Positions 1-64,000 of a DNA stretch of 64,000 nucleotides are shown here, piece after piece. The stretch is from the NCBI GenBank assembly GCA_965649765.1, contig OZ287751.1:99572001-99636000 (forward strand). Reading direction: 5' to 3'. Each line of letters begins with the position of its first letter. Within the stretch, counting starts at the first letter, position 1. Below the pieces are notes generated by a model that was given only the letters and a program-made list of their open reading frames with translations, did not search any database and was not told where the DNA came from. Made by a program: the position numbers and the translations under genes. The DNA comes from Bispira polyomma (Eukaryota).

Positions 1-599
1 ATTTTGCCTTTTCTCTGAAGCACTGCTGCTTGTTGGTAGATATACACCTGGATCAATGTGTTTGTCAACAGCATTACACAAAACTATTGTACCAATTACA
101 CAAAATGTGGTGGATGATGAACACCCCATTAAAGGGACACCACCGCTTAAGTGTCAGTCATGTTACTATGACACTACATTATGCTCACTGATTTGCTATA
201 CTTTTCAACATGGCCTGATGCTAGAATTGTTATTACCAATGTTCATTGGCAAACAATGAATGAAACTTGGAATTTCTTAACCATTTGCTTTCCCGTTTCT
301 AATTTTTTTTTATTACATTCTACATTACAGTCATTTGTGACACATTGGTCTCAGCCAGGAATCTATGTTTTCAAACAAAATAGTTTTTTAGGGTCGGGAC
401 ATGTTCCTGTATTGTTTGAAAATTTAGTGCATATCCCATAAATCCTTTTGAACCTGACCCACTAATTCCACCTCTTATACATACCATCGGTAAGTATATT
501 TGCCAGTAACACATATACAAGATCACTATAAGCTTCAATTTAGATATCTGTACTATAGAACCTTAAATTTATGAAAGAGTATAGGATGTCTACAGCAAA

Positions 600-1127
600 G
601 TTGGTTCAAATCGAGTTTGTTCCGTCATGCAGAGAAGTTTATCAGATACAAGGCACAGTAACCCTGATAAATTATACCTTAACATTCCCACTTTCGACCC
701 TCGCTTCCACAAATCCAAAGTTCAGTTTAATCACTGCCTAGCTCATGATGACCCCCTCATTTGGAACAACCTACCTGATCATGTTCGCTTGGCTCAAACT
801 TTCTCCTCTTTCAGGAGTGAGCTGAAGGCCTACCTTTTTGAACAGGCTTTTCCACCTTAGCCGTCGCAACCATTTACGGTAGTTTTCCTGGTAACGACTT
901 CCATCTGCCCACTATTATTGATTTTCAATTAATGTTTTGGGTTTGTTGCGCCTTAGAAGATTAAGCACTATAAAAGTACGACTAGATTAGATTAGACTAA
1001 CTTAGATTAGATTACTTGCCGGAGGTCGGTAGTTTACATGCTACAGCACTGGTTTTTGCTCCCATTGAATCTGGGTGTCGTGATATGACATAAGCTGTGG
1101 AAAGCAACATCAAACCCAACCAAATTC
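600..1127 (+). mobile_element. Degenerate tRNA-derived (Meta-like) SINE split by an L2 3' fragment
   Basis: 600-649 (GGTTCAAATC B-box remnant ... AAGTTTATCAGATAC) and 1016-1127 (TTGCCGGAGGTCGGTAGTTT...) join into the same sequence as the uninterrupted paralogue at 40470-40630. Confidence 0.7.
650..1015 (+). mobile_element. L2-clade LINE, 5'-truncated: ORF2 C-terminus, 3'UTR and (ATTAG)n tail
   Basis: ORF 627-860 ends WNNLPDHVRLAQTFSSFRSELKAYLFEQAFPP; 3' stem GCGCCTTAGA..TTAAGCAC; ATTAG microsatellite tail. Confidence 0.85.
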
Positions 1128-2399
1128 GAAAAAAGAATATTGAAATTCTTGAGTAAAATTAATATGTCACAAAATAACTCGGACAGTCTTTACTAGACAT
1201 ATCTATATACCTTGGCTTAAAGTTTCTAAAAAGAAAAACATTTCATTTAGGTTTACATCAACTATTAACATTTTACTAATTTACCTGGAACACAAAAATT
1301 GTGATAACAATGCTGCATTGACTGATTCAAATGAAAATCAAAAACAATTAATTAGTTGAAATCTGAGTTCAAGTCTACACCCTCAGTTAAAAAATGCCAT
1401 TAATAAGTAAAGTCATCTAATCACTATATTCAGGAACATTTTTGTGACAGCTGCTTTTTGTAGGTAAATCTTTTTTTTTAAATTCCTACGAAGGGGACAT
1501 ATTAAGTTACATGAATTTCAATAAATTATTCTTTAAAAAAGGTCAGTATTGAGAAGATAGCATAATATGTCTATGTGGTTTCTATGGCAAGTGAAAAACG
1601 GGTCATGGAAATGGTTAACACAATACTACAAAATATTTCTGCAGAATAAAAAATATATATTTACTATTATATTTACTCAAATGAAAGGTTTCATATATTT
1701 ACAAATGTATATCCTAAATCATTTATCTTTTCATTATTTGGAAGAAATTGTAGAGTGGTACCACACACGCTGTTTGGGAGGTAAAACAAATATTTGTTGT
1801 TTTTACTCTGATTGAGTGTAGTGTTAAATGGATCATACCATTATTGTTTTCCCGAAGTGTTAATATCGTTTCCATTTGTATCTTTGAAATCATACTGTTA
1901 CATTATTCTTCTGACCTCTTACCTCTTCAAGATAGGCAAGATTTATTTTTAAATTTTGGGGACAAAGCAAAATTTGAAATTTCTCAAAAAGTAAAAAGCC
2001 CAAGTTAGTAGTTCAATAGGTTTGGGCTTTAACTAGATGTCTACTCGATTTTCCTTGTCATATCAGCCTGTCTGTGCATGAAGCCTGGCGTCTTTCTTAG
2101 GTGTCTATCAATAAAGACCAAAGTTTTCCTTGGTACAACTGTTATTCTGGACCAGGGATGCTGACCGTTTTTCCCTAGTGGTCTGTATGGAATTTTATCT
2201 CTTCTAACATGTGTTCTATTTTAGTGTAATTTGTATTCAATTGTGACTCACTCTTGCTGAATTCATGAAATAATTCTCATTTCCAGTATTTTATTGTGTA
2301 TGTATATTTATGGTACTTGTCAATTATTGTATAATTATGCTTACTTATTACATTATCCCTTTCTAAATAATCTTTTCACTTCAGACCCCTTATATTGGC

Positions 2400-2637
2400 A
2401 ACGGCACCCTTCACCATGTGAAGCGTGAAAGGGAGTTGGCCCCTTGCTGCTGGATGCAACGGGGTGGGTAAACACCCGGTCTGGTTGCTTGCTGATTAAC
2501 CAGCTTTTAACCCCCCTACCTTTACAACCTTGCTATGCCCATGGACTTTACGACTGGATCACTGATTCAGCTGTTGAACTTTAGAAGATGCCTAGCATCA
2601 ATAAAGTACGTTAAAAATGCATAATAATAATAATAAT
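2400..2637 (+). mobile_element. 5'-truncated SINE with Deu/Nin-like core and L2-derived tail
   Basis: About 2530-2637 matches the L2 3'UTR and (AAT)n tail at 50435-50540. The GC-rich 2400-2510 is not ORF2 and resembles the Deu/Nin domain (ACGGCAC..TTC..GAAG..GGGAGTT..CCCC..CTGG), recalled from memory. Confidence 0.55.
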
Positions 2638-3121
2638 TTCACATTTCACTAACTACACAATTTCCTTTTTGTTTAAACATTATGACAATTACCCACATCT
2701 GCTGTGTTAGGAGGGGTTGTTATCATATTTTGCAATATGCCAGTGGAAAAATGTTCAAGACATAATGATACGATTAAGTTCTATTTAACTTATTTTTTAT
2801 AACAACCGAAAATAATCAAACATTATGGAGTTAATTTATTTTCTGAACAATTTCAATTAATACTTTTCAACATATATTTTAAAATAAAATTTACATATCC
2901 TAAATAATGGATTCAAACTTGGACCATCCAAATCACTTACTATATTTAATGAGTTAATCTTTACACAAAACAGGATCTTACCAGTTCTCAGATGCATTAT
3001 TACATAATATATATTCACTTAAGCTACATATTGGTTTACTGAGGAAATGACAGTAGTTATAAGTAGTTGTCTCAGTGATCCAAATGGGACCCTCATTCTT
3101 ATGAAATAGCAATTCGTATGG

Positions 3122-3273
3122 NNNNNNNNNNNNNNNNNNNNNNNNNNNNNNNNNNNNNNNNNNNNNNNNNNNNNNNNNNNNNNNNNNNNNNNNNNNNNNN
3201 NNNNNNNNNNNNNNNNNNNNNNNNNNNNNNNNNNNNNNNNNNNNNNNNNNNNNNNNNNNNNNNNNNNNNNNNN
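3122..3273. other. Assembly gap
   Basis: Run of N. Confidence 1.
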
Positions 3274-3493
3274 ATTTACCACTGGGTCTTAAAACTGCAT
3301 TAAATGCAATATCATCCCACTTATCTCAATGAGACTGTCTGGACATTTATGTGTTACCATAAACAAGTCTATTCTGAGTAGGAACTATGTCTGTATGTAC
3401 CCATGTGTACAGCACATATGTCCAACATTTTATGTTATATTAGATTTGTTTTCTAAATTAAGCAGCAGTACAACATATTAAATATATTAACTA

Positions 3494-3651
3494 TATAATA
3501 GAAAAACTATGCGATTGGTGTATATTAAAACAATATATGACAAAATAAGATAAACAGTACAATTCCTGCCCGGGTAGGGCGAGTATTGTGCATTTTATTT
3601 CCTTGCCTCATATTTTTTTAATATACACTACAAGGCAGGTTTTTCTTTTAT
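3494..3651. repeat. Imperfect foldback (palindromic non-autonomous element)
   Basis: Arms AGAAAAAC/GTTTTTCT and GTGTATATTAAAA/TTTTAATATACAC around a central GCCCGGGTAGGGC. Confidence 0.6.
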
Positions 3652-4299
3652 TGTCCACTTATATTTTGACCTCAAGCATTATAATATCCTTTTACAACAC
3701 AAAACAGTCAGAAAGAGGCCCAAAATATTGAAAAATGACAGCAAATTACATACAAAAAGTTGTGACCTTAAAGGATTATTCTCAATTACAAACTTCTACC
3801 ACTATAAAAATTGGGTCTGGTACCCAATAGCACTGATTATTGCTTATATATATATATATTAAAAATTTTAAACAATTGATGGATTAATTTGTTTACTGTG
3901 ATCATATTCAAACAACCCAAAAATCTGCATATTTTTTGTTTACGTTTCAAAATATTCCATTGTGACATCACAATACACATCTCAAAGCCAAGACGTACAG
4001 AGTTGTTATTAAGTTCAAAACACATATTTGTGAAGCACTAAAAATCGAGTTTAAGATTACACTATGTTGTGTAAGGTCCATATTGTATGTTAATAATATT
4101 TCAAAATAATTTTATGCCTGAAATATTACCTAAAAGTGACACCAAAGACATCAAAAATTTCCTGTTACTACTACAGTTTTCATATACACACAGTGCGCAG
4201 GGGTTTCAGATATCATGATATTATAATTTACCAAGATAAGTGCGGTTAAAAATTACTATGTTAAGACTATGGTTGGTATATATACAGTTGTTTTAAGAT

Positions 4300-4495
4300 G
4301 GGCATATGGTCACCTTAGCTGAAGGCTAAGGTTTGCCATAAGCTGAGTTTGGGGTCACCCCATTTTGAGTTTAAGATAGTAAGAGTTTTGGTTCGGGTGA
4401 CCTTAAGTTAAATTGGTTTTACAAATTTTGAAAAGTTTGAGGTTAAGTCCCCCTTAAAGCATTAGTGAAATGAGCTAAATGCTAGGGTGGCCTTA
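4300..4495. repeat. Array of degenerate AAGGTNACCTT palindromes at the Y1 3' end
   Basis: TGGTCACCTTA, AAGGTTTGCCATAA, GGGGTCACCCC, GGGTGACCTTAA, AGGGTGGCCTTA. Confidence 0.75.
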
Positions 4496-4859
4496 TGCCC
4501 AAAAGCCAGTAATATTTTATTATACTGTATATTTACACTCATTAATTTTAATTTCATTTGACTAGGTTATTTATTTGACTGACAAATCTAATTTGTCAGC
4601 CCACCAAACACCAGATACTAGGTAGTCTGTAGAATCCATTTAAAGCAGTCTGCCATTGGGGCCCAGAGTGTGCTGAATTGGTTATATAGCGCCAAACGCA
4701 ATCCGACGTCTAAGTGCCATGTCTCTTAATATCCTGTATTTTGACATTATTATTAAACATGGCACCTGCATATCAGAAAGCGTGAAAGGTCCAATCGTAT
4801 TGGATTAGGCCTAACATTTGCAATACATTTTTTAGATGCTTATGCACATGAATATCCAT

Positions 4860-5111
4860 GGGGGCCACGATGGCCTAGAGGTTAGCAAGCATTGTGCTTC
4901 ACAATCACTGGTCTCTCACCTCTGGGCGGCGTGAGTTCGAATCCTGTTGATGCCTATGTGGGAAAGGTGGTAGTTCCTTACTGTGGGCCGCTGGTTTCAG
5001 TGCAGAACCTTGATCAACTGTATGCAGTGTTTCCTCCAGCGTTTCCAACTACCCATTCCAATATAACCTAAACAGGTACTAGAGTGGGCATTGTATCCAA
5101 ATTCAAAATTC
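4860..5111 (+). mobile_element. Full-length tRNA-derived SINE (Meta-like core)
   Basis: GGGGCC start, A box TGGCCTAGAGG, B box GAGTTCGAATCC, AAATTC-type tail; closely similar inverted copy at 7024-7285. Confidence 0.9.
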
Positions 5112-7023
5112 ACATAGGTATCTGTTAGAGGATTTCAATTCGTTTTGTATTGGAAAATGAGCATGTTTTTGCCAGCTAGAGTTATACTTTTTTAACATAT
5201 ATAGCATATTTTTAATGCTTTGACTGGCCAAGCTCCAAATTCGGGATGGCTGGATGAGTGAGTAATTTAATTGCATCATTTGTTTGTAGCTTTTCGACCA
5301 TTCTATCATTATGATTGCATATCTGGGCTTAAATACAACATCCGCGCTGGCTACGTACGTTAATGGTGAAAAAATACTTGCTCAGTGAAGGCACAGGATA
5401 GACATTCTGAAGAAACTTAAGTAACTGGTCAGATATACTGCTTTGAATACCTGGCCCATATATGAAATATCACATTTTTGCACCAATTCTTTAAGAAGAG
5501 AGATGTCAAATAGACACTCTTATTTAAATTGTAATGGCTTGTTAGTTAACAGAGCTCTGTTATAATAACGAATTCTGGGATTAGCAAAGCCATCCACATT
5601 TATATTGAACAAAATACGCAAGCCTAAATGGCAGTCAAATGATTTACAATTTAGGAAACTGAGATTGCATTATGCACTAGAAATTATTGATATGCCAATA
5701 GTTAAAACACGTTCACCTTAGATGCAGGCCATGCGATAAAAATCCCATAAGCCAGGAATAAGTTATGCATTCTCTGGTACAGCGTTGGTGGTTGCAATTT
5801 TGTTCTTTTTACCCAGAATATGAACTACATTCAATTAAATATCTGACTGATTAGCCAGCATAATATTCCTGTTTCTGGTAAAAATAGACAAAATTGAGTC
5901 CCTGTTTTTTTTACACTCTGCAATACACTAACCACTGCTTGGTTGTCACATTTAACCAGGACTTTATACCAAGCTTTAGCCCATAACTGTAAAGCGACGA
6001 CAATGTTTAACATTTTGCAATGTTGTGGTTTTGCATGTCACTGGGTATTTTGATTTGATATATCTGACTGGCATGGATTTCTCGAATCTCTGTTAGGCAG
6101 GCATCCAGCTCAATCTGAGTTGTTACTGGCTTATGGTCAAAAGGGAAACTATTAAAGTGGTCTATGAATGTTTGGAAGCAATTTAAATCATGTTTAAACT
6201 CTTGAGTAACTTTGAATCGATTTTTACAAGTTATTTCTCAAGAGCTATAGCATCCGGTTTAGTAAAACTTGACCATATTTGATGTATTTGGTTATATAGA
6301 GGAGCATTCCTAGCAATAATGCAATTTTTTTTCGTTTGGTGCAGTGGGTTTTTGTCTCCAAATTTTAAAATTTTTAACCTAATTGTTTGCAATTTTTCAC
6401 TAGGTACCAACGTTGTCTTACAGTTAGACCAAGTTCAGTGAGCGTTTGTTGTAATATATCATAAAATTTGTGTATTTTGCTGAGTAGCGATACCGATTAA
6501 AAAATCGTCTATGTAGTTCTAAATAACATGGTCCTCTGATATCATGATAAATCTGACCGCATCCAAAGACACTGAAAAATCATGGACCCATTCTGGTACC
6601 CAATGGGGAGCGACTTATCAATATAGTATGGTCCTGGTGACGTTCACTTTATATATCAAACAACCCTTTCCAAGCTTTAGAATTTCCTGTGTCAGACTAT
6701 CTATAGAAGACTATGATATTATCAATTAAGTTCGAAGTATGAAGTAGGGGAAACTCCCGCATTTACAGAAGCCCCTTGGGGCCCACTGAGATCTACTATT
6801 ACTCTTTTATTAACTAAACTTGATTTGTCCCTAGTCATGAGGGGAGAGAAATGCCACCTTCAATAGGTGGTTCTAAGGAAGGTCCGAGCATCGCTCCAAA
6901 TTTACTTTTCTCCCGCATGTACATGTCCATGTTATCTGGCCATTCGTTGGCTGACTTGTGGTTATCACTATTCGATTCTATATCACTACTGTGATTGAGA
7001 TCTAAAGGGAACCTTTACTTAAG

Positions 7024-7285
7024 TTTGGATTTGAATTTTAATTGGGATATTTAACGTCCACTCTAGTACCTGTTTAGGTTATATTGGGACGGGTAGTTGG
7101 AAACGCTGGAGAAAACACTGCATAGAGTTGATCAAGGTTCTGCACTGAAACCAGAGGCCCACATTAAGGAACTACCACCTTTCCTACATAGGCATTGATG
7201 GGATTCGAACTCATGCTGCCCAGAGGTGAGAGACCAGTGATTGTGAAGCGCAATGCTTGCTAACCACTAGGCTACCATGGCCCCC
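7024..7285 (-). mobile_element. Full-length tRNA-derived SINE, same family as 4860-5111
   Basis: Reverse complement of the 4860 copy with intact A and B boxes (TAGCCTAGTGG, GAGTTCGAATCC). Confidence 0.9.
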
Positions 7286-8176
7286 TGTACTTGAGAAGCA
7301 AAGGCAATCCCCAATCCCAAAAGTTATACAAGTACTTTTTCCATTTTTTTTCATACAACTGTGAATTTACTAGGACTTGTAAGCCACAATAATTGTAACG
7401 TCCATCCTTTCTAAGTACTGTGCGTGCTTCTAGTATACTTAGTCTGTTGGGTATTGCTATAAAGAACTATATCGCCTAGGTCAGGAAGTGGGGTAAACCC
7501 ATAAAAAATTGCTTTGTGCTTGCCAGTTTTTAAACGTGTTTTGTTCTATATTCTTGTTTCGTTTACTCTTTAACTATCCGGAATACTTGTCTTTGGCCAC
7601 AATTCATTTATTAATTTTATGTCTATTGTTGACACATATCTTCTTTTGTATGGTTTTGGTATTGTCCGTGGTGGGGGCTGTTACCGTCTCACCCATCCCG
7701 TCATCATTATCACACGTCTCACTAATTAGGGTGAAAACATATTGTAAATAGGTGTGCCCCCCATCTCACTTATTGTTTGTCAGTGCCATTTTTGCCACAA
7801 AGGCGTTTCCCCTCTGTGTGGTTCTTAGTTGCCGAAAGCCACATTGTTTAAAGGTGTCATCAAGTGATGGCCATTGCTTGTTTTGTTGGGGTTACCCCTT
7901 CCAATGTTCCTACTGACCATTGTTTGAGTTTTGGCTTTGTTAACACACATCAAACTTGATCAAGCCGATTGACATATTGTTTCATACTTTTTGCCACTTA
8001 CCATCAGAAAAGGTGACATTTTCTTTTTTGCACGTCATATATTGAAACATTTTAATTACAACATTTTTCTCCAATATTTGGAAATTTCTAAACTTCTAAA
8101 CTATACTTCATCCACATTATTTACATTTTTCACTGCACTGTTGCAATCGCTCTCTAATTTTTTACAACTCTCTTTG

Positions 8177-8214
8177 CACACACACACACATATATATATA
8201 TATATTTATATATA
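8177..8214. repeat. (CA)n(TA)n microsatellite at the Y1 gag end
   Basis: Directly visible. Confidence 0.85.
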
Positions 8215-10521
8215 CGTTATAGTACTGACCACCAGTGACTTGTTGGAAACTTGTAATTTCCTTTCCAAAAAAGTGACATGTAAGTGGCCCCGATTAGACT
8301 GTGGCCTTTTTGGCACTCCCTATCCCCCTGGCCCCAGAACTAGATGCCGACGTGCTGGGACTGATATCCCTCTGGGCATTGGCCCTACGGATCTGATTGA
8401 ATTGATCAATATCTATCAATGTCCAGTTAAATCTGTCCATTTCCATGTTGGTGATGACGACAGTATGGCAAGCCTTGGCTGCGTCCCTTCAATAAAACTT
8501 GCCATGCAGTCCAACATGGCTGTTTTCATTTTAACATTTGTCTCTTCATGTATAATTCTAGTAAACCCACAGACCTACTGAATAACGGTTAAATCATCAT
8601 ATGGGGCCTAGCTTTTAAAGCATCTGTTAAAACATGATTGGGTGGCCAATCTACTGCCTGTTTGACTTGTCCCTCGGTAGCGCCCCCGCATTATGAATTT
8701 TTTCTACATTTAGAGGGGCTCACCGTTATGCTACAAGAAATTTATGTTAGGGACAAAACAATTCTTGGTGCTACCCTTGTAGCCATCGCCAGAGTATACA
8801 GGTGGATTACTTGATACAGAAATACTGGCTCGAGCCAGTTTTATGCTGCCAACGGCGCCTGTGTGATCTCCACTGGTTTGTCCATTTTTTCCATCTTTTG
8901 GATCATCAATAATGACTGCGTCCTTATAGCTTGCAATAATACCGATTGCTCACCATTCTAAGTACAACTAAGCAGGATGTCACTCTTTTGAGAGTCGGCT
9001 TCCTGAACGGACAGATCCAGCATAATCAAACAGTTATGACCAGTAAGTGTCTCATGTTTTTCATGAGCATTTGCTACAATGTACCAGTTTAATCCGTAAA
9101 AGCAAAGTGAAATTAAAATGGCTGATTTTAATATACCACGTTTTGTTACTTGTAGTCCCGTACACTCCCTGACATAAATGGCAGGAAAATTTTGTGAGGG
9201 CGTGCTTTTATACTCGTATACAAACCCCTTAGATTTCTTGTCTGATACCCCAGCACTGAGGCTAGTATCGCCGAGGCGTTACCTTTTATTCATGGCCGCT
9301 GGGTGTTACAGTTAATTTTATCACTCAGTTCCTATCAGCCACGAAAACGTCATACTACATCACAGTGGATAATAAAGATGTTAACATTTAGATGTTAAAG
9401 ATGTTTACGTTTAGTTTTCAGTAATGAAAGGCTTTTGAAGTGATATATGACTTTCGCAAACATTTTCAAAGCTTATATCAATTCTCCTTTTGTGAGGTGT
9501 GGCAGATGTTTGCTCTTCTATAACACCGTTAAATCAATTTTTTGTATATGTTTTTTTAATACTCCATTTGAGCTTTTACTGCAGCTTTACTAAAATATAC
9601 ATCTACATGAATACAAATTAGTCTATTCCAACATGAAAAAAAGCATTTGGACAAATAATAGGGGTGTCAACTAATAGTCAATAGCCAACAGACATTGTAA
9701 CTAGGACTAAATGTGTCATTCATTTCTACTTGTACTAAGTACTAATAACATTAAGACTGTGTAAAACAAAACAGTTCACTAATGCTATAGCAATTACACA
9801 GAAAAGGTTCTCAATATCTATGAGAAGTATTATTACATTAATTCCTACAAAAAGCTGTTGTTTCCTGCTTCATAAGTGGTAAATCGTTGAGAGAAATATT
9901 TTTAAATGATGCATTGCTGACCTTTACCCAGCACTTGCTCGGACAACATAGATTACAGAAATCTGTGTTATTCTCTCAGTGGGCCAAATGGACCACTTCA
10001 CTCTTCTAGACAGACAATTCTCTCCTTTTAGGCTATAAGTAAAGATTTGATACACTAAACTCGGTTTTATCTGTCCGACTCATTTCGGTCACACTTATGA
10101 TATGCCACGAAAATAAGTATATTTTAGGTTTAAACATGCCTTTGCAGATTAAGTCCCTGTACTCCTAATGGTATATTCAATAAAACAATTCTGTATTAAA
10201 GAATAATTGCACTAACTTAGACAAATAATTTAGATAACATTTTTCGCAGGTTTTGTTATTTGACAAAAAACACATTTCAGACAACCTTATATTGTTGATG
10301 GTTGAGTTTGATTCAGAAAATTATACCCCTATCATTCTTTCTTTGTGACAGTTTTAGTCTGAAAAGCAAATGAGAACATTTCCACCACTTGTGTGACATT
10401 ATCAACTGGACAAGTTATTGATTTCTTCTATTTGACAACTCTGATTACATTTGGATTAATTGGTAACTTTACCCAAGAGAGTGTTGTTATACTATATTCC
10501 ATTGTGATGGACAGAAGACAT

Positions 10522-11517
10522 TGTAATTGTAATTAGACCTTTATAGCACTTAATCTCCCTTTAACGAAGGGGACTCTAAGGTGTAACAGCACAAAAGACA
10601 GTAATCCAATTTCCAATATCAAGGGACAGAAAAGGGTCAGCACCACAGATCGTGCTAGGGGATGATTAAGACTAAGGTGGGTATGCTTTGGTGTACAAGT
10701 GGGTTTTAAGCTGCTTTCTAAAACAGGCTAGTGAGGGGAGAGCATGAATCACATCAGGAAGAGCATTCGAAATAATAGGAGCATCAAAAGCAAAGCTGTG
10801 ACCAAACTGTTTAACCGACTTTTGAGTAGATGGGTTGAACTTTGGAATGACAAGGAGATTACTACCACTGTGACTACATCTGGTATTGTAGGAACTACTG
10901 TAAGTGGAAAGATATGGGGCAATATACTTTGGAAACCTAGTGTGAAGAAACTTATAAACAACTGTAGATGTTTTAAACACTGAACGCTGTTCAACATGGA
11001 GCCAATGCAATTTATTAAGAACAGGAGTTAAACTGGTGTATCGACTGGTGTTTGACACAATTCTAGCTGCACTATTTTGAATGCATTGTAATTTATGTAA
11101 ATTAAACTTTATGAGACTCCTGAAAAGCGAATTGCAGTAATCCAGTCAACTGACAAAAGCATTGGCCACAAGTATAGAAGCATCATAAGTGAGAAACCGC
11201 CTGACACGTCTAAAGTCCCGGAGTTGCACAAAACAACTTTTGCAGACACTCTGAACGTGTTTACAGAAAGAAAAGTCAGAGTTAAAACATACACCCAGGT
11301 TCTTGATAGAATCAGTTGGCCTTAAAGGGCTACCCAGGATGTCAACTGGAAACAATGCTTTTACCTTATCCCTCTGTTGTCTTGAGCCAAAGATTATAAA
11401 CTCAGTCTGGTCGGGATTAAGTTTGAGTTTACCAGTTGACATCCACTCTTTCACATTGTCAAGGCACCTGTTCAACTGTTCAAAGGCAATAGATGTGTTC
11501 TTATGGGATAGGTGCAT
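10522..11517 (-). mobile_element. L2-clade LINE 3' portion (RT C-terminus, 3'UTR, (ATTAC)n tail)
   Basis: ORFs 11146-11532 (WMSTGKLKLNPDQTEF, KNLGVCFNS) and 10672-11058 (LHWL...LKTHLYTKAYPP); 3' stem-loop around 10545-10585. Confidence 0.9.
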
Positions 11518-11660
11518 AGGAAACATTATCACATTGTACTATACTCTTTATGCAAATACATCTACAGTAAATATATTAAATATTTAATCCAGTAAAATGG
11601 AGTTTTTTACAAACAGAATCAGGTTTTGTAAGCATTTGTCTCCATTTAATGCATCTGCAA

Positions 11661-11840
11661 GGTAGCCCTCGGGGCTAGCAGGGCCAGTGCTAGCAGAAAT
11701 CCTTTTTAAAAGAAACTATTTTCTTCCAATGACCCCTAATTTGATTGGACTTAATTAACCCAATTAGCCAAAAGTTTCCCGCTTAGAAGCTTGGGGCTTC
11801 ACTTTTAAATCAAAAGTTAAACAGGCAAGACACCATTTTT
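11661..11840 (+). promoter_or_regulatory. Conserved 5' module of Y2: hairpin, CAGTGC, E2F-like TTTCCCGC and YY1-like CCATTTT
   Basis: The same order of motifs occurs at 34021-34208 (+), 60995-61170 (-) and, degenerate, 9115-9283 (-). Confidence 0.55.
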
Positions 11841-12157
11841 AAATGTGTGTGTTAAGAAATAATTTCAAAACAATTTCAAGGAACACTCAGTAACTGAAGA
11901 TATCTTGGAGAGTTTGAACATTGATGAGGATCTGGATTGTTTCACAATATCAATGCTTTATTACATGTGCATATTGCTCTGGCTTGATTGTGGGAGCAGA
12001 ATTTTGAGGGACGTATTTAGTCTTTTAGGCAACAATTTTAGCTGTCAATTCTAGTCATTTTATGTTCATATATATCTCAAAATTTAATTTAACTTTTAAT
12101 ATACACAGGTATCAAAGCATGATTATTCTTATCTTACAAAAACATATGTATTACATT

Positions 12158-13109
12158 ATGGCACCTCGCAAACTTTATGACTGCACAGCCTGTAAAGCGA
12201 ATCTTAATAAGACAATCAATGAAAAGTGTAAATTTGTTGAGGAGCGAGTAGACAAATCTGAAGGACAGTCATTGGCAGGAACCCTGTTAAACACGGGAGT
12301 GATGCCTGGGTCCAAAAAACAGCTACTAGCGGTAGCAGTTGAAGTCCTGTGAGTGGAAAGCACTCTGTGAGTGGTAACCAGTCGACCTGGCAGCGGAACA
12401 CTGAAGACAGCCTCATGCCATCCCTTCAGATGCTTAGACAATCAGACCACATTCAGGCAGCAGTGGACGTGCGACTACGAGAACTGTGTGACGTCAATAA
12501 ATCAGGTAACTTCAAGTCACAGAGGGGGGATCTGAGACTGTGTGGGTTCGTAAACAAATTCCATGGGCCCAAAATCATATCCTTGGTGGACAAAATCAAA
12601 GTAGAATGAACAAGATGGCATTTCTATGTCTTTCCAGTGGGTTTCTGGCTTTAGTTGCATAATAAGGGAAGAGAAATATTTAAAAGCCAAAAATTTAATG
12701 TTAAAGTACCTTTCAGAAATCATGGAAGACAGTCACGATTTCTCTTGGAATGCTGCCAAAGGCAGCCATACTGTCCTCCTTTGCAAAATGGAGGAAGCCA
12801 AGGTTAATTGGCAAGATAGCTTAATGATTGATAGGATCAGACGAGCACATGCTCACAGGGGAAAGGGGGTATAATCACAGTTCTGGAAGTTCTTCCAATT
12901 CTTCCAATAACCACAAATCCAACCGAAAAAGCATTCCCTGTCGATATGTCCAGAAAGGCACTTCTTCACAAAAGGGTGACCACAAGAGAGGTGGCCAGTC
13001 CTACTTGCATGTGTGCGACCTGTCTGACCTTTGGCAAATCTCATAATCATGCTTCAATAGATTGCAGAAAAAATAAAACTACTACAACCAGTGTAGCAAA
13101 AACAAATAG
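12158..13109 (+). pseudogene. Y2 gag-like ORF1 (frameshifted)
   Basis: N-terminal CxxC finger, QWVSGF...MEDSHDFSWNAAKGSH core, C-terminal CCHH/CCHC-type finger. Confidence 0.8.
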
Positions 13110-15490
13110 TGCACTGCAATTCGGCAGTACAACAAACAAATGTAAATAATCTTGAAATTAGCCAAAATTTCAAGGGCAGGAAAGGTCGCACATGTAACAG
13201 AGTCATATACAATACCAATGTAAATATAAATGTCAGTCACAACTGGAGGGCCGAGTGGGCCAAAATTCTAAATAGATCATACGCTCAAGTGGTAAGTAAA
13301 AATTCAGGGAAAGGGGGCCATATACAGGCTAGCACAACTCTGAAAAATCCCTCCAATGGTGACAATTTTGTAAATAAATGTCAAAATAATACTCTGTCAA
13401 CAAGTCTGTCAGTAGCCCTCAAGTGGGGGAAAACAAAAAGCAGACATGGAATGTTAAAGCCAAAGAGTTTTACCCGAGTGCAAGGGCAAAGGTAACTCAT
13501 TGTAAAAGTGACACCTCTAATGAAAGTGTCAACAAAAGGGTGGCTAACAAAAAGGTATTAAAAATGCCGGAACAATACACCACGGTGAATAATTGTTTTG
13601 CACCTCTAGCCAACATAATAGACACTGATTGCAATTTGGGTATACAAACTAAAAGCAACATTGATGTAGCTAGCTTTAATACTTCACAAAAAGTACCAGT
13701 ACAAAACGTTAATGAAGACAAGTATAACTTGGAACTTTAGGTCAGAAAACGTCACAGGGATATAGTGGCCCAAGCAAAAAATAACAAGGTATTCTAGCAG
13801 TGCAATCTCCAAGTACAAGGAAAATTCAGATTTATCCGAGTAAGTGACCTTAAACTTCCAAGCACAGATACAGTCAATACTCACAAATTGTCGGCACTTC
13901 AGTTGCATGCTGAAGTAAAATGTATTGAAAAAGTCAATTTTATGTCAAAGCAGCTCTTAGTCCCCTCAGAAAGCATGAACAGTGGAAAGCACTTCTCGAA
14001 AGCTATTGGGATACTCAACTACCTTACTTAGTATGTTATGGGTTCCTCCTAGACTTTGATAGGAGTAATATACTAGGACATAATGACACCAATCACCATT
14101 CTGCACGGGGCCATGAAAGCTTATTTGAGTGAACAAAAATAATTTGGGGCAATTTTGGGACCCTTCAAAGAACCTCCTTTTGAGAATTTACATATATCCT
14201 TTTTATGACTAGGGAAAAGCCAGGAGCTCCCAATAGGTGTGTGATAATTAACTTGAGCTTTCCTCAAGGTAGTTTAGTAAATTTGGCTATTCAAAAGAAT
14301 CAATACTTTGGTACCAAGTTTTTGCTTACATTGCCAACTATTGATTACGTCACCAATCAAATTGTTAAGTTAGGACGTGGAACGCAATTATATAAACTTG
14401 ACATGAGCATTCAGTCACGTCAAATTTCACCCGGCAGATTATGAACTTTTAGGCCTAAAATGTGAACGAATACTCTGTCGACACGTGCCTGCCCTTTGGC
14501 TATTGCCACGGCAGTGCCATTTTTCAACGCCTTAGTGATGCGGTGCATCACGTCATGCGCAGTTGGGGCTATAATGTAATGTATTACATAGACGATGTAA
14601 TTGGGTATGGCAACGGTACAGATGTTCATAACTTTAATGATGCCTTATACCAACTGCTAGAATAACTAGGTTTCACTATCAGTAAGAAAAAGCTGGTGCC
14701 CCCCAGCACACGAGTAATTTACTTAGGCATCCTCATTGAGACCCAGGCCCTCACAGTGGAGGTCCCTCCTAAAAAATTAAAACAAACAATGCAAATGTGC
14801 CAACTCTGGGTCAAAGCAGACGTGCTCGAGAATTGCAAGAATTGCAGTTGATTATGGGTTTGCTCTTATATGTATCCAAAAGTTTCTGGTAGCCAAGGTG
14901 TTTTTAAACCGAATGTTGGAGACCCTATGTAGTGCCCATGAAACTAAGCACATTAAATTGGATATAGCATTATCACAAGACTTAAATTGGTTTATCAAAT
15001 TTATTCAAGCATTTAACGGCAAAGCCTTCTTCGACCATAAACCCGTCACACAGCACATAGAATAAGACACATGTCTCTCAGGGCTGGGGGATCGTTGCGA
15101 CAATATTGTTGACAAAAACCAAATTCCTCTAGGCTACTTGGACTTCACAATAGTCCATCTAGAAATATTAAATATACTGGTGACAATAAGACTGTGGAAG
15201 CATCTATGGCAAGGTAAAAAGTTGGTCGTGCATTGTGATAATAATTTTGAACACAGGTGAAACCAAAGATATGACCCTGGCAGCCATAGCTAGAAACATA
15301 CTCATGGAGGTTGGTAAAGCGGATATCAATATAAAACCCGTGCATATACTCGGTAAACTTAATCAAGTAGCAGACTTGCTCTCTAGGTGGCACAAAACAC
15401 ACCAGCCGGAAGGAATTTTGAGAGAAAAAATCCCAAACCGGAATGGGCTACCATACCCAAAAAATTTCTCTTAATTGGAGCATCTTATGT
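13110..15490 (+). pseudogene. Y2 pol (long N-terminal extension, RT, RNase H), disrupted
   Basis: ORF pieces 13109-13495, 13423-13740, 14205-14444, 14462-14665 (YIDD), 15235-15474. Confidence 0.88.
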
Positions 15491-15497
15491 GTTTCAG

Positions 15498-16327
15498 ATC
15501 TCCCTCCCCTGGTGCAGTCATTGGCGAATCAGGCTGCCCAAACAGCTCACCAAGCATTTAGGCCAGCCACGCAATGGCTTGTCAAAATATGTTTAGACTA
15601 TTTCTAGCATACACTGTCTTTGTTAATGTGCAAATTCACAAGGTTTCCCCTTTGCTTCTACTGTCCTTTCTACAAGTGCTGGTAGCAAATAAAGTATCTC
15701 AGCCATCTATTGCTAACTACCTAGCAGCCATAAAGGCAAAGCTTAGTTTACATGGAATAGGAGTGGCAACTTTTGCTGATGCACGGCTTAAATATTTTCA
15801 GAGAGCCCTCGTGTTACAAAGACCCTTTAGGGCCAAAATCAATAAAATAATAGACATGTTTCTGCTTAGTCAAATAGTACAAACATGCGACTCAATGTTT
15901 ATGGGACAGGTATTCAAAGCAGCCTATCTGCTAGCATTTTTCTCCTTCCTGCGAATTTCAAATCTGGTCCCTCACACAGTGGCTTCTTACAATCCATTAG
16001 AACAGTTGGCAAGGGCAGATGTTCTCTTTGCCTCGCCTGGTCTCAATATTATAATAAAATGGTTCAAAACTCTTTAAACTAAAGGTTGCATTAGAATAAT
16101 TAAAGTCCCTCAAATCCACAATTCTAATTTCTGCCCAGTCAGGGCCATAAGAAACCTGTTGGCTATAACCCCGGGTTCAAAAAATCACCATGTACCCCTA
16201 CATGACATACAGAGCCATGGTTACATGGACCTCTGACTGCGTCTGGGAATATGTAACCAGAGATCAGCAAGCGTCAGACCAGGTTGCTTTAGCCTTCCAG
16301 ATACTTCTGTCCAACCCTACTTCCTAA
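15498..16327 (+). pseudogene. Y2 tyrosine recombinase (frameshifted, internal deletion over the HxxR box)
   Basis: ORF 15574-16077 with FLRISNL; CPV motif ~16130; C-terminal HG.WTSD ~16215-16250. Confidence 0.88.
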
Positions 16328-16389
16328 ATTGGATTTGGTGCTTTTTATTTGCAATATACATGAACAAATATATCAAATTAATGTTACTT

Positions 16390-16632
16390 AGGCTAAGGTC
16401 ACATGAACTTATCATAATTTAAAAACTTAGGTTAAGGTTGTCTCGGACTTGGAAAAGGCATTAATCAAGTAAGATGACCTTAAACTTGAGCTAACCTTAC
16501 TTTTACCGTAATCTCAACTTAAGATGACCCTTAAATTAAGGTCACCTCAACTTGAGTATTTAAGTTAATGCAACCTTAAACTAAGTTTAGGTGATGATTA
16601 AATTAAGATCACCTCTTTGACGTTGACCTTAG
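16390..16632. repeat. Array of degenerate AAGGTNACCTT palindromes at the Y2 3' end
   Basis: TAAGGTCACAT, TAAGATGACCTTAA, TTAAGATGACCCTTAA, TTAAGGTCACCTCAA, TTAATGCAACCTTAA, TTAAGATCACCTC, TTGACCTTA. Confidence 0.8.
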
Positions 16633-18149
16633 CCTATGTTTGTATGTACATAATGTAGAACTAAAAAACTAGAATAAACTAATATTCCCAAGCTTCATCT
16701 TATTAATTGTGTTCAAATATCATTCACTCAAACCTCTGTAAGGCACTGTGTTTGTCACATCCCGTATTCAAAGGTAACAGCAACAATCCTTTTGTCAGAT
16801 GTATCATTTGATCCATAAACAAGAATACTGCCATTGTTGGAGTATAATTTGATTAGGTTGTTGTTTAAATTTTTTTAACTCCCATTTACCACTAGCCGTT
16901 GTTACTATGACAACTAAAGAATAGCTTGGTTAAAAGAAAAAAAAAACTGATAAAACTGCAGTACCAGTGTGTTTGTAACATAGACTGACAACCTTCTATT
17001 AAATAACACTTAATAAATGTGTCCTTGTAAAATATTTCTCTAGCATTGTGGACCGATGATTATCTTAGATTTAATGAACCCCCAAAATATTCATGTGTAC
17101 AAAAGTATTAATTTCATTATATTGATAGTATTTTTTAAATTGCACTACTTCCATAAGGCCCTATTATCAGGAAAAATAGACCTATTTCCTTTTCACTTCG
17201 CTGTCAGGATATAATTTATTGTAATTTTACCCCAAATAGCAAGGAACAAGATAGTAATGGCACATTGTCTTTTTCAAATGGAGAAAAATATAAACTCACT
17301 GCATAACGGTATTTCTGTGGCCATATTTTTTTCTTTATTTGTGTGTTTAACATGTAAATTGTGTTAAGTATAGATATAGTAACAGCTGATGTTGTACTTT
17401 TTACACATAAAAATAAACTCTTGTAAAATTAAAGGTGAAGGCACATGCTTAATACATCAATAAAACTATATAAAATGTGTGTTAAGAAGCAAGTCTCAAT
17501 CTAAGTTTAAGCCTTTTAATCAATAATATAGACTTTCCAATTGTTATTTGTTTACTATTGTGTTCCAAAGGTCATAACAACAATCTTGTACAAAGAAGCC
17601 ACAGCAAGTGGGTGTAATTTGGTAGTTTTTCCCCTTTTTGTTCTCTTGGAAATTGACAAGCATAAATTGCCTTAAAGATTAGCTGTGGCTACTATGGCAA
17701 CGGAAAGTTTGATTTTATTTGTGGTTAACATCACTTTTAACACATGGTGTACATCATACCATTATCGACAATTCTTAGTGATTGTGAAAACCAGTGTATA
17801 CTAACCAGTTGGTAAAATTAATACAGTGACTTTTTCACTGTTCCACTAGAATTCCTGGCCGAGATTTCAAATGGTACATTATACAGGTGGGAGGCATGTG
17901 GGTTAGCACTGCACCACCGATGCCCCATAGCCATGGCAACTTAAGAAATATATCAATGTTACTTGAATTCAAACAAGTGTTTGTATATTTGTCATTGGAA
18001 AATAAATAATAAAAGTCGTCACTTCTTTGTAACCCTGTAAAATTGTTACCTAAAAATGTTGTAAACTGAGATTTATCTAACTGTTAGACGTGCTTCAAAA
18101 TAGCGTTTGATAACTCGACACAACTCACGGAAGCTCATAGGGATGGATG

Positions 18150-18357
18150 CCCTCACTCATCAAGTGTATCAGCCTCACCCGGGGAAACCGCCTCTCTGTT
18201 TCCTGAACCTGTCCAAATCGGCAGGCGTTGCTTAGCCATCACTGCTCCTGTTGAAAGGAACAAGCTGCCACAGACTGTCAGATCATAGGATACAATCCCT
18301 GGTTTCAGAAGCCATATTAAAACCTAACTTTTAAGACTCGTCTACCCACCCCTGTAG
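18150..18357 (+). mobile_element. L2 LINE ORF2 C-terminal fragment
   Basis: Translates with breaks to RGNRLSVS..IGRR..AITAPVE.NKLPQTVRS.DTIPGFRSHIKT.LLRLVYPP, similar to ORF 50153-50425. Confidence 0.75.
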
Positions 18358-18422
18358 TTTCATCTTTCTCTGGTAGATGCTTTTTGGTAAAAACCTTCTT
18401 TTTTTCCCTGGACCTTCCCTTT

Positions 18423-18525
18423 TAATCTAATCTAATGTAATCTAGTCGTACTTTTATAGTGCTTAATCTTTGTACAACAAATTCTAAGGCGCAACAAACC
18501 CAAAACGTTAATCAAAAATCGATTA
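18423..18525 (-). mobile_element. L2 3'UTR and (ATTAG)n tail, same family as 650-1015
   Basis: Reverse complement of about 915-1000 with a short extra loop. Confidence 0.8.
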
Positions 18526-20574
18526 TTTTTTTTTTCGATATCAACGCATGAGAGGATTTTTTTTATCAATTTTATGCTCCATAGATGCTTTCTGCCCAAT
18601 ATACTTGAACATGTATATATATTTATGTCCCATAATTACTAAAAGAGGTATTACTTTAAAAGTGTCCATTAGCCCCATGAATAAGCAGCATTTTCATAGA
18701 ATCTTGTCTATGTTATTTACATCGAAAATTTGGCAGAGAAATAAAAATAACATATCCTAGTTCTCTATGTTATATTTTTTTGTGTTAAAAAGTTAAAGCT
18801 TATTCATTTTAATACAAGTATGTGTATCTGCAAAATATAAATAATATAGTAAAAAATTTCCTTTTATACAGATTGCTATCGGCTAACTCTTACAATTGTT
18901 GTTTTTGATGTATTGAGAATTGTATATTAAATCAAATATGAATAATGTAACTGAATGAAATCCTTTGCTCAACAAGAAACTGAAAACCCAGAGAAAATAC
19001 ATAAGACTCACAAAGCAGCATCCATCCTGGTCATGTATCAAAATTGGTAAATGTGACGTAACAACCTTGGGATACTGCTTTGTAAGTTTTTCATTGGGTG
19101 AAGTGAGAATAGAGTGAACAATTCACTTCCATTGTTGTGTCAGTCGAAGACAGAAGTGAAGTGAATTTGAAGCAACCGAAATTTCAGTCATTCTGTTGCA
19201 GCTGATTGTTAAAGTCTTTGACCGTAGCTTTTAAATCAAACAGAGAAGTCACAAAACAATATGCTGACAATCTAAAAAAGGAAACAAGATATATCTATAT
19301 TAACTGAGCAGTACAGAGGTGTATAGGATGGAAAAAAAATAATGGTAAACTCTTCTGTGATGCTGGCCATCATGAAGACCCAACTAAATTCAAATGATAT
19401 GGTATGACCTTTTGCTTAACGAACACCACCTTGAAGCTAACAGGCAAAACCTTCATTAAATAGCCTATTCTAAATCTCACCTCGCTGACACTAACTGGTG
19501 TATTATTTCCTGTACCTAACTGTCACCGCTGCACTTGCTGTGCTAACTGCTGTCCCCTCTTTATCACTAAATATACATCTCATTTCGAACTTAAGATAAA
19601 ACTTTCACCTCGAACTAACGAAAAATTTTGAGTAATAGGTTTTACATAGCTGAAGTCACTAAAAGAAAAATATTATAATTTTCGGGGTGTCGACGGCTTG
19701 TTAACAGACATAGTTTGGCAATAACAAATGCAGTCTACTGCTTGCTGGCAATATAGGGGTCAAAAAGGTTAATGGAATTATTCCATAATTTAAAAGAAAC
19801 ATACTTAATTAAATGCATTACACGTTAAAAAAAACTAACAATCTCATAATTACAAAACTAGCTGTCTTATATCAACAAAAATGTACTTTTAAGTTTATGC
19901 TATAATAATGCAGTCGTTACAAAATATCAATCTAATATGTGCAATTTTGCTTTTAATGACTGATGGACATATATTCTTTAGGTAATACATGATTCCAACA
20001 AAATGTCAAACGATTATAATACCAGTGGTATTGCTGTGCTCTACCAATTTTTTTCTATTTTTTCCTCCTAAATGCCTCTTTTAATCATATAGAAATGTGT
20101 TTGCAATATAAATATAGCTAGAGACAGACTAAGTAAAATAAACACTGATGAGTAAAAATTTTATCCCATCGAATATTATTTTAGTACCTCAATTTGACCT
20201 ACTTCTGCCTTCTCCTCTGATCTTTCTATATTCCATCTGTTCTGCCTTGTTGGTTTTTACAAACTTACAAGTTGAGTGTTTTATAGACATAGTAAGAACA
20301 AAAATTATGGGTATAAAGGATGAGTTATTTGCATTGTATATCAATGCAGTTAAATCACAACCCAGTAGGTGCTTTATGTCTCTTGAAAACGATGTAAAAC
20401 TGCCATTGTAATATATAATTAAGATGTTTTACCAGACATGGCATCTTTAGGTTTACATCTAGCACATGCCAATATACTGTAATTTATGTAATAAATGCCT
20501 ATTTTTAAGGAAAACAATGGTAATTTGTGTTTGTGCAACACAATGGTTTAATTTATTTGAATTTATGTCATTTT

Positions 20575-20680
20575 CAACAGTTTTGGTCATCTTGGCTAGG
20601 ATTAGTGAAGGAGCAAGGCAATGCTTAAGCACTGTAAACCACCTACCTACAGTAAGTATCTAACAAACTTTCTCACACAA
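20575..20680 (-). mobile_element. Meta-like SINE core fragment
   Basis: Minus strand TGTGTGAGAAAGTTTGTTAGATACTTACTGTAGGTAGGTGGTTTACAGTGCT matches the SINE core at 40499-40550. Confidence 0.6.
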
Positions 20681-23600
20681 AGAAACAATCAATTAACCTT
20701 TTTCTTTTGACTACCAAACTACCGGTAACTGTGCCTTAATTGAGGCGACAGGTTTGATCATGACCAATTATCAACATCTCCAGCATTCTTTAGTTCTTTA
20801 CTGGGTACATGACCAGAAGACCCCAATTTTAAGTAGTATTTGGAAATATTTGTTTTAAAGTTCTAAAGATCATTACTCACTGTCATATTTCATTGGAAAA
20901 ATTAAAGAAACATTGATCGCAGTTTTGGGTTTTCTGTTAGTACTTCTGTTTACTCAGCAGTCATATAACTTCACCTAGGTCCGTTTGGTCAGCATTACAC
21001 AAAAAAAAAGTACTGAACTTATTTATTATACATTTAGTAGATGAACAATCCATTAAAGTTTAGAGAATATGTAAATAGATGGTGGCATCCACGCTTTTAT
21101 TCATCTTTTGACAGGGACACTTTGGTCGAGGTTGTGATTTATTGAGTGTCCTTGTTGCTACTATCGTACCACATTATGTTCAATCACAAGTGTTTCTTAT
21201 AACTTTTATGTTGGTATGTGGAAGCTAGATTTGTTTGTACTAATATTAAGCATATTTACGATTTTCCGTAAAAACAATCAATAAATCTTGTCTTTGGTAA
21301 AAGACCATGTGACAAAAAATAACATTGTTGTAGCTGCAAAAATATATTACAATGTTTTGTTGGAGATCCAATAAACTACTTCACGTCACCAATGGTAAGG
21401 TTACATGTTAGTCATACAGCTTAGATTACATTTATTTTCTGACCCACTCTCAGTCAGAGCGTCTATAAGTTTATGTAATGCCATAAAATAGCTTATTATA
21501 GGTCTGAACATGTAATTGTAGGTTTTGAAACGCTATCCTTATTGCATATCATATAAAGTCTTTTACACTTGATGGACTAATTTCACCTAACTAATACATT
21601 GTCCAAAGTTGTTAATGTCTCCGCCATTCAACAAAGATGTATTGAAACAAAACTTTAACTAAATAGCTTGTTAAAGCACATTTATGTTACATTTTGGGAA
21701 TACAGTTAATTACCGCAAAAAATGCAGTTGTAAATTTTTGGTCAACACCACTACATGTATTCTTTTCTACTATAAATACGATTGGTAAGCATATACTCTA
21801 GTAACATATATGCAATATCCAGATAATATAAGCAAGATGAATAAATGTGTGAGTAATATTAATATGTCCTGAAATGATTTGAAAGTTCCTTCCAAACATA
21901 TCCATGTATCTGTATTTAAGTTGAACTTTCTAAAAAGAAAATACTTTATTTTTTTTGAGGCAACTATTAATTAAGATGTCATTTTACTAATTTTTCCTGG
22001 AATACAATCAATATGATTAAATGCAACATTGACTGGTTAAAGCGGTATTTATAAAGCATTAAATCTGTTGAAATCTGAGTTTACATCTGATTGATACTGT
22101 TAGTTGAAAAAAAAAACCTTTAATAAGTAATGCCTTTTAATGACTCATATTCCTAAAGAAAAATCTTCATAGGCCGTTTTGTCAATGTTTATAGTGACTG
22201 TTTTACTCTGATGTATTTTTTACAAAAGCCTGGAAATAGTTTCCATTGGATCTTTAAATCTAGTACTGTCACATTTATCTTCTGCCATCTTGGCTCTTCA
22301 AGATAAGCAATACTTTTTTCATTGCAGTTATATTTCATGCCGAAGCATATTTTTAAGCACTTTAGGAATAATATAAAACTGATCTCTGATATCAAAATAG
22401 AAAACAATTTTATCATTAAATATTTGTTTTATTTGAACCCTGAAATAAAAATCAAACAGCCTCATACTAAACACTTAAAATATATTTTTCTACTTAAGAG
22501 GCTTCAAAGTGTGCTATTAAACACTCTACATCTGTAACAATACATTTAACATTTTGTCCCAGGATGTAGCGGCAGTTAAACTAAGGACATTCTGATCACC
22601 AGATCAATTCCTTAATCACTAGACCCCGGGGGACCATAAAATAGTAACAAATCATTTAAAACATCAGACATTTATTTAATTCAGATATAAACCCGATTAT
22701 AAATTTGTGTGCCATAATATTAACAAACTTAACAAAATAAATATAACTTTAAATACAAGTTTTGTTACCTGTACAAAACAAAACAAAAATATATGTTTTA
22801 TATACAATGTAATGCCAGCATTAATGCTTAGTGACCTTTAGCTGTTCAGTAAGAGAACAGCAGGTAATTAGTAAAACTAAAACATAATGGTGTGTATTGC
22901 CATAAAACACACACCTAAAAACTGACAAGTATAAAAAGTACAATACATTATTAAAACATTTGCAGTAACAACTCAACTGAAACCTACAAATACTTTTTTT
23001 GTAATGGATTTGCTCAATTTTCTTTTTTTCACTGAACATTAACTTTGACTAAATCAAACTAAAGAAATTGACAATGTAAGTAGGTACTTAATGCTTGTTA
23101 CTTGTTTAGGTTGTACTGACAGTGAAATGTTCCCATAAATGGCTCCTGGCATACTGATATGCATTCTATATGAACTTGTTTTCTGTTTTGCTATGTATTA
23201 AAAAAAAAAATAAGTCAATGATCCATTTAAGTAGTTCTTAAAGCCGTTTTGACATCAGAAAAAAGTGCATATGGTAGAATAGCTGACATATTATATAATA
23301 TTTAGAATGAACATTGAATGTGGTACAAAACCGTCGTAGTGAAGTGTTCAGGTTAATACAGGGTTGTAAAAATAGAATAAACAGCCCTAAAAGTAAGTTC
23401 TAGGATTACATACTCTATTCATGACCTCATTACTAGCCAGTGTAATAAATTGAGAACAGCACTTATACATTCCTAATATGCTGTTCTGTTGGCTATTCTG
23501 ACATCACAATTTAGTACTTTTTGTAGCTGATCAAGTAGCAGATGCCAAAAAGAAATACACTGCATTACTTCAGCATGCGTAGTTTGTAGCTTCTACGGTA

Positions 23601-25247
23601 AGGTAAAATTTAATTAAATATTTTTTTCAAATTTCACAAACATTTTATGCATGAGCATCCATTGTGAGTAAGCTATACTTTATCCACAATGACAAATGAT
23701 TGTTCTTTGCCTGCTATCCTCCCCCCCCCCCCTAAAAAAAGTCAAACCGTGTAGTTTACAGACTAATATATATTGTAACTGCCAAGAGGATGACTTTTTG
23801 AGGGTTGCAGACAACTTGACAACTTGACAACTCTTTTATGACCAGTGTTTGCACCATCTTGTACTCTAAAAAATAGTATAATAGAGTAATGAAAAACGTG
23901 TATCAAGCATCTACCACAATATAGTAAAAATAGCACGTAAACTTTAAACACTTGTAGGCCACACACAACTGAGAGCCAACTACTGACTCATTTCAAACCC
24001 AAAAGATTTATATAAATATTTTTGACCCAACAAAGCAAAAACAAGCCACTTACCATAAAATTGGTGATGCAGTAAAGAAGTATAATTTTTGATCAAGCAT
24101 TTGGCAAAAACCTTTACAAAACCACCTTTCTATGAAGGCCAGTTATTAATCTTGACATAAATGGTGGTTCAACTCTTACATATTAAAACAGTTCCCAGCA
24201 GCAGGATTTGATTTGACCTTGTAATGTTTAACTAACCGTAAGAAGATGCCTCTAAAAATGGTAAACTGGAATTGCAGGTATAATTTCCAAAGTAGGTTAA
24301 ATTATTTGGCCGTGCAATAAAAATGCACGTCTGAGAAGGTTATTCTATTAATGTTATAATCACATAGATGTATCAGGTATTTGTCCTGTAGAGAGTACTG
24401 TGGGTTTTTTTCTTTCAGCAATACATTGGATGGCTGGGGTGTAGCCTATTAGTGAGTTTTTAAACATGGCCTATATCCTGATAAAGTGGATCTTAAAAAA
24501 CAATCTTGAGCGTAATTGACGTTTATTGCAGTCACTAGACAGCCCCTGTTTAATGTTAGATCCAACAAAAACTACCCTGGAGCTTTAAAGTTTTTGTCTT
24601 GTTAGCTACTTTAGCTATGTGCAAAAACATATTACTCAAAAAAATCCTTTACTTCTCAGCGATAGATTTCTCTTGAGATTGAAAAGACTAATTGAAATTC
24701 TATCTCTAATGTTCATAGTTTTATTTCTGTTTTTATTTCCAATATAGATTCCGATGACATTGTCTTTTATTGAGACTGTCTGTAAACTATTAGTTTCTGC
24801 CCTCTAACAATATCCTCTTTGATTTAAAATTATTTAAGATCGATATAGGCAAATGATATTATAATGGATAATGTCTGTCTGTGTATGTGTGGCTGTGAAT
24901 TTAACAACATACAACAAAAAATACCATTTGGATATTTTTGTCTTGCAATTGACAATAACGAATGAGCAATATTGTAATGCATCCACATACTCTCAGTGAA
25001 ATTTAATTTAAAGTGATAATTAATGTTGCTAATAGATTAAATGAAATTGAAACCGGGTAATACTTTGTGTTACCATACAATTAATAATATTGTGTAATTT
25101 GTGGGCAATGAAACAAAACTGTCCTTACAGCTTCCTACAGGGGCAGTTACATTGTCTAAAATGAAATAATTACCGTAAACCAATCAATCTTGAAATTTGT
25201 CAGTCTTAGAATATGTATACATCAACATGACTAATGCCATAATACAG

Positions 25248-25464
25248 CAGTCTCCCTTTCGTTAACCCAGCATTACACTTCAAGTCTTTCCCGGGTCAGA
25301 TTTGTCTGTCCCGGGTAAAGGTGATAATAACGTTAAGATTTTAGTGAAGTAGGAAGTAGATGTAGGAAGTCAGACGTTGGTTTGGGAAATTTATTTTACA
25401 CATTTCATATATCACAACTTTACAAATTTTAAAAGATTTAAAACTTTTAAAATTTTATGCCCAA
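25248..25464 (-). repeat. Y3 split direct repeat B2 (217 bp)
   Basis: About 7 mismatches to 26097-26313 by eye. Confidence 0.95.
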
Positions 25465-25858
25465 TACATATTAACATGGTCAACAAGGACCCAAGAAAAA
25501 GATAATACATAGACCATCTATAAGGTACGTCTATAATAGTATTATAATGTATACATGTATAACATTAAAAGTTACAGATAAAATATAAAACATTCATATA
25601 TGCACTGTGTTCCCTGTGCGAGATGGGTTTGAGGAAATATTATCATTCTATGTAATTACTTATTTCTCTCTGGGGTGGGAACCCGGCACCCGCGGCACCT
25701 AGTCGCCTAGCAGAAGTTCCTTACTTCCAGAGCCTCTATTCTACCCTGGCTTGCCTAAGGCTCAGGGGAAGGTATAGAAGTAAGGATCATTCCACACGGT
25801 GTCTGGGTTCCAACTACCCAGGCAATATAGTAATAGTTATGATAAGGGTGGTGGGCGG

Positions 25859-26096
25859 GAGAGATTTATACTGACTTTCCTCTCTGGTTTCTAGAATTAG
25901 AATGACCAATATATGAAAAGCTGGGGCCAAACCCAGCTCAGCACATGGCTTTTATTACGTTTCATTGGTTGGGGCATTGTCACCTGTCTGGTTGTCACCC
26001 CATACAGTATTCTAGTATATTTGTGCTAACAGTAAAGGGTTATTATTTGGCGACTGAATTGTCATGCAATTGTTATATCATTTGCAGTGACTGTTA
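25859..26096 (-). repeat. Y3 split direct repeat A2 (238 bp)
   Basis: About 7 mismatches to 31503-31740 by eye. Confidence 0.95.
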
Positions 26097-26313
26097 CAGT
26101 CTCCCTTTCGTTAACCCAGCATTACACTTGAAATCTTTCCCGGGTCAGATTTGTCTGTCCCAGGTAAAGGTGATAATAACGTTAAGATTTTAGTGAAGTA
26201 GGAAGTAGATGTAGAAAGTCAGACGTTGGTTTGGGAAATTTATTTTACATATTTGATATATCACAACTTTACAAATTTTAAAGGATTTAAAACTTTTAAA
26301 ATTTTATGCCCAA
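26097..26313 (-). repeat. Y3 split direct repeat B1
   Basis: Lies immediately after the YR stop and abuts A2. Confidence 0.95.
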
Positions 26314-26324
26314 AAGCCAAAAGT

Positions 26325-27303
26325 TTAAATAGAAGAGGGGATAAGAGCCGCAAATGTGGAAGGGATAATTGAAGCTGCATGTGTTGTTGCCTCAAGGAAT
26401 TCCCAAACCACGTCTGACTTCCAACATCCATGTTTTTGAATATCTTGTAATTTTATATTTTGGTTGAAGGCTAGTAAGGCTCCTGATCGCCTAAAGCAGT
26501 GGAAGGAGTGACCTTGATGTGGGATTTGTAAGGAGGTCAGAATTCGTTTCAGTATTTCTCTGAGTCTAATGTCTGATACACATTTGCCTTCTATTCTGGG
26601 GTCAGCCAATAGAGGTGACATTGGAGAAAGAGGGTATTTTCCAATGAGAGAGGTCACTGCTTTCACTGGGCAGAACCAAGGATTTAGTAATTGTGGTAAT
26701 TGTATAATGTTTGGTTTAATCCTATTCTGATTTGTCTTTGACCACTTAATAATTACATGTAGTCCGGGTGATGCCATGATGACATCCGCCCTAGTAAGAT
26801 GTCTGGTAGGGTAAATTTTTTGTCCAGAAGTAGGTGTAAGATTTGATATTCTTAGGAAGCCATTGAATGCCATTAAAAAGGCTGTTCTATATAGTTCTGG
26901 AAATGGCAGTTTTTCACAAGCTTTTGATATGTCTTGTAACTGGTGCAGGTCAAAGATTCCTTTAATTTTGGTGAGTATGTGGAGGATAGTTCTAGTGACC
27001 TCAAGTACAATGCTATTCTGGGATCATTCAAACTTGTGTTGCCAATATTCAACAATTTGCAGTTATGTCTCACTGCTGATAGGTAGTTGTGGCTAACCTT
27101 ATATGATTTGACTGAATGTTGTAGAAATTCCAAAAAGGAAATGATTGAACTGAAGTTGAATGGTTCAACTAATTCATAGTATATGGTAAATGCAATATAA
27201 AGCCTGAATTGCTTATCGTTGGTTTTTCTAGTCTTTGGTCTGTGGCTTTTGGCCAATCTTTCTGTCGCCTGTCGCAGCAATGGTCTGATACTGTCTGGCA
27301 TGT
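26325..27303 (-). CDS. Y3 tyrosine recombinase (one frameshift near 26950)
   Basis: ORFs 26873-27301 and 26325-26873: AFNGFLRISNL (R), SKT (K), HSFHCFRRSGA (HxxR), HGCWKSDVVWEF; the catalytic Tyr appears replaced by Phe. Confidence 0.92.
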
Positions 27304-27368
27304 CTAAAATTAAAAAGTGTCGTCCATTATTAACATGCTAAGTGGAGTGTCTTTCATTATAAAGTTAT

Positions 27369-27839
27369 TTAGAATAAAGTCTTTACTTTGGTCTGTACAT
27401 TGATTTTGTCGTACCATCTAGAAAGAGTATCAGCCAGGACATTGTCCTTTCCCTTAATATGTTGTATGTCTAAGTCTATGTTTAATTTTGCACATATTAA
27501 CCACAAGTTTCTTAGACATAAAGCTAAATGACTGTCTTTAGTACGTGATGACTGCACCACTGATACCACTGCCATGTTATCAGCCATAATCCGTATTTTT
27601 TTATTTTCTAATTCTGTGCCCCACGTCTTAAGGGCTATAATAACGTCAATCATTTCAAAGTGTACTATCGATAAGCCGTCTTTTATAAATGCTGGAATAG
27701 GGGTTTTAAACACGTAATCATTATATACTCCTCCTATGCCAGTTAGGCAAGCGTCAACGTGTATGATGGCATTATGACTTCTCATGTCACCGTGATATTT
27801 TACTGTACCATTAAATTGTGCTAAAACTTTACAAACCAT
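27369..27839 (-). CDS. Y3 RNase H domain (frameshifted from RT)
   Basis: HVDACLTGIGG, HFEM, ADNMAVV, HIKGKDNVLADTLSRW. Confidence 0.92.
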   Translation of the reverse strand: MVCKVLAQFNGTVKYHGDMRSHNAIIHVDACLTGIGGVYNDYVFKTPIPAFIKDGLSIVHFEMIDVIIALKTWGTELENKKIRIMADNMAVVSVVQSSRTKDSHLALCLRNLWLICAKLNIDLDIQHIKGKDNVLADTLSRWYDKINVQTKVKTLF

Positions 27840-28900
27840 TGCAAATCTTTATGAAAATCATTGGTCAATGTAACAAATTTATTGCTAGTTGAAGTTCGCA
27901 AAAGGGCTAGCATTCTGTTTAGAAATATGCGAGATGGCTTTATGCATCTATAGACATAAAGAAGTTTGCCAAGTAATGATTGGTATTTGTTTTTCTTCAC
28001 TTTACTTAAGGTTGTAAATTCTATGCAAATTGCTATGATCGAATTTAATTTTTCTTCATCAATACTTATTGTCTGCTCGTCTATATCTATAGTTATGCCC
28101 ATACACGTGACACACTTTCCTGGTTGGACCAGTTTTTTCCCATTAAAGGGTAGACCTAGATCGTGGAGTATTTGCTGTAGTGTTTGGTAAGCTAACTCTG
28201 CCTTATCTTCCTGCTCACAGATAATAAAATCGTCGATGTAGTTAAAGATGCAGAACCCTTTCTGCTTAAGAATATAAGTCACTGCGTCCGAAATTTTTAT
28301 AAAAATCACCGAGCCGTGGGTGAGGCCAAAAATTAGACTTAAATCGATGTACCACTTATTATTCCAATAGTATCCGAGTTTTAAGCAGTCAAAAGGATCA
28401 ATCCGGATATTCCTAAATGCATGCGCGACGTCCACTTTCGCCAATGTCACCTTGTCACCTAATGTCAGTAGTTTCGAAGTAATTTGGTCTAAAGTGGGTA
28501 ATCTTAAAACAAAGTCTATATTGTCATATTTATTCTTAAGTGTATGGTCATTGACAGATGCACCTTGTGGATGAGACAAGTTCAGTATCAATCTTCGCTG
28601 GTCTATATCCTTAGGACGTGTTAATAATGGGGAACAATGGAAGTCGTCATGTATGACGTCACTTATAGGACCAATTATAGTTCCCTTGTTAACTTCGTCT
28701 AGAAAGTACTTGTCAATTGTGTCTGGGTATATTTTTGCAAAATAGTGGTTTTTAATCACCTGTGTGTTAAGTCTATTCCTATCATAGAGGGATATGAGGA
28801 AACCAAATTCGATGTAAGTCACCAAGGACTTATCATAATAGTCTGTTAGGTAGTGTTTCCATGCGTCAATATTAAGGTTTGATTTAATTGGTATTCTGGC
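27821..28900 (-). CDS. Y3 reverse transcriptase
   Basis: ORF 27821-28825: SPLLTRPK, KVDVAHAFRNI, LIFG, YIDDF, CMGITID, QSLLGKL. Confidence 0.95.
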   Translation of the reverse strand, partial: ARIPIKSNLNIDAWKHYLTDYYDKSLVTYIEFGFLISLYDRNRLNTQVIKNHYFAKIYPDTIDKYFLDEVNKGTIIGPISDVIHDDFHCSPLLTRPKDIDQRRLILNLSHPQGASVNDHTLKNKYDNIDFVLRLPTLDQITSKLLTLGDKVTLAKVDVAHAFRNIRIDPFDCLKLGYYWNNKWYIDLSLIFGLTHGSVIFIKISDAVTYILKQKGFCIFNYIDDFIICEQEDKAELAYQTLQQILHDLGLPFNGKKLVQPGKCVTCMGITIDIDEQTISIDEEKLNSIIAICIEFTTLSKVKKNKYQSLLGKLLYVYRCIKPSRIFLNRMLALLRTSTSNKFVTLTNDFHKDLQWFVKF

Positions 28901-28912
28901 TGCTTTATAATT

Positions 28913-29926
28913 CTAGATACCTGTCTCCTTTATAATGTCAGCTATGTGTGTCAATTTTTCATAAGTATCTATATTTACTGGCTGTCTATCTGGGCCAATA
29001 AAAGTAGGGTCCTTTACAGTATGAGGTATGAATCCATACAGTCTGTCATCTACATGGTGTATTTGTCCCGAGTCCAAGTCCTGAGTATCCCTTAAATGTT
29101 GTTCAATATGAATATCTACAACGTCCTGTTTCAATGTTTGCTGTATCTGTATGTTATCATTACTTTGTGTGTTTATCTGTTTGTTTTGTTGTGTATCTTT
29201 AATAGGTGATACCCATTGCATATTTTGTTGCTTACATAATTTATCTATAATTGCAATGTAGTAGCTTGCCTTACTTATTTTTGTACGGCAATGTGTGTTC
29301 TTAGCCAAAGTTGTTGTTTGATTTAATCTGTGTGTGTTCTTGGCTAAATGCTTGTTTTTTGTCAGTTTGTAAGTTTGTATGTATATTTTTGTTGTTTGTA
29401 AAAATTGTACGGGCCATATGTGGTCCAAAGTATGGGTATTTTTACACCACTGAGTACTACCATTAATATTCATTAATGAGTAGACTCCTGAAAATTTTGT
29501 ATCTGTTTTAGACACTAAGTAGTATAGCATATCAGTATCACAATGACCCCATCTTGTGGAGGCATATATGTCTACATTATGATAACTATATAACAGGTTG
29601 TTAGCACATGCAAGACTGAGGTTAGGTACAATGTTCTCATGTGTGACATCTGTCATATCTTTAAAATTTACAATATTATTGACATTATTTACATCATAAT
29701 ATACTTGATGAGAAAAGTTCCCATCACTTGCTAACATTTCCTTGCCTTTATGTAAAATGTTGGCATTGTCATTTTTGGTATTAACACTATGTTCTGAAAT
29801 GCAAATTTTTAACTCGAAGTCATTCCCTTTGTCTAAATTGCTAGAATTTATAACTTTTACATTCGTCTCTACAACATTATAATTTCGGCTTTTAGAATGG
29901 TACACTTGAACACTGGTGTTTTCCAT
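28913..29926 (-). CDS. Y3 pol N-terminal extension of unknown function
   Basis: 337-aa ORF in the same frame as RT, separated by one TAG at 28913; ends with YGFIP, a motif shared with other copies (YGFVPL in Y7). Confidence 0.7.
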   Translation of the reverse strand: MENTSVQVYHSKSRNYNVVETNVKVINSSNLDKGNDFELKICISEHSVNTKNDNANILHKGKEMLASDGNFSHQVYYDVNNVNNIVNFKDMTDVTHENIVPNLSLACANNLLYSYHNVDIYASTRWGHCDTDMLYYLVSKTDTKFSGVYSLMNINGSTQWCKNTHTLDHIWPVQFLQTTKIYIQTYKLTKNKHLAKNTHRLNQTTTLAKNTHCRTKISKASYYIAIIDKLCKQQNMQWVSPIKDTQQNKQINTQSNDNIQIQQTLKQDVVDIHIEQHLRDTQDLDSGQIHHVDDRLYGFIPHTVKDPTFIGPDRQPVNIDTYEKLTHIADIIKETGI

Positions 29927-31320
29927 GTGAGTGGTACTTGTGTGCAGTCCGTCTCCCTATGTACTTGGTGTAGTGGTTGGCTTGTCATGCAGGGTGCTTC
30001 TGGATGTGGGTTCGATTTCTTTGTTGTTTTATAACAGTGGGCACATATATGCTTATAGAAGACAGATCCGTTGTCATGGTCAGCCTTGTGGGTACATTGG
30101 TTCTTTTTGAAGTGCTTACAAGGTACTTCATTTCTGTGAGAACTCGACTCCTGTGTGCCAGGGACTGTGTGTGAGATCAACGCTTGTGAGTACGATAATC
30201 GATTTATGCTCCATTTTGCTTCTTCTGCCCAGCTTAAGTGGCCCCCTTTGACGTTGTGCATGTTATGCACGTATGCCCCCCTCGCCACAGGCCAAGATAT
30301 GTTAGCGACGTCTTTTAAAGTATACGAGAGCTGACGTAGCATGGACTGTGCTATCAACTGGTTATTTGTTTCTAATATGTTCTGAATTTGCCCAGCTGCA
30401 AACTGGGCAACTGATAACTCATCATAAGCAATACGTTTCTTATGTAACCCTGTAAGGCAGCCCTCGTTGGGCCATCTCATGGTGGAATCAGAGGTGCAGA
30501 TTTCGGATACGCTGTATCGCCCAAATTTCTTTTTAAAGTTAACTTTACCAGTGAACTGTTCCCCCGTGGCCCATGCCTCGTACTGCGCCAATCTCTGGTT
30601 CACCTGGTTCTGTATTAAGTTGGACTGTCTCAGTACGTCTGCAGTCGGAGTAATGGAGTCGCTAACGTGGAGTTGCTGTGATCCAGCTGTAAAAGCTGTG
30701 GGCGCGTTCGGGTGATAACCTTGCCTTTCCTGTGCTGAAGCAGGGGTGGGTAATAATGACACTTCCCCTGGTGTGGTAAAATTCCTTATACACGCGTCCT
30801 GTCGTGGGGTGGGTAAAAGAGACACTCCCCCAAATCCTAAAATTCCTCCCTGTTGTATATCATAAGAAGACGAACCTGGTTCTGCTGTCATCTGACGTGG
30901 AGCAGGGTTTGGCTGCGTTTGCGTTGCTGTAGCTGGTTGTGAGTTCGGTTCTAACGCGGATCGTGTGTAAGCAACTTCTAAATGCGCCATCCTATCCCGC
31001 TGACTGTCATTCTGTTTTATATCAGAAATGTCTTTTTTAAGTTCATTAACAGTGGTCACTAACGAATCCATTGTATCTTGATGCCTTTGAAAGAGCTCCC
31101 TATAAAAATTGTCATTACTTACACTGTCTGTAACCGTAAAGCCATGTGTCTGTGCCTTCTCTGGCGTGACTTGGTTGCTGGCCCCCATGCCGAGGGATTC
31201 CGGTGAGAAGCAATCCTCTATTTGATGGCTACATCTCAGGCCAACAGGCCTTGGGTGTCGTATTCTACAGTGTGAGCAATCTGCAAGTGATTCCTGAGCA
31301 CGTTTTTTTCCTCTTCCCAT
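29869..31320 (-). CDS. Y3 gag-like ORF1
   Basis: 483 aa; N-terminal CSHCRIRHPRPVGLRC finger, coiled coil, C-terminal CKHF..C..H..HICAHC..H...C finger. Confidence 0.88.
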   Translation of the reverse strand: MGRGKKRAQESLADCSHCRIRHPRPVGLRCSHQIEDCFSPESLGMGASNQVTPEKAQTHGFTVTDSVSNDNFYRELFQRHQDTMDSLVTTVNELKKDISDIKQNDSQRDRMAHLEVAYTRSALEPNSQPATATQTQPNPAPRQMTAEPGSSSYDIQQGGILGFGGVSLLPTPRQDACIRNFTTPGEVSLLPTPASAQERQGYHPNAPTAFTAGSQQLHVSDSITPTADVLRQSNLIQNQVNQRLAQYEAWATGEQFTGKVNFKKKFGRYSVSEICTSDSTMRWPNEGCLTGLHKKRIAYDELSVAQFAAGQIQNILETNNQLIAQSMLRQLSYTLKDVANISWPVARGAYVHNMHNVKGGHLSWAEEAKWSINRLSYSQALISHTVPGTQESSSHRNEVPCKHFKKNQCTHKADHDNGSVFYKHICAHCYKTTKKSNPHPEAPCMTSQPLHQVHRETDCTQVPLTWKTPVFKCTILKAEIIML

Positions 31321-31502
31321 TGTAAGGGATTTTCACTTTTTCATGTGCACTATGTGATGTATATAAACGTCCTCAACACAAAACCACCATAAAAGTATAA
31401 AATTTTAAGCTAAAAACACTTTAACTTCTAAAATTTAATTTCATAAAATATTTTCCAAGTTTTTTTCAATATGGCCGCTATTTAAAAAGGCCTGCATGTG
31501 TA

Positions 31503-31740
31503 GAGAGATTTATACTGACTTTCCTCTCTGGTTTCTAGAATTAGAATGACCAGTATATGAAAGGCTGGGACCAAACCCAGCTTAGCACATGGCTTTTATC
31601 ACGTTTCATTGGTTGGGGCATTGTCACCTGTCTGGTTGTCACCCCATACAGTATTCTAGTATATTTGTGCTTACAGTAAAGGGTTATTATTTGGCGACTG
31701 AATTGTCATGCAATTGTTGTATCATTTGCAGTGACTGTTA
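31503..31740 (-). repeat. Y3 split direct repeat A1 (5' terminus, contains CCAAT)
   Basis: Begins TAACAGTCACTGC on the minus strand; AACCAATG present. Confidence 0.95.
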
Positions 31741-33669
31741 AAGTGATATTTGGCACTGTTGCACTAATTGAGCATCAAATATTTAAAGGTGTTTTTAGGA
31801 TTTTACAGTCGGAGGACCAGCCTTAAAACACATTTGTTGAAGTGTGTTGAAAGTACCAAAATATTTACCCTAAAAAAAAGTTTTTAAAATGACAAAATTC
31901 TCAAAATTTTACCTTTAGTGTCTTAAGATATCGAAGAATATACCTAGATATTTTAGATCTGTGCTGAAAGCTTTACTAAACAGAGTGATAACTCAATTAT
32001 TTCCTTGGTCAGAACATATATATATGAGGAATTTAAGTTTACGTTAAACACTTCAATACAGCCCCAGTTTAAAGTCAAAAATACAATAAAACCTATACTA
32101 TTGGGACAATAATATGTTGTTCTGTTAAACAAAGAGGTTTCATCAAATGGGGAAGGGGTTGCTGTATAAACAATTTGAATCAAACAAATATTCATGTTAA
32201 TAGAAAATTACTACTAAATTGACTTCTCTAGGATTATATACGACTTACAGAAGTAAAATGTAGTACTACTGTACCAACGGGTGACATGTGCTGGTAATAC
32301 TCAATGAACTGGCTCTCTATTGAGATGATAAACTGGTGCCCTAATACTTAATAGACCACAAGCTCAACTCACTTTCATGCTGAAATCTTAAGTACACATA
32401 TCTCCAGCTAGAGTGATATTAGGTCAAATCTGACTGCATATTTGAATTCTGAGATGAAAGCTCTATTAAAATGAATGATCACAAGTATAGGTTACTTTAA
32501 TGTACAAGGACTTCTACATTGACTTTCTGTGAGTTCAGTTAGGGCTTGAGTTATGCAGGGCCCCTGTCCATTAATTGTTTCCATGTGCAACAGAGTGACA
32601 ACTTTATACACCCACACAATGGCCAGCACTGTGTGTGAAAAAACCCCACTAGAGTTAATCATTTTATGGTTAGCCGAAGTGGGGATCCATATAGTATTAT
32701 GTTCCTTTTGCATGTGAGTTTGGGGTTTGAGATTTGTCTTTAACTTTAAATAAAATTTCATGAATAGGAAACTTTTTACTGAATTAGAGAAATTTAATAC
32801 ACATCAATTTAAAATGTAAGGTAAAGTGTATAGATAACAGTAATATAACTTAAGTTTCATTTGTTTACCCTCATTTAACTGGTGTTAATAGATTACCCTA
32901 GGTTTGTGAAGTCATGTCCCCCCAAACGGTAATATCCAGTCGCCCAGTACTCTTGAGAAACACTATAAAACCCGGTTTGATACAGGGTATAGTCATTTAT
33001 TTGCCTCAAGGGATATAATACAAATTAAGATGAACCAAATGGTACTTCAGCCAAACACCTTCAGCAAAATTGTATATTCGGTCAGCTTTGACGACTTCAA
33101 GTTTATATTTTCAAAAGTAATTTTCACATTACTGCAAAAGACAAATCAATATTTAGAGAACAACACATGCCAAAGTATGATATACAGTAATTGTTACCAC
33201 AATTAGAGGCTTAGGAAAATTGGTCGGTCAAAATTACTTTAAATAAGTTCGGTCATGTGTTCATAGTCGAAAATAACAAATTTTCTACTGTATTCCAATA
33301 TTCTACTGTATTTATTGGAATATTATATGTTACTGGATAAGCTATTTTCTTTTATCATCAATCCTACGGATGAAAATGGTCCATGTTTATATAATCAATT
33401 TTACCGAAGCCTTTGGCCAATCAGAATCGCTGACACAGCCGCGTCATGGTAGAATAGGACATAACTATATACTATTTGGCCACAGATTGACTTTTTCATT
33501 TTTTGTTCTTTCCAATGCACCAGTATCACTACAGAGTTATACTATAGTTATAATGTTTGTCCAAAATAGTACCATATCATCACGTTAGTAACTTTTCAAA
33601 ATTCCCTTTAGCCTAAAAAACACCAAATTCAAATATTGAAAAACATATTTTACATAAAACCTTGTCCCA

Positions 33670-33839
33670 TGTGAAGTTACCTCAACTTGTTAATCTTAAA
33701 TGTATGCTCTATTTAGGCTTTTTAAGGTCATCTTAAGTTCATGCTTATTTAAGTGGTTTTTACTGTAGATATATTAGGGTTCTATATAGAAGTAGAGCAT
33801 ATACCTGTACCCTCTCTGCGCTCATCACTGTAGGAACTG
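33670..33839 (+). mobile_element. Probable solo 3' end of an array-type YR element
   Basis: GAAGTTACCTCAA, TTAAGGTCATCTTAA, and terminus CACTGTAGGAACTG resembling Y7 CACTGGTAGGGCACTG. Confidence 0.5.
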
Positions 33840-34334
33840 ATCAACTGGTGGCGGAAACCAGTGCCACACCACAGCCTCTACTATATCATCTTGTATTATC
33901 TGTAAATTCAAATCTATAAATTTTATTTCTTTGATATTTGAACTACAATACCACTATTTTAAGAATATTAAATTATCCAAATTAATAATCACTCTCCCAA
34001 TATATTCTGAGAATAGAGTGTGGGGTATACCCACAGGGGTAGCTAGTTCAGTGCTTAACAGTCTTTTCTTTAACTTACCTGTCACGGGTCATGACCTATG
34101 AACCCCTCTTCTAATTTGTCAGTTTGTACTAATTGACCTAAGTTTTCCCGCTCTTTCTTAGAACCCTCACTTTTTATATTGAAGTCAAGCAGGCAACACC
34201 GCCATTTTTAAATATATTTTACTTATGTTTTTGACTGTTTTATTTTTACAAGTTATGAGTGATTTTATGTTGGACTTACCCAAAGGACATCTCAACTAAC
34301 TTATTGCATGGTGTTACATCTTAAAGGAAGAACC

Positions 34335-36250
34335 ATGATGTCGTGAATATCAATGGACGGCTTGTAAAAATTTGCGTAAATATTTTTAGAAAAGAGTCAA
34401 AAATTACTATCTTATGCCGTTTTTTTTCGTAGGAGATCTACAAAGTTATGTTATTTAGGTGTTACTGATCACTTCTTTGTCATTATAGACATTTATACTG
34501 ATACCCTCGTGCTGTTTCAGCTGTCTGTCACTGTTAAAAATTAAATTATCGCCCACTCCATTTGGCGGGAGTACTATTGATCACTTCATTTTTACAGTCT
34601 TTTTTATATTTGTCAATGTAAATAATTTATAGGTGTTACTGATCACTTCTTTGTTCATTATAGCCATTTATACTGATTCCTCGTGCTGTTTCAGCTGTCC
34701 CTTTATATCTGTCACTGTTAACAATTATATTACGCCCACTCCGCTTGGTGGGAGTGCTATTGATCGCTTCAATTTTAGAGTCTTCTTTATATCCGCCACT
34801 GTTAATAATTATATTATCTCCCTAAATTGTATGAATGTGAATTCTATAACCGTTTTTTATTTTTATTTTTTTTTACTATACTGGCGACCACTCTGTTTAG
34901 TCGGGAGTGCTGGTTGTGTCTGAATTTTTTAGTTGTTTTCTTGAATTTTTTCCCACCAAATTTTATACCATATTATTGCTCACTCCACTTGGTCAGATGT
35001 GCTGTCGAGTTTTTTTACAGAATTCTATTACTGTTTTTTTCTGGGCTGTACTGGCGTCCACTCTGGTTGGTCGGGAGTGCTGTGTTGTGTTTGAATTTTC
35101 TGAGCTGTTTCTTGAATTCTACTTCTGGTAAATTAATTGGACATAGTAATATTAACTACACAGTTCTCTAGAGCTGTTTCTTAAATCTGGTTTTTCTATT
35201 TTTTTGGCTGTATCACTTCTTGAGTATTTGTTCAAACTATGCACCTACTATATGTTTTTGGTGTGATGGTCCTTATCTGGATCTGATCTGTCACGGCCGA
35301 AGATGAGTCGCCGTTACCATATAAACCCTGGATACAACCCTCTTTAATTTCTTCTCTTCACAGAGCTCATGTGGCCATTCTCTGCCAGAGGAAAAATTCA
35401 TATTTCTCAAACAAAGCTCCACATATTTTTTCATTCTGGTCATTTTTTTTTGCTGTCCTTGTCTAGTGACATCCAGGTAAATCCTGGCCCTAAATGCTTT
35501 ATTAAAAAGGCAATTTGGGCAATCTGTGAAGAAGATACTTCATAAAGTTACAGATCCGGTTCTTGACTTTTTCCCTGCTACTCTCCTTGGTAACACCACT
35601 GTTCCCGCTGACAGTGCAAAGAACCTAGGAGTTACTTTTGACTCTGACTTCTTCAAAAAACATGTCTCGAATATTTGTCGTTCCTGCTACGGCAACATCC
35701 GTGACTTTCACAGAATTTGACGTCATTTAACCTAAGAAAATGCCATTGCAGTGGCAAATGCCCTGGTATCAAGTCGACTAGATTACTGTAAGTCACTACT
35801 TTATGGAATTGGAAAGGGCCGAATAAGCAAACTACAAAAAATACAAAATAACCTGTGCAGAATAGTAAGCCTTGCTGGCCCTCGCACTCACAATACTCCC
35901 CTGCTGAAACAATTACATTGGTTACCTATTGAGTTTCATATTAAATTTAAGGTAATTGTCCTTATTTCACAAGAGGCAATCGTCTCTCCACCTCTGGTTT
36001 CCTACCAAAAAACAAGCTGGTTCAAAATCATTCTTAGTTACAGCACCTGCTGAGTGGAATAGCCTCCATACCAGTCTTTGGACTGAGACGAGCATCATGG
36101 GTTTCAGAAAAAGGCTCAAAACACATCTGTATCAGCTCGCTTTTCCACCCTAGCTTGCGTCCGATGGTCACGACTGATTCTCTGATCACAAACCACAGAG
36201 GATGCATGGTCAACAATTGTCACTCTATAAAAGTAAAAACATTAACATTA
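34335..36250 (+). mobile_element. Internally deleted L2 LINE inserted in the Y4 leader
   Basis: Repetitive 5' region, DIQVNPGP at 35468-35491, then directly the RT C-terminus (KNLGVTFDSD, SRLDYC, LHWLP, LKTHLYQLAFPP) and an (ACATTA)n tail. The 5' boundary is approximate. Confidence 0.8.
34457..35200 (+). repeat. Tandem monomers of about 170 bp (built from ~85-bp subunits) upstream of the L2 coding remnant
   Basis: AGGTGTTACTGATCACTTCTTTG at 34457 and 34631; TACTGGCG.CCACTCTG at ~34879 and ~35049; recurring CCACTC..TTGG..GGGAGTGCT. Confidence 0.8.
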
Positions 36251-36467
36251 AGAAACGTGGAATCACTGCTGCTGTATATATGTCGACTCACACTTTTGAG
36301 TCTTGTGAATATATGCTCGTTAGAGCTATAGTAAAGGGACGTATCAATTTTTAAAATCAGTCCAAGTTTGGCTATTTGTTTACATATTTCAGCTAAAATT
36401 TCACGTTCCAATCACATATATATTCACAAGTATCAAAGATCAGGGTATATTTCTTTAGTCAGAGGCC

Positions 36468-37466
36468 ATGACACCAAGGAAACTATACGACTGTACAAAA
36501 TGTGGCAATAAGCATGTTAAACCCATAAACGAGGATTGTAATGGTGATAATACTGAGGACGATCAGACAGAAATGTAGAACTCTGTTTTAGCCAGTAAAG
36601 GTGTGGCCGCTGATGACATTAATTTGCAGATTTTATCTGAACTCAGCGCATTAAGTGGTCATATGACCGTGGTCGAACAGCAGGTTAATCACGACGAACG
36701 TCGAGCCCAGACGTCGGGGCAATCTCGAGTCTGAAAGTTCCAGTACAGAGGACTGCAGCACAGCCCACGCAGACTACAACTTCCCTGGATGACCTGCTGA
36801 TCCCGACACTACAGACACTGCACACACGCAGTCCCTGCAGATGGCTGTCCACTCTCGTCTGAAGGAATTTGTCACTATGAATGAAGCAGGTACGTGCAAG
36901 TCACTATGAGGGAGAACAGAATCTGTTTGGGTAAAAAATAAGATACAGTGGCCTCAAAGTCATATTCTTGGGGGACAGGACAAATCCCGGTTGTCATACA
37001 ACACCCTCTCAATGGCCCAGTGAGTATCAGGCTCTGCTTCTATTGCAAGAGAGGAAAATAATGTTGATGTAAAAAACCAAATTCTAGATTACCTTACAGA
37101 TATTATGGAAGATTTGCATGACTTTTCATGGGCGTCTGCTTAGGGGAGCCATGCAGTTTTTTTATGCAAAATGGAAGAGGGGAAAAATGGCATGAGCAGA
37201 TTCACATAAGATAGATAGGATTAGGAGGGCTTATGCCTAAATAGTTTTTTACAAAATAATTCTACTTGCTATCAGAGCAACCCTAGAAAGAGTCATGACA
37301 AAGGTTTACCGTGTAAATATTACCAGAATGGCACTTGCCCCATAAAACTGAGCATGAGACCAGAGGGGTGACTTATAGTCTAGTGTGCAGTGAATGCTTT
37401 AAAACTGGCCGCTCAGATCCTCATCCTGCAAAAGATTGTAGGAAAAATCCACCAAAAAACCCATAG
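36468..37466 (+). pseudogene. Y4 gag-like ORF1 with many stops
   Basis: Homologous to the Y2 and Y7 gag (MEDLHDFSWASA, PCKYYQNGTC, HPAKDCRKN). Confidence 0.8.
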
Positions 37467-38311
37467 TACCTTCCTGTAAAATTGTAAAAAATTGTGTCAA
37501 TATAAAGGTAGAATTGTATATAGCAACGTTTTAGTAGATCAGTGCAGTACCCACTGGAGGGCAGATTGGGCGAGAATCCAAAATAAATCATATGCAGAAG
37601 TACTCAAAAAAACGTATTCCCTCCAGGGGTGCTGTGCAGATCAAAAGTGTAAAAAATGTTGAATGTTTACCAAGGGCCAGCAAAACCCTCAAGTCTAGTG
37701 TATCTAACTGTGTTCATACTAACAAAGTGACAGGTTTACAGGATGAAATCACCTCTAATGTGAGGGCTCACACCAGAGCCCACAATGTTCCTGATAAAAA
37801 TGTAAATCAACACGTCTATTGTATGGACAAAGTTAGTCCTGTGAAAACCACTTTACAACAAAAGTCAACCCACAGCAACATGAATAAACCACAGGCAGAA
37901 CCAAGATTTTATAAAAAGGTGGGGTTGGGTAGGGGTCAACTCTCAAAATATAGACTCAAGTTTGCTGTCGGTCCAAATAATTATTGTAAAAATTCCAACT
38001 AAAATATTACAACTATTAAAAATGATACAGACGCAGAGTGTGGAATGCAAAAACGTTGATATGGCCACTATATACTCAGGCATGATAACAATATCCTGGC
38101 AGCCCACAGTTTGGACAGATTGATTGCTTCCATCCAATCTATGAAGGCTTTTGCATATTATTTCTTAAATGGCTCTTTTTAGAATTAAAACGTTTTATAT
38201 TTGATGCTCAATTTGTCATATATATTTGTCACGGTATATCTCTATTAGGGATTCATAGGCATTAATTAACCTTTTCTAGAAGTGCGGCAACATTAAGTGT
38301 CATTCCCCTAA

Positions 38312-38535
38312 ATATGCTGCAGTGGTCTAGTGGGTAGAAGTATTAGTTTCACAATCACTGGTCTCTTACCAATCTGAGTTCCAATCTTGTTCTATCATGT
38401 GTGAAGGTTTCTGGGGTATTGGCCATAGGTGCGTGGTTTACAGTGTTTCCCCATTGGTTTCTTCCACCATTAAATCTGGCCGTTGAGATTTAACCCAAGC
38501 TATAGAAAATAGCATAAAACGAATTAAATTCCAAT
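38312..38535 (+). mobile_element. Degenerate tRNA-derived Meta-like SINE
   Basis: A box TGGTCTAGTGG, TTCACAATCACTGGTCTC as in the 4860 copy, and core GGTTTCTTCCACCATTAAATCTGGCCG. Confidence 0.75.
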
Positions 38536-40469
38536 TTAACTAACCTAACTGTGAAAATAATATGCAAAACTGCAAACAGAATATAGTCCACAAAATTTAC
38601 AACTTTACATTGTTCTTAGTTGTAAAGTATCATCAAAATTGCTTACAAAAACCTGCTTATTGGACTATAAATCTGCCCTGGTTACAATATAATTCCCTTT
38701 ATTGGACAGAATTTTATTAATCTCTGGTGCCCAAATAAGATGCCCAATAGAAGTAAAACACAATATGTGTACTAAAAAGTAGAGGTGCTCTTACCTTAAT
38801 CCTATTCAGATATTTTTGCTACTTGGTTTGAAGTAATACATCTGCTTAAAAAATCTTCCAAGAAGAGAGCAATAATTCTGCACCAATGGGACCTGGACCT
38901 GGGTCCCACAAGTACATTCAAGACTTTCCTCATTTCACGCTTACAATATGTGCCTGATAATGTAATTCTGACACCCATCAGTTTAAGCGGGTTGATTGCT
39001 TGCAACCAATCTGTGAGGGTCTTATATTTATATTTCCAACAAGTCAGCGCCCTTTTCAGAATGAAATCAATTTTGTTCTTGTGCTTTAGAATATACCTTA
39101 CATCAAAATATATCTAGGTCTCATTTGCACGAATGCCCGAATATGAACACACCACAAACCTCTTTATATCCCTCAGTGACTGTACATTTCAACTTTGATG
39201 GGGGATTTATACATGGACAAAAAGCCACAAGCCAACCGCAATGTATGCTCACGGATGTAAGTCTGAATTAAGAATGGCCATTAAGGCATGTTACAAAATA
39301 CAATTTCACACAATATATTATTTTTGCATGTCGAAAAAATAATAAGACAAGAATAACCTGCCATGGAATGCAAAAGGAAAGTTTAACTGCTTTAGGTAGA
39401 CACACTTAGTGTATCATGTGATAGTATAAAAAGTTTAAATATTAGTACCCATTTTTTACATTTTTTTTATTGTACAGCATAGACCTAATTGCCACCACTG
39501 CATTTACTGTAGTAATTGCTGTCTTCTTTAAGAGAAAAGTATAACTGAGAACTGAATGAAATTTTTTCGAGTGATGGGTTACAGATAGTTGTGATCATTA
39601 AAGCACAAACCACAAACTACTTATGGCATTCCATAATGTTCTTGTGTGTCATTTTGTTTAAGCAAATGAGCCTTCTGTACCAATAATTTCCTATTCGGAG
39701 CAACTGAAGGAAAATAAAATAATATTTTGGGGGTCTTGACTGCATGTCGACAGACGTAGGTTCTTGAAATAATAAATGCAGTCGCCTGCTTGCTGAAAAC
39801 ATAGGATTGAAAGGGTTAATATGATTACTATTCCTTTGACATACCCTTTTTTAAATGTATTACATGTTAGAGAAATTAGCAGTCTCTTATTATTTTGCTT
39901 GATTTTTCATGTTATTACATAACAGACTAATAGTGTACTTTGTATTTATTTGGAAGACAAGACAGCCTTACTGTTTACATTTTGTAATACTAATCACATT
40001 TGTCTGTAAGAACTTGTCAACCCAGACAACAAAATTACTACACCGTTTCATCTTGTTTGCTGGAGCTTCACTGTGGGAGAGTCCAAGACATAAAAGGATG
40101 AGCAACAGAGAGTATTAACCTCTCATTGAGCTTTGGCAGGAATTTGTTTTTTGGTTAAGTATCCTGTTACCATGAGACCACATTATGGTCAATGACAAGT
40201 GTGTTTTTTTTAAATTTTAGCATGGCATGTTTCAGCTAGATTTGTCAGTACAAATATTAAGTTCCTTCACAATTTGAAATAAATACAGAGTTCATTAGGA
40301 AACAATGAATAATATTGGTCTTTGCACCATCTTTGCTAAGGGACATATGAAAATATATTGTTCATTTTTTGTTAACATTATCTAAAAAAGACATTTAAAT
40401 AAAAATTTAACCAAACAATTTCGTTAATACAGTTTGTCAATTTCTATATGTACTACACTTTAGGAATCT

Positions 40470-40630
40470 AGTTGGTTCGAATCCAATTTGTTCCTTCATG
40501 TGAGAAAGTTTGTCCGGCACTTGTCGTAGGTTAGTCGTTTACAGTGCCTAAGGACTAATTTCTGCATTTGTTGAATCTGACCATCGTTACATGAACTAAA
40601 ATGAGGAAAGTGACGTCAAACACGAATAAA
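40470..40630 (+). mobile_element. Meta-like SINE fragment inside host unit copy 3
   Basis: GGTTCGAATCC B box plus core; paralogous to 600-1127 and 55365-55495. Confidence 0.7.
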
Positions 40631-43089
40631 ATTTATAAAACAACTTAACTAAAATTAAAGAGTATTATATGTCATCAAATAACATGACAGTTTTCATTAG
40701 ACATGTCGATGCACCTATTGGCTTCAACCTTTTTATACAAAATTTGTTTCACCTGGAACACAAGCAATATGATTATAGTTCTACCTTGGCTGTAGACCAA
40801 GTTTTCTGTCCTCGAAAATGCATTGATTTACTGATGTAAGCCCACCGATGGACAGAGTTGTTTACTATACCAAGTCATTGTAAATCTGACATGGCAGTTT
40901 ACTACATACTATGCAACGGAAAATAGACGTCACTAATTTCAAAAAATTATATTTAATTAGTCAAGTACTTTTAGGTTGCCCACAAGTTACAATATGGTGT
41001 ACAGCTATTGTAATAATCAATATATAACCACAGACTGGAACGATGATAGTTTGTTATAGGTGCCGTCACACATTCACAATGATTTGCTGTAGTAAGCAAC
41101 TCTGTGTACGTCAGTAAATCAAAGCATTGTCGAGAACAGAAAACTGGGTCTACTTTGGCTGGTTCAAATGGAAATTAAAAATATTAAGACAGTTGAAATC
41201 TGAATTTCAAAGCCTTCTAATGTTACAGTTTTCTTAATCAATATCTGCTTATACCTTTTTAATAGTTTTAAGTGACTGCTGCTTTTTCCCTGTAAATCGT
41301 GTTTTTTTTAATTCCACACAAGTGGGCATATTAAGTTAATCAATTTCATTTGAGTTATTCTTTTAATGAAAATGTCCAGATTTAGAAGATAGCATAATAC
41401 ACATAATATGTCACCTAATACTTCTTGGTTTCTATGGCAGGTAAAATAAAATACTACTCTATCTGTTGACTGTACCTTTAAGACAGATATAGAAACACAG
41501 AGAGAAAATGCAAAATGTCAACACCAGTGACATAAATGTATAACGCAAACATACACACACATATATATATATATTCACTACCATTTTGATTCAAAGGAAC
41601 ATGTTCTTATATTACAAATCTATATCCTTTATAATATTTTACCTTTTCACCAACCTTGAAGCATTGTTATGTTGCACCACACACGCCATCTGGTAGGTAA
41701 AATAAATTATTATTTTTCCAAAGCCTTAAAATATATTCCATTTGATCTTTGATGACAGTACTGTCACATTCATCTTCTCACATTTTCACTCTTCAAGATA
41801 GACAATATAATTTTTAATCAAAGTTATGATTTACTATTGGAAAGTACATTTTAAATACTTTAATAATCATCATTCTTGATTTTTTGTGTATTTCAGGGCC
41901 ACTCTAACAAAACAAAATTGGCAATTTTTCAAAAAAAATAGAAGGCATAATTTAGTTCCTGAATAATTTCTGGCTTTAGCCTAGGTCCACTCCATCCAAT
42001 AAACCTCAACAAGCTTAATGCTGTGCCTTCAAATGAATTTGAACCTGACAGGCTTACTAAGCTTAAGATTTCCTTAGATGTACAGTTTTTTCATCTTGTC
42101 ATATCACCCTGTGTGCACATGGTGTCAGGGGTCTTTCTTTTTTTAGGTGTCTGTCTATTAAAGTTTTCTTCTGTTCAACTGTTATTCTGACAGCTTTCTC
42201 CCTTGTGACATGTGTTCTATGTTAGTGTAAATTGTATGATTATTACTATTACTTATAACTTATTATTGCTGAATTAATGTAATAATTCTTATTTTTAGTA
42301 TTTTATTGTATATGTATTATTGATGACACTTGCCAAATAATGTAAGATTATGGTTACTTATTAAATGAAATTCTTTCTTTCTAAATTAATGTTTTTCTTC
42401 AGGCCCCTATATTTTACATTTCGCCAACTTCACTTTCTCTTTCTATTAAACATCACATTTACCAAACGCTACTAGGAGGGAGTTTTATCACATTTTACAA
42501 TGTCAATAGAAAATATTTTAGTATAAATACTTGAAACATTTGACCATATATATGCTTATAACAAAACAGTCCACAGGTCAACCCTAGATAAGGGACAGTG
42601 TATATATGAGCAATTGTGGGTAGGCTGGAGGTATACTGACAGAGCAAATGCCCTCCAGCCCCCATGGGCCATAATAGCCTATAATTCCACAGTGTTGTCC
42701 AATGCAAGGGACACTTCTGAGTGGCGGAAACAATGAAGCTGAAAGACCGAGGATTTAGTGGCACAATTACTTCTCTTGATACATACCTAACTAGCTGTCA
42801 GGCGAATCAGTCACCCATTAACTTTAGACATAAATAAAGATGAATCAAACGTGTTGTTTTGTTTTTGCAAACATATATCTTAATCCAGATACTGGACACA
42901 CAGGCATTCTTTAACGCAAATAATTGCACAACATGATATTGATTATATTTTTGCCCTACTGGAGTATCACATGCACTCCCGGGGGACCCATACAAAACCC
43001 TCACAGATAAAATGCTTCTGAGGATTGAATTGACTGATACTAGAAGAAACTAGCTTTAATTACCGAAAAATCGGAATGATGGAGGTGAG

Positions 43090-44600
43090 TATTGGAAAGG
43101 TAATTATCAACAGGGAGAGCCACATCAGTTACTCCAAATTGCACTAATACCCACCAGGGAAGTGTTCAAATATAGCTCATGCACCAGTTTGCTCTTAAGG
43201 TGCATTTTAACCACCCTGTTAAATGATACCAAGAATTCATTAAACCAATTTAGATTGGCTTTGAATTCCTTGGTGAGGGCAATGTTTCCCTTAGCCATCT
43301 CAACATTCTGTTCATACTGACAGCTTCGTAGGGGAAATTACTTCCCCTGGCTTCAACTTCACCCACATTCGTTATACGACATGATTTTAACTACAAAACA
43401 ACCCCCTCCGGCATATTTAACTCATTTAAACACACATCTTTCATAATTGTCTTAATGTCTTCCACAGACCACCAGTGCTTCAAAAATCTTGTTTCAAGAG
43501 AAGTTCGCAATGTTCATCGTGGCTGCTGCTGCTCTATATAGTTATAAAAATGTCATTTGCAGAGATCTAAATTTTTATATGTATTCATGGCCTACCAATT
43601 CCACTGATATTTTATCAAACAGTTAGATTACATCCAGCTCATCAATAAGCCCACATACATGTCCACACCCTAGATGTGCTGTCTCAGTAAGTCCTTCTCA
43701 TCCACCATTAATTTCCATGTCATTAGCGGTCTATCAGATCACAATGCAATAGTTCTAACTGTAGATCTTCTTCATTAGGTGCCCACACAAAACCGCCAGT
43801 CTCTGCAGTCATTGGAACTTTAACACCCTCAGAGACGTAATTGATAGGCACGCAGCAGCCAGCAAAAAATTTCCTCAGTACCCGGATACTGGTTTATTTA
43901 ACAAGGAAATCCTGGCTGTCAAACACCTCAAGCATTATTGACAACCAGAATCACCCAAAGGCCTTGTGAATCGCAATAAAGAAAATACTTCACAAAGCCT
44001 TTACGGCTATTCTATCTGACTGCTAATCAGTGGCAGGTTTGGCAAATATTTTGGATAAATTTTTTCCCCGAAAAAATCACCAAACTCAGGCCCAGCTTGT
44101 CATCATCCTCCGAGAGCACACCCATTAGCTATGCGCAACACTATGGCATTGATGGCACCGTCCTTAGTTGGTAATCATATCGTCGATATAATTCCATTTT
44201 TAAAATTTTCTACTCATCATGACCTGACACGTACTGTTTGTGACCCTTTCACAAATTTCCATACCATGCTTGTCTCCCCACTAAATTCCCATTTACTTAT
44301 AGTCCTGGGATCAATCCGTAAGTTATAAAAGAGTGGGAGAGATCCAGCTTATAAATTTTAGCACCAGGACCAATTTCATTGAAACGTTGTATACTGCGTC
44401 TGTAACCATACTATTCATTGATGGGTTGTCATGGGGTAATGAAAGGTCAACATTTAATTGTGGGATGTTGTCATCTTTAGGTCGAGTCATAACAGGTGAG
44501 TAGCGTAATTGCTTGTAAGGCAATAGCTTTATGAAGGCGCTCAAAGTATTTATTTACACTTTCCAGGAATTGCAAGGCACTGTCATGGTTGTCATGGGGT
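43090..44600 (-). mobile_element. Y5: old YR-retrotransposon RT/RNase H remnant interrupted by an L2 piece
   Basis: 44325-44600: YSPVMTRPKDD..VDLS, GPGAKIYKLDLSHSF; 43100-43290: IALTKEFKANLNWFNEFLVSFN..LYLNTSLVGISAIW. Confidence 0.7.
43380..44320 (+). mobile_element. Highly degenerate LINE ORF2 fragment (endonuclease C-terminus and tether)
   Basis: PT..HTLD (~43650-43675), SDHNAI (~43733-43750), WF.NKEI-like (~43890). Confidence 0.5.
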
Positions 44601-44602
44601 GC

Positions 44603-44852
44603 ATAAGGTAACCTTAGTTAAGTTGAAAGATTTCAAAAATAAGGCTACCATAACTTGAATTCTTAAACGAGTTTGAGCTAACCATAAGTTAAGGGGTAAG
44701 TTGGGTAAGGGGTAAGTTGAATTTGGAAATGAGGTTAAGAAGGTTAAGTTTAAACTTAATGAGATTAGTTAAATGTGAATTAGTTTAGTATTTAGAGTTT
44801 GAAAGTGATATGGATAAATACATAATGTACTTACCCAGGTAAGGTGACCTTA
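44603..44852. repeat. Array of degenerate AAGGTNACCTT palindromes at the Y6 3' end
   Basis: TAAGGTAACCTTA, TAAGGCTACCATAA, GAGCTAACCATAA, TAAGGTGACCTTA. Confidence 0.7.
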
Positions 44853-47800
44853 TACCCCAATATACTGTGATTTATTTATTTCTTAAATTTTAGATTTGGA
44901 TTTTTATGTATTTAAACCTGTAAAAGTTTTGTTCCAGACCACCAAACACACTAGAAAGTATTTTGCAGGGCAAAAGCGAACGAGTCAGCCACTTAAGTGC
45001 TGATCATAACCAAGTCAGTAATATATCGCCAGACGCAGTGTGACGTCCAGGTAGGTGCCATGCCTCTGAATGTCCTTCGGATAAACACTGTTATTAAACG
45101 CAAACATGGAACCCGAACTTTGAAAGTGTGGAAGTGAGGTTTGAATAGTGCAAATTCAACATATTTAGCAAGTTTTTAAGATGGTGCCTGACTCGGCTAT
45201 CCATTGTGGAGACCCAAGTACTACCTACCTTGTACTGGAAAGACGGGGCATTCTGGCAAAAAAGACGCCATAGAATGGGGGCAGAGATTAGACAAATGTA
45301 AAAAAATAAAGAAACTAGTAAGATAATTGCTTTAAAATCTGGCCCATATAAGTTAGATCACATTTCTCTACTAGCCTCAACATAAGAGGTATGTCAAAAA
45401 CACTTTTTAATTTAATCTTGAGGGATCTATTGAATAATAACGCCCTGGTATAGTAAGAGATCCCTGGATCTGAGAACGCATCCACTCTAATGTGAAACAA
45501 TATACATTTTGCTTTAATGGCAGATAAATGATTGGCAATTTGAGAAGGAGACACACTGTTAAAGCTTAAAAATTTAAGTATAATACCAACTGAAAAAAAA
45601 TCACCTGAGACTCTGTCTAATTCATGAAAATACTAAGGCCAGAAACAACCTGAATATGCCGTTGTAAGCAGAGGTGGTGGATGGAGCCAGAGCAGTGTGC
45701 ACCCTTCTACAAAACCATACTCGTGAGCAGATTTTTCAATGGATAAGCCCCTGTAATACTAAGGTACAGCACACCAATTAAATACTGTTATCTAAGTCAA
45801 AAAGGGTTGCATCAATAGGCAACAATCTGACAGGTCACACCCATTCATGCAACAATGAAGTATTGTTCTTGCTTTTAACCTATCTAGAAAGCAAATCAGC
45901 CACCTTAATTTTGACCCCCAATTTATGGGTAAGTTTTATATCAATGTCAAAGTTGCTGGTTCACATAGGCACTGACATCGCCTGCTTGTCACATTTAAAA
46001 AGGACTCTTTTGCCACATCCCAGCCCAGAGTTTCAGGGCAATCAGGATATTAAGCATTTCCAAAGAGGCAATTGGGTACAGCCAACTTATAAACTTGACC
46101 AGCATATATCCCCCCATCCCAGTAAGACATGCGTCAAGCTCTACCTGAGTGTCTATGGGCAAAGAAACTGGTACCATTGAATTGTTGCTTGAACGTTGTA
46201 AACCAGTGGAGGTCTCTATTGAAATCAACGGTTACTGCAAACTGTTTCTTGGTATGATTATATCTTAGCAATTGTAGCAATCTGTTGAAATATACTCAAG
46301 CATATATCATAGATTTAGATACATATAAGAGGGACCAAAGCAGCGATTGTAGTTCTCTCTTAGCTCAAGCTTCCTTTTTCACATTTGACATAATGCTCTA
46401 ATTTCCCCCATTTTCACGAAAGGAATAGAAGTGGTGAAATCCACTGTATTTATTAGAATCCCTAGGCAAATTACCTCAGTACTGAGGGGAAAAAGTTTCT
46501 TGGGGCTAATCGTTAAACCCAGTTCCTTCCAGGAAAGCCGATAATCTGTCATAAATTTTAGTTATTTTACTAGGTAACGCCAGATATAAATAGTCGTCAA
46601 TGTACACGTGTATATTTAGGCCTTCCTTGGCCATTATATATCTGGCAGCATCAGAAATTTGCTGAGAAATAGTTGTTCCATTCTGCTAACCAAAGGAGAG
46701 GGATCTGTCTAGATAGTCCCACTTCAGGCCTAATAAGTCTGCATCTCCACGATCAATAGGCACATGTCTTAATGTGCTTCTTATGTCAACCTTAAATATG
46801 TGGCAGCCTCTGCCTAGTTTGGAGATCTCAGTAGTTGTCAACAGACGGGTATGACAATAAGAACTCTGTACCAAGATATTTAGTGGGTGAAGCCACGGAA
46901 TTGATTGATGGCCCAACTGGCCAACTAATATAGACAATAATGCGCTTGTTGCTAGTACTGGATTTATTACAAGTCATCATGTGAGAGAAGTGCATATTTT
47001 CTATAGGTGGACTACTGAACGGACCCCAGATGGCACCATGCATACATTCCCCACTCAAGTATGTATCTGTGTGGTCTGCAAATTCAGTAGTCGACTTACT
47101 GCCATCCGATTGGCTAATATTCTCTCGATTAACATCCACAGGACAGCCGTGCTTCACCAGTAAGAAAAGTTTCTTATCCCAGTAGGATTCAAAATATTGA
47201 GACCATTTTTCGGGATTCAGTTGCGAACTTCTAAATTTTTGCCTACCATATTTTCTCAATATGTGATGCATCTGCACAAAATCAGAGCTGTAATTCGAGG
47301 CCTTACTCTCCCAAACTCTACACCCTAAGTAAGATAATGGAATGAAACCATACTCAACCTTGTCCTGGCAACGCCATTTGCAGTGAGTTGTGTTACCTTG
47401 CTCAATACTTTAGGAGGTCTTTACTTTATGAGGTCTTTTTTTGTTGACCTTCTGTTTAAGTTCTAACGCATATTTATCATTACCTAGACTGTCGTCAGTA
47501 CTGAAACATTTTGTTTCTACACTACTTGCCTGGCATTTATTGACATACTTCTTGGTAATTCTAGTACCCACTGTATCAAAGTGCATTCGGTCGCCACTCT
47601 TAGTGCACTGTATGATTTACATCAATACTGACCATAGTATCGGTGAAGTCCGGCAATGTTAAAGCTTAAAACCTGTTGTCTAACATTAATTGATTTCCAG
47701 TGTCACAGAAGTTTCTATTAGCCTTTCTGCCGATATCATAACCAAACCCAGCCTTGCCCCTAACAATGCTTTTCCCTCCCCCCACTAGTTGTTAGGGGTG

Positions 47801-48950
47801 GCATTGCTAGGGCCTGAGCCGGGTCGGACATTAACCGGGTGACACTTTTTTCGCCAAAAGGTGCGCTTTCTACTGATTTAATTTGAGGTGTCAACTTTTT
47901 GTTGACCTATATTCACAGATACTCGGTTTACAGGCCTTGATATTTCACAAAAACTACTTTCCTGTGGTTGTCCACCTATCTTGCTATAACTAAGGTTACT
48001 CTGTCTACCCCTGATATATCTACACATTTTTGTCCAGCAATTTAAATTACTGGAAACCTGTTCTGTAAATTTTCCTACTGATACATTTACTGCATTGCTG
48101 CAGTGGGCTCTTAGTTTTTTGCATGCTTGCAACTACAATTACTGCTTTTGTGGGCACCAGTACAATGTTCACACATGTGTATCAAGTATGTATTTTCACT
48201 TTTGTGACCCGACGGGAACTTACAGGTGCCTTCTTGATAAAATTTGCAGTTTGTCGACCCTTGCTTTCCTTTCACCCTGCTCTTGCTACTATTCTGACTC
48301 ACATTGTAATCACTGGCACTACTAGAAACGTGCCTCTACGTATGTGCGCCCGCCTAAGCCGGTCAAGTTTCTTAACTTTATTTCACTAGAGTTTGTCCAT
48401 TTCCATGGTGGTTAACACTACCGCATCGACCCTACCTCCCCTCTGGGATTTGATCTTGCCTTTCTTGTGGTCCACATTCTTTCAGTTCCTCGAGCGGCTG
48501 CTCGACCTGGGTCTGAATGGGAATGTTTTTCTTTAAAAAATCTACACTGGGGATAACTCCCTCAACGCTGTCTGAATTGGATTTATGGGAACTTACCAAA
48601 TTACCACTGATATTGGAATTTTTATAAGCCAGCTTTTGAACCGAGTCCGTTGCCAAAGCACCTGCTTGTCTAAACGCACCATCACTGCGCCCATGTTTGG
48701 AACTTGAAGCAGAATCTTGCTTGCCACTTCCGCTAAGCCGTCAGGCATGTCCGAATCAGTGATCTCTTTAAGGTTGTCCTAAAACATGGACTCCTGATGT
48801 ATAACCATATTTACTACCGACTGGCCTAACATGCTTGCCCTTACATTTGTTACAACTGAAAACCTTAATTCTTGGCATTTTGAGGTAAATAATGAACAAA
48901 CAAGTTACTGTATAAAATCTGTTATTGTTTTGCAATGTAATTTTGGGGCA
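44603..48950 (-). mobile_element. Y6: degenerate Ngaro-like YR retrotransposon with both ends truncated
   Basis: gag from ATG 48878 (MPRIKVFSCNKC), finger CKFYQEGTC..HMCEHC..H, RT (FKVDI, YIDD ~46590), RNase H (ELDACLTGMGG), YR (ORF 45315-45554; WTSHCVWRYI ~45020-45050), array 44603-44852. Confidence 0.9.
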
Positions 48951-48989
48951 TTATTCATATACTAGGATGTTTTAACCCATCCCACATTA

Positions 48990-50540
48990 ATTGCATGCTA
49001 TGCATATTACCTCGCACCTTCTCATCTTTCTCCTCAAGAATACAATCTAAATATTTCTTAGGGGGATCCTTATATGCTGGTTGTTTTTTACCCAATATGT
49101 TAGATCACATGTTAGGTAACATGTTAGGTAACATATTGCAGTCGTTGGTCCAGCTGAGCCTCAATACGGAAATTAGTCTTAAAAAATCTCTCACTTGGCA
49201 GTCACATCATCCAAGTTGTCATACTCCCCTTGTGTTGTGTAATCTGGATAATCATATGGTTGTCTCTGCCGTCAGCACTGTGGCACATAATCAAATCGTT
49301 CTCAAACATCGGACTTAGTGTCACAACAATAGCACAAATCTTGGCCCCCCTGCATCCATGCTTAAGATCGGTGAATTTAACGCCCGTTCTTTGCAGAATA
49401 AGGTGCCTGTGGCTATCGACTTAGTTAAGCCCAGGACCTAGATATCACTGCTGTCTCCGAGACGTGGCTCAGCAGTAGGGATACAACATCTTTTTTGTCG
49501 GATATTACTCCTCCGGGCTACAAATTTCTTCAGTTTCCCAGGTTGCACAAACGCGGAGGAGGAGTTGGAATTTTTGTAAAGAATACCCTTTCCTGTGAAA
49601 TTCTAAATAAACCAGTCCTATTTTTCTTTTGAACACATTTCATGCAAAATTTCAAACGGTTATCACTCATTCCTAGTTTCCTCCTTTTACAGACCACCCA
49701 TCCCTTCTTTAAATACTTTTAATCAAAAGTTTTCCGAATTCCTAGAGACCCTTAAGCTTCTCCCATTTAAAACTATCATCCTTGGTGATTTCAACATCAA
49801 GATCGACATAGAAAATACTATGACAAGAGACCTGGGTGTCACTTTTGATTCAGCTTTTTCGTTCGATACTCATATTGCCAACATCTGTCACTCCTGCTAT
49901 TACCACATATGCGACATCAAAAGAATCAGAAACCACTTGTCCATGGACACAGTGATAACTGTGGCAAATGCCATTGTGAGTAGCCACCTCGACTACTGCA
50001 ATTCTTTCTTGTACGGAGCAAACAAGTCACACATAAAAGAGCTCCAGTCCATCTAAAACTACCTATGCAGGCTCATTTTTCGCCTGGGCTGTCGCACAGA
50101 CGTCACTACTTACCTCAAAAAATTACACTGGCTGCCCATTAAATCTCGCATTTTGTTTAAGATTTACGTTACTACTTTTAAGGCTGTAGTCACTCAACAG
50201 CCTCCCTACCTTGCCTCCCTTTTTTCCTTCAGTAACCGCAAGAGAGGCAACAGACTCTCGGTGACTTCGGTCAGACCAATCAGAAAGGTGGGATTCAGAG
50301 CATTTTCCACTGCAGCTCCATGGTTATGGAACAGTCTCCCAGTCGACCTCAGATCAGTTGACACGATTATCGGTTTTAGGAATAAGCTTAAAACCTATCT
50401 TTTTAATCTTGCCTACCCACCTTAGCTTCCCTCGTGCAATGTTCATGGACTTAATGATTGGACCAATGATTCTGCTGTTGCGCTTTAGAAGATGCCTAGC
50501 ATCAATAAAGCACGTTAAAAATCTATAATAATAATAATTA
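48990..50540 (+). mobile_element. Internally deleted L2 LINE: endonuclease N-half fused to the RT C-terminus, (AAT)n tail
   Basis: NARS, AVSETWL, RGGGVGIF, YRPP, GDFNI (49375-49800), then RDLGVTFDS..LDYCNS..LKTYLFNLAYPP. The 5' boundary is uncertain. Confidence 0.88.
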
Positions 50541-52422
50541 AATGATTTTGTATGGCAACTACTGATTTTGTCTTTATTTTTACAGTCATTAGCCGAAGTA
50601 TTATCATTGCTCATTGGGATAAATTAACTGTATCAAAGTTTTGACACATGTTTAGGGAGAAAGAATATTTATCTCTTTATTTTCAGGGCATAGGCAAAGC
50701 ATTTTTTTATAAATGGTACTGTTTCTGTAACTTATAAATATTGGCATGACCTGACCATTTTTATTATACTGATTAAATCCTTTAGTTCCTTTGCGTCAAC
50801 TTTCACAGTACAACTTTGCATAATTTTAATCTAAATGCAGTGGATAATAATGCAAAGAGCCACTTTGTCCATTTTTAATAGACCAAAAACATTGACACAC
50901 GAACATAATACTGCAAATACAAAGACAGATTACACAATAGATAGAAAATAAACACAGATTACACAATAGATAAAATTAAATTATAGGATAGAGGAGAAAA
51001 AAAACATGCACAAATTTGTTTTTGAATACGTCTTGATCTAAGGAAATGTATGTATTTATCTATGTGTACAGCACATATGTCTAACATTTATTGAGATATT
51101 TGGGTTTTCACAAATTTTAATAGAGTAGTATTGCAGTATATAAAATATATTAAGTATAAACACTGAGTTAAGACATTCAAATTCAGTTTTTCCCAATGTA
51201 CCATTTTCAAGTGAATTGATGTTCACAAAGCTTTTCAAATCTTACAGCAACTCTCCATTTGCGAAGTGTGGCAGATGTTGGCTCCTGTATTACACTGTTG
51301 AAATATTTTTATGTATATATTTTTCTCTTTTTTGGTAAAAGATTAAAGACTTCATTACTCCAGCTTACCTAAATTAAACTTCAAAGAATGTGAAAAAAAC
51401 AAATATTTCACTGATACTTTCGCTATTACACAAATCAATTGGTTCCCATTGCATCAGTAGTAAAACATATACATAAATATTCTCAAGGCATGTATTGCTG
51501 TAATTTACATCTGATTTGGGTTGACAACATCAATAATGGAAAGCAATTTTTGTGTCTGCATGAGTCAAATGGACCACTTTAATCTTCCAGACAGACAAAC
51601 TTTTCACGCTATCAGTAAAGATTTGCCAGTGCTTCAGACTACATTAAACTTGTTGATTTTTATCTCTCTCACCCAAATCACACTGTCTTGACATTTATTG
51701 CATGCCATAAAAAAGCACATTACAGGTTTAAACATGCCCTTGCAGGTTGTATCTCTGCATCTCTAATTACCAAAATTGTGTATGAAGGAACAATTTCCCA
51801 AACTTAGAAAATAAGTGAGAAGTGTGCCACACAGTCCCTAATGTGTGTAATTTCAGGATAAGTTTGATTCAGAAAACAAACTCCCTGTATTTTTTTCTTT
51901 CTGAAAGATTGTAACATTTCTAGTCTGAATAACAAATGATGACTTCTCACTTGTGTGATATTTTCAACCAGACAAAATAATTGCTTTCTTCTGTTTGACA
52001 ACTCAGATTGCATTGACATAAACTGGGAACTTTCCCAAAGAGAGAGCTGTTATATTGGGCCGGCTTTGGTTGCCCTGCAGGTAAGAAACATTCAGTATGC
52101 TAGCAGTAGGTTCATAATAAGACAAAGTAAGTACACCACATTTATTGTGGTTTCATTGATACTACACACATATATATCGAAAATATTAATAGTTTAGTCC
52201 ATCTACTAATATACCAACTAACCAACTACTACCACCAATACCTCACAGTACCATGCACTAAAATAACCAGTAAAAATTAAAAGTTAAGAATACCTAAAAT
52301 ATATAAAGTCATCTTAACCTAATAGTTCAAAGTGTACTTAATTCAAATAGTTTGAATAGATTAGTATATATGTCTAATATTAAGTTTAACAAGAGATTAA
52401 TAAAGCATATATTGTAGATCTA

Positions 52423-52423
<1 letters not shown>

Positions 52424-52502
<79 letters not shown>
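52424..52502. repeat. (TA)n microsatellite
   Basis: Directly visible. Confidence 0.98.
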
Positions 52503-52505
<3 letters not shown>

Positions 52506-52984
52506 CAATGTTGCAAAAATCTAAATTAAACAACACAGATTAAAAAGCAGTTGTTACTAAGGTAAGAACTAGACTTGCGCTTAAAAAGGCATTGCACTCA
52601 CTTTACAATACACCAATCAGCTGATTATACACATAACACATTGGGTTCTATGAGGGAGCTTTTGTAGCAGTTTTCTTTCAGTACATTTACCTTATACTGT
52701 ATCAGTTAGGATTTATGTAGATATAGGGGTTCTGCCTTGTGGTAAACTAGTTGACACCATTTCACTATTTACTAGTGGAAGACCGGCCGGGTTTAATGAT
52801 TACACTGTATCGACAGACTGATACCCTGGACACTGCCTTAGGGTAAACAGCCTGCTATCGATGGGTTCAAAATAAAAGCACAGGACAAAATAAGCACTCT
52901 ATAACAAGTATTGCGAATTTTACATAACACTTCTCACCTCAGGAACAATGACAGTAACAAAAGAAACTTGTTATCTGTCAGTAT

Positions 52985-53321
52985 GTTTAAATACATTTAA
53001 TTACGTTAAACCATGTCATTTATTACCTTCTATCTAGGTAATTCTACTTAATCTCCCGTCAACTTGCAAGTATTCAATGCTATATGACACTGTATGACGC
53101 TTATGATGTTGTAAGTTGTCTGTGTACGTCAATGTACGTACACGTTATGTGTAGTAATGACCCACAAGAGGACGTTGCAGTTGACGTTTGCTTCACGTTT
53201 CAGTTCGTCATACTTTTACATCTCTTGCGTGTATATTATGTCAGCTTCCGCAAATCCACACACAACCTGTGAAAATAAATTTTCAAACGACTCCTAACGT
53301 GACAGCTGGTGGGACCAGGAC
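52985..53321 (+). mobile_element. Partial copy of the MITE at 62785-63444 (right half)
   Basis: TTAAACCATGTCATTTATT..TAATTCTACTTAATCT and right TIR ACGTGACAGCTGGTGGGACCAG are shared. Confidence 0.8.
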
Positions 53322-54188
53322 TGAAGCCTATACAATTAAATAGAAGCACCATTAACTAGGCTAAGTATTATAGTTCCTCTGTTATACACATATCAGTCAG
53401 AGCTAAGTTTGGGGTTATATAAAATATTCTATTGCTGATGACTGGTACTCAGTTAGTCTTGTGGTTGTGCAAGATTCAGAAACTAGGACATAAACAATGA
53501 TAGGTGGGTACAGGGTGGGTTGTTAAACAGTGTTATCCTCTGCAAACTTTTCTTGATTGATGGCTGCGGTAAGGTGGTAAATGCTTTATACTTGCCCCGG
53601 TGACTGGTGGTGATCTAATTATCCCCAGTAGCCTGGTACCACAACCAAGAGTGTTGTTCACGGACGTCACATCACCAAAAAAGATTGTAAATTGCTGTGA
53701 TTATAAATAGAAAGTTGTTTTTAAGTTCAGTATCTAAAGAAATGGTTAATTAGTACTATGAAGACCAGATACAGCTGGATAAATTTGCTAGATAAAAATA
53801 TGAATACAAAACCACAACCCAGTACAGGTAGTAGTAACCTACCCTTAAGCATTTGCTTCTTTGTATCATTATATAGATGGCACTGCAACAATGTCTATAG
53901 TCAAGTCATTTTATTGCTTACTGTATGAATTACAGAGAAGAAAGTGCTTTGCTCAAAATCATTCCATATACCCTCTAATATTCGTGTAAAGGGCCATCCT
54001 ATACTGTTTTTATTCACAGTAATGAACCACTTTTGACCAGCACTCATATGTACATCTTACACTAAGATTATATAGAAGTGTTTTTACTCACAATTTTAAA
54101 CTTGTCTACAGTAAAGTATGGATCACTATACAGTTACTGAAACAATTGTATTGTATACAAATTTATACTTAGCCCACTTGAATACCTA

Positions 54189-54365
54189 GGGGCCACAGTG
54201 GTCTATTGATTAGAAGCCCCTACTTCACGATGACTGGTGTCTCCCCAATGTGGATTTGAATCATGTTCATTCCTTCTATGTGGAAATTGATCAGGTACTT
54301 CCTATAGGTCAGTTGTTTACAGTGCTATGACACTGGTTTCACTGCTACTGGGTATATGACACAAG
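54189..54365 (+). mobile_element. Degenerate tRNA-derived Meta-like SINE
   Basis: GGGGCCACAGTGGTCTA head, degenerate B box GGATTTGAATC, core GGTCAGTTGTTTACAGTGCT. Confidence 0.7.
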
Positions 54366-55364
54366 GATCTCAAATAAGTAGTCAGCTGACCTATAATATC
54401 TGCCTCTGACAATAATCAGAAAAAACTAGTTTTTATGTGGTTGTATCTCTACACTGTTTAATAGTATTTGTTAAAAATTTTAAGATCATCATTTCCACTC
54501 ACTGTCATCTTTTGTGAGAACAAATTAGAGCAGCATTGATCATAAAATTTAACCATGGTCTGTTTGATTGTCAACAGCATTACACAAAAACTACTAAAAC
54601 TAATTTATATAAAAAGTTAGTGGATGAACAATCCCTTAAAGTTTAGAGAACCATGCTTTTATTCATCTTTTGACAGGGACACCTTGGCTGAGGTTGTGAT
54701 TTTTCCTGACTGTCCTTCCTGTTTTGTGAAACCACATTACGTTCAATGAGAAGTGATGTTTATAATTTTTACCATAGCATGTTTTAGATAGATTTATAAG
54801 TACTAATAGTTCAGTAAAAGCAAATAAACAATAATATTTTAGCATACTCTTCTAAGACATATGACTTCCTGCTTCAAAAACTCTTTTATAATAGCTTGTA
54901 ACAATTTACTTCACTTGAAGCAAAATGGTGTATCTCATAACTAGTAATTGTGATACTTTGAGAAAAAACTTAAGAACAAAAAGACAATATCTTGTCTATG
55001 GAAGATATGTGTGTGACAAAAAAAAAAATAACATGATCCAAAAAACTACTTCATGTGTCCAAAAAAAGATACATGTTAGTCCTACAGCCTATATTACATT
55101 ATTTTTTATCTTAACCAGATTGTCCAGAAGTTATGCAATGCCATGAAGGAGTTTAAGGTTTTGGCTATGCTACTCTAGGTTTTAAAACTTTATTGCATTT
55201 CCTTTAAAGCCTTTTGCACCTAATGGACTAATTCCACTTAATATAAATACAATTGATAAGCATATATCCCAGTAACACACATACAATAGCAAGATAATCC
55301 CTGATTAAGATACTTGTAACTGTAAAACAATTCACAAAAGAGTATATGACCTCTATAACAATGT

Positions 55365-55495
55365 AAGTTCGAATCCAATTCGTTCCTTCAAAGTTGGTCA
55401 GGTCAGTGGTTTACATGCTACAGCACTGGTTTCTTTCGCCATTGAATCTGCCCATCGTGATATGATATAAGATGTTGAAAGTGATGTAAAATATA
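55365..55495 (+). mobile_element. Meta-like SINE fragment inside host unit copy 4
   Basis: AGTTCGAATCC..GGTTTACATGCTACAGCACTGGTTT, similar to 1030-1060. Confidence 0.7.
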
Positions 55496-55961
55496 TTCTA
55501 TAAAACAATATGCGTAACATTTCTGAGAAAGATTAAATGAAATAACCTAACAGTTTTTACAAGACATATTCATATACCTGTTTATGTTTCAAGTTTCTGA
55601 AAAGAAAAAAAAACAACACTTAATTTAGTTTTAACATTTTAATCTTTTTGCCTGGAATGCATGAACTACTATAACAATGCTTTTAATAATTAAAGCCATT
55701 TAATCACTATCTGCACAAATATTTTGTCAAAGTTTAAAGTGACAGGTGCTTTTTGAAGGTAAATAAGGCTTTCTTAAACCAAAATCAAGGGGAAATATTA
55801 AGTTATATTAATTTGAATGTGTTATTCTTTGAAACCATTACTGTCACATTCATCGTCTGACCTTATGCCTCTTCAAGATAGGCAATACCTTTTACGCCAA
55901 AGTTATGGTTCACTATGTGGAAGCACATTTTAAACGCTTTTGCAAATAAATCTGTTATATC

Positions 55962-55992
<31 letters not shown>

Positions 55993-56404
55993 TTTTGGGG
56001 CCATTGTAACAAAGCAAAATTTTGAAATATCTGAAAATGTAGAAAGCACAATGAAGCTGTTTAATATGTGTTGACTTTAGATGGGTGTCCACTTGATCCA
56101 ATAAACATAACAACCATAATCCTGTGCCTGACAGAGATAACATATTGTGTCCACTTTTTTCTATTAGAATACTTTACCGGAGCCCTAAAACATAAATAAA
56201 ACAACTTAATACCAAATACTTCAAATATGTATTTCTGCATAAGAGGCTTTACAGTGCCCTACCAGTGAAGTTGGGGATTGATTTGGAACACAATAAAAAG
56301 AGGCAAAGTGGGGATATTAGTTTCAATGACTATATTAATCTCTAACATTTATTCATATACTGAGTAAAGGGGCCATTCTAGCACTACGAGTTTAAGTGAA
56401 TGAG

Positions 56405-56597
56405 ATATGGTGACCTTAAATTAAGGCACCGAGAAATTAAGTTAAAAATAGGGTGACCTTAAATTGTGAACAACTTAAGGTGACCATAAAATTTTGGAAA
56501 AAGTAAGGTAGCCTTAACTTTAACAATGAGGTTACCTTAAAGTGTGTAAGATCTTGAATTTAAGGTGACCTTAACTTTTTGATAAGGTTACCCTTAA
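56405..56597. repeat. Array of about 8 TTAAGGTNACCTTAA palindromes with unique spacers at the Y7 3' end
   Basis: Units at about 56407, 56421, 56450, 56475, 56504, 56528, 56560 (perfect) and 56583. Confidence 0.88.
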
Positions 56598-56739
56598 GAT
56601 TTGATAAAAAGTTGTGAATTAAGTTCAAGGTTCAAAAGTAGAGTGGTGAGGTGGTCCCAAACATTTATTATTTAGATATTTAACAGTTGTATAAAAAATA
56701 GTATAGAATAAATGTAAATAAACAACCCTAAAGCCCAAC

Positions 56740-57711
56740 TAGGTAGTAGTGGAGTGTGAAAGGAGGGTCTGGAAAGCCAAGGCCACCTGTTGGGAGTCAT
56801 TATGGTCTTTGGTTATGTATTTCTAGATGCAATCCGACGTCCAGGTGCCATGACTCTGTATCTCTTCAATAGGGACATTACTGTTGAAAGTGAGACACCA
56901 GAACGCCGGAAGGTAATATTAGAATGTTGTAGTCCCAAGCGCTGGAGTATGCTCGTTAGGTTGGCTCGAACTCGAGTGTCAGTCAGTGGTATCCCGGTAC
57001 TATTCTTCTTAAACTGGAAAAGAGGGGAGTCTCTATGGCCTGGTGTAATGGCTAGCAACGCCCTAACTGCTGAAACTGGACAGAGGGGGGGGAGGAAAGT
57101 AAGGTAGGAACTTTTAGTATCTTGGCAGCAATTTTGGACTGCAGTGTCTTAGTCCACTTTATTAAAATGGCATCACCTCTGGCCAATTGAATTATGGGAG
57201 ACAAATGTGAAGCTGCATGGGGAACCAAGTTAGAAATCCTGAGGAAAGAAAAGAATGCTATCAAATACAATGCCTTAAAAACCTGGTCCATATACATTTT
57301 ATCACAGGATTGGATGATTTGGGTAAGGAGGGGTATATCAATAATTCTTCTTATTTTGGCCCTGAAGGGGCTATTGAGCAAGAGTGATTTTTGGTAATAC
57401 CTGATTCTAGGGTCAGAGAAAGCAGAAACATTTAGGCAGAATAACGCCATCTTGGCTTTGATTGCAGAAAGGTAATTGGAAATGGAGGAAGCAGATGCGT
57501 GGTTAACCACTAGCACTTCCAAAAATGATAATAATACAAGTGGGGAAATATGGTTGGTATTTATATGTGCAAAACAGCAGTAAGCCAGGAATATTCTAAA
57601 CATGTTCAAATAGGCTTTATCAGTGGAGGGTCTGAAGGCCTGGTGAGCCCTCTGTGATGCTTCCGTGGCTATCTGTCTGTGAGAGGGCACATCTACAATT
57701 AGATAGACCAA
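56740..57711 (-). pseudogene. Y7 tyrosine recombinase (frameshifted)
   Basis: ORFs 57052-57711 (AFFSFLRISNL, KWTKT) and 56813-57058 (TFRRSG); HGTWTSDCI*KY at ~56815-56851. Confidence 0.9.
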
Positions 57712-60134
57712 TGTATTTTTAGCATACTATTACTCACTTTTACCCACTGTGGATTAGGGACTAGACTTATAAGTATTTTATTTCTATCCTCAGTCAGTGT
57801 CCATCTGGACAGCAAATCTGTCACATGATTATCTCTACCTAGAATGTGAATGATTCTTAAGCTGATGTCCACAGCAGCTATTTCCATAAAGATGTTTCTG
57901 GCTATTGCTGCCAGTGTTAAGTCTTTAGTTCTACCCGAACCCAAGATTGTTACGACTGCTGCATAATCACACTGAATTACCAGTCTTTTGCCTGCCCATA
58001 GGGACTTCCAGACCCGTACAGCTACTAATATGTTGAGCATTTCTAAATGCACAATAATAAGGTCAAGGTAGCCCAGGGAAAGGGAATACTCATATACTTG
58101 GTCATTATACCTGCCCCCGAGTCCTTCAAGACAAGCATCCAGTTGGATGCAGTCAGTGGTTGAGTCATGGTAAAAAAAATGCAGTGCCATTAAACACAGG
58201 CAGAAATTTATTGAACCAATTGATGTCTTGTCTAAATTCAGTTGTGAGTGTGATTTTTTTTGCTATTATCTACTACTCTAAGGACGTCTAACATACAGTT
58301 TATGAAGACACGTGATACTCTGACACATTTTGAAACATACAGTAATTTGCCTAGAAGTGATTGGAGATCCCGTTTTGTACAACTTGGTTTTTTCTGCCAA
58401 TCTTTAACTAGGGAGATGGTTTCTGCTAGTTTTTCTTGGGGCAGTGATACAGTAAAGTTTTCCATGTCTACCAAGACCCCTATACATGTAACTTTTGTAC
58501 CAGGATATACTAGTTTCTTTTCACTTATTGCAAAACCTAATTTTTGTAGCAAGTGGTGCAATGTATCAAATATACGTCTGCTCTCTTGGGCGTTACCGTA
58601 ACCGCTTACGTCGTCTATGTAGTTAGTGACGTCAAAACACTGTGATTTCATAATGTATCTCACGCTGTCACTGAGGCGTTTAAAAATGGCGCTCCCATGA
58701 CGAAATCCGAAGGGGAGGCAAGAATCTACATAGTATTTGTCAAATTTAGGCCTAGCAGGTGATAGTCAGCGGGGTCCATCTTTACGTGACGGAACGCCCG
58801 ACTGACGTCAATCTTCACTGGTTACCAAATTTTACTGGTTACTGTGTCAATTGTGGGAAGTGTGAGTACAAAAGGTGTGTTTAAATATCTGTCCTTTGCT
58901 ACAGCAGTATTAACTGACTCACCGTGTGAATAACTTAAGTCAATAATAACACGGTTTTGTTCTACATGGGAGAGAGGACTGACCCGCTTAAAGTCCATGG
59001 GGAAACCATATCTGACTAAGAAGGGTAGTTGGGAATCCCAATAATTATATTTTTTGAGGTATTTTTCCCAGACATCAGGTTTAAATTCTGACTTCATCTC
59101 AATTTGAGGGCCTATAAAGTTGGGACACTTAGCTGCACTAATGATAGTATGTAACTCAATTAATGTAGCCTGTGAAGTAACCCTTTTATCTGACTCAGGA
59201 ACCTCAATTTCACCTAATGGAACAAAACCGTACTTGTCTGTGGTCTGTGAATTCCATTGCTGGAATATGGGGACGTTATGGTCTTCCCTTATAGGGTCCC
59301 TGTGTTTAGGTCTGAGTTGGAGTTCTAGATCATATTTATCAGCCTCCAGTGTACTTGTTTTACCTGTGGGAGTTGTGGGTGAACCCTTACTTTTGCATTC
59401 GCTGTGGCCTTTTGTTTCTTTTCCAGTATCAAGAGGTTTTGTTTTGGGAATAATCCCATTGTCAATTACACCATAACCCACAGAAAGAGGGGAGAAGCTA
59501 TTGTATGTGGGGACAAAATCTTTGGCACCTTCTCACAGGTGTAAGATAGGAGGACGAGGCTTTGTATAATTGTGTTTTCACACCTTTTCCCCCATCCCCA
59601 TTACCGCGAGTTTTGGTTGATTTTTCCATACTGTCAGGTTTCACACCTATTCTAGGGGAAGGGACAGTGGTACGTGATTTACCCCTAGCAACCACTTTGG
59701 TTACCTGTTTGCTGACAGATCTGTCAGACTTTCCTGAAAGGTTGGCAAAACATGCATGGTTAATACTTTTTTGTAAAACAGTACTGTTTTTCATTGTTAC
59801 ATAACACATTGGAAATTTCACAGTTTGGTTAGTTTCTGAGCCGTGTATACTGGAGAACATGTGGAGTTTGTTTTGATTTACCATTTTTTAAAATGTCCAT
59901 GTAAGATTTCTTTTTGAACTGAGCCCAGTCTGTCCTACAGTGCGCACTGGCTTGAATATTAGCAAAAGTGTTATATACAATTCTACCATGAAATTGTTTT
60001 TCACTATACCTCTCAGTACAAAGTTCATTGTTCATTGTTCTATCATTGAAAACTATGTTTTCACTCCACCTGGTACTTTTGTCCGAATAATCTTGATCAC
60101 TATGACTTGATAGGGGCACTGCATGCCTTACTCG
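57699..60134 (-). pseudogene. Y7 pol (extension, RT, RNase H), disrupted
   Basis: ORFs 59829-60197, 59498-59884, 58822-59481, 58238-58663 (YIDD) and 57699-58190 (LDACLEGLGG..DLLSRW). Confidence 0.92.
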
Positions 60135-60664
60135 TTTTTTGCATTTTTTCTGCAATCCTTTGCAGGGTGGGGAAACGACCGCCCATTCAATATACAATTA
60201 CTACACACATGCAGATAAGTGGTTCCTTTAGTTTCATGATCTCCTTTTTGGGGGCAAGTACCCTTTTGGAAGAACTTACATGGAGTACCCTTGTCATGAC
60301 TTTTCCTGGAGGGGCCTTGTGTTTGGCTAGAGTTTTGGCTGGAATTAATTACCCTCTGGGCATGAGCCCGCCTAATTCTGTCGAGTTTATGGGACTCGTC
60401 CCATGACACCTTCCCCTCTTCCATTTTACAGGATAGGACTGCATGACTTTCCTTGGCCGCACTCCAGGAAAAGTCATGAGCGTCCTCCATGAGGTCCGAT
60501 AAGTACTCTAACATTAAATTCTTGGTTGCAACATTACTTTCTTCTCTAATGATGTTTGAAAAACCAGCGACCCACTGGGGCATTGTTAATGAGTCATACG
60601 AGAGTCTAGTTTTACTATGATTTGTGCCACATTTAAGGCAATCATATGTTTTTCTCAGAGCCAT
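60128..60664 (-). CDS. Y7 gag-like ORF1 with an in-frame internal deletion
   Basis: MALRKTYDCLKCGTNHSK is joined directly to TRLSYDSLTMPQW; the middle part present in Y2 and Y4 is missing; C-terminal finger intact. Confidence 0.85.
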   Translation of the reverse strand: MALRKTYDCLKCGTNHSKTRLSYDSLTMPQWVAGFSNIIREESNVATKNLMLEYLSDLMEDAHDFSWSAAKESHAVLSCKMEEGKVSWDESHKLDRIRRAHAQRVINSSQNSSQTQGPSRKSHDKGTPCKFFQKGTCPQKGDHETKGTTYLHVCSNCILNGRSFPHPAKDCRKNAKNE

Positions 60665-62784
60665 TTGTTATTCTCTGAATAATATAAGAACACTCGCGTT
60701 TTGATACCTGTGTATATACTATTGACTATTAATTTGGATGTAGAAGTGTATGAGTAGAATAGGTCTTAATATAGTAATATAATGTGAGGGGATACGTCCC
60801 TTTATCAGATTTCAGGCAAGCATATACACAAGACTCAAAGTATGAGTACAAAACACCACTGTAGTTGTGACTTCATCTATAGTGTCCAGAACGTCTGTGT
60901 GATCAATCCCAAATATAGTTAGATAGGACAACATGAATAGTTCCAGAGTCTTAACGCAAATTAAAATCACAAACAAAAAATAAAGTAAAAAATAAAAATG
61001 GCGGTGTTGCCCTTTAGACTTCAATACTAAAAGTGATATCCCCACAAAAACGGCGGGAAGACAAGGGTCAATTAGTGCAGAGTTCACCAATTAGCTTAGG
61101 GGTCAAGACCCTGGACTAAACAAATTACTGGCAGCACTGATCTAGCTAGGCCCTGTGGGTCTACCCTGCAGAGTTCGGTATTCAGAGTTCGGTATTTTTA
61201 ATTTTATCTGTGTAAACATTTTATTACTCAGTTGGTTAATGGTAATAATGGTATACTGAGTTGTATATCATTTTATGTTGGCCAACATTTCATATATTTC
61301 TGATTTTCTTTGAGATTATATAAATCAACTCGCCCTATTGAAGGTAGTGTAATTGTGGCCTCTATAACTAGTAATAAAATGATTGGCTTCCTTTGCTGTA
61401 CTCAACACCTTAAGTAACATACTGTAATTGGTAACTTGATACACCAGTTCTTATTTCATAATTAACTATGCAATTAAAAAGAACAAAGAAATACGTTTAT
61501 TCAATACATAATAATAGTTCATTACAAATTTTGAAAAAAAAAAATGATATTAAATGAAAAAGTGTAATACAAAATGTTTTTTGTAAGAAATATACATACA
61601 AGAACACCATAATAACATATTGACCTGTTGACTATTGGTCTTCGTGCTATTTGCCAGTGTCTTCCATAACAGTTAATGTAATCTTGCAAATTATGAAATT
61701 TTACTTTACTTCTCCCCTTTTCCCACCTCTATGTCTGATATTTTCTTTTCTCCAATTTTTCCCTGGGTGTTAGGATTCCCTTTACTGATGTTCATGTTTA
61801 ATGTTTTACTTCTATATATCCCCACAAATGATGACGAGACATCCTAGGTGGCACAATTCCAAGTCAATATGCACAAGAATAGTCTGATATGAGGAAAGGT
61901 TCGCGATCAGAGTTCAGTCATAACCAGTAGATGAACGTTAAGTTGAAAAAGCGAGTTAATATAGACATGTTTTTTTTTTCAAAAGAACGTAATCCTTGTC
62001 TCAGTACAAAGACTGACCGGGAGACTATTCCGCTCAGCATTGATGCAACCTTAAATTTGTTTTAACCCACTAAGCTTTCTTAGTTTCTCTTAGGTTTCTT
62101 TATTGGTACAGCTTTGTCACCATGTCTCCACATGGTGTCTGGGGTCTTTCTTCCTCTATGTGTCTGTCAATAAAAAACAAAGTGTTCCTTATTTTACACC
62201 AGGGATGCTAACACTTTTTCCCTTGGCCCCTGCATTGAATTTTAACTTGCCTTTAAACCCGATTTCGATTGCACAGAGCAATTATTTAGTTACATTTGCG
62301 TCGACTTCCACTATGTAGCTTTGCATAAGTTTAAGCTAAATGCAATGGAGCAGAATTCGAAAGTCACTTGGTCCTTTTTAATAGACAGATAACATTGACA
62401 CATCGTCCTATGATTGTTCTTTTGCAGCATATTTAAGAAAGTTCTTATTTATTTATTGTATTTATTTAAGACAGAAAAAAACAATGGATGAAAAAAAATT
62501 GAAAAAAAATAAAATTGAAAAAAAAAAGAAAAAAACATGCACAAAAATTGTCTTTATACAATACTTAAGTATATACCGTACTCTAAACAAAATGTGTTTA
62601 TGTAACCCTGTGTACAGCACTTTTATCCTTTTGTGATACATTTGAGTTTTCACAAATTTAAATAGAGTGGTAGTACCGGAGAAAAAATATATTAAGTATA
62701 CAATCTGAGTTAAAGACTTTCAAACTTAAGGTTTTGCTAATGAACCCTTCTCAAGTGATGGGAAGTTCCCTTAAACTCTCTCTA

Positions 62785-63444
62785 ATTCCCTGGTCACACC
62801 GGATGTACGTTAGTGTGTGTAAGTCACACAAGGGCTGTGTAAACAGCTGCTGCAAAAGTTGATGCACAAATCCAAATTTTGCTTTTTTATGTGAAAGGGA
62901 TCAGTAGACATCATAATTTACACATTTGTAGGTCAAAAAGTGTAAGGTCTCGCAGGGGATGCACAGGTGCATGTCAAAGTACGTATAATATCCCTCGAAT
63001 GGCACGTACAAGTATGCCGTTACTTGTAAAGAGATGCAATTTTTTACGTTAAAGTATGTTAAATTACATTAAACCATGTCATTTATTATGTTATATCTGC
63101 GTAATTCTACTTAATCTGTCGTAAAAATACGTCAATACACATTTATGTACATGTGCGCCCCTCAACTTGCAAGTATTGCAGCACAATGACACACATTTAC
63201 ACACTGTGATGCATAATCCACGTTGACCCACGCGAATTGTGCAATGCTCGTGCGAAAGTTTACGTTTCAGTACGTCATATTTTTAAATCTCTTGTGTGTC
63301 CAAATTTCAAACAGTTTAAAGTTATGAATCCCTTATCTCATCTCTCACGCCAGGTTTTATATGTTTATGTATATTACGTCAGCTCCCATAAATACCACGC
63401 AAAACCTATGCAAATTAACGTGACAGCCGGTGGGACCAGAGTAT
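62785..63444. mobile_element. MITE with ~28-bp imperfect terminal inverted repeats
   Basis: Left CCCTGGTCACACCGGATGTACGT versus right (reverse complement) CTCTGGTCCCACCGGCTGTCACGT; flanked by TA; absent from paralogous host sites (~9485, ~51255). Confidence 0.8.
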
Positions 63445-63559
63445 TAGTGAGGGGTAGCAGATGTTTGCTCTTCCATTACACTGTTGTAGTATTACACTGT
63501 TATTTTTATGTTTTTGTTTTGCATCGTTTTGCAAAGCTTTAAAGACTCCATTTGAGCTT

Positions 63560-63920
63560 CAGTGCCTCGGGGTTTGTAGAAGCCAATCAATATAACACAG
63601 GAACACATAGCAATGCGGTTAAATATTTATTATGACTAGGCTACATCTAATATTTCATTATGTACAGTTGTAGTACACCCTTAATGTTTTAAGGTCACCA
63701 TAGCTTGAAGTTCAAGTTTTTCAAGATTGAAAACAAAGGTGACCTTAATGGATTGAAAATGAGGTCACCATAGCTTGAGTTTAAGCAAAGGCAACCTTAA
63801 ATTTTGAAAATGAGGTTATCCTAACCTGAATGAGTTTAAACAAAGGTAACCTTAAGTTTGAAGATGAGGTTACCCTAACTTGGGTCTAAGTTGATGAAAA
63901 GTTGAAACAAAGGTGACTAA
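63560..63920 (-). mobile_element. Solo 3' end of an array-type YR element (terminus plus ~8 palindromes)
   Basis: CAGTGCCTCGGGGTTTG at 63560 resembles the Y1 terminus CAGTGCGCAGGGGTTTC; palindromes at about 63691, 63736, 63761, 63788, 63812, 63843, 63866 and 63909. Confidence 0.8.
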
Positions 63921-64000
63921 ATGACACATCCGTACTCAAAAGTCACATTAACAATCCTTTTATCAGAGGCATTATTTGATCTATGAATAAGGAGACTACC

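Follow-up and report, generated by a model that had tools for sequence, protein, structure and literature searches.

Three complete tyrosine recombinase (YR) retrotransposon copies, Y7, Y1 and Y2, carry at their two ends short sequences that pair with each other, and the pairing beyond their common hexamer is real and element-specific. The hairpin that these sequences would form lies intact at the end-joining site of relatives with split direct repeats, and is therefore likely a YR site and not a novel type of terminus. We give an even chance to the reading in which each Y end is one half of an inverted repeat at the B|A junction, likely a folded single-stranded DNA (ssDNA) site that is cut by the YR. 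The window, by which we mean the whole 64,000-nucleotide stretch analysed, contains Y7 with the following parts, and five further elements.

56252..61171, minus strand: Y7, Ngaro-like YR retrotransposon copy; 5′ end at 61169-61174
56252..56273, minus strand: 3′ arm of Y7; terminal GCACTG is the 3′ terminus (B end)
56288..56353, minus strand: poly(A)-like signal of Y7; AATAAA and TGTGT, 102 and 41 nt upstream of the 3′ end
56409..56592, no strand: six GGTNACC palindromes arrayed in the Y7 tail
56739..57726, minus strand: tyrosine recombinase of Y7, with frameshifts and a stop
57699..59532, minus strand: RT/RNase H region of Y7 in three broken frames; RVT_1 E 3e-4, below the cut-off
60128..60667, minus strand: gag-like ORF1 of Y7, C-terminal part, with a Cys/His cluster
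60995..61060, minus strand: promoter-like motifs of Y7, namely TTCCCGC, an A/T box and CGCCATTTT ~30 nt after the box; predicted start near +170
61121..61139, minus strand: 5′ arm of Y7, CAGTGCT plus an element-specific extension, ~30 nt inside the 5′ end
61143..61166, minus strand: inner head hairpin of Y7 (GGTAG, CCC-ACA-GGG, CTAG), with a predicted fold enclosed by the arm duplex
61169..61196, plus strand: 14-bp tandem duplication at the Y7 5′ junction, flank side
4191..9288, minus strand: Y1, same end architecture as Y7; arms 4191-4210 and 9241-9258
11656..16748, plus strand: Y2, same end architecture as Y7; arms 11685-11697 and 16735-16748
25248..31744, minus strand: N, relative with canonical split direct repeats, used as positive control
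34019..37448, plus strand: Y4, limited to head and gag, with its CAGTGCT arm at 34049
63560..63921, minus strand: truncated tail of another family, ending in GCACTG, without a head

Y7, Y1 and Y2 contain gag, RT/RNase H and YR and lack a methylase; in Y7 the Pfam matches are weak and the ORFs are broken. A gag-like ORF, RT/RNase H and a downstream YR are also present in intact relatives. ORF1 of Y7 has no Pfam match, and is 51-66% identical to ORF1 of Y2 and Y4 and 31% identical to that of N. No Dam match to Y7 was obtained in the Pfam search, and there is no room for a methylase, since the YR frame already starts at 57726 and that of RNase H runs to 57699. Of the 23 GGTNACC palindromes in the window, 17 are concentrated in five Y tails (2091 bp in total); the tail array is absent from N, and none was found among the 36 metagenome loci examined. 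By a rough estimate Y7 diverges ~3% from its own family and looks young, about as young as N. Read depth around Y7 lies at background in bins below 56085 and close to it above 61157, and at 63601, in the truncated tail, it is ~265 versus ~13 for single copy.

In a quick YR tree with no named reference Ngaro (L037 and L040-L044 omitted as short, L001 giving no match), the Y elements group together as one clade, placed among relatives with direct repeats. A metagenome scan for related loci returned 43, all outside the Y clade, with the best long YR segments 24-45% identical; among the 36 examined, only L038 has GCACTG within 1.5 kb after the YR. Scans of viral contigs gave one weak locus and then none, a scan of prokaryote genomes gave no related loci, and 220 close proteins are sequences without genomic context.

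The position of the termini is constrained by paralogous sequence. The fragment at 63560 was described in the first-pass annotation as a solo end; similarity to the paralogue does stop at 63559 (20/22, E 0.004), but the fragment is actually a 362-bp truncated tail with no head. At the 3′ flank of Y7, the paralogue at 22435-22511 matches up to 56256 (E 3e-12). A 5′ register with CTG shared at both ends (61171-61169) suits Y7 and Y2 and was rejected, the paralogue disagreeing with it. An empty-site test weakly favours 61171/61185 (26/50, the best of 6040 ungapped starts, the next scoring 25), a placement that is not best once gaps are allowed. Since the CTG register misfits the paralogue and the empty-site support is weak, the 5′ end is given as a range. 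The duplication at this junction falls in a single-copy contig (61120-62489) with 0 differences. Both N and the Y elements end in ACTG, and both N and Y7 start with ACT, the fourth base differing. Targets have only 1-4 nt in common with the junction.

CAGTGC lies ~30 nt inside the 5′ end, and GCACTG at the 3′ terminus, in each of Y7, Y1 and Y2, and the strings and positions first reported for these copies and for 63560 are all present in the sequence. Y4 supplies a fourth head with this motif (34024-34054). The order GGTA, small hairpin and CAGTGCT is kept in all four heads, and all four tails end in GCACTG. Spacers in the Y elements are 31, 30, 29 and 30 nt, and the arms, one of them subterminal, are imperfect and 13-20 nt long. 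In a shuffle test, both hexamers were fixed and the 16-nt extensions were shuffled, with 2000 shuffles per element. Using RNA energies, the shuffles pairing as well as Y7, Y1 and Y2 number 88, 7 and 75 (Fisher p 6e-4); using DNA energies, they number 70, 35 and 222 (combined p 4e-3). These values uphold the claim that each 3′ end is complementary to its own 5′ site, with extensions that differ between elements, and the cognate assignment of heads to tails ranks best among the six permutations. By a sequence-score test, 39, 55 and 696 of 1482 site pairs are as good as those of Y7, Y1 and Y2, so that Y2 alone is not significant; the three Y end pairs are below the number that a formal covariation test needs. 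Heads and tails folded singly are no more stable than shuffles (8/8; z -0.9 to 0.8).

The same geometry is found in the split-repeat relatives. N has A repeats of 242 bp and B repeats of 217 bp, ~97% identical, and its B1|A2 junction, at 26097-26100, forms a fold-back structure. Eleven B|A junctions were located from repeats, and at six of these (L010, L012, L014, L018, L019 and L034) there is a perfect arm of 8-9 bp that reaches up to the junction, with a spacer of 30-32 nt. The six represent only three families, two being sister groups, and the placement of the L018 junction and of the Y register was made with knowledge of the arm. Two more junctions have a near-perfect arm: that of L031 forms 8/9 pairs with a spacer of 30, one base further on, and that of N forms 7/8 pairs with a spacer of 40, a looser form of the same geometry. 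The remaining three (L035, L039 and L017) have no arm. The background frequency of at least eight perfect pairs at a spacer of 28-33 is 0.0004 of 82,212 positions. In the shared geometry, one arm lies at the B terminus and its partner ~30 nt inside A, with an inner hairpin between them, and pairing is kept despite family-specific arms (AAATAATT/AATTATTT, TAATAATT/AATTATTA, ATAGTAATT/AATTACTAT and GCACTG/CAGTGC). The joined ends are predicted to fold in one common layout, an outer stem and a looped inner stem separated by an internal loop of 4-5 nt; the arms include one-sided bulges and G-T pairs, and in most cases the spacer forms the inner hairpin. DNA folding z values are modest for L010, L012, L014, L019, L034 and Y7 (-1.3 to -1.7) and range from -1.4 to -2.9 for the Y joins, in which two stems and an unpaired centre are predicted. 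Given this geometry at the B1|A2 junction of split-repeat relatives, the earlier proposal that the pairing is a third end structure in its own right is not supported, and the fold does not replace the repeats, because relatives with repeats carry it too. One of the two mechanisms in that proposal, paired YR arms, does fit. A ribozyme identity was weighed by eye and dropped, and Rfam gave no matches at gathering score.

By analogy with integron attC sites, the junction fold probably acts in ssDNA as a recombinase substrate. After reverse transcription the junction would fold in the single-stranded cDNA, with the top of the predicted outer stem as the crossover point, and the two stems would stand in for two recombinase boxes, as in attC. 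Exchange with a target sharing 1-4 nt of microhomology would leave one arm 3′-terminal and the other ~30 nt inside the 5′ end. The Y copies may have arisen from single-junction circles or from B1 × B2 recombination of B1-A2-B2 masters, and Y7, Y1 and Y2 would be unable to rebuild their own ends.

Predicted transcription signals bear on where the pairing might take place. The promoter-like motifs of Y7, which we take to be E2F-like, TATA-like and YY1/initiator-like, are predicted ~140 nt downstream of the 5′ arm. The poly(A)-like signal is similar in Y2 and in the 63560 fragment and is absent near the Y1 end; in N, as in Y, motifs of both kinds lie inside the arms. An RNA panhandle, suggested in the first-pass annotation, is disfavoured because the predicted start and poly(A) signals would exclude both arms from the RNA.

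A search of Y7, Y1 and Y2 for direct repeats or ICR-like matches of their heads and tails turned up only the tail palindrome array and three marginal matches in Y1 (scores 31, 25 and 25, null maxima 30, 26 and 25), and the control N gave 80-444 in the same search, with null maxima up to 38. That these copies have neither split repeats nor a DIRS1-type ITR with ICR was thus correctly observed. An internal B1-A2 copy is present in none of the three, which are of different families, and no second B was found in them; the window has no internal junction at any head or tail and no A-B solo. A joint from ~61170 to 56252 was not seen among the 15 listed of the 169 joints of the Y7 family, which reach down to the depth of about two copies, in read contigs that drop rare forms. 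Loose ends in the read data of this family are mostly a SINE-like repeat. The absent B1-A2 copy, the absent A-B solo, the young Y7 and the unseen joint count against the collapsed-copy part of our reading. They favour instead a possible but clearly less probable explanation, in which the Y clade is an autonomous lineage without split repeats that produces a transcript or cDNA of full length, the ends of which would be joined by their own fold before circularising and integrating: the three repeat-less copies are from divergent families, Y7 looks of about the same age as N, which retains its repeats, and the Y arms are longer than those of most split-repeat relatives. Against such a lineage stand the same fold in relatives with split repeats and the predicted signals that would put both arms outside the RNA, as well as a 16-nt match in Y1 to the start of B1 of N and the GGG tract with which B repeats begin, which Y1 and Y6 appear to retain; the sample is also small. 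More speculatively still, and in our view unlikely, a widespread invertebrate YR clade gave up terminal redundancy, the end fold-back closing the single-stranded cDNA and presenting a cassette-like hairpin, and the same hairpin is a general, undescribed integration substrate of Ngaro.

It is improbable that the arms are binding sites for the recombinase or an accessory protein in a double-stranded circle, inverted, about three helical turns apart and never pairing. The spacer is held tightly at 29-32 nt across families, as such sites might be, and the classical model is integration of a double-stranded circle (PMC7192593). A PDB sequence search gave no matches. A Cre-like fold is predicted for the intact YR relative P0001, with Cre as its best structural matches and no integron integrase among the matches listed; Cre being a duplex-DNA enzyme, this model favours binding sites and counts against a folded-strand site. 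However, one-sided bulges, G-T pairs and an inner hairpin in the spacer suit pairing better, targets carry no arm, and known YR core spacers are only 6-8 bp.

Slightly less probable again is an RNA signal for pausing, priming or packaging at B1|A2 in the master transcript, the halves of which were merely left at the ends. The sense strand outfolds the antisense strand in 11/11 loci of split-repeat relatives by RNA energies, though not in N, and in split-repeat elements the junction would lie inside the transcript; but neither strand of the Y arms folds consistently better, and the left arm ends at the recombination base, which is needless for an RNA signal. An explanation by chance, or by erosion of an inverted terminal repeat of DIRS1 type, is largely refuted, for although the window contains 40 occurrences of CAGTGC/GCACTG (some of them via a SINE-like repeat) and Y2 alone is weak, the combined p is 6e-4 to 4e-3, the position is fixed in four heads and four tails, ICR and methylase are both absent and published DIRS1 ITRs are at least 66 bp (PMC3266345).

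Ngaro, of the DIRS order, has the structure A1-[ORFs]-B1A2B2 (PMC4157794, PMC9210276, PMC8547959). The Y copies resemble it in gag, RT/RNase H and then YR, in lacking a methylase, in the short microhomology at their ends and in a junction fold that is the same as in the split-repeat relatives studied here; no description of a junction hairpin in Ngaro was found in the literature searched. They are called Ngaro-like, and not members, because A1-B1A2B2, with its internal B1-A2 and second B, is absent from Y7, Y1 and Y2. Ngaro copies with lost 3′ repeats are documented, the split repeats being partly or wholly missing from many Xenopus copies; they are absent from the DIRS-54_XT consensus, and only two named copies of it bear them (PMC9210276), whereas no repeat-bearing Y master was seen here, and the Xenopus elements have an extra SGNH hydrolase ORF. 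The textbook scheme recognises two types of YR retrotransposon ends (PMC6681497), and would need a third if the Y clade truly lacks split repeats; otherwise the Y copies amount to collapsed Ngaro-like insertions of the ordinary sort, with a single new structural feature. PAT-like elements are defined by a methyltransferase and split direct repeats, and Y7, Y1 and Y2 have neither. DIRS1-like elements share complementary ends, a short junction core and YR integration with the Y copies (PMC3266345, PMC7192593), but their methylase, their ICR and their ITRs, 66-316 bp long, have no counterpart in Y7, Y1 or Y2.

Substrate recognition by the YRs of the DIRS order is an open question: the cDNA of DIRS-1 is single-stranded, and the specificity of its YR has never been tested (PMC7192593). 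The junction fold offers a short, defined substrate on which folded-strand and duplex recognition can be compared and, since divergent Ngaro-like families preserve its structure but not its sequence, a rule by which element ends can be called. Integron attC differs in being bacterial, in its recombinase, IntI, which has a special I2 domain where the Y-clade YR is modelled closest to Cre, and in that its folding is proven and that of the Y junctions predicted only. The attC site undergoes recombination as a single strand in folded form (PMC4792948), and resembles the predicted Y junction fold as an imperfect palindrome with structure conserved over sequence, two stems around an unpaired centre and a crossover with a few bases of microhomology.

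The window DNA is eukaryotic, rich in AT and dense in repeats. Translated searches place several tyrosine-recombinase (YR) retroelements in it: Ngaro-like copies (the Y elements) and one element with canonical split direct repeats (A1-B1A2-B2; N), used as a positive control. These are listed with other repeats of the window.

4191 to ~9288, minus strand: Y1
~11656 to 16748, plus strand: Y2
25248-31744, minus strand: N
from ~34019: Y4, head (5′ end) and gag
~44600-48900, minus strand: Y6, tail (3′ end) cut
56252 to ~61171, minus strand: Y7, the main subject
63560-63921: tail fragment
56409-56592, 4308-4402, 16540, 44607-44849, 63693-63874: GGTNACC palindrome arrays of Y tails
415-2400, 9433-10491, 20961-22511, 41234-42413, 50781-52054, 54540-56256, 62053-62758: paralogous blocks
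4860-5115, 7029-7285, 38300-38500, 54290-54380, 55400-55490, 40515-40610, 20585-20680, 1015-1100: SINE-like repeat

Y7 has the gene order gag, RT, RNase H and YR, every one broken, and between the end of RNase H (57699) and the start of the YR frame (57726) a methylase has no room. For a close YR relative, the nearest Atlas cluster is eukaryotic, with Mollusca commonest (phylum known for just 5 of 55 members), at most a hint of a mollusc-like host. The tail of Y6 is cut near 44605 and directly joined to RT-like sequence (44149-44605); this belongs to another YR element, older and more distant, which has left a YR remnant at 42985-42601; LINE-like RT remnants were seen by eye in translations at 10675-11145 and 49400-50500. 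The YR elements are inserted into collinear paralogous blocks of 64-80% identity with broken reading frames, candidates for an old duplicated gene or a decayed repeat. By eye, the head of the high-copy SINE-like repeat is tRNA-like; the repeat also holds a GTTTACAGTGC...GCACTGGTTTC segment. Y1 contains two inverted copies, and the repeat raises the hexamer background of the window. GGTNACC palindromes are concentrated in Y tails, 17 of the 23 window copies falling within 2091 bp of five tails, and none occurs in the N tail; we take the AAGGTCA form to resemble a nuclear-receptor half-site.

In the 3′ flank of Y7 the match to a paralogue reaches 56256, and the 3′ terminus proposed at 63560 holds, the fragment's flank matching a paralogue up to 63559. 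Below 56085 contig depth stays at background; over Y7 it is high (~150-1300 versus ~15, run X1), and above 61157 it is again close to background; the Y7 family is therefore multi-copy at at least 80% identity. On the 5′ side, similarity to the paralogue picks up again most clearly at 61185 or at 61171, its 14-bp duplicate; the signal is weak (26 of 50, the highest among 6040 ungapped starts, with 25 for the runner-up), and the 5′ end is placed at 61169-61174. A 14-bp tandem duplication (61169-61196) lies on one side of this junction, is present in a single-copy contig of the runs and was possibly made during integration. On its broken side the 63560 fragment adjoins, within ~4 nt, sequence (63922-64000) that is 79% like the flank just past the Y2 3′ end (16753-16832); on the minus strand both stretches read as short open frames resembling each other, and a shared target, an old shared insertion or a microhomology deletion are all possible origins.

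Complementarity between the ends of the Y elements is a real feature. Each end sequence quoted in the first-pass annotation was found at its window position; four heads have in common GGTA, a small hairpin and CAGTGCT, and four tails terminate in GCACTG. Past the hexamer the extensions vary from element to element, with 2 to 10 of 16 positions identical, and pairing is nevertheless kept, as had been claimed: the best partner of each head is its own tail (Y7, Y1 and Y2). With both hexamers fixed and the extensions shuffled 2000 times per element, shuffles did as well by RNA energy in 88 (Y7), 7 (Y1) and 75 (Y2) cases (Fisher p 6e-4), and by DNA energy in 70, 35 and 222 (p 4e-3). Y2 alone is not significant by plain sequence score (696 of 1482 site pairs equally good), and three head-tail pairs fall short of what a covariation test needs.

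Neither split direct repeats nor an internal complementary region of DIRS1 type emerged in Y7, Y1 or Y2 on self-comparison and on local alignment with shuffles as control, as the annotation had reported; apart from three marginal hits in Y1 and the array of tail palindromes, no self-matches remained. The same methods immediately picked out the repeats of N, A of 242 bp and B of 217 bp. The share of Y7 31-mers in the runs is 0.53, and a rough estimate suggests that Y7 diverges from its own family by ~3%, near the divergence of the N repeats, so decay is an unlikely cause of the missing repeats in Y7. The Y copies are named Ngaro-like because they have Ngaro coding features, without split repeats and without any DIRS1 feature.

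A metagenome scan gave 43 further, more distant loci, several with direct repeats. In a quick YR tree (66 rows, without a named reference), Y1, Y2, Y6 and Y7 form one clade with all 24 chosen ENA proteins (SH-aLRT 99), and N and the repeat-bearing loci fall outside it. Inverted repeats were sought in the tails of N and of 26 loci, and 11 junctions, each located from its repeats, were scored. At six, a perfect 8-9 bp arm ends at the internal B1|A2 junction and its partner lies 30-32 nt within A; these represent three families only (L010, L012 and L014; L019 and L034; L018), two being sisters, and the L018 position was chosen with the arm in view. Locus L031 has 8/9 pairs at spacer 30, shifted one base further on, and N 7/8 pairs at spacer 40; L035, L039 and L017 do not fit. 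The background for at least 8 perfect pairs is 0.0004 of 82,212 positions. The Y spacers are 31, 30, 29 and 30 nt if the head is taken to begin with the T that lies five bases upstream of GGTA, a register picked partly for spacer fit and partly from the paralogue. Both N and Y terminate in ACTG, N and Y7 both start with ACT followed by a differing base, and junctions and flanks have just 1-4 nt in common.

Since arms in this arrangement stand at B1|A2 junctions of relatives, the Y pairing appears to be a junction feature that Ngaro-like elements share, here split in two, and not a substitute for split repeats. The first-pass interpretation, a third end structure, is thus partly supported: the pairing and the lack of split repeats stand, and a separate third structure is not supported. 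Reviews, in the sections consulted, give only two end types, inverted terminal repeats plus an internal complementary region or split direct repeats (PMC6681497, PMC13465315, PMC4157794, PMC3783388, PMC3266345); for bivalves and gastropods, Ngaro types are on record, end details not being given in that text (PMC10294476). No description of the junction hairpin was found in the literature searched, a set outside the Goodwin, Poulter and Butler founding papers and Repbase.

The internal B1-A2 copy is absent from all three complete Y copies, probably because they lost it from split-repeat masters. Ngaro-like copies of Xenopus are described as often without repeats, with those of DIRS-54_XT in only two named copies (PMC9210276), and in Cafeteria AB solos are left by recombination between repeats (PMC8547959). 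B repeats start at a GGG tract, and the Y1 tail (4493-4508) shares 16 identical nt with the start of N B1 (26304-26319); many relatives carry TTTGG(G) after the YR stop, and this region is a candidate plus-strand priming site. One-junction circles would also serve as YR substrates. The less likely alternative, a Y clade itself without split repeats, draws on the same 0/3 count, on the youth of Y7 and on the window, where neither an internal junction nor an AB solo was found; nor is a joint of ~61170 to 56252 among the 15 listed of 169 joints, whose summed depth goes down to 188, versus ~105 for one copy. Loss from split-repeat masters is moderately preferred.

An RNA panhandle, also proposed for these ends, is disfavoured. 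In the Y heads, CCATTTT at +169 to +185 follows an A/T box by ~30 nt, the boxes of Y1 being spaced differently. Of the four tails, three have AATAAA at a distance of 72-102 nt and TGTGT at 40-41 nt from the end; in N, TATAAAT lies at +231 of A, and AATAAA precedes the end of B by 148 nt. These are putative promoters and poly(A) signals; if they act as such, the RNA lacks both arms, and a template for the ends is implied. The arms prefer neither strand.

Predicted folds have a common layout: an outer stem ending at the junction, a 4-5 nt internal loop, an inner stem and a loop. At junctions the DNA z-scores lie between -1.3 (L014) and -4.2 (N), and they are -1.4, -2.4 and -2.9 for Y ends joined in silico; L007 and L008, whose junctions are not fixed by repeats, have the same layout downstream of YR (-2.6 and -5.2). 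The very stable L008 hairpin (829-896; z -5.2 DNA, -8.4 RNA), ~230 nt past a YR gene and upstream of gag, would be a good model substrate. In L039, a split-repeat relative, the predicted fold is another one, a hairpin with the junction at its centre (7595-7662).

The joined-end fold would form in single-stranded cDNA, where YR would meet a pair of stems flanking an unpaired centre; the exchange would take place at the top of the outer stem, in the manner of integron attC. DIRS-1 cDNA is single-stranded, and the source, as far as consulted, gives the specificity of its YR as untested (PMC7192593). The YR model of an intact relative (P0001, pLDDT 85) has Cre as its best structural match (E 1e-7), and the matches listed include no integron integrase, which counts against an attC-like mechanism. 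The main value of the finding is that the conserved junction fold offers a testable candidate YR substrate, one that may be likened to attC, described in the part of the source consulted as a folded site recombined with two stems round an unpaired centre (PMC4792948).

Follow-up and report, generated by a model that had tools for sequence, protein, structure and literature searches.

How a retrotransposon whose pol gene lies in the -1 frame with respect to gag makes its Pol protein is the question raised by element Y7, located on the minus strand of the window (the whole 64,000-nucleotide stretch of Bispira polyomma DNA that was analysed). Y7 gag ends with GCA AAA AAC GAG TAA, in which the heptamer A AAA AAC (60134..60140, minus) is in phase with gag and is followed by a 6-nt spacer, whose last letters form the gag stop codon (60128..60133, minus), and by the remnant of a hairpin (60115..60127, minus). 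Judging from sequence comparisons, we consider it very probable (roughly 0.88) that -1 ribosomal frameshifting at A AAA AAC with a downstream hairpin makes Gag-Pol. Overlapping frames are known in Ngaro retrotransposons (PMC9210276), and frameshifting has been conjectured for them at the junction of RT/RNase H and tyrosine recombinase (YR) (Poulter and Butler 2015, as quoted in an excerpt of PMC13003380); the literature that could be searched describes neither a slippery site nor a stimulator for any Ngaro or DIRS element. In contrast to that conjecture, the signal described here is at the gag-pol junction, while the YR junction resembles a splice acceptor. The original prediction of retrovirus-like Gag-Pol frameshifting is supported by sequence, with the qualification that frameshifting had already been conjectured for Ngaro elements.

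Elements Y7, Y6, Y4, Y2 and Y1 are decayed Ngaro-type retrotransposons. The likeness to Ngaro (order DIRS) consists in the arrangement of gag, RT/RNase H and YR on one strand (Y1, Y2, Y3, Y6 and Y7), in the absence of a methyltransferase domain (no Pfam hit in the 15 frames scanned) and, in the complete element Y3 (25248..31744, minus), in the split direct repeats A1-ORFs-B1-A2-B2 that define Ngaro (excerpts of PMC8547959 and PMC4157794). The Y3 repeats are A, 31503-31744/25859-26100, and B, 26097-26313/25248-25464 (242 and 217 nt, 97%); none were detected around the site-bearing Y7, Y2, Y4 and Y6. DIRS1-like and PAT-like elements have a methyltransferase in pol, and DIRS1-like elements have inverted terminal repeats with an ICR (excerpts of PMC3266345 and PMC4157794). 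Both identities were rejected, since there is no room for a methyltransferase domain and since Y3 has direct repeats and no terminal inverted ones. The RNase H stop and the start of YR are no more than ~30 nt apart in Y7, Y3, Y6 and Y2. In Y7, gag (60128..60667, minus) encodes C-x7-C-x5-H and C-x2-C-x9-H-x4-C before K-N-E-stop and has suffered a deletion after the first zinc ligands, with loss of its N-terminal half and of a donor-like site; the remaining pol (extension, RT and RNase H; 57699..59887, minus) consists of four broken pieces without a methyltransferase, and the YR gene (56751..57692, minus) is frameshifted.

Pfam has no family for Gag or for the pol extension, nothing in the window matched Rfam at gathering score, a word search found no homolog of Y3 Gag, the ESM Atlas returned only unnamed clusters (0.89-0.92), and ten Gag records that were looked up had no names attached. 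When metagenome, viral and prokaryotic collections were scanned for Gag, 292, 18 and 67 pattern matches were obtained, respectively, among which no relative was confirmed. A heptamer-plus-hairpin pattern retrieved 46, 0 and 45 loci from the same collections; these 91 loci were dropped as chance matches because none holds Gag, RT or YR similarity.

The in-phase A AAA AAC reported earlier at the gag ends of Y7, Y6 and Y4 was confirmed at every coordinate. In Y6, GCA AAA AAC TAA (heptamer 48120-48114) opens a region with the gag stop and a hairpin core (48089..48120, minus), while in Y4 (37454..37466, plus) CCA AAA AAC CCA TAG comprises the heptamer (37454-37460), one codon and the gag stop, with no hairpin left. 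The Y2 site (13098..13131, plus) is indeed one A short (13098-13103) and is followed by a 6-nt spacer and a hairpin remnant (13110-13131). The earlier inventory stands for the elements that it listed but overlooked a decayed site in Y1 (8132..8163, minus), where A AAA AAT, TAG and the remnant of a hairpin are found at 8163-8132; its phase is inferred from the TAG because gag is broken just upstream. Thus, the exact in-phase site is present in 3 of the 6 gag-bearing elements of the window, and a one-base variant in 2 more (Y1 and Y2). AAAAAAC occurs 48 times over both strands of the window, and the chance of at least 3 of 6 gag ends having it in phase within four codon positions is P ~7e-8 (P ~6e-4 for any canonical heptamer); since the copies share descent, the P value measures retention and not independent origin. 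The window copies bearing the site are dead, and Y7 retains the heptamer and only part of the hairpin.

Y3, the youngest element, belongs to a group mostly without the Lys-Asn (K-N) site. Its pol is -1 to gag with an 85-nt overlap and an AUG of its own in the pol frame, and its junction has, as was originally stated, no canonical in-phase heptamer, nor a strong fold (z +1.2). A GGAAAAC in the overlap was rejected as a slip site, being out of phase with gag. In the group of Y3, Gag ends in P-N and G-N would be compatible with C CCA AAC and G GGA AAC.

Hairpins had been claimed downstream of the Y6 and Y2 sites. Both were confirmed, and over the 80 nt that follow the site the RNA is predicted to fold better than shuffled sequences in Y6 (z = -3.0; a 6-bp core with a GCAA loop, 48104-48089, minus) and in Y2 (z = -2.2). 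The claim does not extend to the sequences of Y7 and Y4 themselves, which fold no better than shuffles over the same 80 nt (z +0.46 and +1.3). The Y7 remnant is 9 nt shorter than its counterpart in related contigs of the same organism. These contigs (6 records in X2 and 7 in X3, from one sample) diverge from Y7 at 60124 and past this point show a complete 9-bp inverted repeat around a 4-nt loop; 3-nt insertions just upstream of the heptamer preserve its phase. The distance from K-N to the 5′ arm is two codons (6 nt) in P0002, P0003, P0004, P0006, P0052, P0027, P0029, P0082, P0131, Y2, Y6 and Y7, and 3 nt in P0118. Among the 6-nt-spaced records the stop codon is found 0, 1, 5 or 12 codons after Asn. 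Since the spacing is fixed while the stop moves, the predicted stem is anchored to the heptamer and not to the stop. The peptide P-L-Q-K-C-S-G of P0082, compared with A-L-Q-x-C-S-A of P0027 and P0029, implies replacement of a G-C pair by C-G, the one compensatory change seen, from a single peptide; the three window remnants have 6 pairs and 0 compensatory changes. We infer the full 9-bp stem with its 4-nt loop from peptides and contig ends rather than from aligned intact DNA. A loop of 4 nt leaves little room for a pseudoknot.

The trait was next followed at the protein level in Gag relatives. The first search returned 30 Gags (43-68% identity; P0018 was re-sorted by eye), 25 of which have a recognisable last zinc knuckle. 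Eighteen of these end with K-N plus 0-1 codon and five with K-N plus a short tail, the two others being variants, K-K-E and I-N-E. From a profile search, the best 150 of 4411 hits were taken and reduced to one representative per 50% cluster; 81 reach the knuckle and 70 have tails of 2-25 aa. Within this selection, K-N is present anywhere in the tail in 47 of 70 Gags and within the last 0-1 codon in 32 of 70 (shuffled tails: mean 6.0, maximum 15 in 10,000), counts that do not represent independent events since the records are related. The distance from the knuckle to K-N varies from 2 to 14 aa, and K-N ends are found in three clades with FastTree support of 0.99-1.0. No K-N is present in 23 of the 70 tails, mostly from the group containing Y3. 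The Lys-Asn Gag end, as read from these sequences, is a family trait retained across divergent families, though not universal.

Several observations bear on the letters behind this dipeptide. In 31 of 32 cases the residue before the terminal K-N is one for which a codon ending in A exists (28 being S, A, T or P), compared with 95 of 128 for residues before other tail lysines; in P0129 an Asp at this position is incompatible with the full heptamer. Of 22 records listed as out of frame, 9 are readable, recognised partly by the expected pattern. Eight of the 22 give the +1 reading Q/K-K-T, from which xA, a middle codon ending in A, and AC instead of AT follow, and one gives the -1 reading K-K-P. 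The peptides of all 9 thus imply the heptamer's own letters, and synonymous variation within the heptamer, which would count against frameshifting, was found in none of them. The other 13 give no clean reading: 4 end early, 5 are unrecognisable, 3 re-enter the frame or differ by one A, and 1 belongs to the non-K-N group. In the window elements, AAG is used for 50 of 160 Lys, and AAT and AAC for 69 and 46 of 115 Asn, respectively. In the comparison with contigs of the same organism, none of the 40 substitutions listed, out of 196, falls inside the heptamer, which at this coverage proves nothing.

As described earlier, the -1 frames of Y7 (59829..60197, minus) and Y6 (47878-48132) are open across the site. 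The Y7 frame is the start of the pol extension, with the motif RIVYN..W..SY, but is not continuous with RT, pol being split into five pieces. The RVIYN..W..SY motif is common to Y7, Y2, P0093 and P0065; a Met precedes it in the -1 frame of Y7. Pol occupies the -1 frame with respect to gag in Y7, Y6 and Y3 and in the database records P0093 and P0118, and in P0093 Gag runs directly into the -1 pol frame at the A run. The exception to this arrangement is the decayed copy Y4, whose -1 frame runs for only ~24 codons before a stop and whose conserved pol motif is found in +1. The refuting arrangement, an intact copy with pol in the 0 or +1 frame, did not turn up among the copies and records where the frame could be read.

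According to the mechanism that we propose, a minority of ribosomes would move back by one base, continue in the overlapping pol frame and produce Gag-Pol, while the majority would produce plain Gag. By the established tandem-slippage model, tRNA-Lys and tRNA-Asn would re-pair from AAA AAC to AAA AAA, the stem stalling translocation meanwhile. The frequency of slippage would set the ratio of Gag to Gag-Pol, and the fusion would bring RT/RNase H into the particle. The heptamer A AAA AAC is used by MMTV, HTLV and astroviruses, and frameshift stimulators are located ~5-9 bases downstream of the heptamer. In the excerpted descriptions, retroviral and LTR-element -1 signals consist of an in-phase X XXY YYZ at the gag end, a short spacer and a structure, with pol in -1 (PMC6771820); pol is in -1 for 28 of 51 animal LTR elements, and few heptamers induce shifting on mammalian ribosomes as readily as A AAA AAC (both from an excerpt of PMC5009743). 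The signal described here resembles these in its in-phase heptamer, short spacer, downstream structure and -1 pol. It differs from retroviral ones in its host, a tyrosine-recombinase retrotransposon with neither a protease, so that Gag-Pol would presumably stay uncleaved, nor a DDE integrase, and from the MMTV gag-pro pseudoknot in that a simple stem-loop of 9 bp is predicted as its stimulator.

One can also suppose that the hairpin acts on the gag stop, by readthrough or termination-reinitiation, or in RNA packaging, that Pol starts at its own AUG or comes from another RNA, and that the heptamer is incidental. The gag stop is often within the spacer (Y7, Y6 and Y2), and a Met is found near the junction in the -1 frames of Y3 and Y7. 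Yet the distance of 6 nt between heptamer and stem is kept where the stop is displaced by up to 12 codons, and no Met precedes the pol motif in Y2, P0093 and P0065; we regard this explanation as very unlikely. Its readthrough form was rejected on frame, since pol would have to be in the 0 frame and is in -1. Still less probable is that K-N is kept for the protein's sake or stems from Lys/Asn-rich tails, the heptamer being its commonest spelling. Of the ~810 tail residues, as many as 185 are K and 111 are N, an average of 24 of 70 tails contain K-N at some position after shuffling, and AAA is the commoner Lys codon in the window elements. However, no shuffle approached the 32 terminal K-N observed, AAC is the rarer Asn codon and is nevertheless present in every one of the 9 readable records, K-N is followed by anything from 0 to 12 residues without mutual similarity, and selection on the protein would leave the hairpin unexplained.

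To slippage of RNA polymerase or RT on the six-A run, with some transcripts encoding Gag-Pol in frame, we assign the lowest likelihood. Runs with one A more or less are found in P0093, P0056, P0120, P0113, P0117 and Y2, but mutation in dead copies or homopolymer errors explain them equally well. Six A is short for polymerase slippage, and the in-phase X XXY YYZ, the constant C at its end and a stem spaced as for a ribosome suit translation and not transcription.

If ribosomal frameshifting is accepted, recoding of the retroviral type extends to a retroelement branch without protease and integrase. Translation of overlapping genes in YR retrotransposons has been conjectured and, in the searchable literature, never tied to a sequence signal; the 35-nt element can be inserted in a reporter, which makes the question directly testable. 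In genomes without annotation, the Lys-Asn Gag end can serve as a protein-level marker of the signal. As a mechanism, this is textbook knowledge; a spliced recombinase, if shown, is the newer part.

With regard to the recombinase, a pyrimidine-rich YAG in phase 1 is present where YR similarity begins in 4 of 4 readable copies, as in Y7 (57693..57708, minus; 6 nt past the RNase H stop), Y6 (45751..45766, minus), Y2 (15482..15497, plus) and Y3 (AG at 27305-27304). Donor-like sites are likewise present in 4 of 4 copies, at a glycine that is conserved in Gag: Y6 (48454..48462, minus; GC form), Y4 (CAG|GTACGT, 36887..36895, plus; phase 1 of gag), Y2 (CAG|GTAACT, 12503..12511, plus) and Y3 (30551-30543). 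These phase-matched sites suggest, with somewhat better than even odds, that the recombinase is made from a spliced message. Spliced or fused forms were sought among recombinase-bearing proteins of 351-2000 aa; the result was blank, which is weak evidence.

Ribosomes could instead enter YR without splicing, by shifting -1 a second time where RNase H ends, as the review conjecture cited above has it (an excerpt). In Y7, Y3 and Y6 the YR frame is offset by -1 from that of RNase H, and Y2 has slippery-like runs ~40 nt before the YR start, within a frame-disrupted stretch. On the other hand, the RNase H/YR overlaps of Y7, Y3 and Y6 have no usable in-phase heptamer, that of Y6 is only 2-3 codons long, and fungal Ngaro elements have YR in either frame relative to RT-RH (excerpt of PMC3783388). 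These points, with the acceptor-like and donor-like sites found in every copy where they could be read, make a second frameshift unlikely. Y7 (at 57744) and Y6 (at 45806) do have heptamer-like matches within these overlaps, but the -1 frame is closed immediately downstream of each, and they were rejected as slip sites for this reason.

With splicing preferred for YR, one transcription unit could yield three proteins: plain Gag, Gag-Pol by -1 frameshifting, and a fusion of the Gag N-terminal half to YR by splicing, a scheme to which we give an even chance. The splice would join the phase-1 donor in mid-gag to the acceptor, also in phase 1, that closely follows the RNase H stop, and the Gag half of the fusion would comprise zinc ligands and a coiled coil. 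If true, this combination of frameshifting and splicing replaces the double-frameshift picture of the review, accounts for expression and packaging of an AUG-poor recombinase gene, and offers a reason for the effect of gag on Ngaro target choice. Foamy virus pol and gypsy and retroviral env are expressed from spliced messages from which gag-pol sequence is removed as an intron, and the proposed recombinase message would reach its downstream gene in the same way. It would differ from them in its mid-gag donor, so that the integrating enzyme would carry the N-terminal half of Gag.

The window is eukaryotic, repeat-rich DNA (30-42% GC) in which the remains of six gag-bearing tyrosine-recombinase (YR) retrotransposons (copies Y1-Y4, Y6 and Y7) were found, together with fragments near 42.6-44.3 kb; stops or frameshifts break every copy. 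In a Pfam scan of 15 frames, Y3 and Y7 gave hits to RT, RNase H-like and integrase-type domains, most of them under the curated cut-offs, and Gag gave none. Y3 is flanked by split direct repeats (242 + 217 nt, 97% identity) in the order A1-ORFs-B1-A2-B2, and none were detected around the other copies. The YR gene directly follows the RNase H stop, and the space is too small for a methyltransferase. Given this structure, the type is Ngaro by the structural definitions in the available portions of PMC8547959, PMC4157794 and PMC3266345.

The four gag-end sites of the original prediction were all found. The heptamer A AAA AAC closes gag in phase in Y7 (60134-60140, minus strand), Y6 (48114-48120, minus strand) and Y4 (37454-37460, plus strand), and Y2 has it one A short (13098-13103, plus strand). 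To these can be added a decayed site in Y1 (8132-8163, minus strand), with A AAA AAT, TAG and a hairpin remnant; a TA/TG microsatellite has grown within gag just upstream. Since AAAAAAC occurs 48 times on the two strands of the window, its in-phase presence at three of six gag ends is far above chance (P of about 7e-8, for copies of common ancestry). In Y3, as had been claimed, no canonical in-phase heptamer is present in the 85-nt gag/pol overlap (29872-29956, minus strand), where pol is in -1. The proposed downstream folding held against shuffled 80-nt sequences for Y6 (z -3.0) and Y2 (z -2.2) and not for Y7 (z +0.46), Y4 (z +1.3), Y3 (z +1.2) or Y1 (z -1.1, over 141 nt).

After the junction, an R-[IV/LI]-[VY]-N..W..S-Y motif is common to Y7, Y2 and the related database proteins P0093 and P0065, with no Met ahead of it in Y2, P0093 or P0065 and one in Y7. 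P0093 passes from Gag via S-K-K-R-L-G-H-C into the pol frame, as one extra A would produce, and the 347-codon extension of Y3 is in the same frame as RT, -1 to gag. The -1 frame after the junction is coding; Y4 is a counter-case, with the pol motif in +1 and the hairpin lost.

Because searches of three collections (metagenome, viral, prokaryotic) turned up no DNA of relatives, conservation was tested via proteins, in which an in-phase A AAA AAC reads as x-Lys-Asn, x being a residue with an A-ending codon. The first search gave 30 Gags of 315-423 aa at 43-68% identity, all without an RT fusion. The last zinc knuckle was recognisable in 25, which end in Lys-Asn plus 0-1 codon (18), Lys-Asn plus a short tail (5) or variants (2). 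A profile search returned 4411 representatives (E <=0.001), and among the best 150 of these, 81 reached the knuckle; once 11 tails of <2 or >25 aa were left out, Lys-Asn was present in 47 of 70 tails and within the last 0-1 codon in 32, while 10,000 shuffles averaged 6.0 terminal cases and never exceeded 15. The preceding residue allows an A-ending codon in 31/32 terminal cases and in 95/128 for other tail lysines. In a FastTree tree of 72 Gag cores, the Y7 clade (support 0.99) is filled by Lys-Asn ends, which also occur in two other clades (1.0 each). Y3 groups, with weak support (0.84), with relatives that mostly lack Lys-Asn. The missing site of Y3 is therefore a property of its lineage, and the site has a wide distribution without occurring everywhere; some tails in the Y3 group end in Pro-Asn or Gly-Asn, which would fit other heptamers. 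Three Gag records (P0065, P0123 and P0133) are open in frame for 100-170 aa beyond Lys-Asn, including the pol-extension motif in P0065; they are probably broken copies, possibly natural fusions.

The letters of the heptamer can be read through 22 records that left the Gag frame upstream and reach about as far as the junction. Eight show the +1 reading Q-K-T or K-K-T and one the -1 reading K-K-P-R-H-C, nine readings biased by the fact that the records were picked out partly by the expected pattern; of the other 13, three return to frame or are off by one A, four stop early, five are unrecognisable and one belongs to the group lacking Lys-Asn. Q-K-T dictates C-A ahead of the Lys codon, A as its third base and AC in the Asn codon. 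Synonymous variation within the heptamer, named beforehand as evidence against a signal, was not seen, AAG/AAT-type forms numbering 0 among the readable records; the window's elements use AAG for 50/160 Lys and AAT for 69/115 Asn. The same records contain the stem, as A-L-Q-x-C-S-A (P0027, P0029) and P-L-Q-K-C-S-G (P0082), where base 1 of the first residue and base 2 of the last form a G-C pair in the former and C-G in the latter. In-frame tails like K-N-x-x-G-T-A (P0002, P0003, P0004, P0006, P0052) represent the same 5' arm, which begins 6 nt past the heptamer in nine records as well as in Y2, Y6 and Y7, and 3 nt past it in P0118.

Contigs of the same organism from three runs, which belong to one study and no more than two samples, were compared with 59700-60700 at 80% likeness, and 188, 206 and 208 records fitted. 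In two of these contig sets, six (X2) and seven (X3) records diverge from Y7 at 60124, within its hairpin remnant, and continue with a full 9-bp inverted repeat and 4-nt loop, Y7 being 9 nt shorter at that point. Three-base insertions at 60140-60142 keep the heptamer phase. Substitutions inside the heptamer number 0 among the 40 rows listed (of 196), which is not evidence by itself.

The gag-end site is real and conserved, and it most probably serves as a -1 frameshift signal. Like standard signals, described in the available text of PMC6771820 as heptamer, spacer, stem-loop and overlapping -1 frame, the Ngaro junction has a heptamer, a 6-nt spacer, a predicted stem-loop and a -1 overlap, and few sites shift more readily than A AAA AAC (PMC5009743, available part). 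Gag-Pol would arise from a -1 slip at A AAA AAC, with the stem 6 nt downstream, and we put the probability of its production in this way at about 0.88. It is very improbable that Pol expression is linked to the stop or to an AUG: the gag stop lies 0, 1, 5 or 12 codons after Asn, and since the spacing of arm and heptamer stays fixed while the stop moves, it is the heptamer and not the stop that sets where the stem lies. Retention of Lys-Asn at the protein level seems still less credible, and polymerase slippage the least credible; each of these three conflicts with the frame, the codon letters or the spacing.

The idea of frameshifting in Ngaro is probably not new, since both Poulter and Butler 2015, quoted in the available part of PMC13003380 as considering it probable for the YR frame, and Goodwin and Poulter 2004 could make that suggestion for gag-pol too. 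The gag-pol signal and its conservation appear new: frameshifting was conjectured earlier for this element class, where the signal had not been located. For YR retrotransposons, neither a slippery site nor a stimulator is described in the searched portions of PMC3266345, PMC3783388, PMC6681497, PMC8547959, PMC13003380, PMC9210276, PMC7192593 and PMC9341512, nor in those of PMC4157794, PMC5009743, PMC6771820, PMC8556966, PMC12477816, PMC2632668 and bioRxiv 10.1101/2021.01.25.428050; DIRS, Ngaro and tyrosine recombinase go unmentioned in the first 300,000 of the 449,034 characters of PMC5009743.

For the recombinase, expression by splicing from a candidate mid-gag donor to a candidate YR acceptor, giving a Gag-N/YR message, is the reading we moderately favour. 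A pyrimidine-rich YAG lies 6-27 nt past the RNase H end, at the start of YR similarity, in Y7 (57693-57708, minus strand), Y6 (45751-45766, minus strand), Y3 (27304-27319, minus strand) and Y2 (15482-15497, plus strand), and its phase relative to the YR frame is 1 (calculated in Y7 and Y3, read off in Y2 and Y6); 2-14% of window AGs score as well. Donor-like sites occur mid-gag, at the glycine just ahead of a K-S-Q-R-G-G motif, in Y2 (CAG|GTAACT, 12503-12511, plus strand), Y3 (CTG|GTAAAG, 30543-30551, minus strand), Y4 (CAG|GTACGT, 36887-36895, plus strand) and, in GC form, Y6 (AAG|GCAAGA, 48454-48462, minus strand), in phase 1 of gag (computed for Y3 and Y4). The donor consensus is matched equally by 0.6% of GT sites at the Y2 and Y4 level and 17% at the Y3 level, the Y6 GC site being not strictly comparable. 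Among 180 Gag records surveyed, 76 could be anchored, and in 71 of these a glycine lies 2-9 residues upstream. It is preceded in 71/71 by a residue that allows an A-ending codon (background 85%) and followed in 66/71 by K, T, R, N, I, M or S (K/N/T/R/M/I follow glycines generally in ~34%); the residues that follow it have in common a first base A, not chemistry, as G|GT A would require. A second frameshift is unlikely: the YR frame is -1 relative to RNase H in Y7, Y3 and Y6, and Y2 has slippery-like runs, within a disrupted stretch, near the RNase H/YR junction, but the overlaps of Y7, Y3 and Y6 contain no usable in-phase heptamer. Use of a separate start is more doubtful still.

In Y7, considerably more than 100 codons are missing from the interior of gag (60610-60664, minus strand), so that the conserved core now abuts the first zinc ligands and the donor-like site is gone. 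A stretch of 27 nt at the 3' end of the Y3 YR gene (26402-26428) is inverse-complementary (81-85%) to part of each B repeat (26208-26234, 25359-25385). Just 3' of the YR gene, Y1, Y2, Y6 and Y7 carry clusters of short, near-palindromic TAAGGTNACC-type motifs (4317-4405, 16470-16604, 44604-44852, 56418-56583), and a further cluster is near the window's end (63690-63854); all are possible recombinase-binding or RNA-structure sites. The local density is striking: within 64 kb there are YR retrotransposons of six or seven families, unrelated to one another (Gag ~25-60% alike). Several mutually similar fragments look like RT ends of non-LTR retrotransposons, which we take to be of CR1/L2 type; they occur at 10672-11538 (minus strand), 35736-36162, 49607-50425 and 585-860 (plus strand). 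The interior of Y1 has a 258-nt inverted pair (4860-5115 and 7029-7285, 90%), and a 96-nt near-perfect palindromic or simple repeat is located at 52410-52505.
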